A stretch of 64,000 bases of DNA from Candidatus Dormibacteria bacterium (GTDB lineage Bacteria > Chloroflexota > Dormibacteria > Aeolococcales > Aeolococcaceae). The translations under genes were made by a program, and so were the position numbers. The DNA is taken from positions 22,253 to 86,252 of the forward strand of contig JBEKIT010000002.1 in NCBI GenBank assembly GCA_050011555.1, in the 5' to 3' direction. Below, one piece after another: positions 1-64,000 of this stretch (positions within the stretch are counted from its first letter, which is position 1; every line of letters starts with the position of its first letter). The notes beneath the pieces are model-generated. The model ran no database searches. It was not told where the DNA came from and was given only the letters and a program-made list of their open reading frames with translations.

Positions 1-1533
1 CCGGGCCAGTCGCTCAGTCTCTTCTTCCCCCACAACGAGCACTGGTCGACCATCCCCATCCTCCTCAACCTGGGTCTGTACAAGCTCGTCGGTCTGCGCA
101 GCTACGTCCCCTACATCGCTCTCGACCTGATCGCCCACCTGGCGGTGGCCCATCTGCTCTGGCGCTGGATGCGCCGGCTCGACGTGGATCCCTGGCTCGC
201 CACCGGCCTCGCCGCAGCCTTCATCGTGCTGGGCGGCGGTGTCGAGAACCTCACCTCCTCCTTCCAGATCGGCTTCGTCCTCCCCTGCGTGCTCGGCCTG
301 CTGGGTGCCTTCCTCCTCGACTACTCGGGCCCCAGCCGGTGGGATCGGGATACCGGCTACTGGATCTTCGGGGTGGCCGCCATCATGTGCTCGGGGATCG
401 GCGTCTGCGCCGTCCTGCTCGGCGCCGCGCTCGCCCTGCTCCGCCGGGGCTGGCTGGCCGCCCTCCGCGCCGCCTGCGTGCCTGCCGTCGTCTACCTGGT
501 GTGGCTGGCGCTGATCGGGCACAAGGCGATCTCAACGACCCCCGCACCCAAGTACGACCTCCCGCTGGTGGTGCAGTACGTCTGGACCGGCCTCACCAGC
601 GCGATCGAGGGCACCACCGGCTGGACCGGGCTGGGCGGGGCGCTCGCCCTCGGGCTCGGGGTGTGGCTGTACCTCAACCGGCGCCTGGCGCGCGGCCCCC
701 TGGCGTTCGCCTTCGCGGGGCCCCCGGTGGCCCTGATCTTCTTCGCCACCATCGGGGTGGGGCGCATCTCCCTCGGGGTGCAGGAGTCCACCTTCAGCCA
801 CTACGCGTACGAGTGGGTGATCCTTCTGCTCCCGGTGACCGCGGTTGCGCTGACCCAGCTGACGCGGCGCTCGCTGACCGGCCGGTTCGTGGCGCTGGCA
901 CTCACCGCGGTGGTCGCCGTCAACGGGGTCGCGGGCATCTCCACCTGGCTGTTCACGAACAACCCCATCCAGGAGGGGACGGAGGGCCAGATCCTTGCCG
1001 CCGCCCACCTGGCCACGGGCGGTGCGCCGCTCGCGGTGGGCGACGCGGCCGAGGTGGCACCGGCCAACTCGCCCAACCTGACACTCGGCGACCTGCGCTC
1101 GATGCTCGCGGCCGGGGCGATCCCCCTGGGCACGGCCATCACCGCCACCGACACCCTGAACGCCTCGCTCTACCTGCAGGTGAGCGTCACCCGGACGCCG
1201 CTCGACACCGGGCCTCAACCGACGATCGGGAACGACGTCCAGCCGGCTCCCGAGTCGTCGGGGGGCAGCTGCTACACCGTGGCCAACGGTGCCTCGCCGG
1301 CGGTGCTGCGGCTCGTCTTCACGTCGGCGGGGTCGGTCGAGATCACGCCGAGCGGAGGCGGTGACATCGTCGTCCAGCTCGCCCCCCAGGGCGACCCCCT
1401 GGATCTCACGGCGACCAACAGCTTCCCGGTCGGCGCAGGCCAGACCGTGTACCTGAACGTCACCGCGGCCGGCACCGCCCCGCTGATCTCGCTGCCGCCG
1501 GGGGTCACCACGGTCTGCGGTGTCGCCGGCTGA
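1..1533 (+). CDS. Polytopic membrane protein, 5' end outside the window. Paralogue of the next gene. About 10 or more TM helices plus a C-terminal extracytoplasmic domain of about 150 aa. Possible glycosyltransferase-like membrane enzyme.
   Basis: The frame stays open from nucleotide 2. The N-terminus PGQSLSLFFPHNEHWSTIPILLNLGLYK...HLLWRWMRRL aligns with residues 75-135 of the downstream paralogue. Multiple hydrophobic segments. Stop at 1531-1533. Confidence 0.5.
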   Translation, partial: PGQSLSLFFPHNEHWSTIPILLNLGLYKLVGLRSYVPYIALDLIAHLAVAHLLWRWMRRLDVDPWLATGLAAAFIVLGGGVENLTSSFQIGFVLPCVLGLLGAFLLDYSGPSRWDRDTGYWIFGVAAIMCSGIGVCAVLLGAALALLRRGWLAALRAACVPAVVYLVWLALIGHKAISTTPAPKYDLPLVVQYVWTGLTSAIEGTTGWTGLGGALALGLGVWLYLNRRLARGPLAFAFAGPPVALIFFATIGVGRISLGVQESTFSHYAYEWVILLLPVTAVALTQLTRRSLTGRFVALALTAVVAVNGVAGISTWLFTNNPIQEGTEGQILAAAHLATGGAPLAVGDAAEVAPANSPNLTLGDLRSMLAAGAIPLGTAITATDTLNASLYLQVSVTRTPLDTGPQPTIGNDVQPAPESSGGSCYTVANGASPAVLRLVFTSAGSVEITPSGGGDIVVQLAPQGDPLDLTATNSFPVGAGQTVYLNVTAAGTAPLISLPPGVTTVCGVAG

Positions 1534-3286
1534 GGGCGCCGTCCCGGCCGGCGATGCGCCGCGGGACGATTCGCCACCCGCACGAGCCGTCTCGGCGCAG
1601 CGCAGGCAGGGCTGGATCGAGCTCGCGAGAGACGCCGCCGCTCCGGCCCACTACCTCTCGCTGATCGTGGGCGTCGCGGTCATCCTCTACCTCGACCGGA
1701 GCAACTGGTTCCTCGGCGATGAGTTCGAGTTCTTCGGGAGGATGCAGCCGGGTACCTCCCTCAACCTCCTCGTGCCCCACAACGGCCACTGGTCCACGGT
1801 GCCGATCCTCCTCACCCTGGGTCTCTACAAGGTGTACGGGCTGCGCTCCTTCCTCCCCTACGCGCTGATGGACATCGCCGCCCATCTCGCCGTCGTCCAC
1901 CTGCTGTGGCGCTGGATGCGCCGGCTCGGAGCCGACCCCTGGGTGGCCACCGGATTGGCCGCCGTCTTCGTGGTCGTCGGAGGCGGTGTCGAGAACGTCT
2001 GGTCCTGGTTCCAGGTCAGCTTCGTCCTGCCGGTCGCTCTCGGGCTGGCCGCGGCCTTCCTCGTCGACCACACCGAGGCGGGCTCAGGTCGCGACCTGCT
2101 CACATGGCCGCTCGGGGTCGCGGCCGTCATGTGCTCCGGCGTCGGCGTGATCATGGTCTTCCTCTACGCCCTCCTGGCCCTGCTCCGACGAGGCTGGCGG
2201 GCCGCATTCCGGGTGGCCGTGCTGCCGGCCGTCGTGTACCTGGCCTGGTTCGCGGCGATCGGGAGGGAGTACCTCTCCCTCCAACCTGGGCCGCTCTGGC
2301 AGCACTTCCTGGTCTTCGACTACGCCTGGACCGGGCTCACCAGCGCGGTCGGTGCCACGGTCGGGTGGAGTGGCTTCGGTCCCATCCTGTTCGTGGCGCT
2401 CCTCGTCTGGCTCTTCCTCGAACGCCGGCGGATCCGGACCAACACGGCCTTCGTCTTCGCCTCGGCGGGAGTCGCCCTGCTCTACTTCGTCCTGCTCGGT
2501 GTCGACCGGGTGACCGCCGGGCTGTGGGAGTCGACCCTCACCCGCTACGGCTACATCGGCATCGCCCTGCTGCTCCCCGCCACCGCTGATGTGCTGACGC
2601 GCCTGGCGCGGCGGGGAGTGACCGGAAGGGTCGTGGTCCTCACCGCCTGCGGCCTGGCGGTGGTGGGCAGCGTGGGCAGCTGGGTCACCTTCGTCCAGAC
2701 CTGGAATCCCATCACCACCACCACGGAAGGGCAGGTCCTGGCAGCGGCTCACCTGCTCCAGAGCGGCGCCCCCCTGGCGGTCACCGGTGGGGCCGGGGTC
2801 GAACCGGTTCACTCCGGCAACCTCACCGTCGACATGCTCCGCTCGATGATCGGCACGGGCAGCATCTCGACCGACGCGCCGGTGTCGGCAACCGACATGC
2901 TGAATGCGGAGCTCTTCCTCCAGGTGGGCATCAGCTCGAGCGCGCCGACCGGCACCGGCCAGGCCGCCCGCATCGACCCCGCGTCGCTCCCTCTGGTGAC
3001 CGCCACCGGTGACGGCTGCGTGTCCGCGGGCTCGGCCAGCGGGACGTCGGTGCTGCAGCTCGACTTCGCCGGCCCCGGCGCCGTCGCCATGTCGACCGAG
3101 CAGAGCTCGGAGATGACCCTCCAGCTGAGCCTCACCGGAACTCCCGGCGTCGCCTCGTCCGCGACCAGCACGTTCGGGCTGACGGCCGGCCAGAAGACGT
3201 ATCTCGAGGTGACGGCGAGCGGCGTCGCCACCCTGCTGACGCTGCCGGCCGGGACCACCACGATCTGCGGCCTTGGCGGGGGCTGA
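1520..3286 (+). CDS. Polytopic membrane protein, tandem paralogue of the upstream gene. Unknown function, possibly GT-C-like.
   Basis: GTG at 1520 overlaps the upstream stop. The protein is about 45% identical to the upstream gene over both the TM region and the C-terminal domain (..LQV..//..TxICGxxG end). Confidence 0.5.
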   Translation: MSPAEGAVPAGDAPRDDSPPARAVSAQRRQGWIELARDAAAPAHYLSLIVGVAVILYLDRSNWFLGDEFEFFGRMQPGTSLNLLVPHNGHWSTVPILLTLGLYKVYGLRSFLPYALMDIAAHLAVVHLLWRWMRRLGADPWVATGLAAVFVVVGGGVENVWSWFQVSFVLPVALGLAAAFLVDHTEAGSGRDLLTWPLGVAAVMCSGVGVIMVFLYALLALLRRGWRAAFRVAVLPAVVYLAWFAAIGREYLSLQPGPLWQHFLVFDYAWTGLTSAVGATVGWSGFGPILFVALLVWLFLERRRIRTNTAFVFASAGVALLYFVLLGVDRVTAGLWESTLTRYGYIGIALLLPATADVLTRLARRGVTGRVVVLTACGLAVVGSVGSWVTFVQTWNPITTTTEGQVLAAAHLLQSGAPLAVTGGAGVEPVHSGNLTVDMLRSMIGTGSISTDAPVSATDMLNAELFLQVGISSSAPTGTGQAARIDPASLPLVTATGDGCVSAGSASGTSVLQLDFAGPGAVAMSTEQSSEMTLQLSLTGTPGVASSATSTFGLTAGQKTYLEVTASGVATLLTLPAGTTTICGLGGG

Positions 3287-3352
3287 TCGCCGGCGACGAA
3301 TCATGGAGACGACTGGTGGGCGCGGTTCGACGATGCGGCTGAGGCCCGAGGC

Positions 3353-4681
3353 GTGATCGCCGGCCACCGGGCCCGGTTCGCCATCGCTCTGGCGGTCCCC
3401 TGCGCCCTGTTTCTGGCGGTGACGCTCGCCATGAGCCTGCGCACCCCCGCCCTGAGCAACAACGACGAGGGCGATCACATCCAGTACGCCCTGTACATCC
3501 GGAGCCACCACTCGCTGCCCCTGATCAGCGTTCAGAACGGAGACGAGTCTCATCAGCCGCCCCTGTACTACATCTCACTCGCGGTCTGGATGAAGGTCCT
3601 CGGGATGCAGCCGTTCACACCTTCGCTGCCGCCTGCACCGACCAGCGCGGCCAACCTCGATGGCTTCGACCACACGTACACGACCACCGCGGAGCGTCAG
3701 ATGGCGGTCGACGTCCACCTGCTCCGGTTGCCGAGCATCGGATACGGACTGATCGTCGTGATGGCGTCATTCGGTTCGGGGTGGGTGCTCACTCGGCGGC
3801 TCTCCATCTCGTCGGCCGTTGCATCAGCGGTCGGCCTCTGGCCCAAGTTCGATGTCGTCTCCGCCGCCGTGTCCAACGAATCCCTCAACTTCGCGCTCTG
3901 CGCCCTCGCCCTGCTCGCCCTCCTCCTCTGGCTGCGCGGCGGTGGGCGACATCGGCTCTGGGCTGCCACGGTCGGGGTGTTCCTGGGCTTGGCGGCCATC
4001 ACAGAGCTCACGTCGGTCCCGGTCGCCGGCCTTCTGCTGCTGCTCCTCGCCGCGGTGTCGGTGCGCCGGGGGCGGACGGGAGATCTCCTCGCCGCCGCGG
4101 TCGCCTTCGCCGCCCTCAGCGGATGGTGGTTCGCCCGCAACGTCGCCCTGTACGGCGACCCCCTGGCGAGTGGCGCCACCCGGACCTACCTCACGAAGCT
4201 CGTGGCAGGTCTGGTACGCCCCGTGCCATCCCTGGATCCATCGGTGCTCAACTTCTCGTTCCATCAGCTCCTGAACAGCGTCTGGTTCGACGGTGGGGCG
4301 AATCAGCTCACCCTGCCATGGTCGCTGGACATCGGGGTGAGCCTGTTAGCGCTGGTGTGCCTGGCAGGCGGAGCCTGGGTCGTCTGGCGGCATTGGGGTG
4401 GCCGAGGGCTGTCGCCGCTGGGCGTCTCGGCGCTCGGGCTCGCGGCTGCCGGGTCGATCGTCAGCTGGGTGCTGATCATCCGCGAGACGACCCAGGCTGA
4501 GGGGCGGTACCTGCTGGTCGCCATCACCGCCTGGAGCCTCCTTCTCGTCGCCGGGACCGACTCGGTGAGGGGCTTACCCGCGGCGGCGCGCCATGCTCTT
4601 CCGTGGCTCTGGCCGGCCATCTTCGCCGGCTTGGACGCGTACGTCTTCGCCCAATATCTCATCCCCCACGGAGGGTTCTGA
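3353..4681 (+). CDS. GT-C fold membrane glycosyltransferase, family 39/83-like (PMT/ArnT-like). Candidate lipid-linked sugar:acceptor transferase.
   Basis: N-terminal TM helix is followed by an acidic loop (NNDEGDHIQYALYI...QPPLYY), typical of the DE-motif first periplasmic loop of PMT/ArnT-family enzymes. About 11 TM segments. Family assigned from motif memory only. Confidence 0.45.
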   Translation: MIAGHRARFAIALAVPCALFLAVTLAMSLRTPALSNNDEGDHIQYALYIRSHHSLPLISVQNGDESHQPPLYYISLAVWMKVLGMQPFTPSLPPAPTSAANLDGFDHTYTTTAERQMAVDVHLLRLPSIGYGLIVVMASFGSGWVLTRRLSISSAVASAVGLWPKFDVVSAAVSNESLNFALCALALLALLLWLRGGGRHRLWAATVGVFLGLAAITELTSVPVAGLLLLLLAAVSVRRGRTGDLLAAAVAFAALSGWWFARNVALYGDPLASGATRTYLTKLVAGLVRPVPSLDPSVLNFSFHQLLNSVWFDGGANQLTLPWSLDIGVSLLALVCLAGGAWVVWRHWGGRGLSPLGVSALGLAAAGSIVSWVLIIRETTQAEGRYLLVAITAWSLLLVAGTDSVRGLPAAARHALPWLWPAIFAGLDAYVFAQYLIPHGGF

Positions 4682-4692
4682 GCCGGCCCCGT

Positions 4693-6132
4693 CTACCGGC
4701 GGCGCTCTCCGCGGCGGCCGAGCGTGCGCAGCACCCTCGCGAGGGCGCTCGAGAACCACTTGGAGCGTCGGATCCCCGAGGGGAGCCCCCGGTAGGCGGA
4801 GCGCAGCGCTCGGTAGGGGAGGCCCGGACGCGGGGGCGGCGCGTCGGCCGCAGTGAAGGCCTCAGGAGCGCCGGCGACGTCGTCCCGCGTCGGGGTGAAG
4901 GGGACCGGCAGCCGGGCCAGCCCCGGCTCGCGGTCAGCTGCAGGGCGCGGATCGGCGCAAAAGCGGCGGAGCGGCGCCGCTGCTGCCGGCCAGGTGAGCG
5001 ACGCCGCGTGGGCCACCGACCGTGCGCCACATTCCCGGCGCCTTGCGGCATCCTCCGCCAACTCCACCAGCGCGCGCGCAACGGCCTCGGGGCTCTCCGG
5101 AGGGACGGTCACCCCGATGCCCAGCCGCTCGATATCGTCGGCAAGGGTGTCGCCGGCGGTGCAGATCACCGGCAGCCCGGACCAGAAGTAGTCGAGGATC
5201 CGGGTCCGGAAGGAGAAGCGGGTCTCCACATGGTCGAAGTGGGTGGAGACGCCGATGTCGGCGTCGAGCAGCCAGTCGGCCCGGTCCTCGTACGCGACCC
5301 AGCTCTCGTTGAAGAAGACGTGGGTGCCGAGCAGGCCGAGCTCGCCGGCCACCCGCCGCGCCTCGACCTGCGTCCACATGGTCTGGATCTCCGGGTTGGG
5401 ATGCCCGGTGGACATGAAGACGAGGCGGAGGCCCGGGAGGCGCCGGGCCGCGATCTCCACCCCGCGGATCAGGGTGACGGGGTCGAACCAGTTGTAGATG
5501 CCTCCACCCCACAGCACCACGAGGTCGCCCTCGCCGATGCCGTCGATGACGCCGCGGATGGCCGGGTGCCGGCGGCGGGGCGGCTCCGAGGGAACCCCGA
5601 AGGGCACGACGTCGAGGAGCGAGCGGAGGGTCGGGTCCTGCCGATGGGTGAGCGGGTTGACCCGGCTCGCCGCGGTCAGCCATCCCAGCCAGTAGTCGCG
5701 TTGCTTCTCGCTGGCGCAGAGGAAGAGGTCGCCGTCACGGACCTGGTCGGTGACGGCCCGGATCGAGTCCCGCTGGGCCTCCAGGCGCTTCTCCAGCGGC
5801 TCCTTCGCGAAGAGGATGAGCACCTCCAGCGGGAAGGGGTCGTAGAGATCGATGACCAGCCGGACGTCCGCCTCGCGGAGCAGGGGGAAGCGCTCCATCA
5901 CCCACCCCTGGAGGATCACCACGCGGTGATCCGCCAGCAGGGCCGGCAGGCTCGACGCGTCGTAGGTGGTCACCGCGAAGGGCTGGGGCGGGAGGTCGCT
6001 GGGAAAGGGCGACGCCAGGGTCACCCGGTGCCCGTCCGCGCTCAGCACCCGGGAGAACTCGAAGGAGCGGATCGAGGGCCCTGCCATCCGCCGGTTGACG
6101 TGCTCGTTGGCGAGCACCAGGATGTCGGTCAC
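4693..6132 (-). CDS. GT4 (GT-B, retaining) glycosyltransferase, translationally coupled to rmlD.
   Basis: GT4-type C-terminal half (..VFMSTGHPNP..FNESWVAYEDRADWLLDADIGVSTH..). The proposed GTG start at 6132-6130 overlaps the rmlD stop TGA at 6131-6129 as GTGA. The longer ATG frame to 6198 overlaps rmlD by 70 nt and is less likely. Confidence 0.65.
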   Translation of the reverse strand: MTDILVLANEHVNRRMAGPSIRSFEFSRVLSADGHRVTLASPFPSDLPPQPFAVTTYDASSLPALLADHRVVILQGWVMERFPLLREADVRLVIDLYDPFPLEVLILFAKEPLEKRLEAQRDSIRAVTDQVRDGDLFLCASEKQRDYWLGWLTAASRVNPLTHRQDPTLRSLLDVVPFGVPSEPPRRRHPAIRGVIDGIGEGDLVVLWGGGIYNWFDPVTLIRGVEIAARRLPGLRLVFMSTGHPNPEIQTMWTQVEARRVAGELGLLGTHVFFNESWVAYEDRADWLLDADIGVSTHFDHVETRFSFRTRILDYFWSGLPVICTAGDTLADDIERLGIGVTVPPESPEAVARALVELAEDAARRRECGARSVAHAASLTWPAAAAPLRRFCADPRPAADREPGLARLPVPFTPTRDDVAGAPEAFTAADAPPPRPGLPYRALRSAYRGLPSGIRRSKWFSSALARVLRTLGRRGERRR

Positions 6133-6998
6133 GTCGCAGCGGGCTGCGGAGGCCGGCCGGCGAGCTCCGCCAGGTAGGCGCGCAGCCCCTCCCGCCACGC
6201 GGGCAGCGGGGCCTCCCCCAGGGCCTGCCAGGCGCGGTTGGCCAGCACCGAGTACGCGGGGCGGGGTGCCGGGGTGGGGTAGTCGGCGGTCTGGATCGCC
6301 TCCACCGGCACGCTGAGCCCCGCCTCCGCGACGATGGCCTCGGCGAAGCCATGCCAGCTGGTCGTCCCGGAGTTGGTGAGGTGGTAGGTGCCGGGCTCAC
6401 CGCGCTCGACCAGCCGGACCAGGGCAGGGGCGAGGTGCCCCGTCCAGGTGGGCGAGCCCCACTGGTCGGCGACCACGCGCAGCGCAGCCCGCTCCCGGGC
6501 CAGCCTCAGCATGGTGAGCACGAAGTTGGGCCCCTCCTGGCCGTAGAGCCAGGCCGTGCGGGCGATCTGGTGGGAGGTCAGGGCAGCGCGGACCGCCTCC
6601 TCGCCGGCGAGCTTCCCCCGACCATAGGCGCTCTGCGGGTGGGGCGTGGCCGCCTCGTCGATGGGCTCGGTCGCGGTGCCATCGAAGACGTAATCCGTGC
6701 TCAGGTGGCAGAGGAGGACGCCGCGCGGCCGGCAGGCCTCGGCCAGCACCCGCGGACCCTCGGCGTTGACGGCGTAGGCCGCCGCCTCCTCGGTCTCGGC
6801 GGCGTCCACCCGCGTCCAGGCGGCGCAATTGATGACGGCGTCGGGCCGCACCTGGTCCAGCAGGGCACCGACCGATCCGGGGTCACGGATGTCGACGGCC
6901 TCGACGTCATGCCCGGTGGCCCGGTGCGATGTGCCCGCCAGGGTCCACAGCAGCTCGCGTCCGAGCTGCCCGCGGGAGCCGATGATCTCGATCCGCAT
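6129..6998 (-). CDS. rmlD: dTDP-4-dehydrorhamnose reductase
   Basis: MRIEIIGSRGQLG Rossmann start, ..STDYVFDG.., YGRGKLAGE: the RmlD family signature. ATG at 6998. The extension to 7103 overlaps rmlB and is rejected. Confidence 0.85.
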   Translation of the reverse strand: MRIEIIGSRGQLGRELLWTLAGTSHRATGHDVEAVDIRDPGSVGALLDQVRPDAVINCAAWTRVDAAETEEAAAYAVNAEGPRVLAEACRPRGVLLCHLSTDYVFDGTATEPIDEAATPHPQSAYGRGKLAGEEAVRAALTSHQIARTAWLYGQEGPNFVLTMLRLARERAALRVVADQWGSPTWTGHLAPALVRLVERGEPGTYHLTNSGTTSWHGFAEAIVAEAGLSVPVEAIQTADYPTPAPRPAYSVLANRAWQALGEAPLPAWREGLRAYLAELAGRPPQPAAT

Positions 6999-7009
6999 CC
7001 CCGGACCGC

Positions 7010-8035
7010 TCAGCCGGCGCCCGAGCCCGGGAGGGGCGTCACCGTCCTGTAGTTGCGCTGGTAGAAGGCCCAGAACTCCCCGCTCTTGAGCGGTCTCCAC
7101 CACTCCTCGTGCTCCACGTACCAGCGCACCGTCATCTCCATCCCCTTCTCGACGTCGATGCGCGGCTCCCAGCCGAGAGTGCGGAGCTTGGTGGAGTCGA
7201 GGGCGTAGCGCCGGTCGTGGCCGGGCCGATCGCTGACGTACTGCTTCAGGGAGGGAGGCTTATCGAGGAGACGAAGCACCGTGTCAGCCACCGTGATCCC
7301 GTTGATCTCCCGGCCCGCCCCGATGTTGTAGTCCTCTCCGGGCACCCCCCGGCGCAGCGCCAGGTCGATGCCGCGGCAGTGGTCCTCGACGAAGATGTAG
7401 TCCCTCACCGCGCCCCCGTCCCCGTAGATGGGGAGGGGCCGGTCCTCCAGGGCGTTGGTGATGAAGAGCGGGATGATCTTCTCCGGGTACTGGTACCAGC
7501 CGTAGGTGTTGGAGCCCCGGGTGATGATCGCCGGTAACCCGTGCGAGGCGCGGTAGGCCTGCACCAGCATCTCCCCGCCCGCCTTGCTGGCGCTGTACGG
7601 GCTCCGCGGCCGGAGCGGGTCGCCCTCCCGGGAGCGCCCCGTGGCGACGTCGCCGTAGACCTCGTCGGTGCTCACCTGAAGGTAGCGCGGGTGCCCAGCC
7701 GCACGCGCCGCCTCGAGGAGGACGTAGGTGCCGTAGACGTCGGTGATGATGAACTGGCCGGGGGCCTCGAGGGAGCGGTCGACGTGCGACTCCGCGGCGA
7801 AGTTGACGATCGTGTCGCACCCCCGGGCCAGCGGTCCCACCGCCGCCGGGTCCGCGATGTCACCCTGCACGAAGCGGAAGCGCGCATCGCCTCGGACCGG
7901 GTCGAGGTTGCGCTCGTTGCCGGCGTAGGTGAGCTTGTCGAGCACGGTGACCTGGTCCTCGGGATGCTCACGCAGCGTCATCCGGACGAACTCGCTGCCG
8001 ATGAACCCCGCTCCTCCGGTTACGAGCAGCCGCAT
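7010..8035 (-). CDS. rmlB: dTDP-glucose 4,6-dehydratase
   Basis: MRLLVTGGAGFIGSEFVR.., YSASKAGGE catalytic motif, and overall RmlB/SDR-extended similarity. Starts 1 nt after the rmlC stop. Confidence 0.9.
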   Translation of the reverse strand: MRLLVTGGAGFIGSEFVRMTLREHPEDQVTVLDKLTYAGNERNLDPVRGDARFRFVQGDIADPAAVGPLARGCDTIVNFAAESHVDRSLEAPGQFIITDVYGTYVLLEAARAAGHPRYLQVSTDEVYGDVATGRSREGDPLRPRSPYSASKAGGEMLVQAYRASHGLPAIITRGSNTYGWYQYPEKIIPLFITNALEDRPLPIYGDGGAVRDYIFVEDHCRGIDLALRRGVPGEDYNIGAGREINGITVADTVLRLLDKPPSLKQYVSDRPGHDRRYALDSTKLRTLGWEPRIDVEKGMEMTVRWYVEHEEWWRPLKSGEFWAFYQRNYRTVTPLPGSGAG

Positions 8036-8036
8036 C

Positions 8037-8615
8037 TCAGATGTTCTCGATGCTCCAGTCGAAGCCGATGCGCGGGTCGTCCCAGGCGATCCGGCCCTCG
8101 TCGGGGTCGGCGGGATCGTAGGGCTCGGTCACGTAGTAGTTGAGGATGACGTCCTGGAGGCTCAGCACCTGGTAACCGTGGCCCACGAAAGGGGGGATGG
8201 CCACCATCTTGGGTGAGTGCTCGCCGAGGATGATCGACTGGATGCGTCCGGCGGTCGGGGACCCCTCGCGGAGGTCGACGAGAACCACGCGGGCATTCCC
8301 CTGCACGATGTCCCAGTAGTCCCACTGGCGCTTGTGCCAGTGGAAGGCCTTGATCAGCTCCGGCGGGTTCCCACCCCGCGCATACGCGAGGCTGCGGGAC
8401 ATCTGGGCAAACGGCTCGGCGGGGATGAAGGGACGGCCCTCGTCGTCGAGGTCCCCCCGCTTGAGCTGCTCGATGAAGTAGCCGCGCTGGTCGGCGTGCT
8501 TGCGGAAGGTCTTCACCATGACGCCGTCGATGCGCCCCACCCGCTGAGAGGCAGGGACGCTGCTGATGTCTGCGAGCACCCGCTCCATCGACTCGGTGAC
8601 CGCCATCCAGGCCAT
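8037..8615 (-). CDS. rmlC: dTDP-4-dehydrorhamnose 3,5-epimerase
   Basis: The C-terminal 192 aa of the long ORF match the RmlC cupin (..FRKHADQRGYFIEQ..KAFHWHKRQWDYWDIVQG..PPFVGHGYQVL..). ATG at 8615-8613 shares one base with the rmlA stop (TGATG). The upstream 140 aa of the ORF is only the other frame of rmlA. Confidence 0.85.
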   Translation of the reverse strand: MAWMAVTESMERVLADISSVPASQRVGRIDGVMVKTFRKHADQRGYFIEQLKRGDLDDEGRPFIPAEPFAQMSRSLAYARGGNPPELIKAFHWHKRQWDYWDIVQGNARVVLVDLREGSPTAGRIQSIILGEHSPKMVAIPPFVGHGYQVLSLQDVILNYYVTEPYDPADPDEGRIAWDDPRIGFDWSIENI

Positions 8616-9679
8616 CAGCGCAGCTCCACGCGGGACTGGTCGCCCAGCATCAGGCGGTAGGCGCGCGGCCGTTCCGGGGAGGAGCGCACGGTGCACCCCT
8701 TGCCGATCAGCGAGGACTCGATCTTGCCGTCGACGCCGTCGATCACGCTGCCCTCGAGGACGATCGAGTGCTCGATCTCGGACCTCCGGATCGTGCAGTC
8801 GTGGTAGATGGAGGTGAACGGCCCCACGTAGGACTGCTCGATGAGGGTCCCGGACCCGATGATGGCCGGTCCTCGGACCAGGCAGTTGCGGAGCTGCGCC
8901 CCTGTCTGGATCACGACCTTGCCCTCGAGCCGCACGTCCTCGCCGAGGAGGCCCTCGACCCGGGGCGCCAGGGTGTCGAGGATGATCCGGTTGGCCTCCA
9001 GCATGTCCTCGAGGCGCCCGGTGTCCTTCCACCACCCGGTGATGACGTGGGGCACCACCCGGGCTCCGTCATCGATCATCCGCTGGATCGCATCGGTGAT
9101 CTCCAGCTCGCCGCGGGCGCTGAGCTCGATCCGCTCGATGGCGTGGAACACCGCCGGGGAGAAGAGGTAGACGCCCACCAGGGCCAGGTCGCTCCGGGGC
9201 ACCGGCGGCTTCTCGACCAACCGGACCACTCGCCCATCCTCCAGCTCGGCCACCCCGAAGCGCTGGGGCTCGGGGACCCGGGCCAGCAGGATCTCGGCGT
9301 CCGGCTGCAGCCGGCGGAACTCGTCCACGAACTCCGTGATCCCGTCCCGGATGAGGTTGTCGCCCAGATACATGACGAACCGGTCCTCGCCGAGGAAGTC
9401 CCTGGCGATGAGCACGGCGTGGGCGAGGCCGAGCGGCGCCTCCTGGGGGATGTAGGTCACCGAGGCGCCGAAGCGCGAGCCGTCGCCGACCGCCGCTCGC
9501 ACCTCCGGGCCGGTCTCGCCGGTGATGATCCCGATCTCGGTGATGCCGGCCGCGACCACCGCCTCGATCCCGTAGAAGAGGATCGGCTTGTTGGCGATGG
9601 GGACCAGCTGCTTGGCGCTGGTGTGGGTGATCGGCCGGAGGCGGGTGCCCGTGCCCCCGCTCAGGATCAGCGCCTTCAC
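8615..9679 (-). CDS. rmlA: Glucose-1-phosphate thymidylyltransferase, long form with C-terminal left-handed beta-helix
   Basis: MKALILSGGTGTRLRPITHTSAKQLVPIANKPIL..., the canonical RmlA N-terminus. 354 aa with a hexapeptide-repeat-like tail. Confidence 0.9.
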   Translation of the reverse strand: MKALILSGGTGTRLRPITHTSAKQLVPIANKPILFYGIEAVVAAGITEIGIITGETGPEVRAAVGDGSRFGASVTYIPQEAPLGLAHAVLIARDFLGEDRFVMYLGDNLIRDGITEFVDEFRRLQPDAEILLARVPEPQRFGVAELEDGRVVRLVEKPPVPRSDLALVGVYLFSPAVFHAIERIELSARGELEITDAIQRMIDDGARVVPHVITGWWKDTGRLEDMLEANRIILDTLAPRVEGLLGEDVRLEGKVVIQTGAQLRNCLVRGPAIIGSGTLIEQSYVGPFTSIYHDCTIRRSEIEHSIVLEGSVIDGVDGKIESSLIGKGCTVRSSPERPRAYRLMLGDQSRVELR

Positions 9680-9863
9680 CTGGTCACCTCCGTCTCGGGC
9701 CGCCGGGTCGTCTCTCCCGTGGCGCCGGTCCCCGCTCGCGCGGCCCCGATCGGTACCCGAACGCCATCCCCCGGCCGCGCGGACGCGATGATAGCAGCGT
9801 TCGGTGACGGCCGGGATCGTCCCGAACGCGTCACACCGCGCGAGCCGGGGAATTCCGTGACGA
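9680..9863 (-). promoter_or_regulatory. rml operon upstream and leader region, with three copies of an 8-9-bp element that can form mutually exclusive hairpins
   Basis: CCGAACGC at 9757-9764, GCGTTCGG at 9797-9804, and CCGAACGCG at 9822-9830. The middle element can pair with either neighbour. The region also lies downstream of the convergent stop of the 9864 gene. Confidence 0.3.
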
Positions 9864-12341
9864 TCAGACCACTGGCGGAAGCTGGAACCAGCCTGCCACG
9901 TCGACGATGGCGTCGATGCTGCCCTGGTTGTTGTAGAGGTCGACCTCCCCCGCGTTTCCCCCGGTGGCGGGGAGCTGGACGATCACGAGGTTGGGGGTGT
10001 TCTGCTGCGGGCTGACATTGAGGTCGCTCGCATTGGGGAGCGAGACGTTGGCCGGGTAGAGGGTGAAGTAGGTGAAAGCCGAGCCCGAAACCGCCGTGAC
10101 GTTGGCGATCACCGCCACCGGCGGGGTGGCGCCACCGTCCGCCGGAAGGCTGTCGACCCCTGCCACCGGGATGGTCAGGGTGCCACCCTGGGTGAGGGTC
10201 GCGTCCGAGCACTCGGTTGAGTAGTTCACCGCGAGCTCATCGCGGGTGTCGCAGATCCGGAGCGGGCTGACCGCATAGAACTCCGCGCCCTGGGTGCTCT
10301 CACTCCCGTTGCCGAACCAGCCGTTGACGTCGAGGATGAAGTTGATCGACCCCAGCGAGTTGTAGACGCAGACGTCGTTGGCCGGTCCCAGGGGCACGAT
10401 CACCCGGTTGGGGAGATTGGTCTGGGCGTTCACGTTGACGTTGGAGAACTGGGGCGTCCCGCTCGGGCAGGTGCCACCGGCTCCGGCAGGCTCCACCGCC
10501 ATGTAGGTGAGCGAGGTCCCCGAGACCGCGGTCAGGTTGAGGGCCACCGCCGCCGCGTCCGTGGCCGGCACCGATGGGGTGCAGGTGGGATCGCCGGTGG
10601 GGCAGCCGGAGACCACCACCCTTGTCCACTGGCCGGGGCCCAACGGGTTCCCGGAGCAGGCGGTGCCCGTCCCCGAGCGGCTGTCGCAGATCCGCAGCGG
10701 GGAGATGGGGTGGAAGAGCCCGGGGATCGACGAGGAGCCCGAGGGCGCGGCGAAGTATCCCTCGACGTCGACCGCGACGTTGATGGAGCCGAGCGAGTTG
10801 TAGATGCTCACCTGGCCGCCAGCTCCCAGGGCGACCACCACCAGGTTGGCCTGGTTGGTCGCCGCGTTGACGTTGATATTGGACGCGGTGGGCACGGCCG
10901 ATCCGGCCGGGAAAGCGGTCAGGAAGGTGCCCGCGGTGCCGCTGATGGCGGTGACGTTGAGGACCACCGACTGGGCGTCGCTAGGCACCGGCTCCGACCC
11001 GACCCCGGTCACCTGGAAGGTCATGGTCGCGCCCTGGCCGAGAGGCCCGTCCGACGAGCACTCCGTCGAGTACCCGGTCACCGCTGCGGTGCGCGTGTCG
11101 CAGATCCGGGAGGGTGAAAGAGCCGTGTACGCGGTCGCGACCGGCTGGTACGTCTGCTCGATCAGGGCCTGGCCCGAGTTCCAGTCCACCCCGACGGCGA
11201 TGCAGTCGGCGGCGGAGATGCAGGCGGGCTGGACCAGCTCGGCGTTATCGCTCGGGCTGGGGCTGTAGGCGAGGCTCCAACTCGTCCCGTTGTACTGCTC
11301 GATGAGCGTGAATTGCTCGTTGCTGCTGTCTAGGTAGTAGCCGACGGCCCAGCAGTCACTGGCTGAGGCGCACGTCACGCCGAAGTGGACGCCGTTGACG
11401 CTGCTGGGCGGGTTGGGGCTGGCGACGGTGCTCCAGCTCGACCCGCCGTACTGCTGGGTCAGGGTGAACCAGTAGCCGCTGCTGTCCGCATACTGGCCTA
11501 CCGCCCAGCAGTCGCTGGTCGACACGCAGGTCACGCCGAAGAGACCCGACTGGGCGCTGCCCGCCGGGCCGGGGTTGGTGGCGATGCTCCAGCTCGACCC
11601 CGTGTACTCCTCGGTGAGGGAGGTGGAGTTCCCGGAGTTGTCGGTGGAGTAGCCCACCGCCCAGCACTCGCTGGCCGAGGCGCAGGCCACGCCGTTGAGG
11701 ACGGAGTACGGGCTTCCCACCACGCTGAGGCTGGAGACGAGGTCCCAGGCGCTCCCCGTGTACTGCTCGGTCAGGGTGTAGGTCGTATCGTTGCTGTCCG
11801 CGTAGTTGCCGACGGCCCAGCAGTCGTCCGCCGAGAGACAGGTCACGGCCGCAAATTCGGAGTACGGCGCGCGCCCGGGTGCGGGGGCGGTCGAGACGAC
11901 GCTCCAGCTCGTGCCGTTGTACTGCTCGATGAGCGCGGACGGGTCCAACGCGCCTCCTGACAAACCCACCGCCCAGCAGTCGTCGACACCCACGCAGGAG
12001 ACCTGAGCCAGGTAGGCGCCGCCGCTGACGGCGGGGCTGCCGACGACGCTCCAGCTCGTGCCGTTGTACTGCTCGACCAGGGCGGTCGAGTCGAGGATTG
12101 ATCCCACGAACCCGACCGCCCAGCAGTCGTCGGCGTTGACGCAGGTGATCCCGGACAGGAAGGAGTTCGCGACCTGCGGGCTCGCGACCGTGGTCCAAAG
12201 GGTGGGTCCCACCGGCACAGCGCCTGCCTCCGCTCGCTGCGGACGTGCAAGGCTCAGTCCCGCCGAGGCCGCCGCGACGACGGCCGCCACGAGCAGCCCC
12301 CGGGTCAGCAGACCCCACCTTCGATTCTGTGTGATCGCCAC
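9864..12341 (-). CDS. Secreted repeat protein: signal peptide, about 9 'DCWAVG' ~50-aa repeats (putative beta-propeller), and a C-terminal triplicated GWFQ module (subfamily 1)
   Basis: GTG at 12341 is preceded by GGAGGA with a 6-nt spacer. Signal-like RRWGLLTRGLLVAAVVAAASAGLSLA. Repeats VTCxSxxDCWAVG...EQYNGTSWS. Three C-terminal repeats of about 130 aa (..SPLRICDTR..VLNVTAISGTAGTFLT..PTASNLN..GSINxxVDVxGWF). Ends ..VAGWFQLPPVV. Confidence 0.7.
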   Translation of the reverse strand: MAITQNRRWGLLTRGLLVAAVVAAASAGLSLARPQRAEAGAVPVGPTLWTTVASPQVANSFLSGITCVNADDCWAVGFVGSILDSTALVEQYNGTSWSVVGSPAVSGGAYLAQVSCVGVDDCWAVGLSGGALDPSALIEQYNGTSWSVVSTAPAPGRAPYSEFAAVTCLSADDCWAVGNYADSNDTTYTLTEQYTGSAWDLVSSLSVVGSPYSVLNGVACASASECWAVGYSTDNSGNSTSLTEEYTGSSWSIATNPGPAGSAQSGLFGVTCVSTSDCWAVGQYADSSGYWFTLTQQYGGSSWSTVASPNPPSSVNGVHFGVTCASASDCWAVGYYLDSSNEQFTLIEQYNGTSWSLAYSPSPSDNAELVQPACISAADCIAVGVDWNSGQALIEQTYQPVATAYTALSPSRICDTRTAAVTGYSTECSSDGPLGQGATMTFQVTGVGSEPVPSDAQSVVLNVTAISGTAGTFLTAFPAGSAVPTASNINVNAATNQANLVVVALGAGGQVSIYNSLGSINVAVDVEGYFAAPSGSSSIPGLFHPISPLRICDSRSGTGTACSGNPLGPGQWTRVVVSGCPTGDPTCTPSVPATDAAAVALNLTAVSGTSLTYMAVEPAGAGGTCPSGTPQFSNVNVNAQTNLPNRVIVPLGPANDVCVYNSLGSINFILDVNGWFGNGSESTQGAEFYAVSPLRICDTRDELAVNYSTECSDATLTQGGTLTIPVAGVDSLPADGGATPPVAVIANVTAVSGSAFTYFTLYPANVSLPNASDLNVSPQQNTPNLVIVQLPATGGNAGEVDLYNNQGSIDAIVDVAGWFQLPPVV

Positions 12342-12634
12342 CTGATGTCCTCCTGAGCCCCAGATGTTCGATTCGAGACGCCCCGGCACGATGAGACGCC
12401 CCTGCGACGCTCCGCGACGCCTGGCGCCCTGTCGCAGGGGAGCGCTCAGGGAATGGGAGGCCGCGCGGAGTATGTGCCGCCGCACTCGGGGCCCACAAGT
12501 GCCCCCGACACATGTGCAGGCACCAACCTCGGCTTCCAGGATCCCCGGCGGCGTGGTCGGAGGCGTCGCGAGCCGCGCGCCCATGGTAGGCTCGCTGGGC
12601 CTTGCGCATCCTCCAGGGCTGAAGGATCACGTCC

Positions 12635-15600
12635 ATGCTCACGTCGCACCCGCCGAGGCGCTTCCTCACGACCGGCACCGCCCGCCTGGGTCTCGCCGCC
12701 CTGCTGGCCGCCGGCGCCCTCGCCGGAGGGCCCGCCATCTCCGGACTCCCCGCGACGGCGGCGGCTCAGCAGCCGGCCGGATCTCCGCGCTCCGGTGTGG
12801 TCAGCCCCCAGCACCCCGCACCGCTTCCGCACGCGACCGGCACCGTCCCGGACGGCTTGGGGGCGGTCCAGGAGAGCCCGCTACGGACGCCCTCGGGCAG
12901 CCGAGCGTCGTCGCTCGCCACCTCCAATCTGGGATCGGCGAGCGCGCCCCTCCCACTCCAGGCGTGGGTGGGGACCAGCCTCAGCGGGGAGACCAGCGCC
13001 TTCGGCTCCGACCAGGCGGGCGTCGCGCCTCCCGACCCGGACGTGGCGGTCAGCGGGCAGTGGGTGGTCGAGACCACCAACCAGTCCCTCTACGTGCGTC
13101 AGCGCAGCGGCGCCGCCTACCCCGATCAGCCCGGCGCCGCCTGCCCGCCGCCCGGCCCGGGCTCGCCGAACTACGCCCAGTACAGCCTGACTGGCTGCGA
13201 CGAGATCGACCTCAACAACTTCGTCGAATCCAACGGGTGGGAGCTCAGCGATCCCCGAGTCGTCTACGACCCCGGGGCGGGGCAGTTCTACCTCTCCTTC
13301 TTCGTCACCACCACCCCGAACGCCAGCACCTCCTGCCTGCCGGGCTACCCGGTCGGCGCCACCTGCAGCCGCTTCTACCTCTTCCACACCGAGGATGGGG
13401 ACCCGACCGGCCAGTGGGAGGGCTACTTCTTCGACTCGTACTACGCGGACACCATCACCGACCAGCCGATGGTCGGCTTCTCCAGCGACAAGATCGGGGT
13501 CTCGTGGGACGAGTTCGACGTCGCGAACCACCTCTGGGTGGGCGACGAGTACTTCGTCCTCTCCAAGGCGACGTTCCTCGCGAACGCCCCAAACTCGGAT
13601 CCCGTCATCGACCCCCAGTCCACCCAGCTCGGTGCACCCTCCACGAACTTCTTCAGCCTGTTCCCGGTGTCCGACCTCTCCAGCGGATCGACCCTCTACT
13701 TCGTCAGCAACAACGGCTCCGATGACCTCCCCTCATCGCCGCCGGGCCCCTCCATCTTCGTCCTCGGCGTGACCGGGAACACCCCGGCCACCATCGCTCA
13801 GACCTACCACTACCCATCGACCGCGGAATCCTCGGCCCCGCCCGCGGCACTCCAGAAGGGGAGCTCGGACACCATCGACACCGACGACGACCGCATCGAC
13901 GGTGGGGTCTGGAGCAACGGGATCCTCTGGACCGGCTTCGACGCCGCCTGCACCCCGACCGGTGACACCACCGAGCGGGCCTGCATCCGCTACATCGAGA
14001 TCACCACGACAACCTTCGGCGTGCCGGAGGACGACAGCTACGGGGTCTCCGGGACCTACGTCTACTACCCCTCCTTCGGGATCGACCCGAACGGCGACCT
14101 GATGAGCACCTTCACCAGCTCCAGCAGCACCTCCTACCCGACCGTCGTGGCGATGGGCCTCCCCGCCGGCCAGACCCTCCTCTCCGCGCCGGAGACCCTG
14201 CTGACGGGCAGCGGGCCGTATGCCGACCCGAGCACCACGGACGGTGTCTGCAGCATCGACAACGACCCGGTGACCGACACCACCGCCTGCCGCTACGGCG
14301 ACTACGGTGCGGGTGCCACGGACCCGGAGTATCCGGAGGACTTCTGGTTCGTCAACGAGGTCCAGCTCGATGGCAGCAACTCGGCTGACTGGGGGACCGA
14401 GATCGGGGAGCTGACCTACTCCGGGCCCTCGATCACCAGCTTCGACCCCGCCGTCGGCCCGACCACCGGGGGCGTCACCGTCACTGTCGAAGGCACCGAC
14501 TTCGCGCTCGGTACCACCTTCAGCTTCAACGGCGCGTCGACGGCGATCACCAACCTCACCCCCGAGTCGTTCACCTTCACAGCACCCGCCCATGCTGCGG
14601 GCACGGTCACGGGGGCCGCGACCGACTCCTTCGGCACCAGCTCGCCGGCAACCTCCTACCTCTACGTCGGGCCATCCCGCTACCAGCCGCTCGCGCCCTA
14701 CCGGGTGCTCGACACGCGTTCCGCCACCTGCGTGCAGTGCGCGGGCGGAGCAATCGGGTCGGCTCAGACGCGTACGATCCAGGTCGGTGGCTACACCCCA
14801 CCCGGCTACAGCGGGACCATCGTCCCCGCCGGGGCTACGGCGGTGGTGCTCAACGTCACCGCGGTGAGCGGGACTGCCGGCACCTTCCTCACCGTCTTCC
14901 CCGCCGGTGGGGCGGTCCCCACCGCCTCCAACCTGAACACGCCCGCGTCCACCAACATCGCCAACCTGGTGACCGTCGCCCTCGGTGCCTCCAGCGGAAG
15001 TCCGGGGTACGTCAGCATCTACAACGCGGTGGGCACCATCGACGTGGTTGCCGATGTGGAGGGCTACTACTTCACCGGCGGCAGCGGCTCCGCCGGTGAG
15101 TTCCACGCCCTCTCCCCGCCCGTGCGCGTGTGCGACTCGCGGGGGAATCAGGGTACTCCGGGGACGCTGTGCAGCGGAGCCGGCGGCGCCAGCGACCCTC
15201 TCGCCTCCGGGCAGAGCCGTCTGGTCGCGGTGACCGACGGCACCACGGGTGTCTCGACCTCGGGTGACGCCGCAGCGGCGGTGCTCAACCTGACCGCTGT
15301 GAGCGGGACGGCGGGCACGTTCCTCACCGTGTACCCACCCACCCCCGACGGCGGCAGCCCCCCCACCTGCGGCTCGCCGCCGAACGCGTCCAACCTCAAC
15401 ATCCCCGCCGGTACCAACCAGCCCAACCGGGTGATCGCCCAGGTCGTCCAGTTCGATGGGACGGGATACGTCTGCGTCTTCAACGACCTCGGCACCATCA
15501 ACTTCATCATCGACGTCAGCGGCTGGTTCGGCAACGGCACTGACACGGGAGGCGCGCTCTTCTACCCGCTCGGCCCGTCGCGCATCTGCGACACCCGATT

Positions 15601-15925
15601 CGGCTCGGAGACGGAGTGCGCCGGCGACGCTCTGGGCTCCGGCGGCAGCGAGTCCGTCCAGGTCGAGGGCGCCGGCCCACTGCCCGACTCCGGCATCGTT
15701 GCGCTCGTCGCCAACGTCACGGCGGTGAGCGGTACCGCCGCCACCTTCCTCACCGTCTACCCCGCCTCCGGCTCACCGCCCGTGACCTCCGACCTCAACC
15801 CGCCCGCTCAAACCAACATCGCCAACCTGGTCATCGTCGCGGTCGCCGCCGACGGCCGGGTCGACGTCTACAACTCGCTGGGCAGCATCAACTTCATCAT
15901 CGACGCCGTCGGCTGGTTCCAGTAG
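12635..15925 (+). CDS. Secreted protein (1096 aa): unknown N-terminal domain of about 600 aa, an IPT/TIG domain, and a C-terminal triplicated GWFQ module (subfamily 2)
   Basis: Signal peptide MLTSHPPRRFLTTGTARLGLAALLAAGALAG. IPT-like PSITSFDPAVGPTTGGVTVTVEGTDF. Three repeats start at YQPLAPYRVLDTR. Ends ..IIDAVGWFQ. Confidence 0.7.
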   Translation: MLTSHPPRRFLTTGTARLGLAALLAAGALAGGPAISGLPATAAAQQPAGSPRSGVVSPQHPAPLPHATGTVPDGLGAVQESPLRTPSGSRASSLATSNLGSASAPLPLQAWVGTSLSGETSAFGSDQAGVAPPDPDVAVSGQWVVETTNQSLYVRQRSGAAYPDQPGAACPPPGPGSPNYAQYSLTGCDEIDLNNFVESNGWELSDPRVVYDPGAGQFYLSFFVTTTPNASTSCLPGYPVGATCSRFYLFHTEDGDPTGQWEGYFFDSYYADTITDQPMVGFSSDKIGVSWDEFDVANHLWVGDEYFVLSKATFLANAPNSDPVIDPQSTQLGAPSTNFFSLFPVSDLSSGSTLYFVSNNGSDDLPSSPPGPSIFVLGVTGNTPATIAQTYHYPSTAESSAPPAALQKGSSDTIDTDDDRIDGGVWSNGILWTGFDAACTPTGDTTERACIRYIEITTTTFGVPEDDSYGVSGTYVYYPSFGIDPNGDLMSTFTSSSSTSYPTVVAMGLPAGQTLLSAPETLLTGSGPYADPSTTDGVCSIDNDPVTDTTACRYGDYGAGATDPEYPEDFWFVNEVQLDGSNSADWGTEIGELTYSGPSITSFDPAVGPTTGGVTVTVEGTDFALGTTFSFNGASTAITNLTPESFTFTAPAHAAGTVTGAATDSFGTSSPATSYLYVGPSRYQPLAPYRVLDTRSATCVQCAGGAIGSAQTRTIQVGGYTPPGYSGTIVPAGATAVVLNVTAVSGTAGTFLTVFPAGGAVPTASNLNTPASTNIANLVTVALGASSGSPGYVSIYNAVGTIDVVADVEGYYFTGGSGSAGEFHALSPPVRVCDSRGNQGTPGTLCSGAGGASDPLASGQSRLVAVTDGTTGVSTSGDAAAAVLNLTAVSGTAGTFLTVYPPTPDGGSPPTCGSPPNASNLNIPAGTNQPNRVIAQVVQFDGTGYVCVFNDLGTINFIIDVSGWFGNGTDTGGALFYPLGPSRICDTRFGSETECAGDALGSGGSESVQVEGAGPLPDSGIVALVANVTAVSGTAATFLTVYPASGSPPVTSDLNPPAQTNIANLVIVAVAADGRVDVYNSLGSINFIIDAVGWFQ

Positions 15926-15941
15926 GGCACAATCTGAGGGC

Positions 15942-18602
15942 ATGCGGCGCCTGCTCCTCGGCCTCGCACTGCTCGCCCTGGTTCCGGCAGGCGCCACTGC
16001 GGCGAACTGGCCCACCTACCACGGCGACAACACGCGGCAGGGCTACGACGGCAGTGACCCCGGGTTGGCCAGCCCGACCCGCGCGTGGACGTCCCCCGAG
16101 CTCGACGGGCAGGTCTACGCGCAGCCGCTCGTCGAGGGGACGCAGGTCATCGTCGCCACCGAGAACAACACGGTGTACTCACTGAATGCGGCGAGTGGTG
16201 CTATCGAGTGGTCCACCAATCTCGGCACGCCGCGCACCACGGCGATCCTCTGTGGCGATATCAACCCGCAGGGGATCACCTCCACACCCGTCATCGACGG
16301 CGGCAACATCTATGTGGTTGCCAATATCCAGACCGGGTCGTCCACCTTCTACTTCGAGCTGGCCAGCCTCAGCCTGGCCACCGGGAGCGTGAGCTGGACC
16401 GCGAACGTGGACCCGACCGACACCAGCAACCCCTCCGGCATCACCTGGAGCTCGGAGGCCCTCGCGATGGAGGACCGCGGTGCGCTGCTCGTCACCGACG
16501 GGCTGGTGCTGATCCCGATGGGGGGTAACGACGGGGACTGCGGCGGCTACCACGGCTACGTGGTCAGCTACCCGGAGACGGGACCGGGCACGGGGAGCCT
16601 GGCGTGGTGGGCGTCCAGCGAGGTGGACGCAGGGGACAGTCAGGGCGCGATCTGGGCCGCCGGGGGGCTCTCCGAGGACGCCGACGGGTATGTCTATGCC
16701 GGCACCGGGAACAGCAACCACGACCAGTCGACCGACGCCTACGACTACGGCGACGGGGTGATCAAGCTCGACCCCACCGATCTCGCCCCAGGTGCACCGG
16801 TCGATTACTTCGCCCCCTCGAACTGGTACCAGGACAACGCCAACGACGAGGACCTGGGCTCGAGCACCCCGCTGCAGCTTCCCGGTGACCGGATCTTCCA
16901 GGTCGGCAAGTCGGGGATCGGGTACCTCCTCAACAGCACCGACCTGGGCCACATCGGCGGCCAGCTCGCGGAGCATCAGCTCTGCCACGCCACCAGCGAC
17001 GCCGCCTTTGGAAGCCTCGCCTATGCCGCCAGCGTGGTGTTTGTCGGCTGCAGCGACGGGCTGGCCGCGGTCCAGATCGCGGCCAGCGGGGACGATTTCT
17101 CGCCGCTCTGGTACAACACCAGCGACGTCGCCACCCACCCTCCGACCGTGGCCGGCGGAATGGTCTGGTCGGTCAGCGCCGGCGGCGGCCAGCTGCTGGG
17201 CCTCTCAGCGACCACCGGGGTCCTGGAGGACAGCCTGAGCATCACGGGCTCCAACTCCAACCACTTCACCACCCCGACCGCCTCCGATGACCAGCTGTAC
17301 GTGGCGGCCGGCACCGCCGTCGACGCTTTCACCGGGAGCCCGCCACCGGCCACGCGCTATCAACCGCTGTCCCCCTACCGGGTCCTGGACACCCGCTCGG
17401 CCACCTGCGTCCAGTGCACGGGCGGTGCCCTCGGGGGGGGCCAGACGCGCACCATCCAGGTCGGCGGCTACACCCCACCCGGCTACGGCGGGAGCGTCGT
17501 CCCCGCCGGGGCGGTGGCGGTCGTGCTCAACCTCACCGCGGTCAGCGGGACCCAGGGCACCTTCCTCACCGTCTTCCCCGCAGGGGAGGCGGTCCCCAAC
17601 GCCTCCAACCTGAACACCCCGGCCCGCGACAACGTCGCCAACCTGGTGACCGTGGCCGTCGGCACGTCGGGCGGCAATCCCGGTTACGCCAGCATCTTCA
17701 ACGACGCCGGCACCATCGACGTGGTGGCCGACGTGGAGGGCTACTACTTCAGCGGCGGGTCCGGATCCTCGGGCGAGTTCCACGCTCTCTCCCCGCCCAT
17801 CCGGGTCTGCGACTCGCGCGGCGACCAGGGCACCCCCGGCACGCTGTGCGCCGGCACCGGCGGGAGCAGCGACCCGCTCAGCGCGGGCGAGGCCCGCCTG
17901 GTGGCGGTCACGGACGGCGCCACCGGCGTCTCCACCTCGGGTGACGCCGAGGCCGCGGTGCTCAACCTCACGGCCGTCAGCGGCACGGCGGGCACGTTCC
18001 TCACCGTGTACCCGCCCACGTCGAGCGGCAGCGGTCCGCCCACCTGTGGCACGCCCCCGACCGCGTCCACTCTCAACGTCCCGGCCAACACCAACCAGCC
18101 CAACCGGGTGATCGCCACGGTGGTCCAGTCCGGCGGCACCGGCTACGTCTGCATCTTCAACGATCTCGGGATCATCAACGTGGTGGTCGACGTCAGCGGC
18201 TGGTTCGGCAACGGCTCGGACACCGGGGGAACCCTCTTCCACCCACTCACCCCGACGCACATCTGCGACACCCGGCCGGGGCAGGACGTCGTCTGCGAGG
18301 GCGAGACGCTGGCAGGTGGCGCCACCGACTCCGTCCAGGTGGCTGGGGTGGGACCACTACCCGCGACGGGCGTCATGGCCTTGGTCGCCAACCTGACGGC
18401 GGTGAGCGGCACCGCGGGCACGTATCTCACCGCCTATCCGGACTCCGCGTCGCGGCCGACGACGTCCGACCTCAACCCGCCCGCTCAGACCAACATCGCC
18501 AACCTGGTCATGGTCGCGGTCGCGACCGACGGCAGGGTCGACGTCTACAACTCGTTGGGCAGCATCAACTTCATCGTCGATGCCGTCGGCTGGTTCCAGT
18601 AG
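15942..18602 (+). CDS. Secreted protein: PQQ-like (BamB/quinoprotein-type) beta-propeller plus a C-terminal triplicated GWFQ module (subfamily 2)
   Basis: Signal peptide MRRLLLGLALLALVPAGATAANWPTYHGDNTRQGY and repeated ..VYAQPLV..TVYSLNAASGAIEW.. propeller blades. The C-terminal 415 aa are about 85% identical to the C-terminus of the upstream gene. Confidence 0.7.
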   Translation: MRRLLLGLALLALVPAGATAANWPTYHGDNTRQGYDGSDPGLASPTRAWTSPELDGQVYAQPLVEGTQVIVATENNTVYSLNAASGAIEWSTNLGTPRTTAILCGDINPQGITSTPVIDGGNIYVVANIQTGSSTFYFELASLSLATGSVSWTANVDPTDTSNPSGITWSSEALAMEDRGALLVTDGLVLIPMGGNDGDCGGYHGYVVSYPETGPGTGSLAWWASSEVDAGDSQGAIWAAGGLSEDADGYVYAGTGNSNHDQSTDAYDYGDGVIKLDPTDLAPGAPVDYFAPSNWYQDNANDEDLGSSTPLQLPGDRIFQVGKSGIGYLLNSTDLGHIGGQLAEHQLCHATSDAAFGSLAYAASVVFVGCSDGLAAVQIAASGDDFSPLWYNTSDVATHPPTVAGGMVWSVSAGGGQLLGLSATTGVLEDSLSITGSNSNHFTTPTASDDQLYVAAGTAVDAFTGSPPPATRYQPLSPYRVLDTRSATCVQCTGGALGGGQTRTIQVGGYTPPGYGGSVVPAGAVAVVLNLTAVSGTQGTFLTVFPAGEAVPNASNLNTPARDNVANLVTVAVGTSGGNPGYASIFNDAGTIDVVADVEGYYFSGGSGSSGEFHALSPPIRVCDSRGDQGTPGTLCAGTGGSSDPLSAGEARLVAVTDGATGVSTSGDAEAAVLNLTAVSGTAGTFLTVYPPTSSGSGPPTCGTPPTASTLNVPANTNQPNRVIATVVQSGGTGYVCIFNDLGIINVVVDVSGWFGNGSDTGGTLFHPLTPTHICDTRPGQDVVCEGETLAGGATDSVQVAGVGPLPATGVMALVANLTAVSGTAGTYLTAYPDSASRPTTSDLNPPAQTNIANLVMVAVATDGRVDVYNSLGSINFIVDAVGWFQ

Positions 18603-18675
18603 GGCGCCGGCCGCGCAGAGCGGGCCGGCGGCGGTCACGGGATGGCACATCCCGGTGATGGACCCGTAACGATGG

Positions 18676-18704
18676 CGTCTCCGTCGGTTGACATCACGGA
18701 GACG
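18676..18704. terminator. Inverted repeat (8-bp stem, 13-nt loop) downstream of the 15942-18602 gene. Candidate terminator or regulatory hairpin. The loop contains TTGACA.
   Basis: CGTCTCCG tcggttgacatca CGGAGACG. Confidence 0.25.
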
Positions 18705-18720
18705 TACGGGGCGTCCCCAT

Positions 18721-19752
18721 ATGGTGGGGGGCGCTGTGGGATGGCATGTCCGACCCCTCCGACGCCTGCTCGCCATGCTGCTGCCCGTGGCTTTGGCAGC
18801 CGCGATCGTCACCACGTCGCAGCCCGCACGGGCCGCCACGATACCCTGGGGAACCGTCCTGGTGCCGGGGTCGGCGTGGGCCGGCTCGTACGCATCGCTC
18901 GGCGACCTCAACGTCTACAGCAATGGGGATGGTGACGAGGATGTCTGGGGATCGTACGGGTGGGAGTACGAGTGCTTCGAGCTGGCGGCGCGCTGGGCCG
19001 ACATCGCCTATGGAGATCCGCCCTTCGGCTGGAACGCCGCCTACGCCTATCAGATGTACGCGACCGGCCCCTACCAGAACCCCCCCTTCCTGCAGCAGCC
19101 CAATGGCGGCAGCTACGCCCCGCAGTTCGGTGACCTGCTGGTGTTCGACCAGACCTCGTTCGACCCGAGCGGCCACGTCGCGGTGGTCACGAGCGTCAGC
19201 GACGGTTACGTGAACATCGTCGAGCAGAACTGGGGTGATCCCGACCCCACCGGCTACGCCTCGCTCCCCATCGGCGGTGACGTCAACGGGGTCTGGGACC
19301 CGACCTACATGCCGCCGCGCTGGGGGCTGCCCATCCTCGGCTGGCTGCAATCGAGCGTGCTTCGCCAGGGCGTCGCCGGATCGGGTGCGACGCTCCCCTC
19401 CGCCTCGCCCACATCCGGGGCCGAGCCCTCCTCGCGGATCACCCCGCCCACCCCGACCGCGATGGGCTCGCCGGTGCCCACGACGGCACCCTCGAGTGAC
19501 CCGACCATCGGGACCGTGGGCCCGGGGACCTCGTCCGGCTCGGGCACCGATCCCGCGGTGCCCCTCCCGCCGTGCGATTGCACCTGGGGAACGCAGTTCC
19601 TGCCCACCGGTCAGGTGGTGTCCGGTTCCGGCAGTGGGTCGCATCCGCTCCCATCGACGCCTTCGCTGACGGCGAGGGCGTCGCCGTCGGACATCCCCCC
19701 GGGCATCAGCACGCTGCCGCCGACCAATGAGCCGCAGCCCCGGATCGAGTGA
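18721..19752 (+). CDS. Secreted CHAP-domain amidase/peptidase with a C-terminal Pro/Ser/Thr-rich tail
   Basis: Signal peptide ..LRRLLAMLLPVALAAAIVTTSQPARA. CHAP-like core (..YECFELAARW..GDLLVF..GHVAVVTSV..). The tail is rich in P/S/T/G. The start could instead be at 18688. Confidence 0.6.
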   Translation: MVGGAVGWHVRPLRRLLAMLLPVALAAAIVTTSQPARAATIPWGTVLVPGSAWAGSYASLGDLNVYSNGDGDEDVWGSYGWEYECFELAARWADIAYGDPPFGWNAAYAYQMYATGPYQNPPFLQQPNGGSYAPQFGDLLVFDQTSFDPSGHVAVVTSVSDGYVNIVEQNWGDPDPTGYASLPIGGDVNGVWDPTYMPPRWGLPILGWLQSSVLRQGVAGSGATLPSASPTSGAEPSSRITPPTPTAMGSPVPTTAPSSDPTIGTVGPGTSSGSGTDPAVPLPPCDCTWGTQFLPTGQVVSGSGSGSHPLPSTPSLTARASPSDIPPGISTLPPTNEPQPRIE

Positions 19753-19783
19753 GCAGCGCAAGGCCGACTCCGCGAGACATACG

Positions 19784-21868
19784 AGCCAGGAGATGAAGAC
19801 ACGCCACAGCCATGTCCGCCCCGGCAGGCAGGCGCTCACCCTCGGGGTGGCGGTGCTCCTGGCGGCCGCCCTCTGCGCGCGGTCGCCGATCGCGGTCTCG
19901 GCGCAGACGGCCACCCTCTGGGGGATCGACGCCTGCGACCCCGCTCAGTCGGTAGTGCCGGGCACGCAGTCGACCATGGGCAATCCTCAGTTCATGGCGC
20001 GCTACCTGGGAACGTCGAATGCGTGCGGAAGCCCTGGGCTTACCCCCTCCGAGGTCTCGTACCTGTCCTCGCAGGACATCTACATCATGCTCATCGCCGA
20101 CCCTTCCAGCGTCGACTTCAGCAGCGGCACGGCGGATGCACAGAACGCCATCCAGCAAGCGCAGAGCCTCGGTGCGCCCCCGGGCACGGCGATCTTTCGC
20201 GACGTCGAGAACTCCTCGCCGATCTCTGTGTCGTACATCGAGAGCTGGTATGCGGCCTTCGAGTCATCGTCGAGCGGCTATGTCCCCGGCTTCTACGAGA
20301 ACCCTTACAGCGGCAGCGGGAGCTTCCCCGAGGACTACTGCTCGGCGGTGAGCGTGATGGCGGCGATCAGCACGGGCGTTGTCCTCTGGAGCGACGAGCC
20401 GGAGCCCAACTACGGGAACGCCTCTCCGACGGAGGCTGCCGCGCCGGCGTGGAACCCCTCCACCCCCCCCTGCTCGAATACGACGGTCGCTTGGCAGTAC
20501 CTGGAAGACGGTGGCTTCTCCGCGGGCAGCTGGCCCAGCGTCGACGTCGACGAGTTCGACGCGGCCGATGAGAGCCTGCTCTGGAACGCTCCGAAGGGCC
20601 CCGGCGCGTACACGCCGCTCGCCCCGTTCCGGGTCTGCGACACCAGGGCGAGCAACACCACCGCGTGCAGCGGTCACCCCCTGACTCAGGGAGGCACCCT
20701 CGGCGTACAGATCACCGGTGTGGACGGCCCCTCGGGCCAGTCGGTGCCGTCCAGCGCCCAGTCGGTGGTCCTCAACGTCACCGCCATCAGCGACACCGCC
20801 GCCACCGCGCTCACCGTCTACCCCACCGGGTATGCCCTCCCCGACACCTCCAACCTCAACGTCGATGCCGATGTCAACCAGGCCAACCTGGTGGTGGTGG
20901 CCCTCGGCGGCGGCGGCCGGGTGAGCATCTACAACTCGCTGGGCTCCCTCAACATCGCGGTCGACGTCGAGGGCTACTTCGCGGCCCCCGCCGGCTCCTC
21001 GGATGTCCCCGGTCTCTTCCACCCCATCGCCCCGCTCCGGATCTGCGACACCCGCCAGGGCACCGGGACCGCCTGTTCGGGGACCCACAGCGACGACCTC
21101 CTCGGCCCCGGCCAGTGGACCAGGGTGGTGGTCTCCGGCTGCCCCACCGGTGACCCCACCTGCTCCTCCTCGGTGCCCGCCAACAGCACCGCCGCAGCGG
21201 TCGCCCTCAACCTGACCGCGGTCTCGGGGACCTCTCCCACCTACATGGCGGTGGAGCCCGCCGGAGCCGGTGGCACCTGTCCGAGCGGAACGCCCGCCTT
21301 CTCCAACCTCAACGTCAACGGGGGGACCAACCTGCCTAACCGGGTGATCGTGCCCCTGGGACCTCAGCAGGACGTCTGCGTCTACAACTCGCTGGGGTCG
21401 ATCGACTTCATCCTCGACGTCAACGGCTGGTTCGGCAACGGGAGTGAGAGCACCCAGGGGGCCTACTTCTACGCGGTCAGCCCACTGCGCATCTGCGACA
21501 CCCGCGGCGCCGCCAGCGTCGGTTACTCGACAGAGTGCTCCGGGAACACCCTGGGGCCGCGGGGGACGCTGACCGTCCCGGTGGCGGGAGTGGACGGCCT
21601 GCCCCCGATGTCCGGCTCCTCGCCGCCGGTGGCGGTGATCGCCAATGTCACGGCGGTCTCGGGTTCGGCCTTCACCTACTTCACCGTCTACCCGGCCAAC
21701 GCCTCGCTGCCCACCGCCAGCGACCTCAACGCCACGCCCGGTCAGAACGTCGCCAACCTGGACATCGTCCAGCTCGCCGGCAGCGGCGCCAACGCCGGGG
21801 CCGTCGACGTCTACAACAACCAGGGCAGCATCAACGCCGTCGTCGACGTCGAGGCCTGGTTCCAGTAA
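19784..21868 (+). CDS. Secreted protein: N-terminal DUF1906/GH25-like (Rv2525c-like) glycoside-hydrolase-like domain plus a C-terminal triplicated GWFQ module (subfamily 1)
   Basis: Signal peptide MKTRHSHVRPGRQALTLGVAVLLAAALCA. ..LWGIDACDP.. motif. Three repeats start at YTPLAPFRVCDTR. Ends ..VDVEAWFQ. The longer frame from 19727 overlaps the CHAP gene, so the start is uncertain. Confidence 0.6.
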   Translation, partial: SQEMKTRHSHVRPGRQALTLGVAVLLAAALCARSPIAVSAQTATLWGIDACDPAQSVVPGTQSTMGNPQFMARYLGTSNACGSPGLTPSEVSYLSSQDIYIMLIADPSSVDFSSGTADAQNAIQQAQSLGAPPGTAIFRDVENSSPISVSYIESWYAAFESSSSGYVPGFYENPYSGSGSFPEDYCSAVSVMAAISTGVVLWSDEPEPNYGNASPTEAAAPAWNPSTPPCSNTTVAWQYLEDGGFSAGSWPSVDVDEFDAADESLLWNAPKGPGAYTPLAPFRVCDTRASNTTACSGHPLTQGGTLGVQITGVDGPSGQSVPSSAQSVVLNVTAISDTAATALTVYPTGYALPDTSNLNVDADVNQANLVVVALGGGGRVSIYNSLGSLNIAVDVEGYFAAPAGSSDVPGLFHPIAPLRICDTRQGTGTACSGTHSDDLLGPGQWTRVVVSGCPTGDPTCSSSVPANSTAAAVALNLTAVSGTSPTYMAVEPAGAGGTCPSGTPAFSNLNVNGGTNLPNRVIVPLGPQQDVCVYNSLGSIDFILDVNGWFGNGSESTQGAYFYAVSPLRICDTRGAASVGYSTECSGNTLGPRGTLTVPVAGVDGLPPMSGSSPPVAVIANVTAVSGSAFTYFTVYPANASLPTASDLNATPGQNVANLDIVQLAGSGANAGAVDVYNNQGSINAVVDVEAWFQ

Positions 21869-21905
21869 ATGCATCAAACGGGCCGGTAGGCTGCGCCACC
21901 GGGGA

Positions 21906-24900
21906 ATGCTCGGTGACGGGCGTCGGCGGAAGCTAGGTATGCGGGGACACGGGGTGGTGGTCACGTTCGGGACGCGGGAGGGGGTCGACCAGCCCGGCGA
22001 TCGCCATCGGCGGGAGAGGGTGGGGCGGCCTCCCAGCCGGTCGATCCTCATCCTGATCGTCGGCGGTGCCGTGGTCGTCGGTTGCCTCGGTACCGGCGCG
22101 ATGGCGTCCGCCATCTCCGCGGCGGCGGCCTCCTCCTCGTGGGGCGGGGCCCCGGTGGGGCGCGGCACGGCTCAATTTGCCCGCGGTCGGGTCGAGACCC
22201 CTCGCGAGGTCCCGGACTCCGGGCCTGTGAGCGGCGCACGCGGCACCCCCTCCTCCGCGAGCGGTGACCTGGGCGGAGTCACATGCCTGAGCACCATCGA
22301 CTGCCAGGCAATGGGTGAACGCAACGACGGCCCCCTGATCGGGCAGGTGTACCAGCCGCCCGGGCCCTGGACACTGGCGGGCGGCGCGGAGGGCGGCTCA
22401 CTCTCCGGCGACACGTGCGCGGGTCCGGATGACTGCTGGGCGGTGGGCACCACCGCGAGCGGGTTGGGCACCCTGATCGAGCAGAACACCGGGGACGGCT
22501 GGGGTACGGTGACCAGCCCGAGCGAGGGCGGCGGCGGATACACCGAGTTGAGCGCGGTGACCTGTGTGAGTCCGAGCGACTGCTGGGCCGTCGGTGGCTA
22601 CGACAATGCCAACGGCGTGCCCGAGACCCTGATCGAGTGGTACCACGGCACGAGCTGGTCCATCGTGTACAGCCCGAATGAAGGAAGTGGCGACTGGCTC
22701 TTGGGGATCGCCTGCGCCGGGTCGGCGGAGTGTTGGGCGGTCGGCCAGTACGGCGACATCGAGATCGGCGAGGGGCAGCCTCTCCTCCTGGAATACAACG
22801 GGGCCGGCTGGTCTGGCCCAGCGTGGGAGCAGTATGGAAACACGCTGAATGCCATCACCTGCGTGAACGCGAGCGACTGCTGGGCGGCGGGCAACTACTT
22901 CGACGGCTCTGAGTACCAGACCCTGGTCTTCCAATACAACGGCACCGACTGGTCCCGGGGCACGAGCCCCGATGCAGGAAGCCCTGATCCGTCGGTGGTC
23001 TACAACTCTCTGAATGCGGTCGCCTGCAGCGGTGCCGACGACTGCTGGGCAGTCGGCCTGTACGACGAGCCGGGAGGGCTCTTCAACCAGACCCTCATCG
23101 AGCAGTTCGACGGCACAGGCTGGACCGTGGTCGGCAGCCCTGATCCCGGTGGGGCTGACATCCTGTACGGAGTGGCGTGCGCCAGCAGCACCGACTGCTG
23201 GGCGGTCGGCGAGTACTGGCCTGACCCGGCCATCACCGCCGACTATCAGACGCTGATCGAGGAGCTGACCGTCACCTCGTGGACCGCGGCCGCCAGCCCT
23301 GATGTGAGCAGCGCGGATGTCCTCGGCAACGTGGCATGCGATGGCAGCGTCAACTGTTGGGCGGTGGGCAGCTCGTTCAGCGGCAGCCAGACCGTGATCG
23401 AGCAGAGCGTGCAGGGGGATGCGCCGCCGATGGTGACGTCGCTCACCCCGGCGGCGGGGCCGGTGGGCGGCGGGCAGACGGTCACCGTCAACGGGTACGG
23501 CTTCGTGGCCGGGATGACCGTCACCCTGGGTGGCGTCGCGGTGACCCCCTCCAACGTCACCCCCGACAGCTTCATCTTCACCACCCCTTCGGCGAGCGCC
23601 GGCTACGTCACCCTCCAGGCCACCGACGGGTACGGCTCCAGCCTCGAGGACGGCAACGTGGGGTACATCTATGCCGCCCTCGCCGCGTATCACCCGCTCA
23701 CCCCGTTCCGCATCCTGGACACCCGTTCGTCCTCCTGCATCCAGTGCGGGACGGGAGCCCTGCTGCCATCGGGGACCACGACCCTGCAGGTGACCGGGTA
23801 CAGCTCGGGCGGGGAGTCGGTGCCGGCGGACGCGACCGCGGTGGCCCTCAACGTCACCGCGGTCTCCGGCTCGGCGGCCAGCTTCATCGGGGTCTACCCG
23901 GCCGGCACCGGCCGGCCCGACTCCTCCAACCTCAACTTCCTCGCCCAGACCAACACCGCCAACCTGGTGGTGGTGGCCCTCGGCCCCACCGGGGCCGTCG
24001 ACCTGTACAACAGCCTGGGCGCGGTGGACGTGGTCGCCGACGTCGAGGGGTACTTCACCGCCCCCTCGGGCACCCAGGGCCAGTTCCACCCGATCGCCCC
24101 GCTGCGGGTCTGCGACACCCGGCTGGGCCAGCCCGCCAACCCCTGCAACGAGGAGGGGACCGCGGATCTGGCGCTGGGCCCGGGCCAGGTGGCCAAGGTC
24201 GACGTGGCGGCGGTGACCAGCGCCCAGGGGGACATCCCCAGTGACGGCAGCGCCGAGGCGGCGGTGCTCAACCTGACCGCCGTCTCGGACACCCAGGCCA
24301 CCTACCTGAGCGTCTTCCCGAGCTCCTCCAACGGCACCTGCAGCACGGCGGTCCCCCAGAGCTCGACCCTCAACGTCAGCGCCCGGACCAACCAGGCCAA
24401 CCGGGTGATCGTGCCCCTGGGTCCGGCGACCAACGGGGGTCACGACACGGACGTCTGCGTGTACAACTCCCTGGGCAGCATCGACTTCCTCCTGGACGCC
24501 AATGGCTGGTTCGGGGCCAGCGGAGCGGCGGCCGGGACCGACTTCCAGGTGATCGGGCCCTCCCGGATCTGCGACACCCGGGCCGGGATGGGGACGGCGT
24601 GCAGCGGGGACTCGCTGACCCCCGGGGGCGTCCTGCCGGTGCAGGTGACCGGGATGGGCGGGGTGCCCTCCTCGGGGCCGGTGGCGGTGGTGGCCAACCT
24701 CACCGCGGTGTCAGGGACGTCGATGACCTACTTCACCCTCTACCCGGCGGGGGGCACCACCCCCAACGCCTCGGACCTGAACGTGGATGCCCAGCAGAAC
24801 CTCCCCAACCTGGCCATCACCGAGCTGGGCTCCGGGGGGACCCTCGACCTCTACAACTCCCTCGGCACCATCGACGCCGTCCTCGACGTCGAGGGCTGGT

Positions 24901-24908
24901 TCCAGTAG
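21906..24908 (+). CDS. Secreted or membrane-anchored protein: about 9 'DCWAVG' repeats (propeller), an IPT/TIG domain, and a C-terminal triplicated GWFQ module (subfamily 3)
   Basis: Hydrophobic N-terminus SILILIVGGAVVVGCLGTGAMASAISAAAA. Repeats VTCLSTIDCQAMG / TCAGPDDCWAVG / ..NGTSWS. IPT-like PMVTSLTPAAGPVGGGQTVTVNGYGF. Three repeats from YHPLTPFRILDTR. Ends ..VEGWFQ. The start at 21906 or 21939 is uncertain. The track start at 21645 overlaps the previous gene. Confidence 0.65.
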   Translation: MLGDGRRRKLGMRGHGVVVTFGTREGVDQPGDRHRRERVGRPPSRSILILIVGGAVVVGCLGTGAMASAISAAAASSSWGGAPVGRGTAQFARGRVETPREVPDSGPVSGARGTPSSASGDLGGVTCLSTIDCQAMGERNDGPLIGQVYQPPGPWTLAGGAEGGSLSGDTCAGPDDCWAVGTTASGLGTLIEQNTGDGWGTVTSPSEGGGGYTELSAVTCVSPSDCWAVGGYDNANGVPETLIEWYHGTSWSIVYSPNEGSGDWLLGIACAGSAECWAVGQYGDIEIGEGQPLLLEYNGAGWSGPAWEQYGNTLNAITCVNASDCWAAGNYFDGSEYQTLVFQYNGTDWSRGTSPDAGSPDPSVVYNSLNAVACSGADDCWAVGLYDEPGGLFNQTLIEQFDGTGWTVVGSPDPGGADILYGVACASSTDCWAVGEYWPDPAITADYQTLIEELTVTSWTAAASPDVSSADVLGNVACDGSVNCWAVGSSFSGSQTVIEQSVQGDAPPMVTSLTPAAGPVGGGQTVTVNGYGFVAGMTVTLGGVAVTPSNVTPDSFIFTTPSASAGYVTLQATDGYGSSLEDGNVGYIYAALAAYHPLTPFRILDTRSSSCIQCGTGALLPSGTTTLQVTGYSSGGESVPADATAVALNVTAVSGSAASFIGVYPAGTGRPDSSNLNFLAQTNTANLVVVALGPTGAVDLYNSLGAVDVVADVEGYFTAPSGTQGQFHPIAPLRVCDTRLGQPANPCNEEGTADLALGPGQVAKVDVAAVTSAQGDIPSDGSAEAAVLNLTAVSDTQATYLSVFPSSSNGTCSTAVPQSSTLNVSARTNQANRVIVPLGPATNGGHDTDVCVYNSLGSIDFLLDANGWFGASGAAAGTDFQVIGPSRICDTRAGMGTACSGDSLTPGGVLPVQVTGMGGVPSSGPVAVVANLTAVSGTSMTYFTLYPAGGTTPNASDLNVDAQQNLPNLAITELGSGGTLDLYNSLGTIDAVLDVEGWFQ

Positions 24909-25114
24909 CTCGGCTTGGCCGAGCGACGGCTGGGTTCTCGACGCCTGCTGCGGGATCCGCGCGCGTCGGTAGTCGTACAGAAACGGGGGTCGAAGGTCAC
25001 CTGAAGTGAGATGACGCGTGCCCCTGGCGACGGCTGGGCTCGGACGCGTAAGGCGTCGCCTGAGATGGCCTGAATGTCAGGTCTCGGCGAACGGGCGAAC
25101 GCGGAGGCGCTGAG

Positions 25115-28100
25115 ATGGGTCAGCAGGTGGCGACCGCGAGGTCGGACGGCTACAACAGTGTCGTCGACCGGTGGCGGGGAGGGTACCCCTGCCGCCCGCG
25201 ACGGTCCCGGACGGGTCTGGTGCGCGGGGCCGGGATCGCAGTGGTCCTGGCCAGCCTCACCTCCGGGTTGACATCACCCCAGCGGGTCACCGCCACTTCC
25301 ACGCCGGGGACGGCGTACACCGCGCTGCTGCCCTTCCGGGCCTGCGACACACGGCACGCAACGAGCACCGAGTGCTCCGGCACCACGTCGGACAGCCTCC
25401 TCGGCCAGGGCCAGAGCATGACCTTCCAGGTCACCGGGGTGGGGCCCTCGGGGGACCAGGTGCCCGCGGACGCCGAGTCGGTGGTGCTCAACGTCACCGC
25501 CATCAGCGGCACCGCCGGCACGTTCCTTACCGTCTTCCCGGGCGGCGCCTCCGTGCCCACCGCCTCCAACCTCAACGTCCCGGCCCAGACCAACCAGGCC
25601 AACCTGGTGGTGGTCGCTCTGGGCACCGGGGGTCAGGTCTCCATCTACAACTCGCTGGGCTCCATCAACGTCGCCGTCGACGTCGAGGGTTACTTCGCCG
25701 CTCCCGCGGGGTCCTCCTCGGTCCCCGGCCTCTTCCACCCCATCCCCCCGCTCCGGATCTGCGACACCCGGACCGGCACGGGTACCGCCTGCTCGACCAA
25801 GGGTCCCCTCGGTCCGGGCTACTGGACCAAGGTCGTGGTCTCCGGATGCCCCACCGGCAACCCCTCCTGCGGAGCCTCGGTGCCTGACGACGGGACAGCC
25901 GCGGCGGTGGCCCTCAACCTCACCGCCGTCTCCGGGACCTCCTCCACGTACCTGAGCGTGGTCCCCCCCAACGTCAGTGACAGCTGCCCCAGCGGCGCCC
26001 CGGCCTTCTCCAACCTCAACGTCAACGCCCAGACCAACCTCCCCAACCGGGTGATCGTCCCCCTGGGACCCGACCGGGACGTCTGCGTCTACAACTCCCT
26101 GGGCTCGATCAACTTCATCCTCGACCTCAACGGCTGGTTCGGTACCGGAGGCGAGGCCTCCCCGGGCGCCTACTACTGGGCGGTCACCCCCACCCGTATC
26201 TGCGACACGCGCAGCGCCGCCGCCACGGGCTACAGCACCGAGTGCTCCGGCAGCCCGGTCGGCCCCGCCCAGAGCCTCCCTGTCCAGGTGGCCGGCGTGG
26301 ATGGCATCCCCGCCGCCGGGGGGAGCACCGCGCCGGTGGCGGTGATCGCCAACGTCACGGCGGTGAGCGGCACCTCCTTCACCTACCTCACCCTCTATCC
26401 GGCGGACAGCGTCAGCGTGCCCAACGCCAGTGACCTCAACGTGAGCGCGTACCAGAACACCCCCAACCTCAGCATCGTCCAGCTGGCCGCCGGCGGCGCT
26501 CATCCGGGGGCCCTCGACCTCTTCAACGACCTGGGCACCATCAACGCCATCGTCGACGTCGCCGGGTGGTTCTCGTCCAAGCTCAAGCCGCAGGCCATCA
26601 CCTTCACCAGCTCGGCACCGAGCGATGCGGTGGTGGGCGGCGCGAGCTACACGCCCACGGCATCAGGTGGGGGGTCAGGCAACCCCGTCACTTTCAGCAT
26701 CGACCCCTCCTCGACCGCCGGCTGCGCCCTCTCCTCCGGGGCCGTCTCCTTCACCGCGGTCGGCACCTGCGTGGTCGACGCCAACCAGGCGGGCAACACC
26801 TACTACAGCGCCGCCGCGCAGGTCCAGCAGTCGTTCACGGTGGGGAAGAGGGCGCAGGTCATCAGCTTCACCAGCCCGGCACCCGCGGATGCGCTGGTGG
26901 GTGGTGCCACCTACACCCCAACGGCGACGGCCACCTCGGGCTTGCCCGTGGCCTTCACCATCGACGGGTCGAGCACCTCCGACTGCTCGATCTCCACTGG
27001 GATCGTCTCCTTCCCCGCCACGCCCGGTAGCTGCATCGTCGACGCCAACCAGCCGGGCGGCACCGACTACACCGCCGCCCCTCAAGCCCAGCAGACGTTC
27101 TCGGTCCGACTGACTCAAACCATCAGCTTCACCGCACCATCGAGCGGGACGGTGAAGGGCTCTGACGCCCTGACGCCCACAGCATCATCGGGTCTCACCG
27201 TCGCCCTGACCGTCGACGCCTCGACCACCAACGACGCCTGCTCGCTGAGCGGCGACACCGTGAGCTACCTCCACAGCGGCAGCTGCGTCCTCGACGCCAA
27301 CCAGGCGGGCGACGCCGACCACACCGCCGCCGCCCAAGTCCAGCAGACGATCGCGGTCGGCCAGGCCGCCCAGACGATTGCCTTCACCGCCCCGTCGAGC
27401 GGGATGGTCAATGGCTCCGACGTGCTCGCGCCGACGGCCTCCTCGGGGCTCGCCGTTACCCTCTCCGTCGACGCCTCGACCACCAATGACGCCTGCTCCC
27501 TGGACAGCGACACGGTCGACTACCTCCACACCGGCAGCTGCGTCCTCGATGCCGAGCAGGGGGGAAACATCGACTACAGCTCGGCCAACCAGGTCAAGCA
27601 GACGATTGCCGTGGGCCCGGCCACCCAGACGATCAGCTTCACCGCTCCGTCCAGCGGGACCATGACCGGCTCTGCCACGCTGGCGCCGACGGCATCATCG
27701 GGCCTCATTGTCACGCTGACCGTCGACACCTCGACGACCGACACCGCCTGTTCGCTGAATGGCGACACCGTCAACTACCTCCACACCGGTGACTGTGTCC
27801 TCGACGCCAACCAGGCCGGCGACGCGGACTACAACGCGGCCAGTCAGGTTCAGCAGACGATCACCGTGAGCGCGGCTCAGCTGGTGTTCACCACCGAGCC
27901 CGGTGGCGCCACCGCGGGTTCGCTCCTCAGCCCCCAGCCGGTGGTGACCATCGAGGACGTGCACGGCACCCCCATCACGACCGACATCGGCACGGTGACC
28001 CTGGCGATCACCTCGGGGACCGGAACCTCGGGAGCCCTCCTCGACGCGGGCTGCACCGCGACGACCGCGGCGGGCGTGGCCAGCTTCACCGGCTGCGAGA

Positions 28101-31100
28101 TCGACACGGCCGGCACGGGCTACACCCTCACGGCCACCTATGCCAGTGACGGCCTGACCGGCGCGAGCAGTGCCTTCGGCGTCGGCGCCGGCCCGGCCAG
28201 TCAGCTGGCGTTCACCACCCAGCCCGGCGGCGCCGCCGTGGGCTCACCCTTCATCGATCAGCCGGTGGTGACCATCGAGGACGGCTACGGCAACCCCGCC
28301 ACGAGCGACACCAGCACGGTGATCCTGGCGCTCACGCCAGGGACCGGACCCTCGGGCGCCGACCTCGTGGGCTGCAGCGGGACGACCGTGGCAGGTGTGG
28401 CCACCTTCTCGAGCTGCGAGATCGACACGGTCGGCACCGGCTACACGCTGACGGCCACCGACACCACTGACAGCCTGACCGCCACCAGCAGCAGCTTCCC
28501 TGTCTTCACCAGCTCGGACAGCGGAACCTCGAGCAGCTCCACAGGAACGGCGACGGCCACCACCGACAGCACCACGGCCAGCGCCATGGGGGTGGGGGCT
28601 CTCACCCTGGGCGAGTACGGGTCGGACCCGGTCGGCGCCCCGACCTTCTCCTCGGCGGGGGAGTACTTCGACGTGGCCCTCTCCCCAGGCAACTCATTCA
28701 CCACCGCGACCATCAACGACTGCAACCTGAACGGAGGCGGCACCATCGTGTGGTGGAATCCGGCAGCCTCCGGGGGCAGCGGAGCGTGGCAGCCGGTCTA
28801 CCCGGCACCGAGCTACACCGCCGGTCCTCCGGCGTGCGCTGCGGTGACCCTCACCAGCTCCTCGAGCCCGACGCTGGCGGAGTTGACCGGCACCGTCTTC
28901 GCCGCAGTCACCACGCCCACGCTGTCGTGGTCGCAGCCGCTTCCCATCGAGGGTACGCTGGTCAGCCTCACCTCCGTGTCCTGCCCCTCGGCCGACTTCT
29001 GCGCCGCCGTGGACAACCAGGGCAATGTGCTGACCTACAACGGCACCAGTTGGACCACGCCAACCAGTGAGGAGAGCAACGCCTTCAGCTCGGTGTCCTG
29101 CCCGTCGGATGACTTCTGCGTCGCCGTCGACGGCGGGAGCGGGGGGCACGCTGGAGTGGCGACCTTCAACGGCACTGGCTGGAGCACCTCGACCATCACC
29201 GATTCCGGCTTCCTCACCTCTGTGTCGTGCTTTTCGGCGTCCTTCTGCGCGGCGGTGGACGGCTACGGGAACGCCCTGACCTACGACGGCAGCACCTGGA
29301 CCGCCCCGGCCGATATCGACGGCACCTCGCCCCTCGTCTCAGTGTCCTGCCCCCTGGTGTCGTTCTGCATGGCCGTCGATGTGAGTGGCAATGCTTTCAC
29401 TTCCACCGGCGGCGATTCGTGGACGGCGTCCAGCGGCATCGTCAGCATTGGCAGCGTCAACTCGCTGTCGTGTGTCTCAGCGACCTATTGTATGGCGACC
29501 ACCGCCTACGACACCGGCGTCTACGGCGTGGGAACCAGCCAGGTCTTCAACTTCGATGGCAGCTCCTGGAGCGTGTCGACCACTATCAACGAGCCGGACC
29601 TCTGGACAATTTCCTGCGCGTCGACGACCGTCTGCATGGCGCTGGAATGGGACGGGTACACCCACGAGTTCAACGATGGCATCTGGAGCAGCTCGCCGAC
29701 CACGGTGGACATCGGTAGCGGCGCTCCCTCGGTCTCGTGTGCCTCAGCGTCCTTCTGCGCAGCCGTGGACAACATCGGTCGGGCGCTCACCTTCGACGGC
29801 AGCTCCTGGACATCGCTGAGCAACATCGATGGCATTGCCGCGGGTCTGAGCGCGGTGTCGTGTCCCTCGATGACATTCTGCGCCGCCACCGACTACGACG
29901 GGCGCGCTCTGACCTATAACGGCACCAAGTGGACCACGCCGACCCCCATCGACGGCGTGGGCGCGGGTCTCAGCTCGGTGTCGTGTGCATCCTCGTCATT
30001 CTGTTTGGCGGTGGATGCGGAAGGGAACGCGATTACCTTCAACGGCAGTGGCTGGGGCGCTCCGCAGAGCATTGGCAACGGTGCCGCGCTCAGTTCGGTG
30101 TCCTGCCCCACAGATCAGTTCTGCGCCGCCGCCGACGGTGGGGGTCCTGAGGGCAATATGCTGACCTGGGTTGGGAGTACCGGTAAGTGGAGCACCACCC
30201 CACTCAGCGGTACGGGCCCCTTCAGCTCGGTGTCGTGCCCCTCGGCTGACTTCTGCGTCGCCGTGGACGGTGGTGGTGGTGGTGGCGGCGGTGGTGGTGC
30301 GAACGTGGCGGTCTGGAACGGTACCACCTGGACCACCTCGCTCAACCCAGATCCCAACTGGCTCAGCTCGGTCTCATGTTCCTCGACGTCATTCTGCGCG
30401 GCGGTGGACGGCCTGCTCAGTGCCTTAACGTTCGACGGCAGCTCCTGGACCACCCCGGTCACCATCGACAGCACCGGTGGCCTCGAATCGGTTTCCTGTC
30501 CCGTGGATGAGTTCTGCGCCGCGGTGGACGGCTACGGTAACGTCCTGACCTTTGACAGCGGCACCTGGAGCACGAAGACCCCCGTCACCTCCTGGGGCCT
30601 GCAAACTGTCTCCTGCCCCTCTGTCTCCTTCTGCATGGCGCTCGATGGTGCCGGTGACGTCCTCTACGGCACGGCCAACGGCACGACTCAGATGATCAAC
30701 TTCAGCAGTCTGGCACCGACAGATGCGGTGGTTGGCGGCGCCACCTACACGCCGACGGCCACGGCGACGTCGGGTTTGCCGGTGATCCTCACCATCGATC
30801 CCTCGAGCAGCTCGGGCTGCGCGATTGCCGACGGGGTCATCTCCTTCCCGACCACGGCGGGCACCTGTGTCATCGACGCCAATCAGCCGGGGAACGCCGA
30901 CTACAGCGCGGCAGCCCAGGTTCAGCAGTCGTTCGAGGTGGGGAAGGAGTCGCAGACCATCAGCTTCACCAGCACGGCACCGACCGATGCGGTGGTCGGT
31001 GGTGCCACCTACACGCCAACCGCAACGGCCACGTCGGGCTTGGCAGTGACGGTCAGCCTGGATGGCACGTCGGTCGGATGCACCCTCTCCGCTGGGGTGG

Positions 31101-32146
31101 TGTCCTTCACGGCTGCGGGCACGTGTCTCCTCGATGCCAACCAGGCTGGCAACCTCAACTACAGCGCCGCGCCCCAGGTGCAGCAGCCAGTGACAGTGAT
31201 CGCAGGTTGGATGCAGTTGAGGCCCGCCACTTCTCCCTCGGCAAGAGCTGATGCATCGATCACAACCCTGACCGCCGGCCCCGACACCGGGGATGTGATG
31301 TTGTTCGGCGGTTCCGATGACAGGAGTGGCTACCTTGCCGACACCTGGGTCTTCAACGGTAGCACATGGACGCAACTCAGCCCTTCCACCTCGCCCCCTG
31401 GAAGACTTGGCGCATCGATGGCGACCTTGACCGCCGGCCCTGACGCCGGGGATGTGGTGTTGTTCGGCGGATGGGATTACAGCAGTGGCATCCTCGCAGA
31501 TACGTGGCTCTTCAACGGCAGCACCTGGACACAACTCAGCCCACCCACGTCACCTCTTGCGCGAGGTAAGGCCTCAATGACGACCTTGACCACGGGCCCT
31601 GACGCCGGGGATGTGGTGCTATTCGGCGGCTGCGACAACAGTGGGGGCTACCTCGGCGATACGTGGGTCTTCGACGGCAGCACCTGGACGCAACTCAGCC
31701 CACTCACCTCGCCCCCTGTGAGACAAGACGCGTCGATGGCAACCGTGAATGCCGGCCCCGACGCTGGCGACGTGATCCTGTCCGGCGGCTATGGTGACAC
31801 TGGGTACCTCTGGGACATCTGGGTCTTCAACGGCAGCACCTGGACGCAACTCAACTCACCCACCTCCTTCCCTGCGAGAACTGCGGCGTCAATGGCCGCC
31901 GTCAGTGCCGGCCCTGATGCCGGTGACGTGGTGCTGGTCGGCGGGTATGACAGTGGCTACCTCGGCGACACTTGGATCTTTGACGGCAGCACCTGGACGC
32001 AACTCAGCCCAGCCACCTCTCCCCCTGGCAGAGATCGGGCGTCGATGGCAACCTTGAACGCTGGCCCCGACGCCGGGGATGTGGTGTTGTTCGGCGGTTG
32101 GGGTGGTAGTGACTACGTTGGTGACACCTGGATTCTCGGCAACTGA
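25115..32146 (+). CDS. Giant secreted multi-repeat protein (2343 aa). N-terminal triplicated module (subfamily 1), then about 7 Ig-like two-Cys repeats of ~90 aa, 2 'QPVVTIED' repeats, a Ser/Thr linker, about 16 'SCPSxxFCxAVD' repeats, and about 6 Kelch-like repeats.
   Basis: Continuous ORF. The N-terminal TM/signal is ..GAGIAVVLASLTSG... The module triplet is in residues ~60-480 and ends ..VAGWFSSKLKP. All repeat classes are directly visible in the translation. Gly11 run at about residue 1720. Confidence 0.75.
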   Translation: MGQQVATARSDGYNSVVDRWRGGYPCRPRRSRTGLVRGAGIAVVLASLTSGLTSPQRVTATSTPGTAYTALLPFRACDTRHATSTECSGTTSDSLLGQGQSMTFQVTGVGPSGDQVPADAESVVLNVTAISGTAGTFLTVFPGGASVPTASNLNVPAQTNQANLVVVALGTGGQVSIYNSLGSINVAVDVEGYFAAPAGSSSVPGLFHPIPPLRICDTRTGTGTACSTKGPLGPGYWTKVVVSGCPTGNPSCGASVPDDGTAAAVALNLTAVSGTSSTYLSVVPPNVSDSCPSGAPAFSNLNVNAQTNLPNRVIVPLGPDRDVCVYNSLGSINFILDLNGWFGTGGEASPGAYYWAVTPTRICDTRSAAATGYSTECSGSPVGPAQSLPVQVAGVDGIPAAGGSTAPVAVIANVTAVSGTSFTYLTLYPADSVSVPNASDLNVSAYQNTPNLSIVQLAAGGAHPGALDLFNDLGTINAIVDVAGWFSSKLKPQAITFTSSAPSDAVVGGASYTPTASGGGSGNPVTFSIDPSSTAGCALSSGAVSFTAVGTCVVDANQAGNTYYSAAAQVQQSFTVGKRAQVISFTSPAPADALVGGATYTPTATATSGLPVAFTIDGSSTSDCSISTGIVSFPATPGSCIVDANQPGGTDYTAAPQAQQTFSVRLTQTISFTAPSSGTVKGSDALTPTASSGLTVALTVDASTTNDACSLSGDTVSYLHSGSCVLDANQAGDADHTAAAQVQQTIAVGQAAQTIAFTAPSSGMVNGSDVLAPTASSGLAVTLSVDASTTNDACSLDSDTVDYLHTGSCVLDAEQGGNIDYSSANQVKQTIAVGPATQTISFTAPSSGTMTGSATLAPTASSGLIVTLTVDTSTTDTACSLNGDTVNYLHTGDCVLDANQAGDADYNAASQVQQTITVSAAQLVFTTEPGGATAGSLLSPQPVVTIEDVHGTPITTDIGTVTLAITSGTGTSGALLDAGCTATTAAGVASFTGCEIDTAGTGYTLTATYASDGLTGASSAFGVGAGPASQLAFTTQPGGAAVGSPFIDQPVVTIEDGYGNPATSDTSTVILALTPGTGPSGADLVGCSGTTVAGVATFSSCEIDTVGTGYTLTATDTTDSLTATSSSFPVFTSSDSGTSSSSTGTATATTDSTTASAMGVGALTLGEYGSDPVGAPTFSSAGEYFDVALSPGNSFTTATINDCNLNGGGTIVWWNPAASGGSGAWQPVYPAPSYTAGPPACAAVTLTSSSSPTLAELTGTVFAAVTTPTLSWSQPLPIEGTLVSLTSVSCPSADFCAAVDNQGNVLTYNGTSWTTPTSEESNAFSSVSCPSDDFCVAVDGGSGGHAGVATFNGTGWSTSTITDSGFLTSVSCFSASFCAAVDGYGNALTYDGSTWTAPADIDGTSPLVSVSCPLVSFCMAVDVSGNAFTSTGGDSWTASSGIVSIGSVNSLSCVSATYCMATTAYDTGVYGVGTSQVFNFDGSSWSVSTTINEPDLWTISCASTTVCMALEWDGYTHEFNDGIWSSSPTTVDIGSGAPSVSCASASFCAAVDNIGRALTFDGSSWTSLSNIDGIAAGLSAVSCPSMTFCAATDYDGRALTYNGTKWTTPTPIDGVGAGLSSVSCASSSFCLAVDAEGNAITFNGSGWGAPQSIGNGAALSSVSCPTDQFCAAADGGGPEGNMLTWVGSTGKWSTTPLSGTGPFSSVSCPSADFCVAVDGGGGGGGGGGANVAVWNGTTWTTSLNPDPNWLSSVSCSSTSFCAAVDGLLSALTFDGSSWTTPVTIDSTGGLESVSCPVDEFCAAVDGYGNVLTFDSGTWSTKTPVTSWGLQTVSCPSVSFCMALDGAGDVLYGTANGTTQMINFSSLAPTDAVVGGATYTPTATATSGLPVILTIDPSSSSGCAIADGVISFPTTAGTCVIDANQPGNADYSAAAQVQQSFEVGKESQTISFTSTAPTDAVVGGATYTPTATATSGLAVTVSLDGTSVGCTLSAGVVSFTAAGTCLLDANQAGNLNYSAAPQVQQPVTVIAGWMQLRPATSPSARADASITTLTAGPDTGDVMLFGGSDDRSGYLADTWVFNGSTWTQLSPSTSPPGRLGASMATLTAGPDAGDVVLFGGWDYSSGILADTWLFNGSTWTQLSPPTSPLARGKASMTTLTTGPDAGDVVLFGGCDNSGGYLGDTWVFDGSTWTQLSPLTSPPVRQDASMATVNAGPDAGDVILSGGYGDTGYLWDIWVFNGSTWTQLNSPTSFPARTAASMAAVSAGPDAGDVVLVGGYDSGYLGDTWIFDGSTWTQLSPATSPPGRDRASMATLNAGPDAGDVVLFGGWGGSDYVGDTWILGN

Positions 32147-32285
32147 GTTGATGGCCCGAAGGTGGCGCGGTTCAGGGAGGGCCGGGGTGCGGGCTGGACG
32201 GCCTCGGACGGGCGGTCCGTTGCTCGCTCCGCCGGATGCATCGGTGGAGGTGTCGCCGTCCCACCGGTGGGAGATCGGCGCCCTC

Positions 32286-34079
32286 TCAGGCTGAGGACCT
32301 GGATGCACGCGCCTGATCGCGGCGGCGCGGGATCCGGAGCGTGAGCGGCCGCGGCCAGGCGACGTGCGGACCGAGGAAGGCGTCGCGCAACCGGTCCTCC
32401 GCGCCCCAGCGGAGGCAGAAGCGGCGGTAGTCGTCCTCGGGCGCGAGGCTCCCCCGGCTGGAACCCTCGTCGTGCTGGAGCTCGGCGAGCGGGGTCATCA
32501 CCACGCGCCATCCCGCCCGCCAGAGGCGGAGGCAGAAGTCGACGTCGTTGAAGGCCACGGGGAGGCTCTCGTCGAAGCCGCCGACCGCGTCCCAGGCCTC
32601 GCGGCGAACCATCATGCAGGCGCCGGTCACGGCGCTGCAGGCCCGCGCTGCCGACCAGCCGAGATCGAGGTTCGCGGCCACCCGGCCGATGCCGATGCCA
32701 ATGCCCTCGTGCTGTACTCGTCCGTCGGCGAAGACGAGTCGCGCCCCCACGGCGCCGACGCCGGGCCGCCCGCACCACTCGAGCATCGCCTCCAGCCACC
32801 CGGGGGTGCGCACCACGGTGTCGTTGTTGAGGAGGACGACGTAGGGGGTCTCGGTGGCCTCGACCCCCCGGTTGACGATGGCCGAGAAGTTGAAGTCACC
32901 CGGGTGGGGGACGACGTGCGGCAGCCGGCCCAGGTAGGCCAGGGTCCCCGGCTCGCGGCTGCCGTTGTCGACGATGACCACCCGACGGCGTGGGTGGGTG
33001 CTAGTCGCCACGCTCTCGAGGCAGCGGCGGAGCAGCTCATGCCGGTCCCGCGTGGGGATGACGATGGCGACCTCCGGGAGAGATCCGGGGTCGAACCGAA
33101 CATCGGTGACCCCGGGTTCCCGACCCGTCTCCACCCGGGCACCGGGATCGCGGGCGCGCAGCCAGGCCTCGAGGCACCGCCGCCGCACCGGCGCCGGCGC
33201 CTCGTGGGCGGAGCCCGCAGGTCGGGAGAGGGCCACCACCGGGAGGTGGCGCGGGTCGCGCAGGTGGGCCGATGCGCGCAGCAGCTCGGCATAGACCTCG
33301 GTGGGGGCGTCACTCTCGCTCCACCCCCCGGCGGCCTCCAGCAGGGCGGCCCGCTGGAGTACCAGGCCTCCCCCGACCTGGTCGCGACCCATGAGCAGCT
33401 CCGGTGACCAGCCGTAGGCCAGGTGCGGATGGTGGCGCCGGCCCCGGCCGTCCATGTCGTCCCAGTCGGTGTACGCGAGGTCGCAGTCAGGCGCCGCCCG
33501 GAGGGCCTCCGCCACCTCCACCAGGCCGTGGCGGGTCACCCGGCACCCGGGGGCGATCACGGCAACGAACTCCCCGGGCTCGGGCCGCGCCGCCTCCAGG
33601 AGGGGGGTCGCCCAGTGGGCGCCGGGCTGCCGTGGCGTCCAGCTGATGCGCGCGTCCTCGAGCGGCCCGGAGCCGTCCGGATCGGCCCAGGCCGCGGCGC
33701 GCCACCACGGGTAAGGCTGTGCCTGGAGGGAGAGCAGGGTCGCGCGGATCGCAGCCTGCTCACCGGGCGCGGAGGGGAGGAGGAGCACCACGGAGATGTG
33801 CGACTCCCAGGACTGGGCGGCGGCGGCCAGCCGGCGCAGCGCGCGGGCGTCCGGCTCTGTCCGGGCCCGCCAGCGGCGGTACTGGACCTCGAGGGGCACG
33901 CGGCTGGGGCCCGTCCCACGCCGTGGGGAAGGGCGCGACCGCCCCAGGCGGTCGAGCAGGTCGGCCGCCGCTTCTCGACGCCACAGGCTAAGCGCGCGGC
34001 GCATCCTGCCCGGCGCCGAGCGGGCCCCGCCGGGACGCTGGGGAGCGCTCACCGCACCCCGAGGCGTCGAGCCACCCAC
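32286..34079 (-). CDS. Two-domain GT2 family glycosyltransferase
   Basis: C-terminal GT2-A fold (VAIVIPTRDRHELLRRCLESV..VVIVDNGS..LLNNDT..) with DxD-like motifs. An N-terminal second GT2-like half. Overlaps the upstream gene by 31 nt. Confidence 0.7.
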   Translation of the reverse strand: MGGSTPRGAVSAPQRPGGARSAPGRMRRALSLWRREAAADLLDRLGRSRPSPRRGTGPSRVPLEVQYRRWRARTEPDARALRRLAAAAQSWESHISVVLLLPSAPGEQAAIRATLLSLQAQPYPWWRAAAWADPDGSGPLEDARISWTPRQPGAHWATPLLEAARPEPGEFVAVIAPGCRVTRHGLVEVAEALRAAPDCDLAYTDWDDMDGRGRRHHPHLAYGWSPELLMGRDQVGGGLVLQRAALLEAAGGWSESDAPTEVYAELLRASAHLRDPRHLPVVALSRPAGSAHEAPAPVRRRCLEAWLRARDPGARVETGREPGVTDVRFDPGSLPEVAIVIPTRDRHELLRRCLESVATSTHPRRRVVIVDNGSREPGTLAYLGRLPHVVPHPGDFNFSAIVNRGVEATETPYVVLLNNDTVVRTPGWLEAMLEWCGRPGVGAVGARLVFADGRVQHEGIGIGIGRVAANLDLGWSAARACSAVTGACMMVRREAWDAVGGFDESLPVAFNDVDFCLRLWRAGWRVVMTPLAELQHDEGSSRGSLAPEDDYRRFCLRWGAEDRLRDAFLGPHVAWPRPLTLRIPRRRDQARASRSSA

Positions 34080-35203
34080 GCGGCAGCTCGGCGTCCCCCC
34101 GGCACGCGACCGGTGAGGGCGCGCAAGCCCTCCATCCGGGCGTGCTCGCCGCGCAGCTGGTGCAGCAGCTCGTCACCGAGCGCGACGGCGGCCTGGAGTG
34201 CGCCGACCTGGACCCGCAACGCCTCGACCTCGGTGGGCGGCGCGGATGGCCTCGGGTCCGCGGCCTCGGGCTGGAGCGCCGGCAGCGGGCGGCGCTCGGC
34301 ACGGAGGATCGCGGCGGCCACCGCCGCGTCGCGGTCTCCGTCGGCCGGCGGCGGATCGAAGTCCCGCAGGGAGTCGCCCCACTTGGCGAGAAAGCGCCTG
34401 CCGCTGCGGACGGCCACCAGGGCTCGCAGGTCGTCGGGCAGGCTGGCGCCTCCGTGGTGAACGAGACGCGCGTTGGGCGCGTACAGGGTGCGGAACCCCC
34501 GGGCGCGGAGCGACAGGCAGAGGTCGACGTCCTCGAAGTAGGCGGGGAAGTACCTCTCGTCGAAGCCGCCGACCGCGCCCCACGCGTCGCGGGTGACCAG
34601 CAGGCCGCAGCCGGAGCAGTAGTCTGTTTGCCGGACACGGTTGTAGCTGTCTGACCCTGCGGGTAGCCCGTGGCCCACCTGATGGGTTCCCGCGTCTCGC
34701 CACAGGATGGATCCCGCCTCCTGGAGGCTCCCGTCGGGCGAGAGCAGCCGGCTGCCGACCGCTCCCGCCCGCGGCTCGCTCTCCGCCACCTCGACGAGGG
34801 CCCGCAGCCAGCCCGCCTCGACCTCGGTGTCGTCGTTGAGGAAGACCAGGTGACGGCCGCGCGCAAATCGGGCCCCCCAGTTGCACCCACCCGCGAAACC
34901 GAGGTTGACGGGTGAGGGGACGACGACCAGCGAGTCCAGGCCGGCCAGCGCGGCCAGGGTCTCCACCGGGGTGCCGTTGCCCACGACCACGACCTCGTGC
35001 GACGGCGCCTCGTGGAGCTTCGCCAGGGAGGCCAAGCAGGCGACGAGGCGATCGACGTCGGCCATCACCAGGATGACCACGGAGGCGATCGGGGAGTCGG
35101 CGACTCGCCTCCCCCGCCACACCAGGTCGGCGGCCGGTGAGGGCGGGGCCGGCCGGCCACCCGGGCGGACGCCGCCCGCCGCCACGCCCCGGGGCTCAGT
35201 CAT
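34049..35203 (-). CDS. GT2 family glycosyltransferase
   Basis: ..ASVVILVMADVDRLVACLASL..VVVVGNGTP..VFLNDDTEV..YFEDVDLCLS.. GT2 signature. ATG at 35203 lies 2 nt after the upstream stop (35196-35198). The longer frame to 35488 is rejected. Confidence 0.7.
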   Translation of the reverse strand: MTEPRGVAAGGVRPGGRPAPPSPAADLVWRGRRVADSPIASVVILVMADVDRLVACLASLAKLHEAPSHEVVVVGNGTPVETLAALAGLDSLVVVPSPVNLGFAGGCNWGARFARGRHLVFLNDDTEVEAGWLRALVEVAESEPRAGAVGSRLLSPDGSLQEAGSILWRDAGTHQVGHGLPAGSDSYNRVRQTDYCSGCGLLVTRDAWGAVGGFDERYFPAYFEDVDLCLSLRARGFRTLYAPNARLVHHGGASLPDDLRALVAVRSGRRFLAKWGDSLRDFDPPPADGDRDAAVAAAILRAERRPLPALQPEAADPRPSAPPTEVEALRVQVGALQAAVALGDELLHQLRGEHARMEGLRALTGRVPGGRRAAAWVARRLGVR

Positions 35204-38200
35204 GCCGCTGGCGGCCCTCGGCCGGACGCTGGCTTCGGTGGCTGCCCGCGGCCCCGACGACGAGGACGTCGGCGGCTCCCACGCCCTCCGGGTCGGTGAG
35301 GAAGTCGTAGATGCCGCCGAGCGCGGCATCCCAGTCGGAGTGGAACTCCGCGATGTCCTTGAGCGCCTGTCCGGCCAGGCGGCGGCGCAGAGGCGGGTTG
35401 ACCGCCATCGCCTCCAGCCTGTCCACCAGGCCGTCCACCGTTCGCGGTGCCAGCAGGCAGTTGACGCCGTCCCGCAGCAGCCAGCCACCGGCGGGGTTGT
35501 CGAGGCAGACCACCGAGGTCCCGCACGCCATCAGCTCGAGAGGAAGGTATGACGGGTGTTCGGAGACGGTGAGGGCCAATCCCATGTCGCAGCTCCGGTA
35601 CAGGTCCCCGGTCTCCGCGTAGTCGAGCAGGCCGAGGTGTGCGATCGCGGGCAGCCTGTCGCCTGATTCCACCGGGGCCCACGAGCCCGCCGCGACGATC
35701 CGGATCCGGTCCCCCATCCGATCCTTCAGCTCGTGCAGGGCGGCCTCGGCCAGCTCCCAGCAGTTGCGCCAGTGTCCGGGCCGCGCGTAGACGAAGAGGG
35801 TGACGGGGCCCTCGGGGCTCCGGCGCACCCGGTGGCGCGCGTGGAAGACGGCACCGTCGACGGCCGGGGTGAAGTGGGTGGCGGTGCCGCCGTAGGAGCG
35901 GTAGAGGCGGGCCAGGTTCTCGGTGTTGCAGATCCCGTAGAGACCGAGCCGGTAGCTCTCCTCCGCCAGAGCGTAGATGGTGCCGGCGGGGTAGAACATC
36001 GGCTCGAAGTCCTGCACCAGGTAGAAGCGCCGGCCCGCCCCTGGGTGCACCGCAACCTGGTAGGCGGTCGTCCAGAGGGTCGCGATGGCGGCGTCAGCCG
36101 CGGGCACGCGGGCCAGCTGCGCGTCGGTCTCTGCGATGAAGGTCGGTGCGGAGGCCAGCCCGGGGAATGCCGCCGCGATGCCGGTGCGGATGTACTCCTC
36201 GGGCCCGAGCCCGCAGACGACGAAGCGGTTCTCGACGGCGTGATCGGCGGCGAGCTTGGTGGCCAGGCGCAGGGCGGTATTGATGCCGCCGTAGAAGGGG
36301 CTGTCGATCCCGGGTATGAACCAGTTGACGGTTCGGGGGGCGGCCGGTGCGGAGTGGGCCCGGTGCTGGGCCTTGACCGCATCCACCTCGGCGGGGTCGA
36401 TCCGGCAGCGTGAGGCGAGCGCGGCAGCCTGAGCGAGGTCGTCCTGTGAATGCCAGATCGAGAGCCGGCGTCCGACGTGGGGGGCCGCCAGCTCAACGGC
36501 CGCCGGCTCGCCCGGCCGGCGGAGTCGTGGCGCGGTGCTCTCGACACTGAGACGGGGATGGAAGTACGGGTCTCCTGAGCGAATCCAGCGTTGGTAGCGC
36601 CACCACGACACGAAGTAGTCGGAGCGCGGTACGGTCGGGCCACGCGTCGCCGACTCCAGGTGGGTGAGGGCGTTGCTCGGCACGCAGAGGCTGCGCAGCC
36701 CGCGCTGCCGGAGGGCGAGGCCCAGGGCCACGTCGCTGCCACAGAGGGTGAATTCCTCGTCGAAGCCGCCCACGCTCTCGAAGTTGTCACGCCGGACGGC
36801 GACGCAGGCGGCGGTGACGGCGAGGACGTCCCGGTACCAGGAGCTGGAGCCAAGCAGGGTGGACGAACCGGGGCGCAGCCCCGCGAAGAGGTGGCCCGCG
36901 AAACCGGTGAGCCCGAGGATCACGCCGCCATGTTGGATCCGGCCCTGGGGATCGATGAGCTGGATGCCCACCGAGCCCACCTCGGTGACCGTCGTCCAGC
37001 CCACCAGCTTCTCGAGCCAGCCGGGATCTCCGGTGACCCGGATGTCGTCGTTGAGGAAGAGCAGCACCCCCCCGGTGGCCGCTCGCGCACCGGCGTTGTT
37101 GACCGCTGAGTAGTTGAACGGCCGATCCCACCAGATGACGGTGGGGTGGAGCGGCCGCCCCTCGTACCAGCTCTCGTTCTCGGGGGTCCGCGCCCCGTTG
37201 TCGACGATCACCGCCTCCAGTTCCGGATAGCCGGAGCGAGCCAGTCCGTCGAGCAGGGGGCCGACCAGTGCCCGGTTGTGGCGGGTGGGGACGATCACGC
37301 TCACCCGCGGCCAGGAGGACAGGTCCCAGTTGACACGGACGGCGTCGCCACGCCACCGAGCCGTGGCGGGCCAGGAGCGGCGCTCGAGGGCCTGGCCGAC
37401 CACCGTGACGGCGTCGCCGGGTGGGATCGCGGCGGTGGTCCGAACACGGCCGAGCACCTGAGGGATGTGGCTCACCCGATCGCCCGCCATCTCGCAGCGG
37501 AGGAGGAGGTCCCAGAGCTTCGCCCTCCCCGCCTCTTGGCGGACGCCGCCCGCGACCAGGGCGCGCGCGGACCGCAGGGCGAAGCTCCGGTCGAGATAGG
37601 GTGCCGACAGCAGGACCTCGGGGGACCAGGACGGTCGGAGCCGTGGGCGCCAGCGACCCCCGCCGCCGCTGGCCTCGTCGTCCCAGCTGACCAGATCGAT
37701 CAGTGGGTCACGGTGGACGCTGGCGGCGACCTGGTAGAGGCAGCTCGGTGCCAGGGTGTCGCCCGCCTCGAGGAAGATGACCATCTCCCGGTGCGGGATC
37801 TCCGCGAGCACAGCATTGATCCCCCCGGCACCGAGCCCACCATGATGGTGTTCGACGCGCGCACCGCCGGAGTGACCAGACTGAGAGCCGCGATGCTTGG
37901 TCGGGTGCAGCACGGCCGCCCGCCAGTGCGGCCAGGTCTGACCCTCCAGTGAACGCAGGGTGGCGGCCAGCGAACCCCCGGATCGCGCCAGCACCAGCAC
38001 CGAGAACGCCTGGGGACGCGCCACCCCCAGGGCCGCCAGGTGCTGGAGCGCCGCCTCGGCGGTGACGAACACCCCGGGGTCGACCGGGGCGGCGGACTCG
38101 ACCGCTCTCGAGGGTGGTGCTGAGGGCTCTGTGCGCCGCCCCAGGGCTCGCTTGGCGACCCGGCGCCGGCGCGACCCCGGCGGGAGCAGTCGGCGCGCCA

Positions 38201-39008
38201 CGCCGCTGGCGGCCGCCGCCGCCCGGTAGGTGGTGGACCCGTGGACCGCGGCGAGCATCCGCCGGGCTTCGTCCAGCTCCGGGCCGCCACCACCCTCGCC
38301 GGACTGGGTGCCCGCCAGCTGCCGAGCGCGGGCGAGCTCGGCGCGAACCTGGCGCAGCTCGGCGAGCAGGACCTCCTCGGCGGTCGGAGCCCTTCCAGGC
38401 TCGGGAGCGACCTCGGCGGCGTACAGGTCTGAGCGCCGTTCCCCGGAAGCGGCGAGGATGACACGGTTGGGCGGCACGGTCCCGCGCACCCCGCACTGCC
38501 AGCGGCTGTTCTCACCCGTCTTGTAGTAGACGGGCGCCCAGGTCGCGGTGTCGACCGGTCTGATGTCGATGAGTCCGGCGCGCTCGAAGAGGCGGGTTAG
38601 CGACTCGATGTCGTGGCACCAGCGGTGGTGACTGGGCTGGACATACGAGTAGACGAACGAATCGTTGAGGATGACGTTGTCCACCTCGCCGTCCAGGTAC
38701 GCGCGGAAGATCGCGCGCATGTCCGGGGTCACCGCGGACACCGTGGTCCCGGCCGCCAGCCGCTCCGCCACGGTTATCAGGAGCACCACCGCGTCATCCA
38801 GGGTGAGGTGCTCGATGAGGTGCCCCATGTACACCTCGCTGATGCTCTCCGCGTGCTCCCGGATGAACTCGACGGCGTCGCCGTGCACGTCGGCGCGCAC
38901 ATCGGGATCGCTGTCGACGTTGACCCAGCCATCGAGGTACAGCGGCCCGCAGCCGAGGTTGACCCTCACCGCCTGGCCGCCGCCACGCGCGTCGAAGCTC
39001 CGAGCCAC
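35196..39008 (-). CDS. Trifunctional glycan-synthesis enzyme: N-terminal class I SAM methyltransferase, a central GT2 domain, and a C-terminal GT-B (GT4, WsaF-like) domain. Its architecture resembles WsaE/WsaF-type rhamnosyltransferases.
   Basis: MT motif VNLGCGPLYLDGWVNVD. GT2 region VSVIVPTRHNRALV..VIVDNGA..FLNDDIRV. C-terminal WFIPGIDSPFYGGINTALRLA...EHPSYLPLELMACGTSVV is a GT-B fold. 1270 aa. Confidence 0.7.
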   Translation of the reverse strand: MARSFDARGGGQAVRVNLGCGPLYLDGWVNVDSDPDVRADVHGDAVEFIREHAESISEVYMGHLIEHLTLDDAVVLLITVAERLAAGTTVSAVTPDMRAIFRAYLDGEVDNVILNDSFVYSYVQPSHHRWCHDIESLTRLFERAGLIDIRPVDTATWAPVYYKTGENSRWQCGVRGTVPPNRVILAASGERRSDLYAAEVAPEPGRAPTAEEVLLAELRQVRAELARARQLAGTQSGEGGGGPELDEARRMLAAVHGSTTYRAAAAASGVARRLLPPGSRRRRVAKRALGRRTEPSAPPSRAVESAAPVDPGVFVTAEAALQHLAALGVARPQAFSVLVLARSGGSLAATLRSLEGQTWPHWRAAVLHPTKHRGSQSGHSGGARVEHHHGGLGAGGINAVLAEIPHREMVIFLEAGDTLAPSCLYQVAASVHRDPLIDLVSWDDEASGGGGRWRPRLRPSWSPEVLLSAPYLDRSFALRSARALVAGGVRQEAGRAKLWDLLLRCEMAGDRVSHIPQVLGRVRTTAAIPPGDAVTVVGQALERRSWPATARWRGDAVRVNWDLSSWPRVSVIVPTRHNRALVGPLLDGLARSGYPELEAVIVDNGARTPENESWYEGRPLHPTVIWWDRPFNYSAVNNAGARAATGGVLLFLNDDIRVTGDPGWLEKLVGWTTVTEVGSVGIQLIDPQGRIQHGGVILGLTGFAGHLFAGLRPGSSTLLGSSSWYRDVLAVTAACVAVRRDNFESVGGFDEEFTLCGSDVALGLALRQRGLRSLCVPSNALTHLESATRGPTVPRSDYFVSWWRYQRWIRSGDPYFHPRLSVESTAPRLRRPGEPAAVELAAPHVGRRLSIWHSQDDLAQAAALASRCRIDPAEVDAVKAQHRAHSAPAAPRTVNWFIPGIDSPFYGGINTALRLATKLAADHAVENRFVVCGLGPEEYIRTGIAAAFPGLASAPTFIAETDAQLARVPAADAAIATLWTTAYQVAVHPGAGRRFYLVQDFEPMFYPAGTIYALAEESYRLGLYGICNTENLARLYRSYGGTATHFTPAVDGAVFHARHRVRRSPEGPVTLFVYARPGHWRNCWELAEAALHELKDRMGDRIRIVAAGSWAPVESGDRLPAIAHLGLLDYAETGDLYRSCDMGLALTVSEHPSYLPLELMACGTSVVCLDNPAGGWLLRDGVNCLLAPRTVDGLVDRLEAMAVNPPLRRRLAGQALKDIAEFHSDWDAALGGIYDFLTDPEGVGAADVLVVGAAGSHRSQRPAEGRQRHD

Positions 39009-39017
39009 CTCATCGGC

Positions 39018-40133
39018 CTATTCTGACCTGTCCGATCGGGGGGGCGCTGAACCCCTGCCTCCGGGTCGGGGGTCATGAGCGGCGTTCGTCAGCCGCTCCC
39101 GCACCGAACGGATAGTCCCGTCAAGCCCTCTCTCCGCCAGCTTGGTGACCTCGCGCGCCAGCGCGGCAGTGAGGCGCCTCCGCCGGGTACCGGCGGGCGC
39201 GGCTCGGCGCACCGCGGCACGGCACATGACCGCGACGCGGATCGCCGCGCTCGCCTGCAGCTCGCGATACTCGTCCACCACCGCGGACTGGGACTGGAGC
39301 CGGGCCTGGAGCTCCTCGAGCAGGCTGCCCGGGTCGGCGAGCCCGGGATCGCGCCGCCCGCCGTCCGCCGAGGGGTCGCGTGCCGTCCTGCCGGCCTGAT
39401 CCCCGGGGGGGAGCGGTGGGAGGTCATCGATGCCCTTCCCAAAGATGAAGATGTACTCGTCGTCCTCGCCCGGGCGGGATGCAGCGAACTCCAGCAACTC
39501 CAGGGTGACACCCGCCTCGGCTCGCGCCGCCGCGATCACCTCGAGGAAGCCCTCTGGGCGCCACACGTGGAAATGGATGCTGTAGTCCATCCCCATCAGC
39601 TCCCGAACACGATCCGGGCCGGTGGGCACGCCGGCATCGATCATCCACTCGACGAGGGGCTCCGCGCGTTCCACCCACTCGGCGTAGTGCACCTCGCGGG
39701 TCGCGTCGGTGCCGGTCCGATACTCGCCAGCCACGTGATCGATCGGAGTCAGATCCCTGGCCCGGTCGAAGGTCAGGCGCGGATCGGGCAGCGCCACGTA
39801 GAGAATCCCCCCGGGTCGCAGCACACGCGCCATCTCCTGCAAGCCGCGGATCGGGTTCTCCAAGTGCTCCAAGAGGTGGTTGGCGATTACGAAGTCCTGC
39901 GAGCCGTCGCCGAAGCGCGAGAGGTCCTCGGCGTCGCCGATCAGGTCGACGGGGACCAGCGACTGGTCGCCCAGCTCCGGGTAGTGGCGCTTGAGATCCT
40001 CCGCATTGAAGCGGTCCACGTAGTGAACCGTCGCCGCGGGAGGTACGGCCAGAGGGTTGTGCAGAGCCCCGATCTCGATGCCGGAACCTTGCAGCCATCG
40101 GGCGGCGTGGCTCCGTTTGGCGGTGACCTTCAC
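39018..40133 (-). CDS. Class I SAM-dependent methyltransferase with a C-terminal coiled-coil-like extension
   Basis: ..GSQDFVIANHLLEHLENPIRGLQEMARVLRPGGILYVALPD.. (methyltransferase type 11). GTG start at 40133. The stop lies 10 nt upstream of the next gene start. Confidence 0.7.
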   Translation of the reverse strand: MKVTAKRSHAARWLQGSGIEIGALHNPLAVPPAATVHYVDRFNAEDLKRHYPELGDQSLVPVDLIGDAEDLSRFGDGSQDFVIANHLLEHLENPIRGLQEMARVLRPGGILYVALPDPRLTFDRARDLTPIDHVAGEYRTGTDATREVHYAEWVERAEPLVEWMIDAGVPTGPDRVRELMGMDYSIHFHVWRPEGFLEVIAAARAEAGVTLELLEFAASRPGEDDEYIFIFGKGIDDLPPLPPGDQAGRTARDPSADGGRRDPGLADPGSLLEELQARLQSQSAVVDEYRELQASAAIRVAVMCRAAVRRAAPAGTRRRRLTAALAREVTKLAERGLDGTIRSVRERLTNAAHDPRPGGRGSAPPRSDRSE

Positions 40134-40295
40134 GGGCGCTTGATTCTACCCTTCGCCCCTCGTGTCAACCGGAGCGCCATCTCTCCGAGGCAGTGCCAGC
40201 GCCGGCCCTGCGAGCAGATCCGTTCGCCGGGAGCGCCGGGAGGCACGCGGCGCATGATGGCCAGAACGCCCTCGGACCCCACCATGAGGGAAGGG

Positions 40296-43200
40296 TCAGG
40301 GCTGGAACCAACCGGCCACGTCAACGATGGCGTTGATGCTGCCCAGGTCGTTGAAGAGGTCCATCTCTCCCGCCGAGCTCCCCGTGCTTGCCAGCTGGAC
40401 GATGCACAGGTTGGGGGTGTTCTGCTGCGGGCTGACGTTCAGGTCGCTGGCATTGGGTAGCGCGACATTGGCCGGGTAGAGGGTGAAGTAGGTGAAGGCG
40501 CTCCCCGACACCGCGGTGACGTTGGCGATCACCGCCACCGGCGGCGAGCTGCCGCCCGCGGGGGGCGGGCCGTCCACCCCCGCCACCGGAATCCTCAGGG
40601 TCCCACCCGGTCCGAGGGTGTCGCCGGAGCACTCGGTGGAGTACCCGACGCTGGCTACGCTGCGCGTGTCGCAGATGCGGGTGGGTGAGATCGCGTAGAA
40701 CTCCGCGCCTTGGCTACTCTCGCTCCCGGTCCCGAACCAGCCATTGACATCGAGGATGAAGTTGATGGTGCCCAGGGAGTTGTAGACGCAGACGCCCTGG
40801 TCCGGTCCTAGGGGCACGATCACCCGGTTGGGGAGATTGGTCTGCGGGTTCACGTTGACGTTGGAGAACTGGGGCGTCCCGCTCGGACAGGTGCCACCGA
40901 CTCCGGCGGGCTCCACTGCCATATAGGTGAGCGAGGTCCCCGAGACCGCGGTCAGATTGAGGGCCACCGCCGCCGCGTCCGTGGTCGGCACCGAGGTGCA
41001 GGTGGGGTCGCCGCTGGGGCAGCCACTGACCACCACCTTGGTCCACTGGCCGGGGCCCAGGGGGCTGCCCGAGCAAGCGGTGCCCGTCCCCGAGCGGCTG
41101 TCGCAGATCCGGAGCGGGGAGATGGGGTGGAAGAGCCCGGGGATCGACGAGGAGCCGGAGGGTCCGGCGAAGTACCCCTGCACGTCGACCGCGATGTTGA
41201 TCGAGCCGAGCGAGTTGTAGATGCTCACCTGGCCGTCCGTCCCCAGTGCGACCACCACCAGGTTGGCCTGGTTGCTCGCCGCGTCGACGTTGAGGTTGGA
41301 GGCGGTGGGCACCGCCGAGCCGGCCGGGTACACCGTCAGGAAGGTGCCGGCGGTGCCGCTGATGGCGGTGACGTTGAGCACTACCGACTGAGCGTCGCTG
41401 GGCACCGACTCGCTGTCCACAGTGACCCCGGTTACCGGGAAGGTCATGGTCTGGCCCTGCCCCAGCGGGTCGTCGCTCGAGCACTCGGTCGAGTACCCGG
41501 TGACGGCGGAGCTGCGCGTGTCGCAGATCCGGAAGGGTTGCAACGCGGTGTACGCCGTCGCAGTCGGGTAGGTAAACGACGAGCTCTGGATTCCGGAGCC
41601 GAGGACACTCGACCCGTCGACCGGGACCGTGCCGCTGCCCGCCGGAACGACGACCGTCGCCTGCGTGGCATTCGCGGACACCACCTGCGCGGGGGTCCCC
41701 CCGAAAGAGATGGTCGCGTGCTCCAGTCCCAATCCGAACACGGTCACCTCGGTCCCCGGCAGCCCCATGGACGGCTGGATCGAGGTGATCTCAGGACAGG
41801 ACAGCCCGGCCGCCCGGGGTGAGCCGAGACCGGTCGCACCGTCATACCCCGATGTTGCCGGGTACTCGCCGCCGTTCGACCCGGTCATGTCGTTGTTGCC
41901 GCTCGTGACGTCGGTCAACGCAGTTCCGTAGGCGCCCTCCGCGGCGAGCCCGTACAACGCCGGGGTCCACAGCCCGCTGGACGTTGTGCAGCCGTCGTTT
42001 CTGTCGGCCACCAGGCCTGCCACCAGCGGCGCTGCGAAACTGGTCCCTCCCCCCGCGGCCCAGCTGCCGTCGGCATAGACGACCATGCCGACGCCGGCGT
42101 TCGCGGAGATGTCCGGCACCTCCCGGCAGGACGGGCCGCAGGGTGGGAGTGAGCCCGTCCACTCCAGGACCCCGGGCTGCCAGTTCGGCCTCTGAATGTA
42201 GATCGACATCCCTCCACCGCCGGCGGCCATGCCGCCATCGTCCACTGCGCAGGGGAGGCTCTCGTCGGTCTGGCAGAAGTTCCACGTGACCTCATCCGAC
42301 GGCGAGAACAGCTCTGTGCCACCCACGGTGGTCACATCCTCGTCCGATGCGGGATAGTCGACCTCCAGCGACGTCGAGCCGTTCTGAGCAAAGCAGCCCT
42401 CGGACCCCGAGTCGCCGGCGGCTGCCACCACGGTCTGCCCCTGCGCCGCCGCCTCCTCGAACAGCGTCGGGAACGAAGAGAGATCGCCATCCTCGGAAGC
42501 GAGTGGCTCGCACTCGCCCCAGCTGGTCGAGATCACCTGGGCGGCGTCCGCATGCACGATGGCGTACCAGGTGTCGTACGCGCCCGTGTCCGTGTCGTTT
42601 GGTCCCTCGTAGGAGATGATCGATGCGCCGGGAGCCTGGGTGGCGGCCTGCTCGATGTCGAGGTCAGCCTCGGCGGTGCCGCCCCCCCCAACCGCGCCGC
42701 CCCCTCCATCCACGGGCACCGTGCTGACCGAGTCAGTGAGGCCGAAACAGCTCTCGTAGGTCTCCACGTCGGTGACCGAGTGCGAGGCCAGCTCGTAGAG
42801 GCCGATGGTCTCTCCGTGACCGTTCTGACCGTCGACCAGCAGCGTACCGATCCCGTAGGCGGCGCCCAGCTCGTCCAGCGTGTAGTAGTCACCGGATGGC
42901 GTGGTGGCCGCCCTCACCGCCGCCGCGCATGGGGTCAGGCCATCCGCTTCTGGCTGCGGTGAGATGCCGCCCGAGACCGCAGGAGCCGGCGTGCTCAGCG
43001 GCACGAACTGGGTGAGCGTGTTCAGACCGAGAATCGCGGATATCTGGCCTCCCGCGAGCGACTCGGGAACCAGTGGCGTCTGCTGGGCCAGGTAGCCGTC
43101 GGCGCCCGATCGAGCACGATACCGTTCGAACGACGTGCCCAAGGCCGTGGCAACGTCCTGTTCTGAAGCCGAGATGTCAACGGCGAAGCCCGCGAGTGAG

Positions 43201-43598
43201 GTGGACATCAAGCCGGCTCCGTGCAGCCATGAGTCGACAGCGGAGACACTCGCTGGCGATGGCCCGAAGTCCGCAAGGAACTCTGCCGAGCTGAGCCAGT
43301 CGTGAAAGAGTGGCGACTGCGGGTTGTACAGATCCTGCAGAAGTGCCTGCAGCGCGCCCTGGTTCGACGGCGGGAGTACGACCCTGAGGTCGATCGTCTG
43401 CGACGCGGGCAGGGGTCCGAGCACGCTCGCCCCGGGCGGTGCGGCTCCAGGAGCAAGGTGCTCGGGACGGACCCACGACCCTCCCGCCGCAGAGACGCCC
43501 GCCCCGAATCCAATCAGCACGCACGCCACGGCGACGAGGACCGCGACTCCACGGCCGACCGGACCTCCTGTCATCGTGATTGCGCCTTTTCGCATCAC
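40296..43598 (-). CDS. Secreted sedolisin (S53) serine peptidase with a pro-kumamolisin activation domain, IPT/TIG, and a C-terminal triplicated GWFQ module (subfamily 1)
   Basis: Signal/TM ..VAVLVAVACVLIGFGAGVSAAG. Pro-domain ..QTIDLRVVLPPSNQGALQALL... Catalytic ..SWGECE.. and ..GGTSFAAPLVAGL... IPT ..PEITSIQPSMGLPGTEVTVFGLG... Three repeats from TAYTALQPFRICDTR. Ends ..VAGWFQP. Confidence 0.75.
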   Translation of the reverse strand: MMRKGAITMTGGPVGRGVAVLVAVACVLIGFGAGVSAAGGSWVRPEHLAPGAAPPGASVLGPLPASQTIDLRVVLPPSNQGALQALLQDLYNPQSPLFHDWLSSAEFLADFGPSPASVSAVDSWLHGAGLMSTSLAGFAVDISASEQDVATALGTSFERYRARSGADGYLAQQTPLVPESLAGGQISAILGLNTLTQFVPLSTPAPAVSGGISPQPEADGLTPCAAAVRAATTPSGDYYTLDELGAAYGIGTLLVDGQNGHGETIGLYELASHSVTDVETYESCFGLTDSVSTVPVDGGGGAVGGGGTAEADLDIEQAATQAPGASIISYEGPNDTDTGAYDTWYAIVHADAAQVISTSWGECEPLASEDGDLSSFPTLFEEAAAQGQTVVAAAGDSGSEGCFAQNGSTSLEVDYPASDEDVTTVGGTELFSPSDEVTWNFCQTDESLPCAVDDGGMAAGGGGMSIYIQRPNWQPGVLEWTGSLPPCGPSCREVPDISANAGVGMVVYADGSWAAGGGTSFAAPLVAGLVADRNDGCTTSSGLWTPALYGLAAEGAYGTALTDVTSGNNDMTGSNGGEYPATSGYDGATGLGSPRAAGLSCPEITSIQPSMGLPGTEVTVFGLGLEHATISFGGTPAQVVSANATQATVVVPAGSGTVPVDGSSVLGSGIQSSSFTYPTATAYTALQPFRICDTRSSAVTGYSTECSSDDPLGQGQTMTFPVTGVTVDSESVPSDAQSVVLNVTAISGTAGTFLTVYPAGSAVPTASNLNVDAASNQANLVVVALGTDGQVSIYNSLGSINIAVDVQGYFAGPSGSSSIPGLFHPISPLRICDSRSGTGTACSGSPLGPGQWTKVVVSGCPSGDPTCTSVPTTDAAAVALNLTAVSGTSLTYMAVEPAGVGGTCPSGTPQFSNVNVNPQTNLPNRVIVPLGPDQGVCVYNSLGTINFILDVNGWFGTGSESSQGAEFYAISPTRICDTRSVASVGYSTECSGDTLGPGGTLRIPVAGVDGPPPAGGSSPPVAVIANVTAVSGSAFTYFTLYPANVALPNASDLNVSPQQNTPNLCIVQLASTGSSAGEMDLFNDLGSINAIVDVAGWFQP

Positions 43599-43754
43599 GG
43601 GGCGAGTGTAGCGACCCAGCCTTCCAAGAGATCGGGAAGCTGTTACAAAGCGCGGGCGCTCTCACCCCGGCTCCGGCTCTGCTCCGGCCCGAGGCATCCA
43701 TCCTCGATGCTGCGAGGCAGAGGAGCGGGGTCTCAATCGGCGCGTCGCCCGCCT

Positions 43755-44192
43755 CTACCCCAGCTCGAGGCGCTCGATGCGGCCCTCGCGGCAGTCGACC
43801 GTCGCGTTCAGGTGATGGCTCAGTGGCCCGGCGGGCACCGGCGCCAGGGACGGCCCCCAGACCACCCCGTCGTCGGCGACCTCCAGCTCGACGTCGACCT
43901 CGTCGGGCGTCTCCTCCCGCCAGTAGGCGGCGGTGACGCAGCGCTCGCCGGCGTCCTCCAGGGACGAGGCGGCGCGGCCGATCAGGTGGTAGGTCTCGGG
44001 ATCGCCGCGGACTGCATCCAGGGCGTCGCCGTCCAGGTAGTCGAGGCGGGGCTGCTGGACGGCGTCGAGCTGGGCCAGGTCGCCGAGCAGGCGGCTGAGC
44101 AGCTCCGATAGCCGGGTGGTCTCCGAAGCCCGGACCGCCGCATCCTTGCTCCAGCCCGAGCCCCGAGCCGGTTCCACATGGATGAAGGTCAT
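43755..44192 (-). CDS. Hypothetical acidic cytoplasmic protein (145 aa)
   Basis: ATG at 44192 with a purine-rich upstream stretch. No recognisable family. The extension to 44360 is unsupported. Confidence 0.3.
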   Translation of the reverse strand: MTFIHVEPARGSGWSKDAAVRASETTRLSELLSRLLGDLAQLDAVQQPRLDYLDGDALDAVRGDPETYHLIGRAASSLEDAGERCVTAAYWREETPDEVDVELEVADDGVVWGPSLAPVPAGPLSHHLNATVDCREGRIERLELG

Positions 44193-44384
44193 CTCTCTTA
44201 TCTCTTCTCCCCTCCGTGCGCCGCCACGGCAGCGCCCCGGACGATGCATGATAGCCGAGTTCGGCGTGATTCGCACTCCGGCTGGGTCGCCGTGTGCGCT
44301 CCCAGAAGACGTCCGTCCTGAGGGTGGCGCGACCTCTTCCTCCCAGGGAGGGTCCGGCACCTCGAGCGGTCAGAATGGCGGCCT

Positions 44385-46013
44385 GTGCGGGTTCCCCGAC
44401 CGGCTCGATCCGCCGGTGCCCCGATCCTGAGAGGGGTGCGCCGGCCTGCCGTCGCCGTCGCCGGCTCGGTGGCCCTCTTCGCGCTGCTGGCGCTCGCCAT
44501 CGGGCGCCTCAGCCAGCAGGTGCCCCTCAACTCCGACCAGGCGAGCTCGGTGCTCGAGGGCTGGGCGATGGCTCACGGCAACCCGCTGCTGAGCGGGTGG
44601 ACGCTCCCCTCCGACGGCTTCTTCACCGACAAGCTCCCCCTGCTGGCGCTCCTGGAGAGGTTCCAGGGGCTCACCCCCGAGGTCGTGTACGAGGTCTCCG
44701 GGCTGCTCGGCGCGGGGGTGGTGGTGGCCGGGATCTGGCTGGCCGGTGGCCGGCTCCACGGCCGGACCCGCGTGCTGGCCATGCTGGTCACCGGCGTCCT
44801 GCTTGCCTCCCAGGCCCTGCTCATCCCGGGGGTCGAGGGGTCGTTCCCGGGTGGGGCGATGCTGCCCGCCGGTTCCGACCACGCCGCCACCCTCCTGCTC
44901 CTCCTGGTGGCTTGCCTGGCCCTCCAGCGCTGGACGCGGTCGTGGATCGGGCCGGCCGTCGCCTGGGTGGCGCTGACGGCGGCGTCGATCGGCGACCCGC
45001 TCGCGGCGGTGGTAGGGGGAGGGGCGCTCACGGTGGTGGGCGCGGTCGGGCTGGCCACCCGGCGGCGTGCGGCCGCCGATCGCGAAGGTCCCGGTCTGGA
45101 CGCGGCGCTGGTCGTCATCGGTGTCACCTCGGCCATTGCGGTCCCGATCGCGTGGTGGTCGATCCGCCGCCTGGGCGGCTTCACCGCCGCGCCCCTCCTC
45201 GGCGGTGGGTACGGGCTGCCCGCCCCGGTCTCCTCGCTCGGCCACAACCTCTCGGTGGGCGGTCGGGCTCTCCTCACCGTCTTCGGCGCCGACGTGATCG
45301 ACCAACCGGCCGGGCTCGGCTGGGCGGCGGCGCTCCTCCACCTCTGCGGGCTGGCCATGGTGCTGGCGGTGCTGGTCTGGCTGCTCCGGCCCCGGCGATG
45401 GCTCGGCCTCGATCTGGTGTCGCGAGTGCTGACCGTCGGGCTGCTGCTCGACGCCGCCGCCTACCTCGCCGGCCAGCAGGCCACCGACCTGACCTCGGCC
45501 CGCTACCTGGTCTCCCTCCTCGGCTTCGGCGCCGTGCTGGCGGGGCGCGAGGGAGTGCCTCGGCTGATCGCTCGCGGGCCGCGTCTCCGAGTCGGGCTGC
45601 TGGCCCTGGTCGCCGCCTACGCAGGGGTCTTCGCCGCGGGGGCGGTGACCGCCCAGCCCGCCCCCCCGCCGCTCGCCGGGGTGACCGCGTGGCTTGCCCG
45701 GCACGGGGCGACCTACGGGCTCGGGACCTACTGGGACGCGAACGTGGTGACGGTCAGCACGCATGGGGAGATCGCGGTGCGCTCCGTCGACACGCCCGCG
45801 GAGGCGCCCCGGCCATTCCTATGGCACTCGACGACCGCCTGGTATGACCCCGCCACCCAACGCGCCACATTCATCCTCCTGGCAAGCACCGACACCACCG
45901 ATCGGGTGGCCTTCGAGGCGGTCCTGGGCGACCCCATCGAGACGGCGACGGTGGGGGACACCACCATCATGGTGTGGTCGAGGAATCTCCTGGGTGAACT
46001 CTGGTCGCCGTGA
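44385..46013 (+). CDS. Polytopic membrane protein with a C-terminal extracytoplasmic domain. Possibly a glycosyltransferase-like (GT-C-like) membrane enzyme.
   Basis: More than 10 hydrophobic helices and a C-terminal soluble ~100 aa. No firm family assignment. Confidence 0.45.
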   Translation: MRVPRPARSAGAPILRGVRRPAVAVAGSVALFALLALAIGRLSQQVPLNSDQASSVLEGWAMAHGNPLLSGWTLPSDGFFTDKLPLLALLERFQGLTPEVVYEVSGLLGAGVVVAGIWLAGGRLHGRTRVLAMLVTGVLLASQALLIPGVEGSFPGGAMLPAGSDHAATLLLLLVACLALQRWTRSWIGPAVAWVALTAASIGDPLAAVVGGGALTVVGAVGLATRRRAAADREGPGLDAALVVIGVTSAIAVPIAWWSIRRLGGFTAAPLLGGGYGLPAPVSSLGHNLSVGGRALLTVFGADVIDQPAGLGWAAALLHLCGLAMVLAVLVWLLRPRRWLGLDLVSRVLTVGLLLDAAAYLAGQQATDLTSARYLVSLLGFGAVLAGREGVPRLIARGPRLRVGLLALVAAYAGVFAAGAVTAQPAPPPLAGVTAWLARHGATYGLGTYWDANVVTVSTHGEIAVRSVDTPAEAPRPFLWHSTTAWYDPATQRATFILLASTDTTDRVAFEAVLGDPIETATVGDTTIMVWSRNLLGELWSP

Positions 46014-46136
46014 GGACGGACCCCCTTCTGCGCGGCAGGACGCACCCAGCGACCGCTCGAGGCCGGGCCATGACGCGTCCACGCCCGGCCATGACGCCCG
46101 CGGGAGCCGCCGCGCCGGCTCCGTAGACTGGTCGAG

Positions 46137-47324
46137 GTGAAGCCCCTCTACCTGGACCACGCCGCCACCACCCCGCTCGACCCCGAGGTGCGGGCGGCGA
46201 TGCTGACCTGGCTCGGGGACCGGTTCGGCAACCCGTCGTCGGTCCACGGGCACGGCCGGCAGGCCCGCGCCGCCGTGGACGAGGCCCGGGACCGGGTGGC
46301 CGACGCCGCCGGCTGCGCGGCCCGCGAGGTCACCTTCACCTCGGGCGGCACCGAGGCCGACAACCTGGCCCTCCGCGGGGTGCTGGAGCGATGGGGTCCG
46401 GAGCGGGGCCGCCACCTGGTGGTCAGCGCGGTCGAGCACGAGGCGGTCCTGGCCACCGCGGACGCGCTCGCCGGGGCCGGCCGGGCCGAGCTGACCGTGG
46501 TCGGCTGCGATCGCAGCGGCCGGGTCGATCCCGCCGAGGTGGCTGCCGCGATCCGGCCCGACACGGTCCTGGTGTCCGTGATGCTCGCCAACAACGAGAT
46601 CGGCACCGTCGAGGACGTCGCCTCGATCGCCGGCGCCGTCCGCGCCCGCAACCCGCGGGCGCTGGTCCACACCGATGCGGTCCAGGCCCTGGGCCGGCTC
46701 CCCCTGGGACTCGACGCCCTCGGGGTGGACCTGATCAGCCTCAGCGCCCACAAGGCGTACGGCCCCCAGGGGGTGGGTGCGCTGGTGGCGCGACACGGCG
46801 TCTTCCCGGCGGCCCAGCTCACCGGCGGCGGCCAGGAGCGCGGCCGCCGCAGCGGTACCGAGAACGTCGCCGGCGTCGCCGGCTTCGGGGTGGCCGCCGA
46901 CTTGGCGGACCGGCGGCGGGAGACCGACGTCGCGGGGCTGGTCAACCTCACTGGTCGGCTGACCAACCTACTCACCGCAATCCCCGGGGTCGAGCCCACC
47001 GGCGATCGGACCCGCCGGCTCCCCGGCCTCTGCAGCTTCGTCGTGGCCGGATGTCGCAGCGATCTTCTGCTCGCGGTCCTCGACGAGCTGGGCGTCTGCG
47101 CCTCGGCGGGGAGCGCCTGCTCCAGCGGGGCGCCGGTCCCCTCCCACGTGCTGGCCGCCATGGGCTTTGGTGAGCTCTCCGGCTGCGCGCTGCGGCTGGC
47201 GCTGGGCCGCTCGACCACCGAGGCCGACGTCGACGTGGCCGCCGCACGGGTCGAGCGGGCGGTCAGCCGCATCCGCTCGGCGGGGTCGGCGGCCGGCTCG
47301 GCGGCGGCAGCCGCTGCCGGGTGA
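46137..47324 (+). CDS. Cysteine desulfurase, group I (IscS/NifS-like)
   Basis: GTG start. ..LYLDHAATTP.., PLP-lysine motif ..SLSAHKAYGPQG.., and the group-I loop ..ASAGSACSSG... Confidence 0.8.
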   Translation: MKPLYLDHAATTPLDPEVRAAMLTWLGDRFGNPSSVHGHGRQARAAVDEARDRVADAAGCAAREVTFTSGGTEADNLALRGVLERWGPERGRHLVVSAVEHEAVLATADALAGAGRAELTVVGCDRSGRVDPAEVAAAIRPDTVLVSVMLANNEIGTVEDVASIAGAVRARNPRALVHTDAVQALGRLPLGLDALGVDLISLSAHKAYGPQGVGALVARHGVFPAAQLTGGGQERGRRSGTENVAGVAGFGVAADLADRRRETDVAGLVNLTGRLTNLLTAIPGVEPTGDRTRRLPGLCSFVVAGCRSDLLLAVLDELGVCASAGSACSSGAPVPSHVLAAMGFGELSGCALRLALGRSTTEADVDVAAARVERAVSRIRSAGSAAGSAAAAAAG

Positions 47325-47363
47325 GCCCCTGAGCCGGGACGGCAGTGACCGGCCCGGACCGCG

Positions 47364-47391
47364 TACAATTCCCGGTATGACAGTCGGGATT
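47364..47391 (+). promoter_or_regulatory. Candidate promoter -10 (TACAAT) overlapping an IscR-type-1-like imperfect palindrome, 22 nt upstream of the Rrf2 gene
   Basis: gcgTACAATTCCCGGTATGACAGTCGGGATTcc. The half-sites AATCCCGAC and GTCGGGATT resemble the E. coli IscR type-1 half-sites (ATAGTTGAC...ACTCGGGAAT), matched from memory. Confidence 0.35.
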
Positions 47392-47412
47392 CCGGCGACG
47401 GCCTCGTTCAGC

Positions 47413-47907
47413 ATGCGGGTGAGCTCCAAAGCTCACTACGGCCTGCGGATGATGACCGAGTTCGCCCGGGCCTATGGAAGCGGTCCGATGAGCCTTGCGG
47501 AGGTCTCCCGGATCGAGCACCTGCCCCTCTCCTACCTCGAGCAGCTCGCCGCCCAGCTCCGCCGTGGCGGGCTGGTCGAGTCCACCCGCGGGGTGCACGG
47601 CGGCTACCGCCTGACCCGCCACCCTGCCCTGATCTCGGTGCTCGAGGTGGTCGAGGTGGTCGAGGGAGAGGTGTCACCGGTGGAGTGCGTCGCCCACGAT
47701 TACGTCCCGGGCAGCTGCATCCGGGAGGGGGACTGCGCCTCCCAGCCGCTCTGGCGCCGGCTCAAGGCGTCGATCGACGCCGTGCTCAGCCAGACCACCC
47801 TCGCCGAGCTGGTCGCCGACCACGCCCTCGTCAGCAGCTTCGCCCCGCTGCCCGTGCTCCCCGACCGGGGGCGCCGGGGGGCGGTTCAGGAGGTGGCCCA
47901 TGCCTGA
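47413..47907 (+). CDS. Rrf2 family transcriptional regulator (IscR/SufR-like), first gene of the suf operon
   Basis: MRVSSKAHYGLRMMTEFA.. winged-helix Rrf2 N-terminus. Cys cluster C..C.....C (..VECVAHDYVPGSCIREGDCAS..) consistent with Fe-S ligation. Overlaps sufC by 8 nt. Confidence 0.75.
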   Translation: MRVSSKAHYGLRMMTEFARAYGSGPMSLAEVSRIEHLPLSYLEQLAAQLRRGGLVESTRGVHGGYRLTRHPALISVLEVVEVVEGEVSPVECVAHDYVPGSCIREGDCASQPLWRRLKASIDAVLSQTTLAELVADHALVSSFAPLPVLPDRGRRGAVQEVAHA

Positions 47908-48739
47908 GACCGCCGGGGGGGCCCAGGTCGTGGTCGCCGGTAGCGGTGCCGTCGTCGCCCCGACCACCGAGCTCCACGTCGACGGCCTCCGGGTCGCGGT
48001 GGAGGGCAAGCCCATCCTGGACGGCGTGGACCTGCGGGTCCCGGTCGGAGAGGTGCACGTCCTGATGGGGCCCAACGGGTCGGGTAAGTCCACCCTCGCC
48101 TACAGCCTGATGGGCCACCCCAAGTACAAGGTGACCGGCGGGTCGGCCAGCTTCGACGGCCAGGACCTGCTCGCCCTCACCCCCGACCGCCGGGCCCAGC
48201 TCGGGCTCTTCCTCTCCTTCCAGAACCCGATCGCCATCCCCGGGGTGACCACCGTCAACTTCCTCCGGGCCGCGCTGCGCGCCCAGGGCAAGGAGCTTCC
48301 GGCCCGGGAGTTCATCGCCCGCCTGGGCGAGGAGATGGGCTCGCTCCGGATGGACGCGAGCTTCCGCGGCCGCTACATCAACGACGGCTTCTCCGGCGGG
48401 GAGAAGAAGCGGGCCGAGATCCTCCAGCTCGCCATGCTCGAGCCCCGGCTCGCGATCCTCGACGAGCCCGACTCCGGACTCGACGTCGACGCCCTGCGCA
48501 TCGTCGCCGAGGGCGTCCTCCGGGTCATGGAGAAGAGCGAGGGGCGGATGGGCGTGCTGCTCATCACCCACTACTACCGGATCCTCGAGAACCTCACCCC
48601 GGATCGGGTCCACATCATGCACCAGGGGAAGATCGTGGACAGCGGCGGGCCCGAGCTGGCCCACGTGATCGAGCGCGAAGGGTACGACCCCTACATCACC
48701 GCGACCAGCCCCACGGGGCCGGAGGTCTCACGCCGATGA
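47900..48739 (+). CDS. sufC: Fe-S cluster assembly ATPase SufC
   Basis: Walker A GPNGSGKST. ABC signature ..FSGGEKKR... Walker B ..LAILDEPDSGLD... Confidence 0.9.
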   Translation: MPETAGGAQVVVAGSGAVVAPTTELHVDGLRVAVEGKPILDGVDLRVPVGEVHVLMGPNGSGKSTLAYSLMGHPKYKVTGGSASFDGQDLLALTPDRRAQLGLFLSFQNPIAIPGVTTVNFLRAALRAQGKELPAREFIARLGEEMGSLRMDASFRGRYINDGFSGGEKKRAEILQLAMLEPRLAILDEPDSGLDVDALRIVAEGVLRVMEKSEGRMGVLLITHYYRILENLTPDRVHIMHQGKIVDSGGPELAHVIEREGYDPYITATSPTGPEVSRR

Positions 48740-51159
48740 CGGTCCAGGCCCACGAGCTGACCAAGGACTACAAGTATGGCTTCCACGACGCCGACGTCTC
48801 GGTCTTCCGCACCGAGAAGGGGATCTCGCCGGAGGTGGTGGCGGCCATCTCCGCCCACAAGGCCGAGCCGGAGTGGATGCTCAAGTTCCGGCTCAAGGCG
48901 CTGGCCCACTTCTTCAAGCGGCCGATGCCCAACTGGGGCGCCAATCTCTCCGGGATCGACTTCGACAACATCTACTACTACATCAAGCCGGTCGACGAGA
49001 TGGGCCGGAGCTGGGACGACGTCCCCGACTCGATCCGCAACACCTTTGACCGGCTGGGAATCCCCGAGGCGGAGCGGAACTTCCTGGCCGGGGTGTCCGC
49101 CCAGTACGACTCGGAGGTCGTCTACCACAGCATCCGGGCCGACCTCGAGAAGCTCGGGGTGCTGTTCAGCGACTGCGACACCGGGCTGCGCGACCACGAG
49201 GAGCTCTTCAGGCGCTACTTCGGCACCGTGATCCCGCCCAACGACAACAAGTTCGCGGCCCTCAACAGCGCGGTGTGGTCGGGCGGCTCCTTCGTCTACG
49301 TCCCCAAGGGGGTGCGCGTCGAGATCCCGCTCCAGGCCTACTTCCGGATCAACAGCGACAACATGGGCCAGTTCGAGCGGACCCTGATCATCGCCGACGA
49401 GGACTCCTACGTCCACTACATCGAGGGCTGCACCGCCCCCACCTACTCCAACGACTCGCTGCACGCCGCGGTGGTCGAGATCATCGCCGAGCGGGGGGCC
49501 CACGTCCGCTACACCACCATCCAGAACTGGTCGGACAACGTCTACAACCTGGTCACCAAGCGGGCCATCGCCAAGCAGAATGCCACCATCGAGTGGATCG
49601 ACGGCAACCTGGGCTGTCTCGCAGGTGGGACACGGGTCTTCACCAACAATGACGTCAAGACGATCGAGGAGATTCGGCCGGGAGACATGGTGTACAGCCT
49701 GACCCCGGAGTTCGAATGGTCACGCCAGCGCGTGGTCGCCACCAGGGCCAATCCCCCGCGACAGACCTATCGGATGACCACGGTCGACCACCGCGAGGTG
49801 GTCGCCACCGACAACCATCCCTTCCTGGTGCTGCGCAAGGCCGGCCGGCTGCGCTCGGTGCAGTGGCTGCGGCTGGATGACATCAACGTGGGCGACGAGA
49901 TCGCCATCTCGGGGCTGATTCCGGACCATGGGCAGCCATACGAGCTGCCGGTGCCAGTGCGTCCGATGTGGTCCCGCAACCCATTCCGGGCGCCCGGAGC
50001 GAGCAATCCCGATCTCATGTGGCTGCTCGGTTTCTACCTCGGCGACGGGCTCAAGGAGGCCGCCCGGGTCATCTTCTGCGTCCCCGAGAGCGACCCGGCT
50101 GAGCCCCGGATCCACGAGGTCCTGGCCTCCCAGTTCGGCATCCAGACGACCAGCCGCCAGCGCGTCCAGCTCCGGGTCAACTCGGTGGCGCTCTGCCGCT
50201 TCCTGGACACCATCGGCTTCGGCGGCAACGCCGTCACCAAGCGCCTGCCTGAGTGGGTGTACACGATTCCCTTCGACCAGAAGCGAGCCCTGATCGACGG
50301 CTACATCGCCGCGGATGGCCACATCCGTGCCAACCACAAGAACGTCTCTCTGACCAGCGTCAACCGCGACCTCCTCGAGGATGTCAAGGCGCTGGCTCTC
50401 TCGTGCGGGCTCAATCCGCTCAAGATCAGCAAGTGGTCGCGGCGGGAGCTGAAGCCGCTGGGCATCGAGGAGAAGCTCTACGAGCACTACTTCCTCTACT
50501 TCGGCGAGAGCCGCCCGGAGGCCCCCGTCTACTTCTCCGAGGTCATGAAGATCGAGGAGGGCGAGGTGGTGCCGACCTTCGACATCGAGGTGGAGGGCTC
50601 GGCGAACTTCATCGCCAACGGCGTGGTGGCCCACAACTCCAAGGTCACGATGAAGTACCCCTCGATCTACCTGATGGGCGAGGGAGCCCACGGGGAGGTC
50701 CTCTCGGCCGCCTTCGCCGGGACCGGCCAGCACCAGGACGCCGGCAGCAAGTGCATCCACGTGGCCCCCAACACCACGAGCAACGTGGTCAGCCGCTCGA
50801 TCTCCAAGGGGCGCGGGCGCACCTCCTACCGTGGCCACATCAAGGTCCTGCCCAAGGCGACCAACGTGAAGGCCAACGTCCGCTGCGACGCGCTGCTGCT
50901 CGACGAGGAGTCGCGCAGCGACACCTACCCCTACATGGACATCGAGAACCCGGACGTCACCTTCGGTCACGAGGCGACCGTCTCCAAGGTCGGCGAGGAC
51001 CAGATCTTCTACCTCCAGTCCCGGGGCATCGACGAGCAGCAGGCGACCGCCCTCATCGTCAACGGCTTCTTCGAACCCTTCGTCAAGGAGCTGCCGATGG
51101 AGTACGCGGTCGAGCTGAACCGCCTGCTGGCGCTCTCGATGGAGGGGTCGATCGGGTGA
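48736..51159 (+). CDS. sufB: Fe-S cluster assembly protein SufB, interrupted by an in-frame intein
   Basis: SufB N- and C-exteins (..FRTEKGISPEVV.. and ..KYPSIYLMGEGAHGEVLSAAFAG..) flank a 341-aa insertion with intein boundaries. Confidence 0.9.
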   Translation: MTVQAHELTKDYKYGFHDADVSVFRTEKGISPEVVAAISAHKAEPEWMLKFRLKALAHFFKRPMPNWGANLSGIDFDNIYYYIKPVDEMGRSWDDVPDSIRNTFDRLGIPEAERNFLAGVSAQYDSEVVYHSIRADLEKLGVLFSDCDTGLRDHEELFRRYFGTVIPPNDNKFAALNSAVWSGGSFVYVPKGVRVEIPLQAYFRINSDNMGQFERTLIIADEDSYVHYIEGCTAPTYSNDSLHAAVVEIIAERGAHVRYTTIQNWSDNVYNLVTKRAIAKQNATIEWIDGNLGCLAGGTRVFTNNDVKTIEEIRPGDMVYSLTPEFEWSRQRVVATRANPPRQTYRMTTVDHREVVATDNHPFLVLRKAGRLRSVQWLRLDDINVGDEIAISGLIPDHGQPYELPVPVRPMWSRNPFRAPGASNPDLMWLLGFYLGDGLKEAARVIFCVPESDPAEPRIHEVLASQFGIQTTSRQRVQLRVNSVALCRFLDTIGFGGNAVTKRLPEWVYTIPFDQKRALIDGYIAADGHIRANHKNVSLTSVNRDLLEDVKALALSCGLNPLKISKWSRRELKPLGIEEKLYEHYFLYFGESRPEAPVYFSEVMKIEEGEVVPTFDIEVEGSANFIANGVVAHNSKVTMKYPSIYLMGEGAHGEVLSAAFAGTGQHQDAGSKCIHVAPNTTSNVVSRSISKGRGRTSYRGHIKVLPKATNVKANVRCDALLLDEESRSDTYPYMDIENPDVTFGHEATVSKVGEDQIFYLQSRGIDEQQATALIVNGFFEPFVKELPMEYAVELNRLLALSMEGSIG
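49615..50637 (+). mobile_element. SufB intein (341 aa) with a LAGLIDADG homing-endonuclease domain
   Basis: Starts with Cys (..IDGNLG|CLAGGTRVF..) and ends ..GVVAHN|SKV (His-Asn followed by Ser+1). Two LAGLIDADG-like motifs: LLGFYLGDGLKEA and LIDGYIAADGHI. Confidence 0.85.
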
Positions 51160-52496
51160 CCGAGGCAGCGACCGCCGCCGGCGCGGTCAGCCGGGAGAGC
51201 CTGGACGCGCGCCTGGCCACGAGCCCGGGATGGCTGGCGGATCGGCGCAACGCCGCCTGGGACGCCTTCACCGCGATGCCCGCGCCCTCGTCCGCGCGTG
51301 ACGAGGACTGGCGCCGCACTGACATCGGCCGGCTCCACCTCGACCGCTTCGGCCCGGCCGGGCCCGCCGCCCCCGGGTTGCTCGAGCTGGCCCGAAGCCG
51401 CCACGCCACCGCGCTCCCCGGGGCGGCTCTGCTCGTCAGCGAGCCCGCCGGGACGGTCACGATCGACAACGCGGAGGCGCTGCTCGCCCAGGGGGTGATC
51501 ATCTCGTCCCTGGAGGAGGCGGCCGAGCGCCACCCGGAGCTGGTCCAGCGCGGCCTCTCGGGGATCGGGATTGACGACTCGTACTTCGCGGCGCTCTGGA
51601 ACTCGCTCTGGCTGGGCGGAGCCTTCGTGTACGTCCCCGCCGGGGTGCAGGCCATGACCCCGGTCTGGGTCAGCCACCTGGCCGCCGGCGCCGATGCCGC
51701 CGCCTTCCCCGCCACCGTGGTGGTGCTCGACGGACACGCCTCGCTCACCCTGGTCGAGGACCTGGTCGGCCCTGCGGCGGACCCGGCCGCGCGCGTCTCG
51801 GTGGCGGTGACCGCCCTCCAGCTCGGCGACGACGCCCGCCTCGACGACATCCCGGTCCAGCAGCTCCCCCCCGCCACCTGGCACTTCGCGCTCCGCCGCG
51901 CGAGCTGCGGCCCGTCCGCCCACTACCGCCTGCTGGGGGCGACCCTGGGGGCGCGACTGCAGAAGTCGTACTGGGACGTGATCCTGGACGGGCGCGGCGC
52001 CGAGGCGGACATCCTCGCCGTCTGCTTCGCGGACGCCGACCAGCACCTCGACCACCAGTCGCTGCAGCTCCACCGCGGTCCCGACACCCGGAGCAACCTG
52101 CTCCTCAAGGTCGCCGCGCGGGATCGCGCCCAGAGCGTCTACGGCGGCCTGATCGACGTCGAGCCGGGGGCGATCCACGCCGACGGCTATGTGGTCAACC
52201 GCAACCTCCTGCTCAGCCAGGGGGCCAGCGCCAGCGGGGTCCCGCGGCTGGAGATCAAGGCCAACGACGTCCGCTGCGGGCACGGGACGACGGTGGGCCA
52301 CGTGGACGACGAGGAGCGCTTCTACCTGATGGCGCGCGGCATCCCCGCCGACGAGGCCGAGAGGCTGGTGGTCCGCGGCTACTTCGCCGACGTCCTCGAC
52401 CGCCTCCCCATCGAGTCGACCCGGGACTGGCTGGTCTCGCTGCTCGACTCCGAGATCGGCGACCGGGGACCGAGCCGCTTCGGCGAGGCGGGCTGA
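51156..52496 (+). CDS. sufD: Fe-S cluster assembly protein SufD
   Basis: GTG at 51156 overlaps the sufB stop (GTGA). SufD-like C-terminus ..NDVRCGHGTTVGHVDDEERFYLMARGI... The 747-aa track ORF from 50253 is a read-through of the sufB region in another frame. Confidence 0.8.
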   Translation: MTEAATAAGAVSRESLDARLATSPGWLADRRNAAWDAFTAMPAPSSARDEDWRRTDIGRLHLDRFGPAGPAAPGLLELARSRHATALPGAALLVSEPAGTVTIDNAEALLAQGVIISSLEEAAERHPELVQRGLSGIGIDDSYFAALWNSLWLGGAFVYVPAGVQAMTPVWVSHLAAGADAAAFPATVVVLDGHASLTLVEDLVGPAADPAARVSVAVTALQLGDDARLDDIPVQQLPPATWHFALRRASCGPSAHYRLLGATLGARLQKSYWDVILDGRGAEADILAVCFADADQHLDHQSLQLHRGPDTRSNLLLKVAARDRAQSVYGGLIDVEPGAIHADGYVVNRNLLLSQGASASGVPRLEIKANDVRCGHGTTVGHVDDEERFYLMARGIPADEAERLVVRGYFADVLDRLPIESTRDWLVSLLDSEIGDRGPSRFGEAG

Positions 52497-52498
52497 CC

Positions 52499-52822
52499 GT
52501 GGTGGGCGCATGGGTCACGGTCGCCCGGGTGACCGACATCCCCCCCGGCCACGCGGCTCGGGTCGAGATCGACGAGGTGCCCATCGCCATCTTCAACGTC
52601 GAGGGGGAGCTGCACTGCATCGACGACACCTGCACCCACCAGGAGGCCTCGCTCTCGGAGGGCGACCTCGACGTCGAGCGCTGCGCCATCGAGTGCCCGC
52701 TGCACGGCTCCGGCTTCGACCTGCGCACGGGTGACGCCATCACCCTGCCCGCGGTGGAGCCAGTGCGCGTCCACCGCGTGGAGGTCAGCGACGGCATGAT
52801 CCGGGTTGCCCTGAGGGACTGA
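52499..52822 (+). CDS. Rieske-type [2Fe-2S] ferredoxin associated with the suf operon
   Basis: Rieske boxes CTHQEA...CPLHGSGF. Confidence 0.75.
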   Translation: MVGAWVTVARVTDIPPGHAARVEIDEVPIAIFNVEGELHCIDDTCTHQEASLSEGDLDVERCAIECPLHGSGFDLRTGDAITLPAVEPVRVHRVEVSDGMIRVALRD

Positions 52823-52828
52823 ATCAGC

Positions 52829-54082
52829 ATGGCTGCGACCGCCGAGCCCACCACCGCCCCGCCCCTGGACCTGGACCGGCTCCGCGCCGACTTCCCGATC
52901 CTGGAGCGCCAGGTCAACGGCCACCGGCTCGTCTACCTGGACTCGGCGGCCACCTCCCAGAAGCCGCGCCAAGTTCTGGACGCAATCGACCATTACTATC
53001 AGACCAGCAACGCCAACGCCCACCGCAGCGTGCACCGGCTGGCCGCCGAGGCCACCGAGCTCTTCGAGCAGGCCCGCACCCGGGTCGCCGGCTTCATCGA
53101 CGCCGACCCCGAGGGCGTGGTCCTCTTGCGCAACACCACGGAGGCACTGAACCTGGTCGCCGCCTCCTACGCCCGGGAGCTGCTCCAGCCGGGTGACCGG
53201 GTGGTGCTGACCCTGATGGAGCATCACAGCAACCTGGTGCCCTGGCAGCTCGCCGCCCAGCGGGCCGGGCTGCGGCTCGCCTTCATCGGCGTGACCGACG
53301 AGGGCCGGCTCGACCTCTCCAACCTCGACGAGCTGCTCAGCCCGCCCACCCGGCTGCTGAGCGTCACCCATCAGTCCAACGTCCTGGGCACCATCAACGA
53401 CGTGGCGGCGCTGGCCGCCGAGGCCCACCGCCGCGGCGTGCTGGTCTGCGTCGACGCGGCCCAGGCGGTGCCCAGCATGAGGGTCTCGGTGCGCGAGCTG
53501 GACGCCGATTTCTACGCCTTCTCCGGCCACAAGATGTGCGGTCCGATGGGGATCGGAGTGCTCTGGGCCCGACCCGAGCTGCTGGAGCGGATGCCCCCCT
53601 TCCTGGGCGGCGGCGAGATGATCGCCAAGGTGGAGCTGGAGAGCTCCACGTGGAACGAGGTCCCCCACAAGTTCGAGGCCGGGACGCCTGACGTTGCCTC
53701 GGCGGTCGGCCTGGCCGCGGCCTGCGACTACCTGGACGGGGTGGGCCTGGAGCTGATCCGCGCCCACGAGCAGGGGTTGGTGCGCCACCTCTTGGACGTC
53801 CTCGACGAGTCGGGGGCCACCGTGTACGGCCCCCGCGACGTCTCCATCCACGGAGGCGCGGTGAGCTTCAACGTCGCCGACGTCCACCCCCACGACACCG
53901 GCACCGTCCTCGACCGCCTGGGGATCGCGGTGAGGGCGGGCCACCACTGCTGCCAGCCGCTGATGCGCCGGCTGGGGGTGGCCGCCACCGCCCGGGCGTC
54001 GATGTACCTCTACACCACCCACGAGGAGATCGACCGGCTGGGCGAGGGCATCGCCGAGGTGCGCCGGGTCTTCAGGGTCTGA
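52829..54082 (+). CDS. sufS: Cysteine desulfurase SufS (group II)
   Basis: ..FSGHKMCGPMGIGVL.. PLP-Lys and the group-II motif RAGHHCCQPL. Confidence 0.85.
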   Translation: MAATAEPTTAPPLDLDRLRADFPILERQVNGHRLVYLDSAATSQKPRQVLDAIDHYYQTSNANAHRSVHRLAAEATELFEQARTRVAGFIDADPEGVVLLRNTTEALNLVAASYARELLQPGDRVVLTLMEHHSNLVPWQLAAQRAGLRLAFIGVTDEGRLDLSNLDELLSPPTRLLSVTHQSNVLGTINDVAALAAEAHRRGVLVCVDAAQAVPSMRVSVRELDADFYAFSGHKMCGPMGIGVLWARPELLERMPPFLGGGEMIAKVELESSTWNEVPHKFEAGTPDVASAVGLAAACDYLDGVGLELIRAHEQGLVRHLLDVLDESGATVYGPRDVSIHGGAVSFNVADVHPHDTGTVLDRLGIAVRAGHHCCQPLMRRLGVAATARASMYLYTTHEEIDRLGEGIAEVRRVFRV

Positions 54083-54094
54083 GGCGAGGCGGGT

Positions 54095-54463
54095 TCAGCT
54101 CTTCCTGCGAAGCCGATCGGCCATCACCGACATCAGCTCGAGCGCGAACATCGGGGTCTCCTGGACCAGGAAGAGGAAGCGGCGGCGGTCGACCGTCGCC
54201 AGGGTCGTCTCCGTCAGCGCCACCGCGGTGGCGCTCCGTGGCGAGTCGTCCACCAGCGCCATCTCACCGAAGACCTCGCGGGGCCCGAGCCGCTCCATCA
54301 GGCCGCCCGCCCCGCGCAGCTCCACCTCGCCGTCGACGATGCCGTACATCTCGGCACCCGGGTCGCCCTCGCTGAATATCACGGCGCCCGCGCTCACCTT
54401 CCTGGTGTCGGTCGCGTTGTGGAACAGCCCCCACACGGTGGTCGTCTCTGCCATGGTCTCCAC
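54095..54463 (-). CDS. Stand-alone cyclic-nucleotide-binding (cNMP) domain protein with no HTH
   Basis: 122-aa C-terminal part of the longer ORF with the CAP-family motif ..GPREVFGEMALVDDSPRSATAVA... The upstream 150 aa of the track ORF are low-complexity and unlikely to be coding. Confidence 0.55.
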   Translation of the reverse strand: METMAETTTVWGLFHNATDTRKVSAGAVIFSEGDPGAEMYGIVDGEVELRGAGGLMERLGPREVFGEMALVDDSPRSATAVALTETTLATVDRRRFLFLVQETPMFALELMSVMADRLRRKS

Positions 54464-54780
54464 TCCCTCACACAGCGCAGCGCCTGGAGTGTGGGATTCT
54501 CGCATAGGTCCGTCTGCGGCCTTGTGGTGGACGGCCGGCCCACCCGCTGCCACCCCGCGGAGGAGGCTCGGCACGCCCGCTGTGACCCCACGGTGGGGCC
54601 CGGCGGTCCAGACGTCCGCCGCGGTGGAGGGCTGAGGCGCCAGGCCTCCGCGGGTCTGCAGTCGCGCACCCCCCACGAATGGTGGGCTGGACGCGGCTGG
54701 CTGCCTGATGTACGGTGTCGATGATCGCGCCGGGCCAGACGGGTGTGCCCGGTGACGAGAGTCCACGGGAGGTGAGGGTG

Positions 54781-56208
54781 ATGCGTCGACGCAGGCTCGG
54801 CGTGCTGAGCTGGGCGGTTGTTCTCCTGGTCGCTGCCGCGACCGGTGTGTGGGGAGGCGTGGCCTCGGCCGGCGGGGACTGCGCCGGGAACTGCGTGCTC
54901 GGCGTGCTGGAGCTGACCGGCCCACCGCCCGTGCTCAACCCCACCGTGGGGGCGGGCACGACCTCGTCGCTGACATTCACCGTGACCAACGACACCGCCG
55001 GCGCCACCTCCGAGGGCTCCGCCGGGAAGGGTCCGCTGCTGGTGGAATCGGCCGAGCTGACCGCGCCCGCCGGTTTCGCGATCCAGTCCGCGACGCTGGT
55101 CGCCCCTCGCAAGCACGACCCGCCAACCGCCCACGTGAGCATCGACACGGCCACGACGCCCTACACCTACACGGTGGACCTGGACGATCTCGATCTCGCG
55201 CCCGGAGCCTCGATCTCGGCGGTGCTCTCGGTCACCGCCTCCTGCGCAGCCACCTCCGGAACTTGGGCGCTCTCCGTCCAGCCCGCACCGACCGCTCACG
55301 GCCAGGGCTTCACCGTCGACCCGAGCAGCGCGCTCTCGGTCGGCGTGACGGGAGCCTGCACCCTGGCGTTCACGGCTGATCCGACCAACGCGGTCATCGG
55401 CCAGGACATCACCCATCAGGGCTTCGACCCCAGCGGGTCACCGGTGGAGGTCGAGGCCCGCGCCGCCAACGGCCGCCCCGTCGCAGGAGTTGAGGTGACC
55501 CTGAGCGCGGAGGTCGGATCGGGCACCCTCAGCGGCACGACCTCCAGCACCACCGGCGGCCCCGACGCCGGGACGTTGGGGGTGGCCGCCTTCTCCCCGC
55601 TGAGCATCGGCCAGACCGGCTACTACTCCCTCCAGGCGGGCGCGCCCGCCTTCGTGACCGCCGACTCGAGTCTCTTCCAGATCACCGACGGCGCGACGCC
55701 CTGCACCGGCAGCTGCTCCGGCTCGGCGAGCAACGACACGGTGTCGGCGGCGGTCTCGGTGAGCAACCCGGGAACCGGTGACACGCTCAGCGTGGCGCTG
55801 AGCGGCTTCTCCTACCAGTGCCCCGACTGGCTGTCGCCCACCGGCTACTACCCGACGGTGACCACTCCGCTGGGGGTCGACCTCTGGCAGTCGGATGGCT
55901 CCCTCGACCCATCCCCGCGCTCCGTGCAGGTGGCCCTCACCATCCCCGGCAGCGCGCCCCCACCGCCGTTCTTCCCCTTCTACCAGGTCTGCTACGCGAG
56001 CACCGAGCCATTCTCCGGCGGCACCCTGGTCGGCGCCGCCCAGTCGATCCCCGGTTACGCCGGCAGCACCTACGTCGGACTGCTGCCCTACTGTCCCGTC
56101 GCCGCCACGGCCGCTGACGCACCCTGCGTCCTCTCCAGCTCCTGGGGAGACGGCAGCGCGGTCGTCACCTTCGTGGGCGCGCCCGGCGACTTCTGGGGGT
56201 CCGCCTAG
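54781..56208 (+). CDS. Secreted hypothetical protein, Ig-like or adhesin-like and Thr/Ser/Gly-rich
   Basis: Signal peptide MRRRRLGVLSWAVVLLVAAATGVWGGVASA. No family recognised. The start could be at 54715. Confidence 0.45.
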   Translation: MRRRRLGVLSWAVVLLVAAATGVWGGVASAGGDCAGNCVLGVLELTGPPPVLNPTVGAGTTSSLTFTVTNDTAGATSEGSAGKGPLLVESAELTAPAGFAIQSATLVAPRKHDPPTAHVSIDTATTPYTYTVDLDDLDLAPGASISAVLSVTASCAATSGTWALSVQPAPTAHGQGFTVDPSSALSVGVTGACTLAFTADPTNAVIGQDITHQGFDPSGSPVEVEARAANGRPVAGVEVTLSAEVGSGTLSGTTSSTTGGPDAGTLGVAAFSPLSIGQTGYYSLQAGAPAFVTADSSLFQITDGATPCTGSCSGSASNDTVSAAVSVSNPGTGDTLSVALSGFSYQCPDWLSPTGYYPTVTTPLGVDLWQSDGSLDPSPRSVQVALTIPGSAPPPPFFPFYQVCYASTEPFSGGTLVGAAQSIPGYAGSTYVGLLPYCPVAATAADAPCVLSSSWGDGSAVVTFVGAPGDFWGSA

Positions 56209-56318
56209 TACGAGCCGGTTGACCGCGCCGCCGCGCGGCTCCGTCCACGGGGCGGAGCCGCTGCCCTCCGTCCCAGCCTGCCTGAGGTGCGCGGCGGAGG
56301 GCGTCCACTCCTGAGGTC

Positions 56319-59300
56319 GTGATGCGCATCTGTCCCAGCTGCGGAGAGGAGAACCCCGAGAGGTTCCGCCTCTGCGGCTTCTGCGGCGTCCCCCTTGCCG
56401 CTCCGGCACCGCCCCAGGAGGTCCGGAAGACCGTCACCGTGGTCTTCTCCGATCTCAGGGGCTCCACCGCGCTCGGAGAGAGGCTCGACAGCGAGGCCGT
56501 GCGCGAGGTCCTGGACGCGTACTTCACCGAGATGCGCGGTGTCCTCGAGCGCCACGGGGGGGTGGTGGAGAAGTACGTCGGCGACGCCATCATGGCCGTC
56601 TTCGGTCTGCCCCGCCTCCACGAGGACGACGCCCTGCGTGCCGTCCGGGCCGCCCACGAGATGCGAGCCGCCCTGGCCAACGTCAACCGGCGCCTCGAGG
56701 ATCGGTGGGGAGTCCGGTTGGAGAACCGCACCGGGGTCAACACCGGTGAGGTGGTCGCCGGCGACCATGCCGGCGGGCAGCGGCTGGTGACCGGGGACAC
56801 CGTCAACGTGGCCGCCCGGCTGGAGCAGGCGGCGCCTCCGCTCGAGGTCCTGATCGGCGAGCCCACCTACCGGATGGTGCGCAACGCCGTCGAGGTGGAG
56901 GCGCTGCCGCCGCTGGAGCTCAGGGGGAAGTCCCGGCGCATCCCCGCCTACCGGCTGCTCGGGGTCAGCCGGGGGGACGGCGTCGCCCGCCGGGCCGACA
57001 CTCCGCTGGTCGGCCGCGCCGAGGAGCTGGCCGTCCTCTCCGCCGCGCTGGAGCGGTCGGCGAGGAGCCGGCGGCCGGAGCTGGTGACCCTGCTCGCGCC
57101 CGCGGGCACCGGGAAGTCCCGGCTGCTCCACGAGTTCGTGAGCGGGGCGGCGGGCGGGGCACGGGTGCTGCGTGGACGCTGCCTCTCCTACGGGGAGGGG
57201 ATCACCTTCTGGCCGCTGGCCGAGATCGCTCGCGATGCGGCCGGCATCGCCGAGGACGAGCCGGTCGACCAGGCCCGCTCCAGGCTCACCGCCCTGCTCG
57301 GCGAGGAGGCGGCCGACGTCGCCGCCCGGCTGGCATCGGTCATGGGGCTGTCCGAGGCCGCCTACCCCGTTCACGAGACCTTCTGGGCGGCCCGGCGGCT
57401 GCTCGAGACCGTGGCCCGGGACGGGCCGGTCGTGACCGTGATCGAGGACATCCATTGGGCCGAGGCCACCTTCCTCGACCTGATCGCCCACGTGGCCGAG
57501 AACGGGGAGGACGCCGCGCTGGTCCTCCTCTGCACCTCCCGGCCCGAGCTGCTCGAACTCCGGCCCGCCTGGCGGGAGGAGCGCGCCCGGGCGACCACCA
57601 TCTCGCTCCGCCCCCTCAGCGACGCGGAGAGCGCCGAGGTGGTGAGCGGCCTGCTCGGCGAGGTGACGCTGGCGGCCGGGCCCCGGCGCCGGATCATCGA
57701 GGCGGCCCAGGGGAACCCGCTCTTCGTCGAGCAGATGGTGTCGATGATGATCGACGACGGCCTGATCCGCCGCGCGGGCGGTGGCTGGGTGGCGAGCACC
57801 GACCTCGGCGCGCTCGCCGTGCCGCCCAGCATCAGCGCCCTGCTCGCGGCCCGGCTGGACCGGCTCGCCCCCGCGGAGCGGGCGGTGCTGGAGCGCGGCG
57901 CGGTGATCGGCCAGGTCTTCTACCTGGGAGCGGTCGAGGCCCTCTGCCCGGAGGCGGTGCGCCGCGACGTCCGGGCCCACCTCGACAGCCTGGCCCGGCG
58001 CGAGCTGGTGAGTCCCACCGAGTCCACCCTGGCCGGGCAGGATGCATTCAGGTTCCAGCACGTCCTGATCCGGGATGCCGCCTACCAGGGGCTGCTGAAG
58101 CGGACCCGCGCCGAGCTCCATGAGGGCTTCGCGGAGTGGTTGGAGGCCCGCGCCGGCGACCACCCCGGCGACCACGAGGAGATCCGCGGCTACCACCTGG
58201 AGCAGAGCGTGCTCTCCCTGGCGCAGCTCGGCCCGCTCGACGCGCACGCGGCCGCGCTGGCGGCGCGCGCCGCGGGCTACCTGGCCGACGCCGGGGAGCT
58301 GGCCCGCGCCAGAGGGGACATGCCGGCGGCGTCGAGCCTCCTCCGCCGCGCCGCGGCCCTGACCCCCGACTCCCCGGCATCTCCCCGGTGGCTTCTGCAC
58401 GCCGGCGAGGCGCTCGGCGAGATGGGCACCTTCTCGGCCGCCGACGAGGTGCTGTCGAGGGCCGCCGAGCGGGCCGCCGAGGACGGCGAGCGTGCCCTCG
58501 CCGCCACCGCCGCGGTGGTCGCCCGGATGTGGCGGTTCCTCGCCAATCCCGAGGCCGCCCCGGCGGTGCAGGTGGCGGAGGCCGCCCGCACGGCGATCGC
58601 CGAGCTCGAGCGGCTGGAGGCCCACGAGGGGCTGGCCCGCGCCTGGAAGCTGATGATGTATGTCCACTTCTACGAGGGCCGTTTCAGCCCCGCGGAGGAG
58701 TGCGTGACCCGCGCCCTGCGCCACGCCGAGCTGGCCCAGGACAAGGTCTTCGAGGTCCGGCTGCTCTCCGCCCTCGCCTCCTGCCTCGTCTACAGCGCCA
58801 CCTCCGCCGCCGAGGCCCTGGACCGATGCCGCGACCTCCTGGAGCGAGGAGCCGGGGATCGGCGCACCGAGGCGATGACCCTCTCGGCGATGAGCCACCT
58901 GGAGGCGATGCGGGGGGACGCGGAGGGTGCTCGCGAGCACTACCGGCGGAGCCGGGCGATGCTGACTGATCTCGGCTTCACCCTCAGCGCGGCGATCACC
59001 TCGCTGCACTCCGGCCCGGCGGAGGTACTGGCCGGAGACCTCGAGCGGGCGGAGGCCGAGCTCCGCGCCGACTACGAGACCCTCCAGGCGATGGGCGACA
59101 CGGGCTACACGCCCTCCGTGGCGGCGCTCCTCGCCGAGGTCCTGCACGCGCAGGGTCGCGACCGGGAGGCCGGGGAGCTCGCGGAGGTCTGCCGCCAGAA
59201 GGCGTCACCGCAGGATGTGGGTGCGCAGTACCAGTGGCGGAGCATCCGGGCGAGGCTGCTCGCCGTCGAGGGCCAGACGGCCGAGGCGGAGGCCCTCGCC

Positions 59301-59534
59301 CGCGAGAGCGTGCGCCTGATCTCGACCACCGACCAGCCGGACATCCAGGGGCAGGCGCTGGCCGGGCTGGCCGAGGTCCTGGAGGCGGCCGGCAAGGGTG
59401 CAGCCGCCGCCGCGTCGCTGCGGTATGCGCTGACGCTCTTCGAGACCAAGGGCAACGAGGTCGCCGCAGCCCGCGCCCGGGGGGAGCTGGCGCGGCTCAC
59501 CACCGCGCCTGCGGGCAGTTCGCGGCAGGTGTAG
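56319..59534 (+). CDS. Multidomain signalling protein: N-terminal zinc ribbon, class III adenylate/guanylate cyclase domain, AAA/NB-ARC-like ATPase, and C-terminal TPR repeats
   Basis: CPSCGEENPERFRLCGFCG. Cyclase core ..TVVFSDLRGSTAL..KYVGDAIMAVFG..GVNTGEVVAG... P-loop LLAPAGTGKSRLL. Long helical TPR-like C-terminus. Confidence 0.75.
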   Translation: MMRICPSCGEENPERFRLCGFCGVPLAAPAPPQEVRKTVTVVFSDLRGSTALGERLDSEAVREVLDAYFTEMRGVLERHGGVVEKYVGDAIMAVFGLPRLHEDDALRAVRAAHEMRAALANVNRRLEDRWGVRLENRTGVNTGEVVAGDHAGGQRLVTGDTVNVAARLEQAAPPLEVLIGEPTYRMVRNAVEVEALPPLELRGKSRRIPAYRLLGVSRGDGVARRADTPLVGRAEELAVLSAALERSARSRRPELVTLLAPAGTGKSRLLHEFVSGAAGGARVLRGRCLSYGEGITFWPLAEIARDAAGIAEDEPVDQARSRLTALLGEEAADVAARLASVMGLSEAAYPVHETFWAARRLLETVARDGPVVTVIEDIHWAEATFLDLIAHVAENGEDAALVLLCTSRPELLELRPAWREERARATTISLRPLSDAESAEVVSGLLGEVTLAAGPRRRIIEAAQGNPLFVEQMVSMMIDDGLIRRAGGGWVASTDLGALAVPPSISALLAARLDRLAPAERAVLERGAVIGQVFYLGAVEALCPEAVRRDVRAHLDSLARRELVSPTESTLAGQDAFRFQHVLIRDAAYQGLLKRTRAELHEGFAEWLEARAGDHPGDHEEIRGYHLEQSVLSLAQLGPLDAHAAALAARAAGYLADAGELARARGDMPAASSLLRRAAALTPDSPASPRWLLHAGEALGEMGTFSAADEVLSRAAERAAEDGERALAATAAVVARMWRFLANPEAAPAVQVAEAARTAIAELERLEAHEGLARAWKLMMYVHFYEGRFSPAEECVTRALRHAELAQDKVFEVRLLSALASCLVYSATSAAEALDRCRDLLERGAGDRRTEAMTLSAMSHLEAMRGDAEGAREHYRRSRAMLTDLGFTLSAAITSLHSGPAEVLAGDLERAEAELRADYETLQAMGDTGYTPSVAALLAEVLHAQGRDREAGELAEVCRQKASPQDVGAQYQWRSIRARLLAVEGQTAEAEALARESVRLISTTDQPDIQGQALAGLAEVLEAAGKGAAAAASLRYALTLFETKGNEVAAARARGELARLTTAPAGSSRQV

Positions 59535-59635
59535 TGGGGGTGGGGGTCACCTTCCTGCGGCGCCGGGCCGGGCTGCCTGCCGGTCACCTCCTCGCCGGCG
59601 TGGCCCGCCATGCCCGCCGCACGTCCCAGGGATTT

Positions 59636-59652
59636 AGGACAGAAACTGTCCT
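59636..59652. repeat. Perfect 7-bp/3-nt-spacer palindrome AGGACAGaaaCTGTCCT in an unusually AT-rich patch
   Basis: Read directly. The surrounding sequence gatttAGGACAGaaaCTGTCCTcaaccac contrasts with the ~70% GC background. Confidence 0.4.
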
Positions 59653-59811
59653 CAACCACTGGACCCGGGGGCGCAGCCGATGGCATGGTCCGGAGACGCC
59701 GGTCGCCGGGGGAGGCGGGGGGGCGGGCTCCCGGCGGTCGCCTCCGGCCGGCAAGGGCTGCCCTGAGGACGCCGGTGGCCAGCCCGGGCGAGGGGCCAGC
59801 GCGCCCCTGTG

Positions 59812-59865
59812 ACTACCAAGATTCCACGCCCGGGACTACCAATCTCACGCAGCCTTGTCTGGCGG
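59812..59865. repeat. Left copy of an imperfect direct repeat with iteron-like ~20-mers (ACTACCAAgaTTcCACGCC, ACTACCAATCTCACGCAGCC)
   Basis: ACTACCAATCTCACGCAGCC at 59835-59854 is identical to 61260-61279. The flanking units are related. Confidence 0.5.
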
Positions 59866-59929
59866 CCTCACGCGGCCGGCGCGATTCCGGCCCGCGCGGT
59901 CGTGGCGTGGGCCGCGGCGGCTGCGCCGC

Positions 59930-61186
59930 TCATGCCCAGAGCGCACACAGGGGAATGGCGTAGACACGCTCGCCGAGCTGGTAGAGGCCCGGTCCGCTGT
60001 GCATCACCGCACCGGCGAGGAAGCCGTCGCGGAGCTCCTTACGCAACCAGAAGAGGTGCCGCGCGTCGTCGCTGCCCGGCGCCGAACCTGCCTTGAACTC
60101 GAAGGCGACCACACGCCCGGCGCCAACCTCGACGACGAGATCGACCTCATGGCGTCCCGCCTCGAGCCGCAGGTGGTGCAGCACCGGGTGGGTTTGGCTG
60201 AGCGCGATCTCAGCCCGCAGCTGAGCGACTGCAAGCGCATCGAAGTAACGTCCGAGGAGGTCCGCATCATCGAGGATGGCCGATGCCGGCAGGTCGGCGG
60301 CGATGGCGGCCAGTCCGCTGTCCACCAGATACCTCTTGCCCTGCTTGACGAGCCGGCTCAGCCGGTTGCTGGCCCAGGCCGGGACCACATCCAGCACGTA
60401 GAGGTTCTTGAGCAGCTGGTCGTATCCGGCGGCCGTCTTGGCATTCACCTCCGCGCTCCGGTAGAGGGAGGCGTCCGACGGCAGGCCGGCATTGTGGAGT
60501 GCCAGGACGTGCACATAGCGGCGCAGCTTCGCCGGGTCCTTGGCGGAGTCCACGAGCGCTGCGTCGCGGGTGACGAGGTCGTCGAGGTAGCTCTCCAGCC
60601 AGATGCCCCGCGCCCTCTCGGTGGGGTGGCGATAGGCGACCTCGGGAAAGCCCCCACGGAGCGCCCTGGCAACGTAGCCGTCGATGGCCGGTGGTTCGGC
60701 ACCGCCGCTGAGATCATCGAGCCCGCCTCTGGTCAGGCGATCGATGAACGACGGCCGTCCGACCGAGACGCGCTCGGCCAGCTCGCGCTCCACCACCGGG
60801 TGCATGGTCATCCGCACGACACGTCCCGTTCCGGCCCAGGTCTCTCGGAAGAGCTCGGCTCTGACGCTCCCGGTGAGGACGAACTGACCTGGCGTTGAAT
60901 CCCGGTTGACGGCGCGCTTCACGGCGGCGAGGACCTCGGGGACCTTCTGCCATTCGTCGATGAGCAACGGGCGGCTCGCACGCCGGAGGGCCGCGTCGGG
61001 GTCGGCCCGGTACGCAGAGGCGACGCCGGGCACTTCGAGCCCCGCGATCTCCGCGACCTGCTGAGCAGCGGTTGTGGTCTTTCCCGCCCCGCGGGCACCT
61101 GTGATCATTACGGCGGGGAACTCGGCGAGCAACCCGGCGAGCTGCGAGTCCACCATCCGCGGTCGGTAGACGCCACCGTCCATCAT
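59930..61186 (-). CDS. AAA-family ATPase with a DUF4143-type C-terminal domain
   Basis: Walker A ..ITGARGAGKTT... ..LLIDEWQKVPEVL... C-terminal ..HEVDLVVEVGAGRVVAFEFKAG.. (DUF4143-like). Confidence 0.65.
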   Translation of the reverse strand: MMDGGVYRPRMVDSQLAGLLAEFPAVMITGARGAGKTTTAAQQVAEIAGLEVPGVASAYRADPDAALRRASRPLLIDEWQKVPEVLAAVKRAVNRDSTPGQFVLTGSVRAELFRETWAGTGRVVRMTMHPVVERELAERVSVGRPSFIDRLTRGGLDDLSGGAEPPAIDGYVARALRGGFPEVAYRHPTERARGIWLESYLDDLVTRDAALVDSAKDPAKLRRYVHVLALHNAGLPSDASLYRSAEVNAKTAAGYDQLLKNLYVLDVVPAWASNRLSRLVKQGKRYLVDSGLAAIAADLPASAILDDADLLGRYFDALAVAQLRAEIALSQTHPVLHHLRLEAGRHEVDLVVEVGAGRVVAFEFKAGSAPGSDDARHLFWLRKELRDGFLAGAVMHSGPGLYQLGERVYAIPLCALWA

Positions 61187-61213
61187 CGGTCCGGGGACGC
61201 CTCGGCGAGGAGC

Positions 61214-61290
61214 ACTACCAACTTCACACGCAGTATGATACCAAGATTACGCAGCTCAGACTACCAATCTCACGCAGCCATGGCTGCCAG
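61214..61290. repeat. Right copy of the direct repeat: three iteron-like units (61214-61233, 61239-61256, 61260-61279)
   Basis: ACTACCAACTTCACACGCAG / ATACCAAGATTACGCAGC / ACTACCAATCTCACGCAGCC. AT-rich relative to the genome. Confidence 0.5.
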
Positions 61291-61504
61291 GCGACGAGGT
61301 CACTCCGACCGACGCCGGTCCGTCAGCCCGAAAGCGGGCCGACGCGGTGAGCAAGGCCCATATCCCCTCACCCATGCGGCGCGGGAGTCCGGCGCAGCTG
61401 ATCGCGTAGTCCGGAGACGCCTGGCCGATCGTCGGCCGCGGCGCGAGGTGGACCGTCCGCGCGGGACTCTTGGGGGACGCAGCGACCGGCCGGTCGAGAC
61501 CCGA

Positions 61505-61867
61505 TCAGGTGAGCCGGATCGGGTCGGTGGTGAGCGGGCTGGGAGTGTCGCCCGTGTTCACCGTCGTCCGCGGCTCGACGAGCAGCACCTCCGCCCCGTC
61601 GGGCGACACGGGCTGATGGCGCCGGCCTCGTGGCACCACGAAGAGCTGGCCCGGGCCGAGCGCGACCTCGTCGTCGTCCAGCCTGATCACCAGCCTGCCG
61701 GAGAGGACCAGGAACATCTCGTCCGTCTCCGGGTGGGCGTGCTCGGTGAACTCGCCACGAGTCTTGACCACCCGGATGTCGTAGTCGTTGAGCGCGGCCA
61801 CGGTGCGCGGCCTCCACGGCTCCGCGAACGAGGCGAGCAGGGTGGCGAGGTCGATGGCGTCAGCCAT
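61505..61867 (-). CDS. Cupin domain protein (about 120 aa)
   Basis: ATG at 61867. Cupin motifs ..HAHPETDEMFLVLSG.. and ..PRGRRHQP... The upstream extension of the track ORF overlaps the dehydrogenase gene. Confidence 0.5.
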   Translation of the reverse strand: MADAIDLATLLASFAEPWRPRTVAALNDYDIRVVKTRGEFTEHAHPETDEMFLVLSGRLVIRLDDDEVALGPGQLFVVPRGRRHQPVSPDGAEVLLVEPRTTVNTGDTPSPLTTDPIRLT

Positions 61868-62972
61868 GCGCCGCCCCGGTGGAGGTGAGCGGACCGACGC
61901 CGAGCGAGCGCCAGACCTCGAGCTTAGCGCCGACCGCCTCGATGACCGCGCCGGTGAACTGGTCGGTGAGGGCGTTGCCCCCCAGGTCGGCGGTGCGGGT
62001 GCCGTGCCGCACCGTCTCGAATACGGCTTCGTAGATCGCCCGCGAAGCCAGGCGGACCTCGTCGCCAGGCATGAAGCCGAGGACGGAGGCACAGGCGAGG
62101 ATCATCGCCATGGGGTTGGCCAGGTTCTTGCCCTGGAGCGCGGGGGCGGTGCCGTGCGGGGCCTCCGCCATCACCACGCTGGGGTTGAGCGAGTCGCCGG
62201 TGAAGCCGATCAGCACCGACTCCGCACCGGCGATCGATCCGAAGAGCCCGAGCACCAGGTCGCTCATGCAGTCCCCGTCCCGGTTCAGGGTCGGGACCAC
62301 CACGGCGTCTCCCCCCTGGTTGAGCAGCAGGGCGTAGGTCGCGTCGATGAGCTGCGGCTCGTACTCCACCTCGGGATGGCGGGCCGCCGCGGCGTCCATC
62401 TCCTCCTTGAGCATCCCCTCGTACACCGGCGAGACCGTGTACTTGGGACCGCCGAAGACGCGGGCGCGGGTGCGCCCGGCGTGGACGAAGGCGAACTCGG
62501 ACACCTCCCGGCAGATCGCCCTCGAGATCCGTTCGGTGCGGAAGGCGACCTCGTCGTCGCCCGACCCCTCCCTCCACTCCTTGGCCCCGTAGGCGTCGTC
62601 CACGGCCATCCGCACCACGCTGATCGGGGCGCTGACCCCGGCGATCGGCACCACTCCGGGGATCCGGCGACCGGTGCGGAGGATCACCGTCCCGCCGACC
62701 TCGGCGCGGAGGATCGCATTGGGGCTGCCCACGTCACCCTGTCCCTCGGGGGTGACGGTGGCCGCCTTGAGCCCGTAGCCCGTCTCCCGCATCGCCCGGC
62801 TGGCCTCGAAGACCACCTGGTTCCGCGTGGCGCGCCGGTTCTCCAGGCCCAGGTCGTGGTGACGCAGCTCGACGGATGTGCCGATCACGGCCGGGTCGAG
62901 CACCCGCAGCGCCTCGACGAGCAGCTCCTCGCCGGTCTGGTCGCCGTGGAGAACCTCGAGGGCAATGGGCAT
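61860..62972 (-). CDS. Isocitrate/isopropylmalate dehydrogenase family (beta-decarboxylating dehydrogenase)
   Basis: ..NRDGDCMSDL.. (the family N-x-Y/F-GD-I-x-SD motif) and overall IDH/IPMDH/tartrate-DH-like similarity. The substrate is not assignable. Confidence 0.7.
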   Translation of the reverse strand: MPIALEVLHGDQTGEELLVEALRVLDPAVIGTSVELRHHDLGLENRRATRNQVVFEASRAMRETGYGLKAATVTPEGQGDVGSPNAILRAEVGGTVILRTGRRIPGVVPIAGVSAPISVVRMAVDDAYGAKEWREGSGDDEVAFRTERISRAICREVSEFAFVHAGRTRARVFGGPKYTVSPVYEGMLKEEMDAAAARHPEVEYEPQLIDATYALLLNQGGDAVVVPTLNRDGDCMSDLVLGLFGSIAGAESVLIGFTGDSLNPSVVMAEAPHGTAPALQGKNLANPMAMILACASVLGFMPGDEVRLASRAIYEAVFETVRHGTRTADLGGNALTDQFTGAVIEAVGAKLEVWRSLGVGPLTSTGAAHG

Positions 62973-63052
62973 CTCAGAGGCAATCTACCAGCCGGGCGGC
63001 CGGCACCGGCGCGCCCGACGGTCCTGGCATCAAGCCATATTGATGCTAATAT

Positions 63053-63328
63053 GTGTCGATGGCAAGGACAACTCTCGACCTGCCCGACGACCTGATGCGG
63101 GCTGTCCGGATCCGCGCCGTCAATGAGGGGCACCGGCTCAAGGACGTGATCGCCGACCTGATCCGGCGCGGGCTGGCCGGCGAGCCCGGGGCCACCGGCG
63201 CGGGGCCACGGCGGGTTCAGCTCCCCCTGGTGATCTGCGCGCATCCCGCCCGTCCCGGGGAGGAGCTGACCCCGGAGCGGGTCGCCCAGCTCCTGGTGGC
63301 GGAGGAGGGGGAGACCGCGGCGTCGTGA
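63053..63328 (+). CDS. vapB: Type II antitoxin (VapB-like)
   Basis: Small 91-aa protein immediately upstream of, and overlapping (GTGA), a PIN-domain gene. N-terminus MARTTLDLPDDLMRAVRIRAV.. is typical of VapB/RHH-type antitoxins. Confidence 0.6.
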   Translation: MSMARTTLDLPDDLMRAVRIRAVNEGHRLKDVIADLIRRGLAGEPGATGAGPRRVQLPLVICAHPARPGEELTPERVAQLLVAEEGETAAS

Positions 63329-63762
63329 ACCTCTGCGACGTCAACATCTGGCTGGCGCTGACCCTCTCCGGCCACCCGCACGCCGCGGCGGCGCGGCGCT
63401 GGTTCGAAGGGGAGGCGGCTCCCGGAGGCATCCTCTTCTGCCGGGCGACCCAGCGGGCCTACCTCCGGTTGCTCACCAACCCGGCGGTGCTGGCACCCTA
63501 CGGCAACCTGCCGCTCACCAACCGGGCCGCCTGGTCCGCCTACCAGGCTCTCCGCGCCGACGATCGGGTGATGCTCCGGGCGGACGAGCCTCCCGGGCTC
63601 GAGGGGCGCTGGCGGGAGCTGGCAACCCGGGACGCCGCCTCGCCGAAGCTCTGGATGGACGCCTACCTCGCCGCCTTCGCGCTGTCCGCGGGCTGCCGGA
63701 TGGTGACGACGGACGCCGCGTTCCGGCAGTTCCCGGGTCTGGACCTCCTGCTCATCGGCTGA
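63325..63762 (+). CDS. vapC: PIN-domain ribonuclease toxin VapC
   Basis: GTG start. ..LCDVNIWLAL.. (first acidic residue), ..LWMDAYLAAFA.. and ..VTTDAAF.., consistent with the PIN-domain acidic residues. Confidence 0.65.
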   Translation: MNLCDVNIWLALTLSGHPHAAAARRWFEGEAAPGGILFCRATQRAYLRLLTNPAVLAPYGNLPLTNRAAWSAYQALRADDRVMLRADEPPGLEGRWRELATRDAASPKLWMDAYLAAFALSAGCRMVTTDAAFRQFPGLDLLLIG

Positions 63763-63830
63763 GCGACGGCTGAGCTGTGCTCGCCGGCCGAGCGGCAGCC
63801 CAAACTCGAGCCCGGGTCCGGGGGTGTCGC

Positions 63831-64000
63831 TCAGGTCGCCGGGCCGTACACCCAGGTGTCGGCGATGTCGGCGATGGTGTTGACGGAGCCCCCGAACAGC
63901 AGCACCTGACCGCTGGCGGCGTCGTAGGCCATCTGCGCGTAGAAGCGCGCCGGGGGGGACGTGGCGGGGTGGAGCTGCCTCCACCCGCCACCGCTCCAGG
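63831..64000 (-). CDS. Partial (C-terminal) Kelch-repeat protein, paralogous to the C-terminus of the giant protein
   Basis: The minus-strand translation ends ..QLHPATSPPARFYAQMAYDAASGQVLLFGGSVNTIADIADTWVYGPAT*. This closely matches the Kelch-like repeats at 31.2-32.1 kb (..QLSPATSPPGRDRASMATLNAGPDAGDVVLFGG...DTWIL). Confidence 0.4.
   Translation of the reverse strand, partial: WSGGGWRQLHPATSPPARFYAQMAYDAASGQVLLFGGSVNTIADIADTWVYGPAT

Follow-up and report, generated by a model that had tools for sequence, protein, structure and literature searches.

Two neighboring genes of a Dormibacteria genome end in cassettes A and B, which are diverged paralogous copies of one protein module (~80% DNA identity). 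The module is a discrete unit carried on unrelated N-terminal domains (PQQ, S53, Rv2525c-like hydrolase, Kelch, TIG, and others), and related genomes differ by gains, losses, or replacements of whole modules that fall at the module boundary. As the sequence patterns described below show, copies in the same genome swap sequence by nonreciprocal recombination (gene conversion) and therefore evolve in concert. We regard this evolutionary account (a paralogous module, gene conversion, and gain, loss, or replacement at module boundaries) as very probable; once an anchoring function is added to it, the explanation as a whole is moderately probable.

The module genes lie in a variable island between rml and suf

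The rml (dTDP-rhamnose) and suf operons flank the variable island that holds the cassette genes. A module HMM search of the window, by which we mean the whole 64-kb stretch of DNA analyzed, returned exactly seven cassettes. This is the number given by an earlier sequence-only reading. The cassette of gene 25115 is N-terminal and not located at the 3′ end. The features are as follows.

6129 to 9679, minus strand: rmlD, rmlB, rmlC, and rmlA for dTDP-rhamnose synthesis, which bound the island on the left (Pfam)
9879 to 11129, minus strand: subfamily 1 cassette of gene 9864-12584, a gene whose N-terminal part is a “CWAVG”-repeat region
12635 to 14680, plus strand: N-terminal part of gene 12635, with a signal or Tat-like start, a ~560-aa region, and TIG/IPT at aa 598 to 659 (Pfam TIG, 5e-10)
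14681 to 15922, plus strand: cassette A, the three-repeat module (414 aa) at the C terminus of gene 12635-15925 (HMM score 618; AF2 pLDDT 93)
15942 to 17357, plus strand: N-terminal part of gene 15942, signal peptide and PQQ_2-type β-propeller, 472 aa (Pfam PQQ_2, 4e-13)
17358 to 18599, plus strand: cassette B, the module (414 aa) at the C terminus of gene 15942-18602 (blastn, HMM)
18688 to 19752, plus strand: CHAP-domain gene without a cassette, between cassette B and gene 19727 (Pfam CHAP, 2e-12)
20609 to 21865, plus strand: cassette of gene 19727/19793-21868; N-terminal domain Rv2525c-like, glycoside-hydrolase-like
23688 to 24905, plus strand: cassette of gene 21645 (~21950-24908), a gene with CWAVG repeats and TIG
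25316 to 26572, plus strand: cassette of gene 25115-32146, N-terminal (aa 68 to 486) in a 2,343-aa product with a C-terminal Kelch propeller
32286 to 40133, minus strand: glycan-synthesis genes of the island, encoding GT2, a 1,270-aa GT2 plus WsaF-like rhamnosyltransferase, and a methyltransferase (Pfam WsaF_N/WsaF_C, Glycos_transf_2, Methyltransf_11)
40302 to 41552, minus strand: cassette of gene 40296-43598, which encodes an S53 pro-kumamolisin-type peptidase with TIG
46137 to 54082, plus strand: suf Fe-S cluster operon (cysteine desulfurase, Rrf2, SufC, intein-containing SufB, and others), which bounds the island on the right (Pfam)

The rml left border is also found in L001, L006, L046, and L048, the suf right border in L046 and L048, and the glycosyltransferase pair recurs in L048; five genomes (the window, L001, L006, L046, and L048) have rmlABCD/GT2/WsaF-like genes within or adjoining the island. 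The distant module gene of L047 does not adjoin rml genes. Within the window, Pfam searches detected no oligosaccharyltransferase or O-antigen-ligase-type family, and no csaB-type pyruvyltransferase was seen.

The module is a predicted three-repeat jelly roll absent from domain catalogs

Each module spans ~415 residues and consists of three tandem ~135-aa repeats that are 44 to 53% identical to one another and are predicted to adopt a β-jelly-roll fold (AF2 model, all-β, three repeats; pLDDT 93.2, pTM 0.92). The cassette sequence had no match in Pfam (down to E ≤ 10), NCBIfam, or PDB sequences, profile search included, and neither the CWB2 profile PF04122 nor the SLH profile PF00395 matched the cassettes (Pfam, E ≤ 10). 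Searching metagenomes with a module profile nevertheless retrieved 37,178 protein clusters at E ≤ 1e-3. Among these relatives the module lies mostly at the extreme C terminus and at times N-terminally, right after the signal peptide; stand-alone module proteins also occur. In the window and among the relatives, its partner domains include peptidases (S53, G1, C39, and S8) and propellers (PQQ, Kelch, and RCC1). No description of the module was found in the literature on the Dormibacterota cell envelope and S-layer.

Foldseek searches of the PDB and BFVD gave generic tandem jelly-roll matches only (TM ≤ 0.26), and no solved or viral structure matched the whole three-repeat arrangement (TM ≤ 0.26). 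The fold neighbors, all generic jelly rolls, include CBM35, CBM36, CBM6, CBM22, and an adhesin fiber tip; the predicted fold is that of the carbohydrate-binding modules CBM6/35/36, for which a test of membership by sequence was negative. The module is acidic (pI ~4.1) and ~20% Ser plus Thr, has a conserved N-x-T in each repeat, and contains many invariant Asn, Asp, and Ser residues, e.g., in SNLN motifs. No LPXTG motif or membrane segment lies downstream of it. We rejected a C-terminal secretion or sorting signal (T9SS CTD, LPXTG) because of the size of the module (~415 aa) and its N-terminal occurrences, in gene 25115 and in many relatives.

Cassettes A and B are diverged copies with sharp boundaries

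A ~1.26-kb repeat is common to the 3′ ends of the neighboring genes 12635-15925 and 15942-18602 (blastn, 14670-15928 versus 17348-18605, 80.7% over 1,261 nt, E = 0). The homology runs from ~11 nt 5′ of the first module codon to 3 nt past the stop codons, so that the repeat boundaries are module-sharp. Upstream of them, the N-terminal parts share nothing at E ≤ 1e-3, and Pfam finds TIG in one and PQQ_2 in the other, bearing out the sequence-only description of unrelated 5′ parts (an unknown domain with IPT and a PQQ propeller), except that the N-terminal part of the PQQ gene, put at ~650 aa, is actually 472 aa. The ~560-aa region of gene 12635 had no family match, and the N-terminal part of this gene has orthologs in L006 (78% aa identity) and L046 (51%).

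Thus, the repeat that the sequence-only reading had reported is real, as pairwise nucleotide alignments of the cassettes also showed, but its similarity had been overstated. The two cassettes cannot be called near-identical because their DNA identity is 80.4 to 80.7%, with a longest perfect run of 29 nt, and their protein identity is 78.3% rather than the ~85% claimed; third-position identity is 68%. Recent segmental duplications show >95% DNA identity and long perfect runs, and A and B fall well short of both. Nor is a recent event supported: the A/B NG86 dS of 0.52 (dN/dS 0.27) exceeds that of the orthologous rml genes of the window and L006 (0.27 to 0.45). Likewise, the subfamily 1 cassettes (genes 9864, 19727, 25115, and 40296), said to be 85 to 90% identical, proved to be 69 to 85.5% identical in protein and 75 to 85% in DNA. 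The best pair in the window has 85% DNA identity; the cassettes of genes 40296 and 9864 reach 85% overall and 92% in repeat 2. A third lineage is represented by the cassette of gene 21645, which has 49 to 57% aa identity to all others.

Whole modules are gained, lost, and replaced

Across relatives, the locus varies in structure at cassette boundaries: the PQQ part and one cassette, together exactly one cassette period, are missing from L001 and L006, and in both genomes the CHAP gene comes directly after the single cassette. Orthologs of the PQQ part (75 to 78% aa identity) carry the cassette in L002, DGFGGxH repeats in L003 and L004, and another repeat type in L005. Furthermore, the four to five island proteins of L003 and of L004 all carry DGFGGxH repeats and none carries the cassette. 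The domain shuffling that had been suggested is thus upheld.

The single cassette of L001 and L006 was also considered as the simple chimera expected from a one-crossover deletion, A-derived on its 5′ side and B-derived on its 3′ side, and this was rejected: it is A-like or equidistant throughout and never sister to B. The same pattern would follow if the crossover fell within the conserved last ~100 nt. The two closest cassette homologs, P0001 and P0002, lie on short unrelated contigs that are uninformative on the PQQ indel.

The further suggestion that the cassettes are substrates for homologous recombination and rearrangement fared less well. Copies with short perfect runs are poor substrates for RecA-dependent recombination, and because such runs reach only 29 nt between A and B and at most 55 nt between any two cassettes in the window, the present copies would be poor substrates. 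Neither a 17.5-kb segment that differs in presence from L006 nor a relocated, inverted block (28-4560) relative to L006 has cassettes at both ends, so that neither lends support to cassette-mediated rearrangement.

Cassettes within a genome exchange sequence

Gene conversion among the cassettes, also proposed from the sequence alone, found clear support. Subfamily 1 cassettes cluster by genome (bootstrap 92 to 100%; window, L006, L046, and L048), also at third codon positions, and never by N-terminal domain; the grouping of cassettes from Rv2525c orthologs had 0% bootstrap support. The tree of repeat 1, which retains positional orthology (97%), conflicts with those of repeats 2 and 3, which are homogenized within each genome, and maximum chi-square tests for mosaicism gave p ≤ 0.002. 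The cassette of gene 9864, for example, resembles that of gene 40296 in alignment columns 93 to 837 and its positional ortholog in the remainder (p ≤ 0.002), and the cassette of gene 19727 has a repeat 1 orthologous to that of L006 (97%) and repeats 2 and 3 that cluster with the window paralogs. In repeat 2, dS is 0.14 to 0.31 within a genome versus 0.5 to 0.6 between positional orthologs. Codon analyses were run on L006 in place of L001 because of the many frameshifts in L001.

Evidence that A and B themselves have exchanged sequence is modest. Cassette B nests within a clade formed by g12635-type cassettes from the closest genomes (100%). It clusters with both cassette A and its L006 ortholog (bootstrap 100%), and the grouping of B with the cassette of the L002 PQQ ortholog had 0% support. 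The A-plus-B node has 87%, with an A/B dS of 0.52 versus 0.63 to 0.65 to the ortholog.

Purifying selection on anciently duplicated domains, acting alone with no recombination between copies, would fit a dN/dS of 0.27 to 0.4 and a 3′ end that is ~93% conserved alike in A, B, and the L001 ortholog. This very improbable explanation is, however, already contradicted by nearest neighbors that change along the cassette, by-genome clusters that remain at third codon positions, and a within-genome repeat 2 dS below that of orthologous housekeeping genes. That the repeat is an assembly artifact (a repeat-induced chimeric contig or duplicated bin sequence) can practically be dismissed: the lineage is uncultured and assemblers can be misled by repeats, but the copies differ by 15 to 38% with perfect runs of ≤55 nt, the order rml, g9864, g12635, CHAP, g19727 is repeated in two independent assemblies (L001 and L006), and the reading frames of all seven cassettes are intact.

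A possible role as a surface tag

The module is the tag shared by a family of proteins that bear signal peptides and are encoded in the rml-suf island. From context and analogy, we tentatively propose that this tag is a putative noncovalent surface-anchoring or glycan-binding domain, a reading that is possible but somewhat short of an even chance. An anchoring or lectin role is inferred because one tag type is found on all island proteins of a genome and because the island contains rhamnose and WsaF-type genes. The module might act as a single-chain pseudo-trimer, its three jelly rolls perhaps packed about a pseudo-threefold axis in the manner of C1q/TNF-like heads, that would fix enzymes on a rhamnose-containing wall glycan, in a mode likened to that of three SLH or three CWB2 repeats in Firmicutes. 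Set against anchoring are the acidity of the module, unlike many modules that bind anionic wall polymers, its generic fold neighbors, and the location of the L047 gene away from rml genes.

A more far-reaching version is doubtful: the cassette would be the main noncovalent wall anchor of Dormibacterota, a pseudo-trimeric lectin for a rhamnose-rich glycan made by the island, with DGFGGxH repeats as a second, interchangeable anchor. Lineages would then have switched their whole surface set, and conversion would keep the tags matched to their own glycan.

Alternatively, the module might be a substrate-targeting carbohydrate-binding module or an adhesin, directed at environmental polysaccharides or other cells and not at the organism's own wall. 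The CBM and adhesin-tip fold neighbors, the invariant Asn, Asp, and Ser residues, which would suit sugar or metal binding, and the stand-alone module proteins all agree with this. We consider it unlikely, however, as the partner domains are mostly peptidases and propellers, not polysaccharide-degrading enzymes, and as the same tag type is present on all island proteins of one genome and replaced on all of them in another. A tag that is uniform per genome and replaced wholesale elsewhere is more readily explained by a shared destination than by a shared substrate.

Less probable again is a self-assembling or glycan-carrying surface-layer domain that would be glycosylated by its rml/WsaF neighbors rather than bind their product, for which the Geobacillus S-layer glycosylation cluster is the model. 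Here, too, a WsaF-like rhamnosyltransferase and rml genes adjoin structural genes, the Ser-plus-Thr content and the N-x-T of each repeat agree with it, and one relative has a weak S_layer_C match. Yet the conserved N-x-T lies inside the predicted β-strand core, the window lacks a Pfam-detectable oligosaccharyltransferase or O-antigen-ligase-type family, and a set of seven paralogs that bear enzyme domains does not resemble one abundant lattice protein.

Bacteria of the Dormibacterota abound in soil; we know of no cultured member, and how their surface is built and decorated is, to our knowledge, a blank. The locus reveals a very large domain family (>37,000 clusters) absent from domain catalogs and offers a clean natural case of a protein tag that is swapped among enzymes and that gene conversion keeps uniform per genome. 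Should the tag prove to be a wall anchor, it would provide a handle for predicting the Dormibacterota surface proteome and a candidate affinity reagent to label or capture Dormibacterota cells.

Comparison with known systems

Multigene surface-protein families can evolve in concert by gene conversion, as repeated bacterial surface-antigen modules do. The cassettes resemble such families in that paralogs cluster by genome and homogenization is mosaic and tract-like; they differ in that the tracts are old, with 5 to 10% divergence left inside, and in that they lack silent donor cassettes and any sign of programmed switching.

The SLH proteins of Bacillus and Paenibacillus are bound to a pyruvylated secondary cell-wall polymer, and in them three tandem SLH repeats form one pseudo-trimeric anchor common to S-layer proteins and wall enzymes. 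The module is likewise a three-repeat unit common to several proteins, with a putative pseudo-trimer. SLH repeats, however, are ~55-aa helical units with no homology to the module, and a csaB-type pyruvyltransferase was not seen in the window.

The mosaic adhesive trimeric fiber Bd2133 of Bdellovibrio ends in a C-terminal β-sandwich tip (PDB 8OND/8OK3) that acts as a trimer and belongs to a family diversified through tip swapping (PMC10769870). Homology to the module is putative, with a sequence identity of only 11 to 12%; moreover, the three repeats of the module are in one chain instead of three, and the module has no β-helix fiber.

The CWB2 fold is α/β, whereas the module is a predicted β-jelly-roll; the repeats are ~90 aa in CWB2 and ~135 aa here, and there is no PF04122 match or sequence relationship. 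In the Cwp family of Clostridioides difficile, three CWB2 repeats bind the wall polymer PSII (PMC4973711); by analogy, the Dormibacteria module would bind a wall ligand. In both systems, many secreted paralogs with varied functional domains share one module of three nonidentical tandem repeats, placed at the N or C terminus, and their genes cluster beside a wall-glycopolymer synthesis locus, with L047 as the exception here. Among the traits of the CWB2/SLH-type class, which also include retention of the protein on the cell through binding of the wall polymer, three tandem repeats (here in seven paralogs), diverse partners, and linkage to a glycopolymer locus are found in the Dormibacteria island.

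Results

Two adjacent genes end in diverged copies of one module

Comparison of the window (G+C about 70%) with itself gave a 1,261-nt match of 80.7% identity between 14670-15928 and 17348-18605, the 3' ends of the neighbouring genes 12635-15925 (g12635) and 15942-18602 (g15942). The homology starts about 11 nt 5' of the first module codon and ends with the stop codon, and the repeat is a real feature, far beyond chance. The two modules, cassette A of g12635 and cassette B of g15942 (414 aa each), had been described in a sequence-only reading as near-identical and recently exchanged, but the first description is wrong and the second overstated: codon alignment puts identity at 78.3% for the proteins and 80.4% for the DNA, with 68% at third positions, a longest perfect run of 29 nt, an NG86 dS of 0.52 and a dN/dS of 0.27. 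That reading was correct that the N-terminal parts are unrelated, as they share no similarity at E<=1e-3. One comprises a region with no family match and a TIG/IPT domain (g12635), the other a PQQ_2-type propeller of 472 aa (g15942). At its N terminus (12635-12760), g12635 also encodes a twin-arginine-like motif, PRRFLTTG, ahead of a hydrophobic segment, and Tat export of the product is possible on this sequence.

A module HMM found exactly seven cassettes in the window, six of them C-terminal:

gene 9864 (minus strand), C-terminal cassette, subfamily 1
gene 12635, C-terminal cassette A (14681-15922)
gene 15942, C-terminal cassette B (17358-18599)
gene 19727, C-terminal cassette, subfamily 1
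gene 21645, C-terminal cassette, a third lineage
gene 25115, N-terminal cassette (aa 68-486 of 2,343 aa), subfamily 1
gene 40296 (minus strand), C-terminal cassette, subfamily 1

Identities within subfamily 1 (protein 69-85.5%, DNA 75-85%) had likewise been overestimated. All seven proteins begin with signal-peptide-like segments, and only 0-5 residues lie beyond the module at the protein end. The mechanically called ORF 21645-24908 begins within the 3' end of gene 19727; gene 21645 probably starts near 21.95-22.05 kb, before the signal-like segment SILILIVGGAVVVGCLGTGAMASA. Gene 25115 (25115-32146) contains long internal DNA repeats (26589-27621 versus 26853-27876 at 72%; also 30689-31186) and a C-terminal Kelch propeller (31208-32133). 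Genes 9864, 21645 and 25115 have in common, in their N-terminal parts, a region of ~50-aa D.CWAVG repeats (11250-12170, 22400-23650 and ~27500-29100; 28-39% aa identity) with no match in Pfam or NCBIfam.

The module is a large, uncatalogued jelly-roll family

Each cassette consists of three tandem repeats of ~135 aa, mutually 44-53% identical, with the recurring motifs Y.PL.P.R[IV]CDTR, LN[VL]TAVSGT, SNLN and G[WY]F; the N-x-T of LN[VL]TAVSGT is conserved in every repeat of the window cassettes. With a pI of about 4.1 the module is acidic; it is also Ser/Thr/Asn-rich, with 8-11 cysteines and 0-2 lysines per about 415 residues. Searches of Pfam (down to E<=10), of NCBIfam models and of PDB sequences gave no match. 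AlphaFold2, given a 48-sequence alignment, returned a confident all-beta model (pLDDT 93.2, pTM 0.92), the fold neighbours of which include CBM35/36/6/22 jelly rolls, viral capsid jelly rolls, PNGase F and, over an alignment of 193 residues, a single-chain C1q head. Another neighbour is the tip of the Bdellovibrio Bd2133 adhesive fibre, described as a trimer (PMC10769870). The whole three-repeat arrangement was unmatched among solved and viral structures (TM <= 0.26).

A word-indexed search found >2,553 homologs, and a module profile run against 1.84 billion cluster representatives had 37,178 matches at E<=1e-3, of which 13,705 reached E<=1e-30. Where a homolog is named, as few are, the label is Candidatus Dormibacteria or, in third-party assemblies, "Binatia"; a weaker relative, with four repeats, is found in the cultured actinomycete Actinacidiphila paucisporea. 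The module usually reaches the last residue, and in a minority lies immediately C-terminal to the signal peptide. Its partners include the domains TIG, PKD, He_PIG, Big_3 and fn3, hydrolases (Rv2525c-like, GH18), peptidases (G1, C39, S8, S53) and propellers (PQQ, Kelch, RCC1, YncE). A literature search found no published description of the module.

Cassette genes occupy a variable island

The cassette genes lie in an island between the rml and suf operons:

145-1533, polytopic membrane protein
1520-3286, polytopic membrane protein
3353-4681, polytopic membrane protein
6129-9679, rmlDBCA, one border of the island
9.8-43.6 kb, the seven cassette genes
44385-46013, polytopic membrane protein
from 46.1 kb, suf operon, opposite border

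The island also holds a GT2 gene, a 1,270-aa GT2 plus WsaF-like rhamnosyltransferase, a methyltransferase and a CHAP-domain gene. The four flanking membrane proteins, of which the first two are paralogs (66% nt), have 5-9 hydrophobic segments and no family match, and may be GT-C-like proteins of glycan assembly. Cassette genes fill the same slot in other Dormibacteria: the order is rmlDBCA, then GH18-, TIG-, Rv2525c- and A4/TIG-cassette genes, then suf in locus L046, and suf, A4 peptidase with an N-terminal cassette, WsaF-type GT, GT2, Rv2525c-cassette gene, rmlA in L048. The window SufB (48736-51159; 807 aa) is split by an intein that contains a LAGLIDADG homing-endonuclease domain; the SufB of L046 also has an intein, that of L048 none. 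The window also shares synteny with two further loci, L001 and L006. Genes of L001 (ENA ERZ25039481 contig_24118) are broken up by many frameshifts, a probable long-read assembly error.

In L001 and L006, the g12635 ortholog has one cassette, with the CHAP gene immediately downstream. The flanking sequences are 85-93% identical to the window upstream of A and 77-93% identical to it downstream of B. The two loci differ from the window by exactly one cassette period (2,677 bp), made up of the PQQ part and a single cassette. Both carry a tandem duplication of the g9864 homolog, the cassettes of which are 92% identical in L006. L003, L004 and L005 also have PQQ orthologs (75-78% aa) in this island, but without a cassette; these end instead in other modules:

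L003 4763-17691 and L004 894-19930, DGFGGxH repeats; each PQQ ortholog ends in six copies of a ~45-aa YWPGWDIA..GGYVLDGFGGxHPFG repeat
L005 9845-11692, FWRGTDG-type repeats (FWRGTDGSLW)

Neither repeat type is in Pfam or NCBIfam. DGFGGxH repeats are found on all 4-5 large island proteins of L003 and L004, two other Dormibacteria, in 3-6 copies each; among them are proteins whose N-terminal parts are homologous to those of g21645 (50% aa) and g12635 (28-30% aa). Thus, genomes have N-terminal domains in common, whereas the tag at the C terminus is specific to the genome and can be interchanged.

Two larger rearrangements, of a kind that the sequence-only reading had thought possible through recombination between cassettes, did not follow the cassettes. 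The 17.5-kb segment 21868-39398 (genes 21645 and 25115, GT2, WsaF-like GT) has no counterpart at the site in L001 or L006, where block 28-4560 is relocated beyond the methyltransferase and inverted; neither set of breakpoints is cassette-bounded in these comparisons. Homologous recombination has sequence-identity requirements, and the present-day copies, whose perfect runs do not exceed 29-55 nt, are poor substrates for it.

Cassettes evolve in concert within genomes

Between the window and L006, the closest genome, rml genes are about 90% identical in nucleotides (dS 0.27-0.45), the g12635 N-terminal part about 84% (dS 0.38) and the cassettes about 77%. In trees built from 18 cassettes of five genomes, subfamily-1 cassettes clustered by genome (bootstrap 92% for the window and 100% each for L006, L046 and L048), also with third codon positions, and the cassettes of four Rv2525c orthologs, like those of two A4 peptidases, never clustered together (0%). 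Repeat 1 of the 19727 cassette clustered with its L006 ortholog (97%) and repeats 2 and 3 with window paralogs. Max-chi-square tests (p<=0.002) identified a 40296-like tract in the 9864 cassette (alignment columns 93-837) and a 9864-like tract in the 19727 cassette (columns 365-801), and repeat 2 dS was 0.14-0.31 within a genome versus about 0.5 between positional orthologs. Judged from these sequence patterns, the cassettes evolve in concert through gene conversion, independently in each genome. Because the tracts retain 5-10% divergence, the events were not very recent.

One clade (99-100%) unites cassettes A and B with the L006 ortholog of A and leaves out the cassette of the L002 PQQ ortholog and the L046 A ortholog; within it, A and B group at 87% (91% at third positions). 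It follows that the B sequence descends from a g12635-type cassette of this lineage, either through conversion of an older PQQ-cassette fusion or as a new fusion, A and B having since reached dS 0.52. The earlier proposal of shuffling or gene conversion was therefore right in kind, as conversion, module shuffling and cassette-bounded variation all occur, and wrong in degree for A and B.

Discussion

The data very probably describe a discrete, widely used module that is exchanged among paralogs by gene conversion and gained or replaced at a sharp boundary. The module itself, a very large uncatalogued family of three jelly rolls, is the more interesting result: it marks what is probably the surface proteome of the Dormibacterota, a phylum that lives in soil, has no cultured member and has been inferred to be monoderm (bioRxiv 10.1101/2021.08.23.457424; PMC10608941).

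What the tag does can be proposed by analogy. It would direct all these proteins to a common destination, and we tentatively favor wall anchoring, most likely by non-covalent binding to a glycan of the wall that the linked rml and WsaF genes would make; gene conversion would in that case keep a cell's tags matched to its own glycan. That the module is instead a substrate-targeting CBM or an adhesin seems unlikely, and a glycosylated or self-assembling surface-layer domain is more improbable still. Selection without recombination as the source of cassette similarity is contradicted, as is an assembly artefact, since two independent assemblies are syntenic and the copies have diverged from each other.

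If the tag is a wall anchor, its three jelly rolls, as modeled, might act as a single pseudo-trimeric lectin unit. We liken them to SLH domains and to the three CWB2 repeats of Clostridioides difficile, which bind PSII (PMC4973711).

Follow-up and report, generated by a model that had tools for sequence, protein, structure and literature searches.

A cysteine-pair repeat of no named family, predicted to form seven-bladed beta-propellers in exported proteins of a Dormibacteria-like soil bacterium

The stretch of DNA analysed here (64,000 nucleotides, hereafter the window) contains a gene island of a Dormibacteria-like soil bacterium, in which three predicted secreted proteins, encoded by the genes p1, p2 and p3, carry copies of a short repeat with a characteristic pair of cysteine residues (Table 1). 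A six-frame scan of the whole window showed that the units of this Cys repeat are confined to these three ORFs, at the positions and on the strands given in a preliminary description of the same DNA. The N-termini of all three proteins are signal-peptide-like, as read from the sequence; those of p2 and p3 contain an RR pair, and a Tat signal was considered. The repeat occurs in two forms, a long form with a unit of about 51 aa (p1 and p2) and a short form with a unit of about 40 aa (p3).

Table 1. Features of the Cys-repeat genes and of the genes beside them (positions are those of the window)
Feature	Position	Strand	Content or basis
rmlD, rmlB, rmlC, rmlA (dTDP-rhamnose synthesis)	6129..9679	-	Immediately downstream of p2; Pfam (RmlD_sub_bind, GDP_Man_Dehyd/Epimerase, dTDP_sugar_isom, NTP_transferase)
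p2	9864..12341	-	Signal peptide, seven-bladed Cys-repeat propeller, three copies of the C-terminal module
p2 triple C-terminal module	9885..11129	-	Module HMM
p2 predicted seven-bladed propeller	11148..12200	-	Closing strand LWTTVASP at the N-terminus, then seven units
p1	22020..24908	+	Signal peptide, degenerate unit, seven-bladed Cys-repeat propeller, TIG, three copies of the C-terminal module; translation
p1 predicted signal peptide	22020..22112	+	Basic N-region, hydrophobic core, A-S-A site; read from the sequence
p1 degenerate 'unit 0' (LGGVTCLSTIDCQAMG...PWTLAGG)	22269..22385	+	Missed by the unit HMM
p1 predicted seven-bladed propeller	22368..23408	+	Unit HMM, AlphaFold2, Foldseek matches to seven-bladed propellers
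p1 units 1-4 (approximate)	22401-22535, 22545-22679, 22698-22814, 22845-22976	+	Unit HMM
p1 units 5-7 (approximate)	23010-23153, 23163-23312, 23322-23408	+	Unit HMM
p1 IPT/TIG (Ig-like) spacer domain	23427..23627	+	Pfam PF01833, E 2.6e-10, residues 595-661
p1 triple C-terminal module	23688..24902	+	Module HMM; about 125 aa per copy
p3 (2343 aa)	25115..32146	+	Signal peptide, triple module, Ig-like repeats, two tandem Cys-repeat propellers (predicted), Ig-like domains, Kelch propeller
p3 triple module	25316-26572	+	Module HMM
p3 short-form array, 14 units of about 40 aa	28967..30697	+	Unit HMM: 14 matches, E 1e-19 to 5e-12
p3 C-terminal Kelch-type propeller	31283..32098	+	Pfam Kelch families, E 1e-30 to 1e-7; residues 2057-2328
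GT2 glycosyltransferases, WsaF-like (rhamnosyl)transferase fusion, methyltransferase	32286..40133	-	Immediately downstream of p3

The p1 ORF is open from position 21645, and the upstream gene ends at 21868. Translation had initially been placed at ATG 21906, which is still possible, but GTG 22020 is the likelier start because it is preceded by a Shine-Dalgarno-like site (GGGAGAGG) and leads directly into the signal peptide (GRPPSRSILILIVGGAVVVGCLGTGAMASA). The p2 ORF is open to 12584, with a likely start at GTG 12341 behind an AGGAGG site. The two proteins are paralogues, with 40% identity between their propellers; in p2 the triple module follows directly after the propeller, whereas in p1 a TIG spacer lies in between.

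The unit HMM lowered the copy numbers first proposed for the three genes (about nine, nine and 16) to seven in p1, with one additional degenerate unit, seven in p2 and 14 in p3. The C-x5-C pairs of p1 begin at ORF residues 214, 258, 307, 357, 406, 461, 512 and 565 (period 44-55), and the seven units with first Cys at 258 to 565 were recovered by an HMM made from the units of the other gene alone (E 1e-17 to 1.5e-3). The degenerate unit 0, with its first Cys at residue 214 (CLSTIDCQAMG), is disordered in the AlphaFold2 model (pLDDT <50 except for strand E83-85), and the modelled propeller takes up no more of it than the last strand (PWTL, 22368-22379), an N-terminal strand that closes blade 7; p1 could have eight blades if unit 0 folds. 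The units of p2 have their first Cys at residues 148, 197, 249, 301, 353, 405 and 455 (span 148-479, period 49-52), and the last of them stops after strand C (ALIEQTY). The short-form motif of p3, SVSCxSxxFCxAVD..G.A.TYNG..WS.P, recurs over residues 1290-1846 with a period of 39-48. Of the two Cys spacings originally described, four or five residues, the latter was found in 97% of 3,401 regular-expression motif matches across homologues, and the former was not borne out.

The repeat is real. Long spurious ORFs are frequent on both strands of the window, and it could be imagined that a genome with 70% G+C has produced the periodicity through its composition or by chance, or that the wrong frame has been read. 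This explanation, which retains practically no probability, is already refuted by per-unit E-values down to 1e-27, by thousands of homologues with the same period and by confident fold predictions; the ORFs overlapping the repeat regions in other frames and on the opposite strand had no Pfam match. At the DNA level, TRF detected only 1.8 copies, at 11340-11620; the blades have thus mostly diverged, and the periodicity has been kept at the protein level in the absence of recent duplication. A recent amplification of p1 was rejected on the same grounds, as its blades are not DNA-level repeats for TRF.

The preliminary description considered the repeat to be a probable beta-propeller repeat and called for a check of its topology, and structure prediction agrees with this view. 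The AlphaFold2 model of p1 (m76ca99ced1a2) has a pLDDT of 83 and a pTM of 0.80, with a pLDDT >85 over the propeller span, and its 27 strands form seven four-stranded blades, the N-terminal strand E83-85 completing the last blade. The predicted ring is closed, and Foldseek matched this model to seven-bladed propellers. For the p3 array (model m016c27591c97, pLDDT 89, pTM 0.82), the best matches were the double seven-bladed propellers 2ymu, Aip1, Utp21 and GH74, and all of the matches of the models were propellers. The long form is therefore predicted to be one closed seven-bladed propeller in which one unit corresponds to one four-stranded blade, and two tandem seven-bladed propellers would be the best match for the 14 short units of p3. 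By hhalign, the short form is homologous to the long one (99.7%, E 2e-26), and 86 of 120 long-form homologues have seven units, while 77 of 120 short-form homologues have 14.

In the blade as it emerges from the models and alignments, strand A (L-x-G-V-T-C) is the innermost strand and is followed by a tight A-B turn carrying S-x-x-D and by strand B (C-W-A-V-G). A variable B-C loop, in which Tyr, Ser, Asp, Asn and Gly abound and which has 9-14 residues in the long form (about four in the short form), leads to strand C (T-L-I-E-x-[WY]), the hairpin [DN]-G-x-x-W and strand D (W-S-x-V), after which S-P-N and a variable connector run to the next blade. The predicted ring is closed by an N-terminal D strand, with the last blade supplying strands A-C only; the family consensus (68 sequences), which has WSIVxSPN at its start and QTLIExY at its end, fits such a closure. 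By established propeller geometry, the Cys pair in the A-B turn and the [DN]GxxW hairpin in the C-D turn should lie on the bottom face and hub, and the variable B-C loops and D-A connectors on the opposite, top face.

Neither Pfam-A nor NCBIfam has a model on the Cys repeat, and when the alignment of 68 sequences was used as a profile against PDB sequences, nothing meaningful was returned, in line with the original impression that the repeat belongs to no named family. Literature searches for the CWAVG motif and for Dormibacterota propellers returned nothing relevant. The repeat is new in the sense of being unnamed and undescribed; it is neither rare nor a new fold. In sequence, its nearest named family appears to be Kelch, not BNR. 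With hhalign, the long-form profile aligned with the Kelch domain of p3 (94.7%, E 6e-8, 255 columns, in register over five blades), a template consisting of one repetitive sequence, which can inflate hhalign scores; the corresponding values were 77.6% at the unit level, 55% for the short form and 0.06% for a PQQ propeller used as a control. Kelch repeats are defined by four hydrophobic residues with a GG doublet behind them and, further on, by a Trp and a conserved aromatic residue that precedes it. The Cys repeat resembles them in its four-stranded blade of about 50 aa, its hydrophobic strand B ending in Gly, its aromatic residue in strand C and the [FYW]-[ND]-G-x-x-W-x-x-[LV]-x-S-P hairpin and tail, the strand D Trp being present in 99%. 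It differs in that C-W-A-V-G ends in a single Gly (invariant, 100%) with a variable residue after it instead of a GG doublet, in its conserved C-x5-C, strand C Glu and S-P-N, and in its strict number of blades, seven, or 14 in the short form. The Kelch Pfam models matched only residues 2057-2328 of p3, with none on the Cys repeats or in 124 homologues.

The NGTSW segment had been likened to the BNR/Asp-box, and part of this likeness stands. Like an Asp-box, the [DN]-G-x-x-W hairpin connects strands 3 and 4, and at the sequence level its spacing fits the s-Asp-box (S/t-x-D/n-x-x-x-W/f/y), the first position fitting only partly: the short form has T (53%), N/D (78%) and W (99%) at the three positions, and the long form has D/N (72%) and W (99%) with R, H or Q at the first position. 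The canonical consensus, x-x-(S/t)-x-(D/n)-x-G-x-(T/s)-(W/f/y), has D/N at position 5 and an aromatic residue at position 10 in all cases (PMC2716378), but when the G and W are aligned, the long form of the Cys repeat has Glu at position 3 and W (70%) or Y (16%) at position 5, and the short form has Leu, Val or Phe at position 3 and Y/W/F (90%) at position 5. The canonical resemblance thus failed, Kelch being closer in sequence, and the Asp-box analogy is topological only. BNR (PF02012) had no match at E<=1 on the window proteins and none at E<=0.01 on the 124 homologues. Asp-box propellers are irregular, with the motif often absent from several blades, and the catalytic ones have been described as 'characteristically irregular' (PMC2716378), whereas the Cys repeat is highly regular, with its motif in every blade, and the identity is 10-16%. 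The NGT of YNGTSW was set aside as a glycosylation sequon, its Asn being only 34% conserved in the family (Asp 38%).

Other named families gave similar results. No match to the Ycf48/PSII_BNR (PF14870) or WD40 models was obtained in the window proteins or the 124 homologues, the GH...WD signature is absent from the consensus, and the Sortilin model matched none of the 124 family members. No single stretch passes for DUF2510 (PF10708) or DUF6087 (PF19565): in the window, only p2 gave a DUF6087 match (E 0.085), below the cut-off, and the whole-protein scores of homologues pass only via summed partial matches of 18-28 residues to the LIExWDGxxW hairpin. The repeat could still belong to a named family, Kelch or BNR/Asp-box/Ycf48-like, and have diverged too far for current HMMs, as would be suggested by the hhalign scores to the p3 Kelch domain, by the s-Asp-box position and spacing of the hairpin and by the best fold matches, which include Ycf48, GH74 and a phage 'BNR repeat-like' protein. 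This seems unlikely, given that the Kelch, BNR, PSII_BNR, Sortilin and WD40 models match none of the 124 members tested, that the Cys pair and the S-P-N motif are unmatched by any Pfam or NCBIfam model searched, and that the single Gly, the residue at Asp-box position 5 and the single repetitive Kelch template all weigh against it.

The Cys residues are almost always both present or both absent: of the HMM-defined units, 2615 have both and 441 have neither, and the first alone and the second alone occur once each. This pattern implies disulfides, which are also the most likely state because the proteins are exported, and the Cys pair would then serve, together with the [DN]GxxW hairpin, as a structural rivet. 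Single-Cys units, only two of about 3,100, are uninformative on intra-blade versus inter-blade pairing. It had been suggested that each blade has one disulfide; the all-or-none co-occurrence agrees with this, but in the strand register of the models the two Cys of a blade do not face each other directly. In 20 of 21 modelled blades, DSSP gives a two-residue turn with the first Cys two residues before it and the second two residues after it, so that the Cys of one blade would be diagonal, and a simple hairpin staple in each blade may be wrong. Among the homologues examined, about 10-15% have neither Cys in any unit. According to a crude pattern search, such Cys-less proteins have a Cys just N-terminal to the closing strand in 16 of 40 cases, one just C-terminal to the last C strand in 16 of 40 and both in eight of 40, and closure-point Cys at both ends were found in none of 234 proteins of the Cys-rich class, which fits the closure model and a stabilising role of disulfides.

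In these modelled blades the two Cys are offset by one residue across the two-residue turn, and their side chains should point to opposite faces of the blade. A more speculative arrangement, to which only a low probability can be given, is that the strand-A Cys bonds the strand-B Cys of the neighbouring blade, forming an unbroken ring of seven inter-blade disulfides that locks the propeller covalently. The offset in 20 of 21 blades, the existence of all-Cys or no-Cys proteins and the restriction of the closure-point pair to Cys-less relatives are compatible with such a ring. If it were true, the ring, together with the hypervariable top-face loops and the many paralogues, might make this propeller an ultra-stable, evolvable and hitherto unrecognised binding scaffold of soil bacteria.

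The family is very large: clustering at 50% identity gives 58,284 clusters, of which 21,784 have E<=1e-30, and essentially all of its members are annotated as 'hypothetical'. They come from uncultured soil and peat bacteria and are concentrated in little-known lineages, namely Dormibacterota, Acidimicrobiia, Solirubrobacterales, Chthoniobacterales and several actinomycete orders. The partner domains in homologues are extracellular and carbohydrate-related, among them dockerin, SLH, CHB_HEX_C, Ig-like, TIG, fn3, GH18 chitinase, CBM5/12 and tectonin domains. A genome may hold several paralogues, for example four loci each in the MAGs MFD01275.bin.2.204 and clean1604. Like the signal-peptide-like N-termini, these partner domains and paralogues support export and a binding role. 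In a collection that excludes the window's own genome, a search for related loci with the p2 domain as the query gave a best match of 52% identity, and the gene neighbourhoods of two homologues revealed no conserved operon.

Exactly three copies of the C-terminal module (about 125 aa each, ICDTR...LNxTAVSGT...YNSLGSID..DV.GWF) are present in each of seven ORFs of the window according to the module HMM. No Pfam (including CWB2 and SLH), NCBIfam or PDB match was obtained for this triple module, which has more than 923 homologues, mostly in Ca. Dormibacteria. The other heads that it carries in the island include a pro-kumamolisin (S53 peptidase), a PQQ-type propeller and an Rv2525c-like glycosidase domain. 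Only this distribution points to an anchoring role: the triple module may hold the proteins on the envelope, perhaps on a rhamnose-containing glycan encoded next door.

In the 68 sequences, the columns conserved at >=50% all belong to the repeat core, the B-C and D-A loops reach 10-30%, and no residue is conserved in one specific blade. Asp-box propellers bind ligands through the variable loop 2-3 on their top face (PMC2716378). As the conserved positions are all structural and the top-face loops variable, a non-catalytic surface binding head can be proposed, which is partly an argument from the absence of a conserved catalytic constellation. We consider it slightly better than an even chance that each unit is a blade of a closed seven-bladed propeller that acts as such a head outside the cell. 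The variable top face would form the ligand-binding surface, and the ligand would most likely be a glycan or another polymer and less likely a protein. The head would be linked via TIG (p1) or directly (p2) to the triple module, which is shared with the protease, glycosidase-like and other heads of the island.

It is rather improbable that the propeller is instead an enzyme, be it a GH74/sialidase-like hydrolase or lyase or a CylK/Vgb-like alkyl-transfer enzyme or lyase, with an active site on the top face. The best Foldseek matches are enzymes (CylK, followed by GH74 xyloglucanases and BT3686), other heads of the island are hydrolases (the S53 peptidase, the Rv2525c-like domain and a CHAP protein), and some short-form homologues are fused to GH18, but at 30-45% identity the 68 sequences have only the repeat core in common, and identity to the enzymes is 9-16%. 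The blades are also near-identical in pattern, unlike those of catalytic Asp-box propellers (PMC2716378), and a chitinase fusion suits accessory binding better than a second catalytic domain.

Equally improbable is a purely structural envelope element, such as an S-layer-like lattice or a rigid spacer, that has no specific ligand and whose loops vary by neutral drift, antigenic variation or evasion of phages. S-layer glycan loci resemble the set of rhamnose, GT2 and WsaF-like genes that flanks the island; SLH domains are present in some homologues, the family is very abundant, and the disulfide rivets suggest selection for robustness. However, the same head occurs with very different anchors in other phyla (dockerin, SLH, triple module), which is typical of a portable functional module, and the many paralogues per genome, with their variable loops, suit differing specificities.

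The predicted fold is an ordinary one, neither new in itself nor suggestive of a new mechanism, and the function has been inferred. The importance of the repeat lies in a very large family that has no name, no Pfam or NCBIfam model and no solved relative; with a model for it, exported proteins now listed as 'hypothetical' would receive an annotation by the tens of thousands. The family also allows two natural solutions for stabilising the same propeller to be compared, with a Cys pair in each blade or a single pair at the ring closure, which bears on folding and design. Together, the Cys repeat and the triple module sketch a modular cell-surface proteome for Dormibacteria, the envelope biology of which is little known.

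Several known systems resemble these proteins in part. Ycf48 (HCF136) shares the seven-bladed fold (TM 0.65-0.68 normalised by target length) at 11-12% identity, and GH74 enzymes have a tandem pair of seven-bladed propellers, as predicted for the p3 array. The best matches to this array, 2ymu (a 14-repeat 'highly repetitive propeller') and Aip1 (E 2e-22 to 3e-18), likewise build two seven-bladed rings from 14 near-identical repeats, but they have only 12-13% identity and lack the Cys pair; Aip1 is a WD40 protein, as, presumably, is 2ymu. The best match among solved structures is the C-terminal propeller of CylK (PDB 7fh6, 7ron; Foldseek E 2e-11), with a TM of 0.56-0.57 normalised by a 438-residue p1 query of which about 70 residues are disordered. 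CylK has a regular seven-bladed propeller with unusually long internal (B-C) loops (PMC8916777). It differs in its identity of 12% and in being a cytoplasmic biosynthetic enzyme with an N-terminal Ca-binding beta-roll and blade-bridging Ca sites, none of which is evident here. PfCyRPA is another extracellular, non-enzymatic, disulfide-stabilised propeller, with one disulfide inside each of five blades and an unstapled closing blade (PMC5349852). Unlike the Cys-repeat proteins, it is a eukaryotic, six-bladed protein of the sialidase-type fold with no sequence repeat, and its disulfides have been mapped experimentally, whereas those of the Cys repeat are inferred. At the level of whole proteins, three tandem anchoring modules with variable heads are known from the Cwp proteins of Clostridioides difficile, with three CWB2 modules, and from proteins with three SLH domains. 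The module of the island has no detectable similarity to CWB2 or SLH, and its wall binding is putative, but the arrangement is much the same: seven proteins with three copies of one module and different heads, encoded beside envelope-glycan genes.

The cysteine repeat is genuine and occurs in three genes, here called p1, p2 and p3 (the last encoding a giant protein of 2343 aa), whose coordinates in the preliminary description were borne out by translation and a scan for Cys pairs (Table). The long-form unit (about 51 aa, in p1 and p2) reads L-x-G-V-T-C-x-S-A-x-D-C-W-A-V-G, followed by a variable loop of 9–14 residues in which Y, S, D, N and G are abundant, then by Q-T-L-I-E-[RHQ]-[WY]-[DN]-G-[TS]-S-W-[SAT]-[IV]-V-x-S-P-N and a variable connector. 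The short-form unit (about 40 aa, in p3) reads L-x-S-V-S-C-x-S-x-x-F-C-x-A-V-D-x-x-G-x-A-x-T-[YWF]-[ND]-G-x-x-W-S-x-P-x-x-I-D. The spacing between the first and second cysteines (C1 and C2), originally given as four or five residues, is five in 97% of 3,401 regular-expression motif matches across homologues, and both cysteines are found in 90% of long-form units. An HMM built from only the seven p2 units recovered seven units of p1 (per-unit E 1e-17 to 1.5e-3), without matching the degenerate first p1 copy (residue 214), and the copy numbers first given (about 9 each in p1 and p2, 16 in p3) were too high for all three genes. When all six frames of the whole window were scanned, both unit HMMs matched these three ORFs only; ORFs in other frames or on the opposite strand over the repeats had no family match. 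GTG 22020 and GTG 12341 are the likely true starts of p1 and p2, respectively; each has a Shine-Dalgarno-like site 5' of it and a signal-peptide-like sequence directly after it.

Features of the cysteine-repeat island and its surroundings (positions in the window)
Feature	Position	Strand	Content	Basis	Approximate triple module
rml genes	6129-9679	-	complete dTDP-L-rhamnose operon (rmlD, rmlB, rmlC, rmlA), directly downstream of p2
p2	9864-12584	-	7 units, period 49-52 aa, ORF residues 148-479; propeller at about residues 121-485 of the 12584 ORF	translation and C-x(4-6)-C scan	9885-11129 (-)
ORF	12635-15925	+	~500-aa head (residues ~100-590) without Pfam match, another unannotated extracellular domain		14702-15922 (+)
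ORF	15942-18602				17379-18599 (+)
CHAP-domain protein	18688-19752	+
Rv2525c-like glycoside-hydrolase-like protein	19727-21868	+			20630-21865 (+)
p1	21645/21906-24908	+	8 Cys pairs, period 44-55 aa, ORF residues 214-577	translation and C-x(4-6)-C scan	23688-24902 (+)
p3	25115-32146	+	14 units, SVSCPSxxFCxAVD variant, period 39-48 aa, ORF residues 1290-1846	translation and C-x(4-6)-C scan	25316-26572 (+)
p3 DNA-level tandem repeat	27024-27862	+	255 bp x 3.3 copies, 76% matches, Ig-like domains
p3 DNA-level tandem repeat	31249-32102	+	159 bp x 5.4 copies, 74% matches, Kelch blades
Glycosyltransferase block	32286-40133	-	just downstream of p3; GT2 glycosyltransferases, 1270-aa GT2 + WsaF-like + GT1 fusion, methyltransferase
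ORF	40296-43598	-			40305-41531 (-)
Intein-containing gene	48736-51159	+	SufB/SufD-type Fe-S assembly protein split by intein with LAGLIDADG homing-endonuclease domain

The repeat had been read as a beta-propeller used three times in the island, and structure prediction agrees. The AlphaFold2 model of p1 (window 22122–23435, alignment of 68 sequences) has a pLDDT of 83 and a pTM of 0.80, with residues 75–430 above pLDDT 85, and its 27 strands form seven four-stranded blades, the last contributing three strands of its own and being completed by the N-terminal strand PWTL. Closure by an N-terminal strand is supported throughout the family, because the family consensus starts with WSIVxSPN (strand D, strands being lettered from A, the innermost) and ends with QTLIExY (strand C), and the unit count is exactly seven in 86 of 120 long-form homologues. 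The degenerate first p1 copy is disordered in the model; because homologues give no alignment depth there, a small chance of an eighth blade in p1 is left. The 14-unit segment of p3 was also modelled confidently by AlphaFold2 (pLDDT 89, pTM 0.82); Foldseek matched it best to tandem pairs of seven-bladed propellers (2ymu, E 2e-22, then Aip1, Utp21, Gemin5 and GH74), and 14 units are present in 77 of 120 short-form homologues. The two forms are homologous and in register (hhalign 99.7%, E 2e-26), differing chiefly in the length of the B-C loop. A propeller architecture is very probable; fold, register and homology are established by computation, and the fold itself is classical.

The models place C1 close to the end of strand A and C2 at the start of strand B, with the [DN]GxxW motif forming the C-D hairpin. 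In propellers, the bottom face carries the A-B and C-D turns, and the top face is made up of the B-C loops and D-A connectors (PMC8916777); because of this geometry, both conserved signatures fall at the bottom or the hub, with the variable segments on top. The conserved columns of the 68-sequence alignment are all repeat-core positions, and no blade-specific conserved residue was found in its top-face loops.

C1 and C2 are present together or absent together: among 388 family proteins, 2615 units have both and 441 neither, with a single unit lacking only C2 and another lacking only C1. All units carry the pair in 106 of the first 120 long-form homologues, and 13 have no pair at all; Cys-less units have Ala or Val in place of C1 and Val, Ile or Leu in place of C2. 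Co-occurrence combined with export signals is good indirect evidence, and the cysteines of this exported repeat therefore very probably form disulfides. The all-or-none pairing is consistent with one disulfide per blade, as originally suggested. The placing of the two residues fits this suggestion less well: by DSSP, the turn is two residues long in 20 of the 21 modelled blades, C1 lying two positions ahead of it and C2 two positions beyond it, so the cysteines of one blade would be diagonal rather than directly opposite. This could reflect a diagonal disulfide under strain, a disulfide between blades from C1 to the C2 of a neighbour, or imprecise DSSP boundaries.

In Cys-less homologues, a Cys often immediately precedes the N-terminal closing strand (C-G-x-W-S-V-V) and another directly follows the last C strand (E-x-Y-C), positions that coincide with the ring-closure point. 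By a crude pattern match, both are present in 8 of 40 Cys-less and 0 of 234 Cys-rich proteins, and they are the only two cysteines of homologues P0047, P0091 and P0357. Such proteins, all from outside the window and with Ala/Val at C1/C2 in every blade, also include P0068, P0114, P0288 and P0350. Their sequences suggest a single disulfide locking the ring closure, and this location of the cysteines supports a stabilizing role for Cys in the family.

The family is very large. A word-index search gave more than 3,094 matches for the long form and more than 6,183 for the short form, and an exhaustive search with the repeat profile yielded 58,284 representatives of 50%-identity clusters with E<=1e-3 (41,703 with E<=1e-10 and 21,784 with E<=1e-30). 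Where a source name was given, it was nearly always "hypothetical protein". The homologous genome loci are exclusively from metagenome-assembled genomes, of Dormibacterota, Chthoniobacterales/Verrucomicrobiota, Acidimicrobiaceae, Solirubrobacterales and Streptosporangiaceae, plus one Thermoplasmatota bin; a cultured actinomycete, Flexivirga alba, is among the short-form matches. Several genomes have three or four paralogues each, and the L001 locus has two close paralogues side by side. In these collections, which lack the window's own genome, its nearest relatives are Dormibacteria (the propeller being 52% identical and the C-terminal module up to 95%). Two long-form loci (L005 and L009, 40–41% identity) lie in the Thermoplasmatota bin (JBAZZN01), which is archaeal; they were either transferred horizontally or misplaced by contamination during binning.

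An unannotated module of about 125 aa (ICDTR..C...LNxTAVSGT...P..SNLN...N..IV...YNSLGSID..DV.GWF) is present in seven ORFs of the window, p1, p2 and p3 among them, always as exactly three copies in tandem, located at the C-terminus in six proteins and at the N-terminus in p3. The heads of the seven are a Cys propeller, a PQQ-type propeller, an Rv2525c-like glycosidase domain, a pro-kumamolisin/S53 peptidase or an uncharacterized domain, and in at least three (p1, 12635–15925 and 40296–43598) a TIG domain separates the head from the module. The module has no Pfam, NCBIfam or PDB match; its more than 923 homologues are mostly from Candidatus Dormibacteria, to which the family is largely restricted, and it is also found with G1 and S8 peptidase, PKD and TIG heads. 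The combination of propeller and triple module recurs at three homologous loci (L001, L002 and L027). The triple module looks like a lineage-specific surface anchor, its architectural logic being analogous to that of three CWB2 or three SLH domains.

The CHAP and Rv2525c-like genes directly upstream of p1 place cell-wall-active enzymes in the same island. The rml operon adjoins p2, and on a close relative's contig (L083) a module gene is again paired with rmlABCD; the glycosyltransferase block resembles S-layer or cell-wall rhamnan glycan loci. Two homologue neighbourhoods revealed no conserved operon. In other lineages, the propeller is associated with dockerin, SLH, Ig-like, fn3, CHB_HEX_C, GH18 chitinase, CBM5/12 and tectonin domains. 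The Ig-like and Kelch repeats of p3 look recently amplified or homogenized at the DNA level, unlike the Cys blades, for which no such repeats were found other than 1.8 copies in p2.

The propeller proteins are very probably exported. Tentatively, the propeller may be a disulfide-riveted, non-catalytic binding head, the variable top face of which would make it specific for its ligand, probably a glycan or polymer, and which the triple module would present on the envelope; we infer both this putative ligand binding and the putative anchoring. The early interpretation of the repeat was essentially correct. Its value lies in the size of the unannotated family, in its design with paired cysteines, for which terminal cysteines are the alternative solution, and in the modular surface proteome to which it points in Dormibacteria.

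The repeat was not recognized as a named family when first described; no Pfam-A or NCBIfam model covers it in the window proteins, and a profile search of PDB sequences found nothing. Frequent matches to DUF6087 and DUF2510 are sums of partial matches of 18–28 residues to the LIExWDGxxW hairpin, none of which passes alone. The solved structures most similar to the p1 model by Foldseek are CylK (E 2e-11), Ycf48 (TM 0.65–0.68, normalized by target length), GH74 xyloglucanases and WDR91, at 9–16% identity, and a viral structure library gave generic propellers, one of them labelled "BNR repeat-like". The resemblance to the Asp-box (BNR) noted earlier holds in part. Asp-boxes and s-Asp-boxes are invariably found between strands 3 and 4 (PMC2716378), a position shared by the hairpin of the Cys repeat, which also has the D/N-to-W spacing of the s-Asp-box. 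However, with G and W aligned, the Cys repeat has an aromatic residue at position 5, where the canonical Asp-box has an obligatory D/N; Asp-box propellers are characteristically irregular (PMC2716378), whereas this family is very regular, and none of the 124 homologues scanned matched BNR, PSII_BNR, Sortilin, Kelch or WD40. By sequence comparison, Kelch is the closest named family: the C-terminal Kelch domain of p3 aligns with the long-form profile in register over five blades (hhalign 94.7%, E 6e-8), pairing CWAVG with VLFGG and LIEQYNGTSWSVVxSP with TWVFNGSTWTQLSP. Compared unit by unit, the hhalign probability is 77.6%; the PQQ-type propeller of a neighbouring gene gives 0.06% against the long-form profile. 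The Cys repeat is not a BNR member and not demonstrably a Kelch member; we place it in the propeller clan as a branch without a name, closest to the Kelch-type repeats of bacteria and with C-x5-C and S-P-N signatures of its own.

Follow-up and report, generated by a model that had tools for sequence, protein, structure and literature searches.

The balance of the evidence tips slightly towards reading a 2343-residue protein of Candidatus Dormibacteria, an uncultured bacterium of soil or peat, as a secreted, non-enzymatic, cell-envelope-associated binding protein in which a stalk carries β-propellers and a triplicated N-terminal module, here called the A-triple, is a candidate anchor to a wall polymer. 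The protein (hereafter, the giant) is encoded in a 64,000-nt stretch of DNA, the window, and appears to be an elaborate variant within a widespread family of ~1000-aa proteins that combine an A-triple with a 14-blade propeller. The A-triple recurs in six secreted proteins encoded nearby, in a neighborhood rich in genes for glycan synthesis.

The giant gene and its product

The open reading frame (ORF) is real: a GGAGG Shine-Dalgarno element lies 7 nt before the ATG, and the identical protein, with its ORF intact, is found on 15 contigs from differing sources and independent assemblies, which rules out an assembly artefact. Some gene calls start at the GTG of codon 36 and yield a 2308-aa product; the placement of GGAGG favors the longer form. 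NCBI names the product “kelch repeat-containing protein”, a name that covers the Kelch part alone (13% of the giant) and is silent on the remainder. The Kelch part is also the sole Pfam match, and Pfam and NCBIfam together leave ~85% of the protein without annotation: searches of the non-Kelch segments against Pfam (E up to 10), NCBIfam, and PDB sequences returned nothing or chance-level matches (HlyD_D23, NQRA_N, Gln-synt_N, MCM, and LCE were discarded as such). No full-length orthologue was found outside the giant's own 90%-identity cluster (26 members, 15 of them aligned), to which the full architecture is likewise confined; the best matches beyond it cover just the B (23–24%) or C (11%) arrays. 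The original prediction, which had delimited this ORF from the sequence, also listed five repeat classes; all five are present, with several details corrected below (Table 1).

How would such a protein leave the cell and stay near it? An Arg-rich n-region, RPRRSRTG, is followed by a hydrophobic stretch, LVRGAGIAVVLASLTSGL, which suggests export by a Sec/Tat-type route, with possible cleavage between VTA and TS. At the other end (...DYVGDTWILGN), neither the LPXTG motif of a sortase substrate nor a C-terminal membrane anchor was found. The proposal that the giant is secreted and may be a surface adhesin fits this signal-like N-terminus, the Cys pairs of the propeller blades, the stalk-then-propeller order, the shared A-triple, and the glycan-gene neighborhood, all of them indirect indications.

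Table 1. Features of the giant gene and its surroundings (positions in the window)
Feature	Position	Strand	Remarks
GT1-like gene, rmlD, rmlB-like, rmlC-like ORF, rmlA	4693..9679	-	rml genes, dTDP-rhamnose; Pfam (not rmlC-like ORF)
Neighbor gene	9867-12626	-	product ends in A-triple
Neighbor gene	12635-15925	+	product ends in A-triple
Neighbor gene	15942-18602	+	product ends in A-triple
CHAP-domain gene	18688-19752		among A-triple neighbors
Neighbor gene	19727-21868	+	product ends in A-triple
Neighbor gene	21645-24908	+	product ends in A-triple
Shine-Dalgarno GGAGG	25103..25107	+	ATG at 25115; read from sequence
Giant-protein ORF	25115..32146	+	2343 aa
Signal-like N-terminus	25115..25294	+	aa 1-60; read from translation
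A-triple	25304..26587	+	three ~140-aa modules; HMM built from the modules
A1	25304-25723	+	A-triple module
A2	25724-26164	+	A-triple module
A3	26165-26587	+	A-triple module
B1-B5	26588..27868	+	five ~85-aa two-Cys Ig-like (putative) repeats; subtypes B1-B2 and B3-B5
C1-C2	27875..28519	+	two ~108-aa QPVVTIED repeats; 60% aa, 78% nt identity
Ser/Thr-rich linker	28511..28588	+	read from translation
D	28613..28951	+	non-repeated ~113-aa domain, aa 1167-1279
E1-E14	28964..30700	+	fourteen ~40-aa SVSCPSxxFCxAVD...G..W blades; HMM, exactly 14 units
(GGT)5(GGC)2(GGT)3	30269..30298	+	Gly10, aa 1719-1728; enlarged loop in blade 11
B6-B7	30692..31198	+	two Ig-like (putative) repeats, B1/B2 subtype; after E repeats
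Kelch repeats	31205..32143	+	six, 50-53 aa each, aa 2032-2343; Pfam; C-terminal six-bladed propeller
GT2, GT2, 1270-aa GT2 + WsaF-like glycosyltransferase fusion, methyltransferase	32286..40133	-	directly downstream of giant
Pro-kumamolisin (sedolisin)-TIG protein	40296..43598	-	ends in A-triple, 75% identical to giant's

The A-triple and its genomic setting

The N-terminal triplet was anticipated in the original prediction and consists of three modules that each start with xR(I/A)CDTR and end in D(V/L)xG(Y/W)F. The AlphaFold2 (AF2) model of the A-triple is all-β and compact (pLDDT 94.6, pTM 0.92), and the modules are predicted to be jelly-roll domains; the high pTM argues that the three pack in a defined arrangement, and pseudo-threefold packing is suggested by the pTM and the copy-number rules given below. 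Foldseek returns weak matches to jelly-roll, CBM, and C1q-TNF-like structures: single modules match the fibre tip Bd2133 of Bdellovibrio (8ok3; prob 1.0, TMt 0.60), a CBM22 tandem, an F-lectin, a TNF trimer in single-chain form, and C1q-like and tail-fibre proteins of phages, and the whole A-triple aligns to its nearest structures (CBM22, F-lectin, C1q/TNF-like fibre tips, and viral jelly rolls) with TM < 0.25 throughout. The A region has no sequence match in Pfam, NCBIfam, or PDB, the SLH (PF00395) and CWB2 (PF04122) domains are absent from the giant and eight other members, and no homology to any known wall-binding domain was detected.

This unannotated family is very large, with 29,044 cluster representatives at 50% identity, and follows consistent rules. 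Among 131 representatives, 120 have exactly three copies and four have six; the triple lies at the extreme C-terminus in 101 and directly after the signal peptide in 16. Since it is also found at the N-terminus and in mid-protein, a C-terminal sorting signal similar to the T9SS CTD is ruled out. Its partners are Rv2525c-like glycoside-hydrolase-like domains, G1, S53, and M10 peptidases, GH25, GH18, and PQQ and NHL propellers; because they are mutually unrelated, the A-triple resembles a localization module rather than a substrate-specific CBM.

A 34-kb part of the window holds seven A-triple genes, set between the rml genes and the GT2/WsaF-like/methyltransferase block. The A-triples of the five upstream neighbors are 52–74% identical to that of the giant, and the six neighbors include a sedolisin-type protease, an Rv2525c-like glycoside-hydrolase-like protein, and propeller proteins. 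Synteny was drawn from the loci of homologues. The counterpart of the rmlC-like ORF at one syntenic locus (L088) carries PF00908; a related Dormibacteria genome has A-triple enzymes beside rml genes, without the giant gene and without the GT2/WsaF-like block. A genome-contig search with the neighboring GT2 found one 2.9 kb Dormibacteria contig (L007) and otherwise unrelated GT2 genes. In the actinobacterium Flexivirga alba, two genes for proteins with an A-triple and a 14-repeat array (the A3-E14 build) are accompanied by two GT2 genes, a methyltransferase gene, and a sedolisin gene with an A-triple, the same type of neighborhood as in the window. At another locus, a third A3-E14 gene adjoins teichoic-acid-type genes. 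A-triple genes lie in or beside glycopolymer loci in the window and at two other loci (L087 and L090), and not at L091 and L092; no glycan genes were found near the A3-E14 gene at two of five loci examined.

In Clostridioides difficile, triple CWB2 modules located at either the N- or the C-terminus bind the polymer PSII, and the PSII synthesis locus adjoins the cwp genes (PMC5842191). As in the Cwp proteins, three A copies form one unit, and A-triple genes cluster beside a glycopolymer synthesis locus (PMC5842191). The A-triple also shares with CWB2, and with the SLH domains of Bacillus and others, a fixed number of three tandem modules at either terminus of diverse, otherwise unrelated secreted proteins, among them proteases, wall hydrolases, and adhesins. 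The building blocks differ, however: A modules are ~140-aa domains, predicted to be all-β jelly rolls, with no kinship in sequence or fold to either family, CWB2 having a toprim fold and SLH a helical one. The hosts are also different, Dormibacteria and Actinobacteria, and wall-polymer binding is, for the A-triple, a proposal. That proposal, offered tentatively and with less than even confidence, is that the A-triple is a previously undescribed, obligatorily triplicated jelly-roll wall-polymer anchor, functionally analogous to SLH and CWB2, with which Dormibacteria and many Actinobacteria would display dozens of enzymes and adhesins at their surface, that the rhamnose, GT2, and methyltransferase genes located alongside would supply its ligand, and that the giant is its largest client, with the anchor at the N-terminus.

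If the A-triple is built from jelly rolls, why should it face the wall? The CBM22, F-lectin, C1q/TNF-like tip, and viral matches fit an outward-facing lectin equally well: the giant could be a released lectin-like or scaffold protein, its A-triple a carbohydrate-binding head, a single-chain pseudo-trimer akin to C1q/TNF-type fibre tips or a CBM, that would direct the giant and secreted enzymes to external polymers or the walls of other cells. The resemblance of single modules to the Bd2133 tip, CBM22, F-lectin, the TNF trimer, and phage fibres speaks for this alternative, as do wall- or chitin-degrading partners that could attack foreign cells (GH25, GH18, and Rv2525c-like domains, together with the neighboring CHAP gene) and the two A3-E14 loci that lack nearby glycan genes. 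Nevertheless, the A-triple is also joined to unrelated proteases and non-enzymatic propellers, an unusual set of partners for a substrate-directed CBM; paralogues of one genome keep the module highly conserved (52–75% identity); and its genes cluster in glycopolymer-synthesis loci in two phyla. On these grounds a released lectin appears unlikely, though it is the strongest competitor of the wall anchor.

The giant had also been described as S-layer-like, a label for which there is no specific support: it contains no SLH or CWB2 domain, and there is no lattice evidence. A self-assembling S-layer protein, or a component of one, whose O-glycan is built by the adjacent rml and WsaF-like genes as in the slg cluster of Geobacillus, would account for the Ser/Thr-rich linker and for the rmlA/B/D, rmlC-like, GT2, WsaF-like, and methyltransferase genes, which resemble S-layer glycosylation clusters; in these, a methyl-capped rhamnan is the product of WsaE and WsaF (PMC2943079). 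However, a stalk-and-propeller build of 2343 aa is unlike known S-layer subunits, and no oligosaccharyltransferase or Wzm/Wzt genes were recognized within the window. The gene is missing from the syntenic locus of the related Dormibacteria genome, which disfavors a role in a core envelope layer, and has no orthologue beyond its own cluster. An S-layer role is thus improbable, and the wall-anchored binding protein is the reading carried forward here.

Stalk, propellers, and repeat stability

Downstream of the A-triple, the original prediction placed about seven Ig-like repeats in one array at 26566–28450. Their number, the two Cys residues, and the DANQ/QVQQ end (more fully, (V/L/I)DANQ...QVQQ) all hold, but the repeats are split into groups of five and two, the second after the E repeats, and the range given wrongly takes in the QPVVTIED repeats. 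The Big_3_5 profile (PF16640) finds no match on B1–B5 or B6–B7, and giant proteins from many phyla contain B-homologous arrays, with as many as 24 copies, beside Big_3_5 domains; because these domains adjoin the B arrays rather than lie on them, the Ig-like fold is treated here as putative. The two QPVVTIED (C) repeats and the Ser/Thr-rich linker, TSSDSGTSSSSTGTATATTDSTTASA, are as predicted; the composition of the linker and the glycosyltransferase genes nearby suggest possible O-glycosylation. Elsewhere, a Caulobacter autotransporter (P0144) has 19 B repeats and other giant proteins have 17–18, and C arrays reach 26 copies (e.g., P0151); it is these long arrays in autotransporters and other giant surface proteins that suggest a surface-fibre character for the stalk. 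The D domain, overlooked in the original prediction, has no Pfam or PDB match; its homologues (E 1e-33 to 1e-39) are found in the E-array proteins P0286, P0332, P0260, and P0312, after the propellers rather than before them as in the giant.

The order of anchor, Ig-like repeats, and distal binding domains is that of periscope-type adhesins and autotransporter passengers. Unlike their arrays, the giant's stalk is short (seven B and two C repeats), its units are diverged (59–78% nt identity), and its near-clonal copies show no length variation; also unlike these proteins, the giant has no β-barrel, LPXTG, or other known anchor.

The E repeats number 14 by HMM, not about 16 as first counted. Their AF2 model (pLDDT 89.5, pTM 0.86) retrieves double 7-bladed propellers in Foldseek (top matches E 1e-21 to 1e-17, TM about 0.44), among them 2ymu, 1nr0, and 4nsx (E 1e-21 to 1e-19, 10–13% identity), so the array is predicted to form two tandem 7-bladed β-propellers, as in 2ymu and Aip1 (1nr0). 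Unlike the WD40-type double propellers that the array matches best, each blade carries two Cys residues spaced C-x5-C; across 104 homologues, 17 Cys columns never vary and most of the others reach at least 90% conservation, which suggests extracytoplasmic disulfides. The giant's own E array matches no WD40 profile and reaches no Pfam propeller or lectin family. The lectin-propeller profile Tectonin (PF19193) gives no match on this region even at E ≤ 10, while four E-array homologues pass its gathering score inside their arrays (31–38 bits vs. a cut-off of 30), so that any kinship between the two is distant at best. At least 3,826 homologues of this propeller exist, and 33 of 120 E-array homologues combine an A-triple with a 14-repeat array.

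At the C-terminus, about six Kelch-like repeats had been expected and six are present, scoring well above the Pfam cut-offs (PF24681, 107 bits vs. 50, E 9.9e-31; PF13418, 83 bits vs. 21.6, E 1.1e-23) and keeping the GG doublet and D-x-W motif of bacterial Kelch propellers. A Tox-HDC match (22.6 bits, cut-off 21; 35 aa in Kelch repeat 5) was rejected as a repeat-summing artefact rather than a toxin domain, as no single stretch passes.

Are these arrays still changing in length? The Ig-like array had been described as nearly tandem at the DNA level and liable to change its copy number, and Tandem Repeats Finder (TRF) does report a 255 bp ×3.3 array at 27024–27862 (76% matches), a 159 bp ×5.4 array at 31249–32102 (74% matches), and the GGT tract. 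However, B units share 59–78% nt identity with a longest common exact run of 22 nt, Kelch units 67–78% with 29 nt, and repeat units across the gene 57–78%, 29 nt being the longest exact repeat anywhere in it. The triplet tract has the codon composition originally reported but encodes Gly10, rather than Gly11 at 30268–30300, and coincides with a pLDDT < 50 segment of the E model (model residues 443–445). GGT makes up 8/10 Gly codons in the tract vs. 19% across the gene, an excess that indicates origin by past slippage; the longest perfect run is five units, interrupted by GGC GGC, not the length-variable microsatellite envisaged. In the strain comparison that had been suggested, neither the repeat arrays nor the Gly tract show an indel in any of the 15 aligned cluster members or six loci, a weak test because the copies are near-clonal (0–11 substitutions per 27 kb). 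The tract is invariant in length in all six loci, one of which carries the synonymous substitution GGC>GGT within the tract; one cluster member (P0130) has a divergent N-terminus (aa 1–60) with indel columns. The giant has neither the near-identical units or long perfect microsatellite of length-variable genes nor, among near-clonal copies (≤11 nt per 27 kb), their length alleles; its repeats are old structural units rather than a fast-evolving, length-variable array. A surface gene of the contingency or periscope type, in which the Ig-like array and GGT tract would frequently shift copy number and so vary the surface, is therefore a highly improbable reading, despite the TRF arrays, the traces of slippage, and B and C copy numbers that differ widely between proteins of different organisms.

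From one giant to a possible surface proteome

The analysis shows the ORF and its anatomy, the two modelled folds, the distribution of the families, and the gene neighborhoods; from these, secretion, anchoring, the geometry of the stalk, and the type of ligand are inferred in the following model. The giant would be exported through its N-terminal signal, and the mature protein would begin with the A-triple, which may hold it to the surface by binding a wall glycopolymer non-covalently, much as triplets of SLH or CWB2 domains do in Firmicutes; the ligand is possibly a rhamnose-containing glycan made by the genes that flank the cluster. The seven B repeats, the two C repeats, and the (possibly glycosylated) linker would form a stalk bearing three β-propellers, the Cys-clamped double 7-bladed one and the six-bladed Kelch, as ligand-binding heads whose ligands are probably glycans. 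The closest simple relatives are the A3-E14 proteins of Actinobacteria, such as a 989-aa “uncharacterized protein” of F. alba (P0267), in which the 14-repeat array comes after the A-triple as in the giant. In the giant, unlike these, the B and C repeats, the linker, and D separate the A-triple from the propellers, and B6–B7 and the Kelch propeller are added at the end.

Taken alone, the giant gene encodes an ordinary large modular surface protein of a type common in soil metagenomes. Its most interesting part is the A-triple that it has in common with six neighboring secreted proteins, and it exposes two very large unannotated families, the A-triple and the 14-blade Cys-clamped propeller, which recur together, and beside glycopolymer genes, in two phyla. 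Because F. alba is a named organism with an apparently isolate-derived genome that carries the same modules, the anchor hypothesis may be open to direct test. Should the A-triple prove to be a wall anchor, it would explain surface decoration in the uncultured, phylum-level lineage Dormibacteria and in many Actinobacteria, and the surface proteome of its carriers would become predictable from sequence.

Gene integrity and modular anatomy

The longest ORF of the region reads without interruption into a 2343-aa predicted secreted protein, the giant. A GGAGG at 25103-25107, 7 nt 5' of its ATG, favours this start over codon 36, a GTG from which some database versions (2308 aa) begin. The exact protein is recorded on 15 contigs (NCBI, JGI and ENA assemblies), and the window is base-for-base identical to JGI 3300039310 Ga0427949_0000003 (a 425,843-bp contig) across the compared 27-kb overlap; the gene is therefore real and intact, and an assembly artefact is ruled out. 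Its product is a large, modular, repeat-rich, probable surface protein of an already known type, and the Kelch name is already attached automatically: NCBI lists it as 'kelch repeat-containing protein [Candidatus Dormibacteria bacterium]' (MGD0370308.1).

Unit-level analysis of the translation bears out the five repeat classes of the original prediction and redraws their layout. The ~7 Ig-like repeats placed in one array at 26566-28450 are indeed seven, but split 5 + 2, and that range engulfs the C repeats; the SCPSxxFCxAVD repeats, put at ~16, number 14; and domain D was absent from the proposed architecture. A GGT/GGC tract is present, encoding not Gly11 at 30268-30300 but 10 Gly codons at 30269-30298, (GGT)5(GGC)2(GGT)3.

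Features of the giant (aa) and of its surroundings (window nucleotides)
Feature	Position	Strand	Description
N-terminal region	aa 1-60		Arg-rich n-region, hydrophobic stretch of 18 residues, possible cleavage site VTA/TS
A1-A3	aa 64-491		three modules of ~140 aa (A-triple)
B1-B5	aa 492-918		five two-Cys repeats of ~85 aa
C1-C2	aa 921-1135		two QPVVTIED repeats of ~108 aa
Linker	aa 1133-1158		rich in Ser/Thr
D	aa 1167-1279		single-copy domain
E1-E14	aa 1284-1862		'SVSCPSxxFCxAVD...G..W' repeats, exactly 14
B6-B7	aa ~1860-2028		two further B repeats
Kelch repeats	aa 2031-2343		six
Three ORFs	145-4681	+	462, 588, 442 aa; high-GC3, beside glycan genes; no Pfam match (E<=1e-4)
Upstream glycan genes	4693-9679		rmlA, rmlB-like, rmlC-like ORF, rmlD, GT1-like gene
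A-triple ORF (module HMM)	9867-12626	-	~45-50-aa 'C....DCWAVG' repeats, E-blade HMM E 1.8e-6
A-triple ORF (module HMM)	12635-15925	+	
A-triple ORF (module HMM)	15942-18602	+	
A-triple ORF (module HMM)	19727-21868	+	
A-triple ORF (module HMM)	21645-24908	+	~45-50-aa 'C....DCWAVG' repeats, E-blade HMM E 1.2e-3; overlaps end of preceding ORF; gene callers' starts further downstream give 989- or 865-aa products
Giant	25115-32146	+	
Downstream glycan genes	32286-40133		directly after the giant: GT2, GT2, 1270-aa GT2 + WsaF-like fusion, methyltransferase
A-triple ORF (module HMM)	40296-43598	-	
High-GC3 ORFs	43755-46013		201 and 542 aa; no Pfam match (E<=1e-4)
SufB	48736-51159	+	carries an intein with LAGLIDADG homing-endonuclease domain
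1071-aa protein	56319-59534	+	adenylate/guanylate cyclase domain, AAA_16 ATPase, MalT-like TPR repeats

Propeller and A-triple families

What are these modules? The Kelch segment is the giant's only Pfam match (PF24681, E 1e-30); an NCBIfam search of the giant gave no match, and its non-Kelch segments match nothing in Pfam or among PDB sequences. The E array, modelled with AF2 from an alignment of 104 homologues (pLDDT 89.5, pTM 0.86), finds tandem 7+7-bladed propellers in Foldseek (2ymu, Aip1, Utp21; E 1e-21 to 1e-17, identity 10-13%). Homologues keep the 14-repeat unit as one block and the Cys pair of each blade (17 Cys columns strictly invariant, most others at least 90%). This family has at least 3,826 homologues, mostly Actinobacteria proteins of ~1000 aa; the Pfam Tectonin gathering score is exceeded inside the arrays of four of them, and the giant's own array falls below it. 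Domain D recurs in other E-array proteins, there after the propellers. B and C are separate non-Pfam repeats that form long arrays in giant proteins across many phyla (median copy number 14, maximum 24 for B; 18 and 26 for C); a Caulobacter autotransporter passenger holds 19 B copies, and Big_3_5 domains adjoin B arrays in homologues.

Searched with an HMM of the giant's three N-terminal modules, the window yields the triplet in six further ORFs, always at the extreme C-terminus and with 52-75% identity to the giant's. All six proteins have signal-like N-termini, and their partners are mutually unrelated: pro-kumamolisin (sedolisin) + TIG, an Rv2525c-like glycoside-hydrolase-like domain, a PQQ-type propeller, and TIG + unassigned regions. 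Two carry distant relatives of the E blades, and the giant's locus therefore encodes three Cys-clamped propeller proteins. The AF2 model of the A-triple (pLDDT 94.6, pTM 0.92) is a single compact body of three all-beta domains with weak Foldseek matches only (whole-triple TM < 0.25): jelly-roll, CBM22 and F-lectin folds, a single-chain TNF trimer, C1q-like proteins and triple-jelly-roll capsid proteins, as well as the Bdellovibrio fibre tip 8ok3 (prob 1.0, TMt 0.60).

A profile built from the seven window triplets and run against 1.84 billion sequences, counted as 50%-identity representatives, retrieves 29,044 at E<=1e-3 and 8,988 at E<=1e-30. Of 131 newly fetched representatives in which the single-module HMM has a match, 120 contain exactly three copies and four contain six; the triple lies at the C-terminus of 101, at the N-terminus of 16 and inside 3. 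Pfam matches on the A-triple region number zero in the members tested, and there is no NCBIfam model either; partner domains include G1, S53 and M10 peptidases, GH25, GH18, PKD, TIG and NHL. The A-triple sits at one end in 33 of 120 E-array homologues; 'A-triple + 14-blade propeller' (A3-E14) is therefore a common ~1000-aa architecture, of which the giant looks like an enlarged version.

The locus and a model for the giant

The seven A-triple genes of the window are flanked on both sides by glycan genes, a set that recalls the clusters for S-layer glycans (slg) or for rhamnan wall polysaccharides. The three ORFs at the 5' edge could be unrecognised membrane/export components. Farther out, the SufB intein is identified by Pfam Intein_splicing and LAGLIDADG_3 between two SUFBD_core halves, and the 1071-aa protein appears to be a large signalling regulator with no link to the giant.

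In Flexivirga alba (L087; JBHSWH010000001.1, 1453398-1476367), two A3-E14 genes stand on either side of a set made up of DUF6020, a methyltransferase, DUF2304, two GT2 genes and a sedolisin with the A-triple at its end. Because this type of neighbourhood is conserved across phyla, the likeness between Dormibacteria and Actinobacteria suggests functional linkage or cassette transfer. TarS-like, TagF-like and IspD-like genes adjoin the A3-E14 locus L090; two more such loci (L091, L092) show no glycan-gene association. A related Dormibacteria contig of 2.25 Mb (L088) is syntenic with window 4.7-51 kb: it has the same flanks, from rmlDBCA to the suf operon with the same intein in SufB, and keeps four A-triple enzymes (GH18, TIG, Rv2525c-like, G1 peptidase), yet the sedolisin and the GT2/WsaF-like block are missing, as is the giant gene. 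Part of the locus thus varies between species, and the region between the rml and suf flanks behaves as a variable surface-protein island.

We favour, with moderate confidence, a model in which the giant is an exported, A-triple-anchored stalk with propeller binding heads. The giant would be exported; the A-triple, at the mature N-terminus, would bind a wall glycopolymer and so keep the protein on the envelope; the stalk would consist of B repeats, C repeats and the Ser/Thr linker; and the distal heads would be the Kelch propeller and the double one, with glycans as probable ligands. The data show the anatomy, how many copies the A-triple has and where it sits, the family sizes, the neighbourhoods and, as confident predictions, two folds, whereas export, anchoring, ligand and geometry are inferred. 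The best analogue for such anchoring is the C. difficile Cwp system, in which three CWB2 domains that cannot replace one another, located at either terminus, assemble into a PSII-binding trefoil; the locus for PSII synthesis adjoins the cwp genes (PMC5842191). The A-triple has neither sequence nor fold in common with CWB2 and thus lies outside that family. The main rival, in which the giant is released and its A-triple serves as a lectin or CBM that faces outward, we consider less likely. An S-layer role is quite improbable: its sole basis is that the flanking genes resemble slg clusters (PMC2943079; PMC3898925), and the patchy distribution of the giant gene weakens it.

Repeat stability and significance

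The original prediction also held the Ig-like array to be prone to copy-number change. TRF reports a 255-bp x3.3 array (76% matches) and a 159-bp x5.4 array (74%) in the giant. When units are compared with each other within each class, nucleotide identity is 59-78% for B (longest exact shared run 22 nt), 67-78% for Kelch (29 nt), 57% on average for E (21 nt), 78% for C1/C2 (25 nt) and 57-62% for A (19 nt). These are structural repeats of old date rather than near-identical copies prone to recombination or slippage. The Gly tract holds the window's longest perfect triplet repeat, interrupted after five perfect units; it probably arose through past slippage, because GGT is a minority codon in the gene (19% of Gly codons). 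The Gly10 stretch falls in a loop of blade 11 that is disordered in the AF2 model (pLDDT < 50), and Gly-rich loops occupy equivalent positions of blades 2 and 10.

The giant's 90%-identity cluster has 26 members, 15 of which were aligned; they carry 0-2 substitutions, except P0130, whose N-terminus (aa 1-60) is divergent, indel columns included, and which otherwise matches the giant. P0130 is a partial record (HAW11903.1, 'Chloroflexi bacterium') and probably represents a gene called incompletely where a contig ends. The repeat arrays and Gly tract are free of indels in the 15 aligned members. Between the window and six loci there are 0-11 nt differences per 27 kb, and one locus has a synonymous GGC>GGT within the Gly tract that leaves its length the same. 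The near-clonality of all these copies makes the test a weak one. Taken together, diverged units, a short interrupted GGT run and indel-free near-clonal copies leave hypervariability unsupported and make it most improbable that the giant is a contingency, length-variable gene.

The giant brings to light two families of extracellular modules, both very large and unannotated, and leads to a testable hypothesis: a candidate new wall-anchoring module across Dormibacteria and Actinobacteria.
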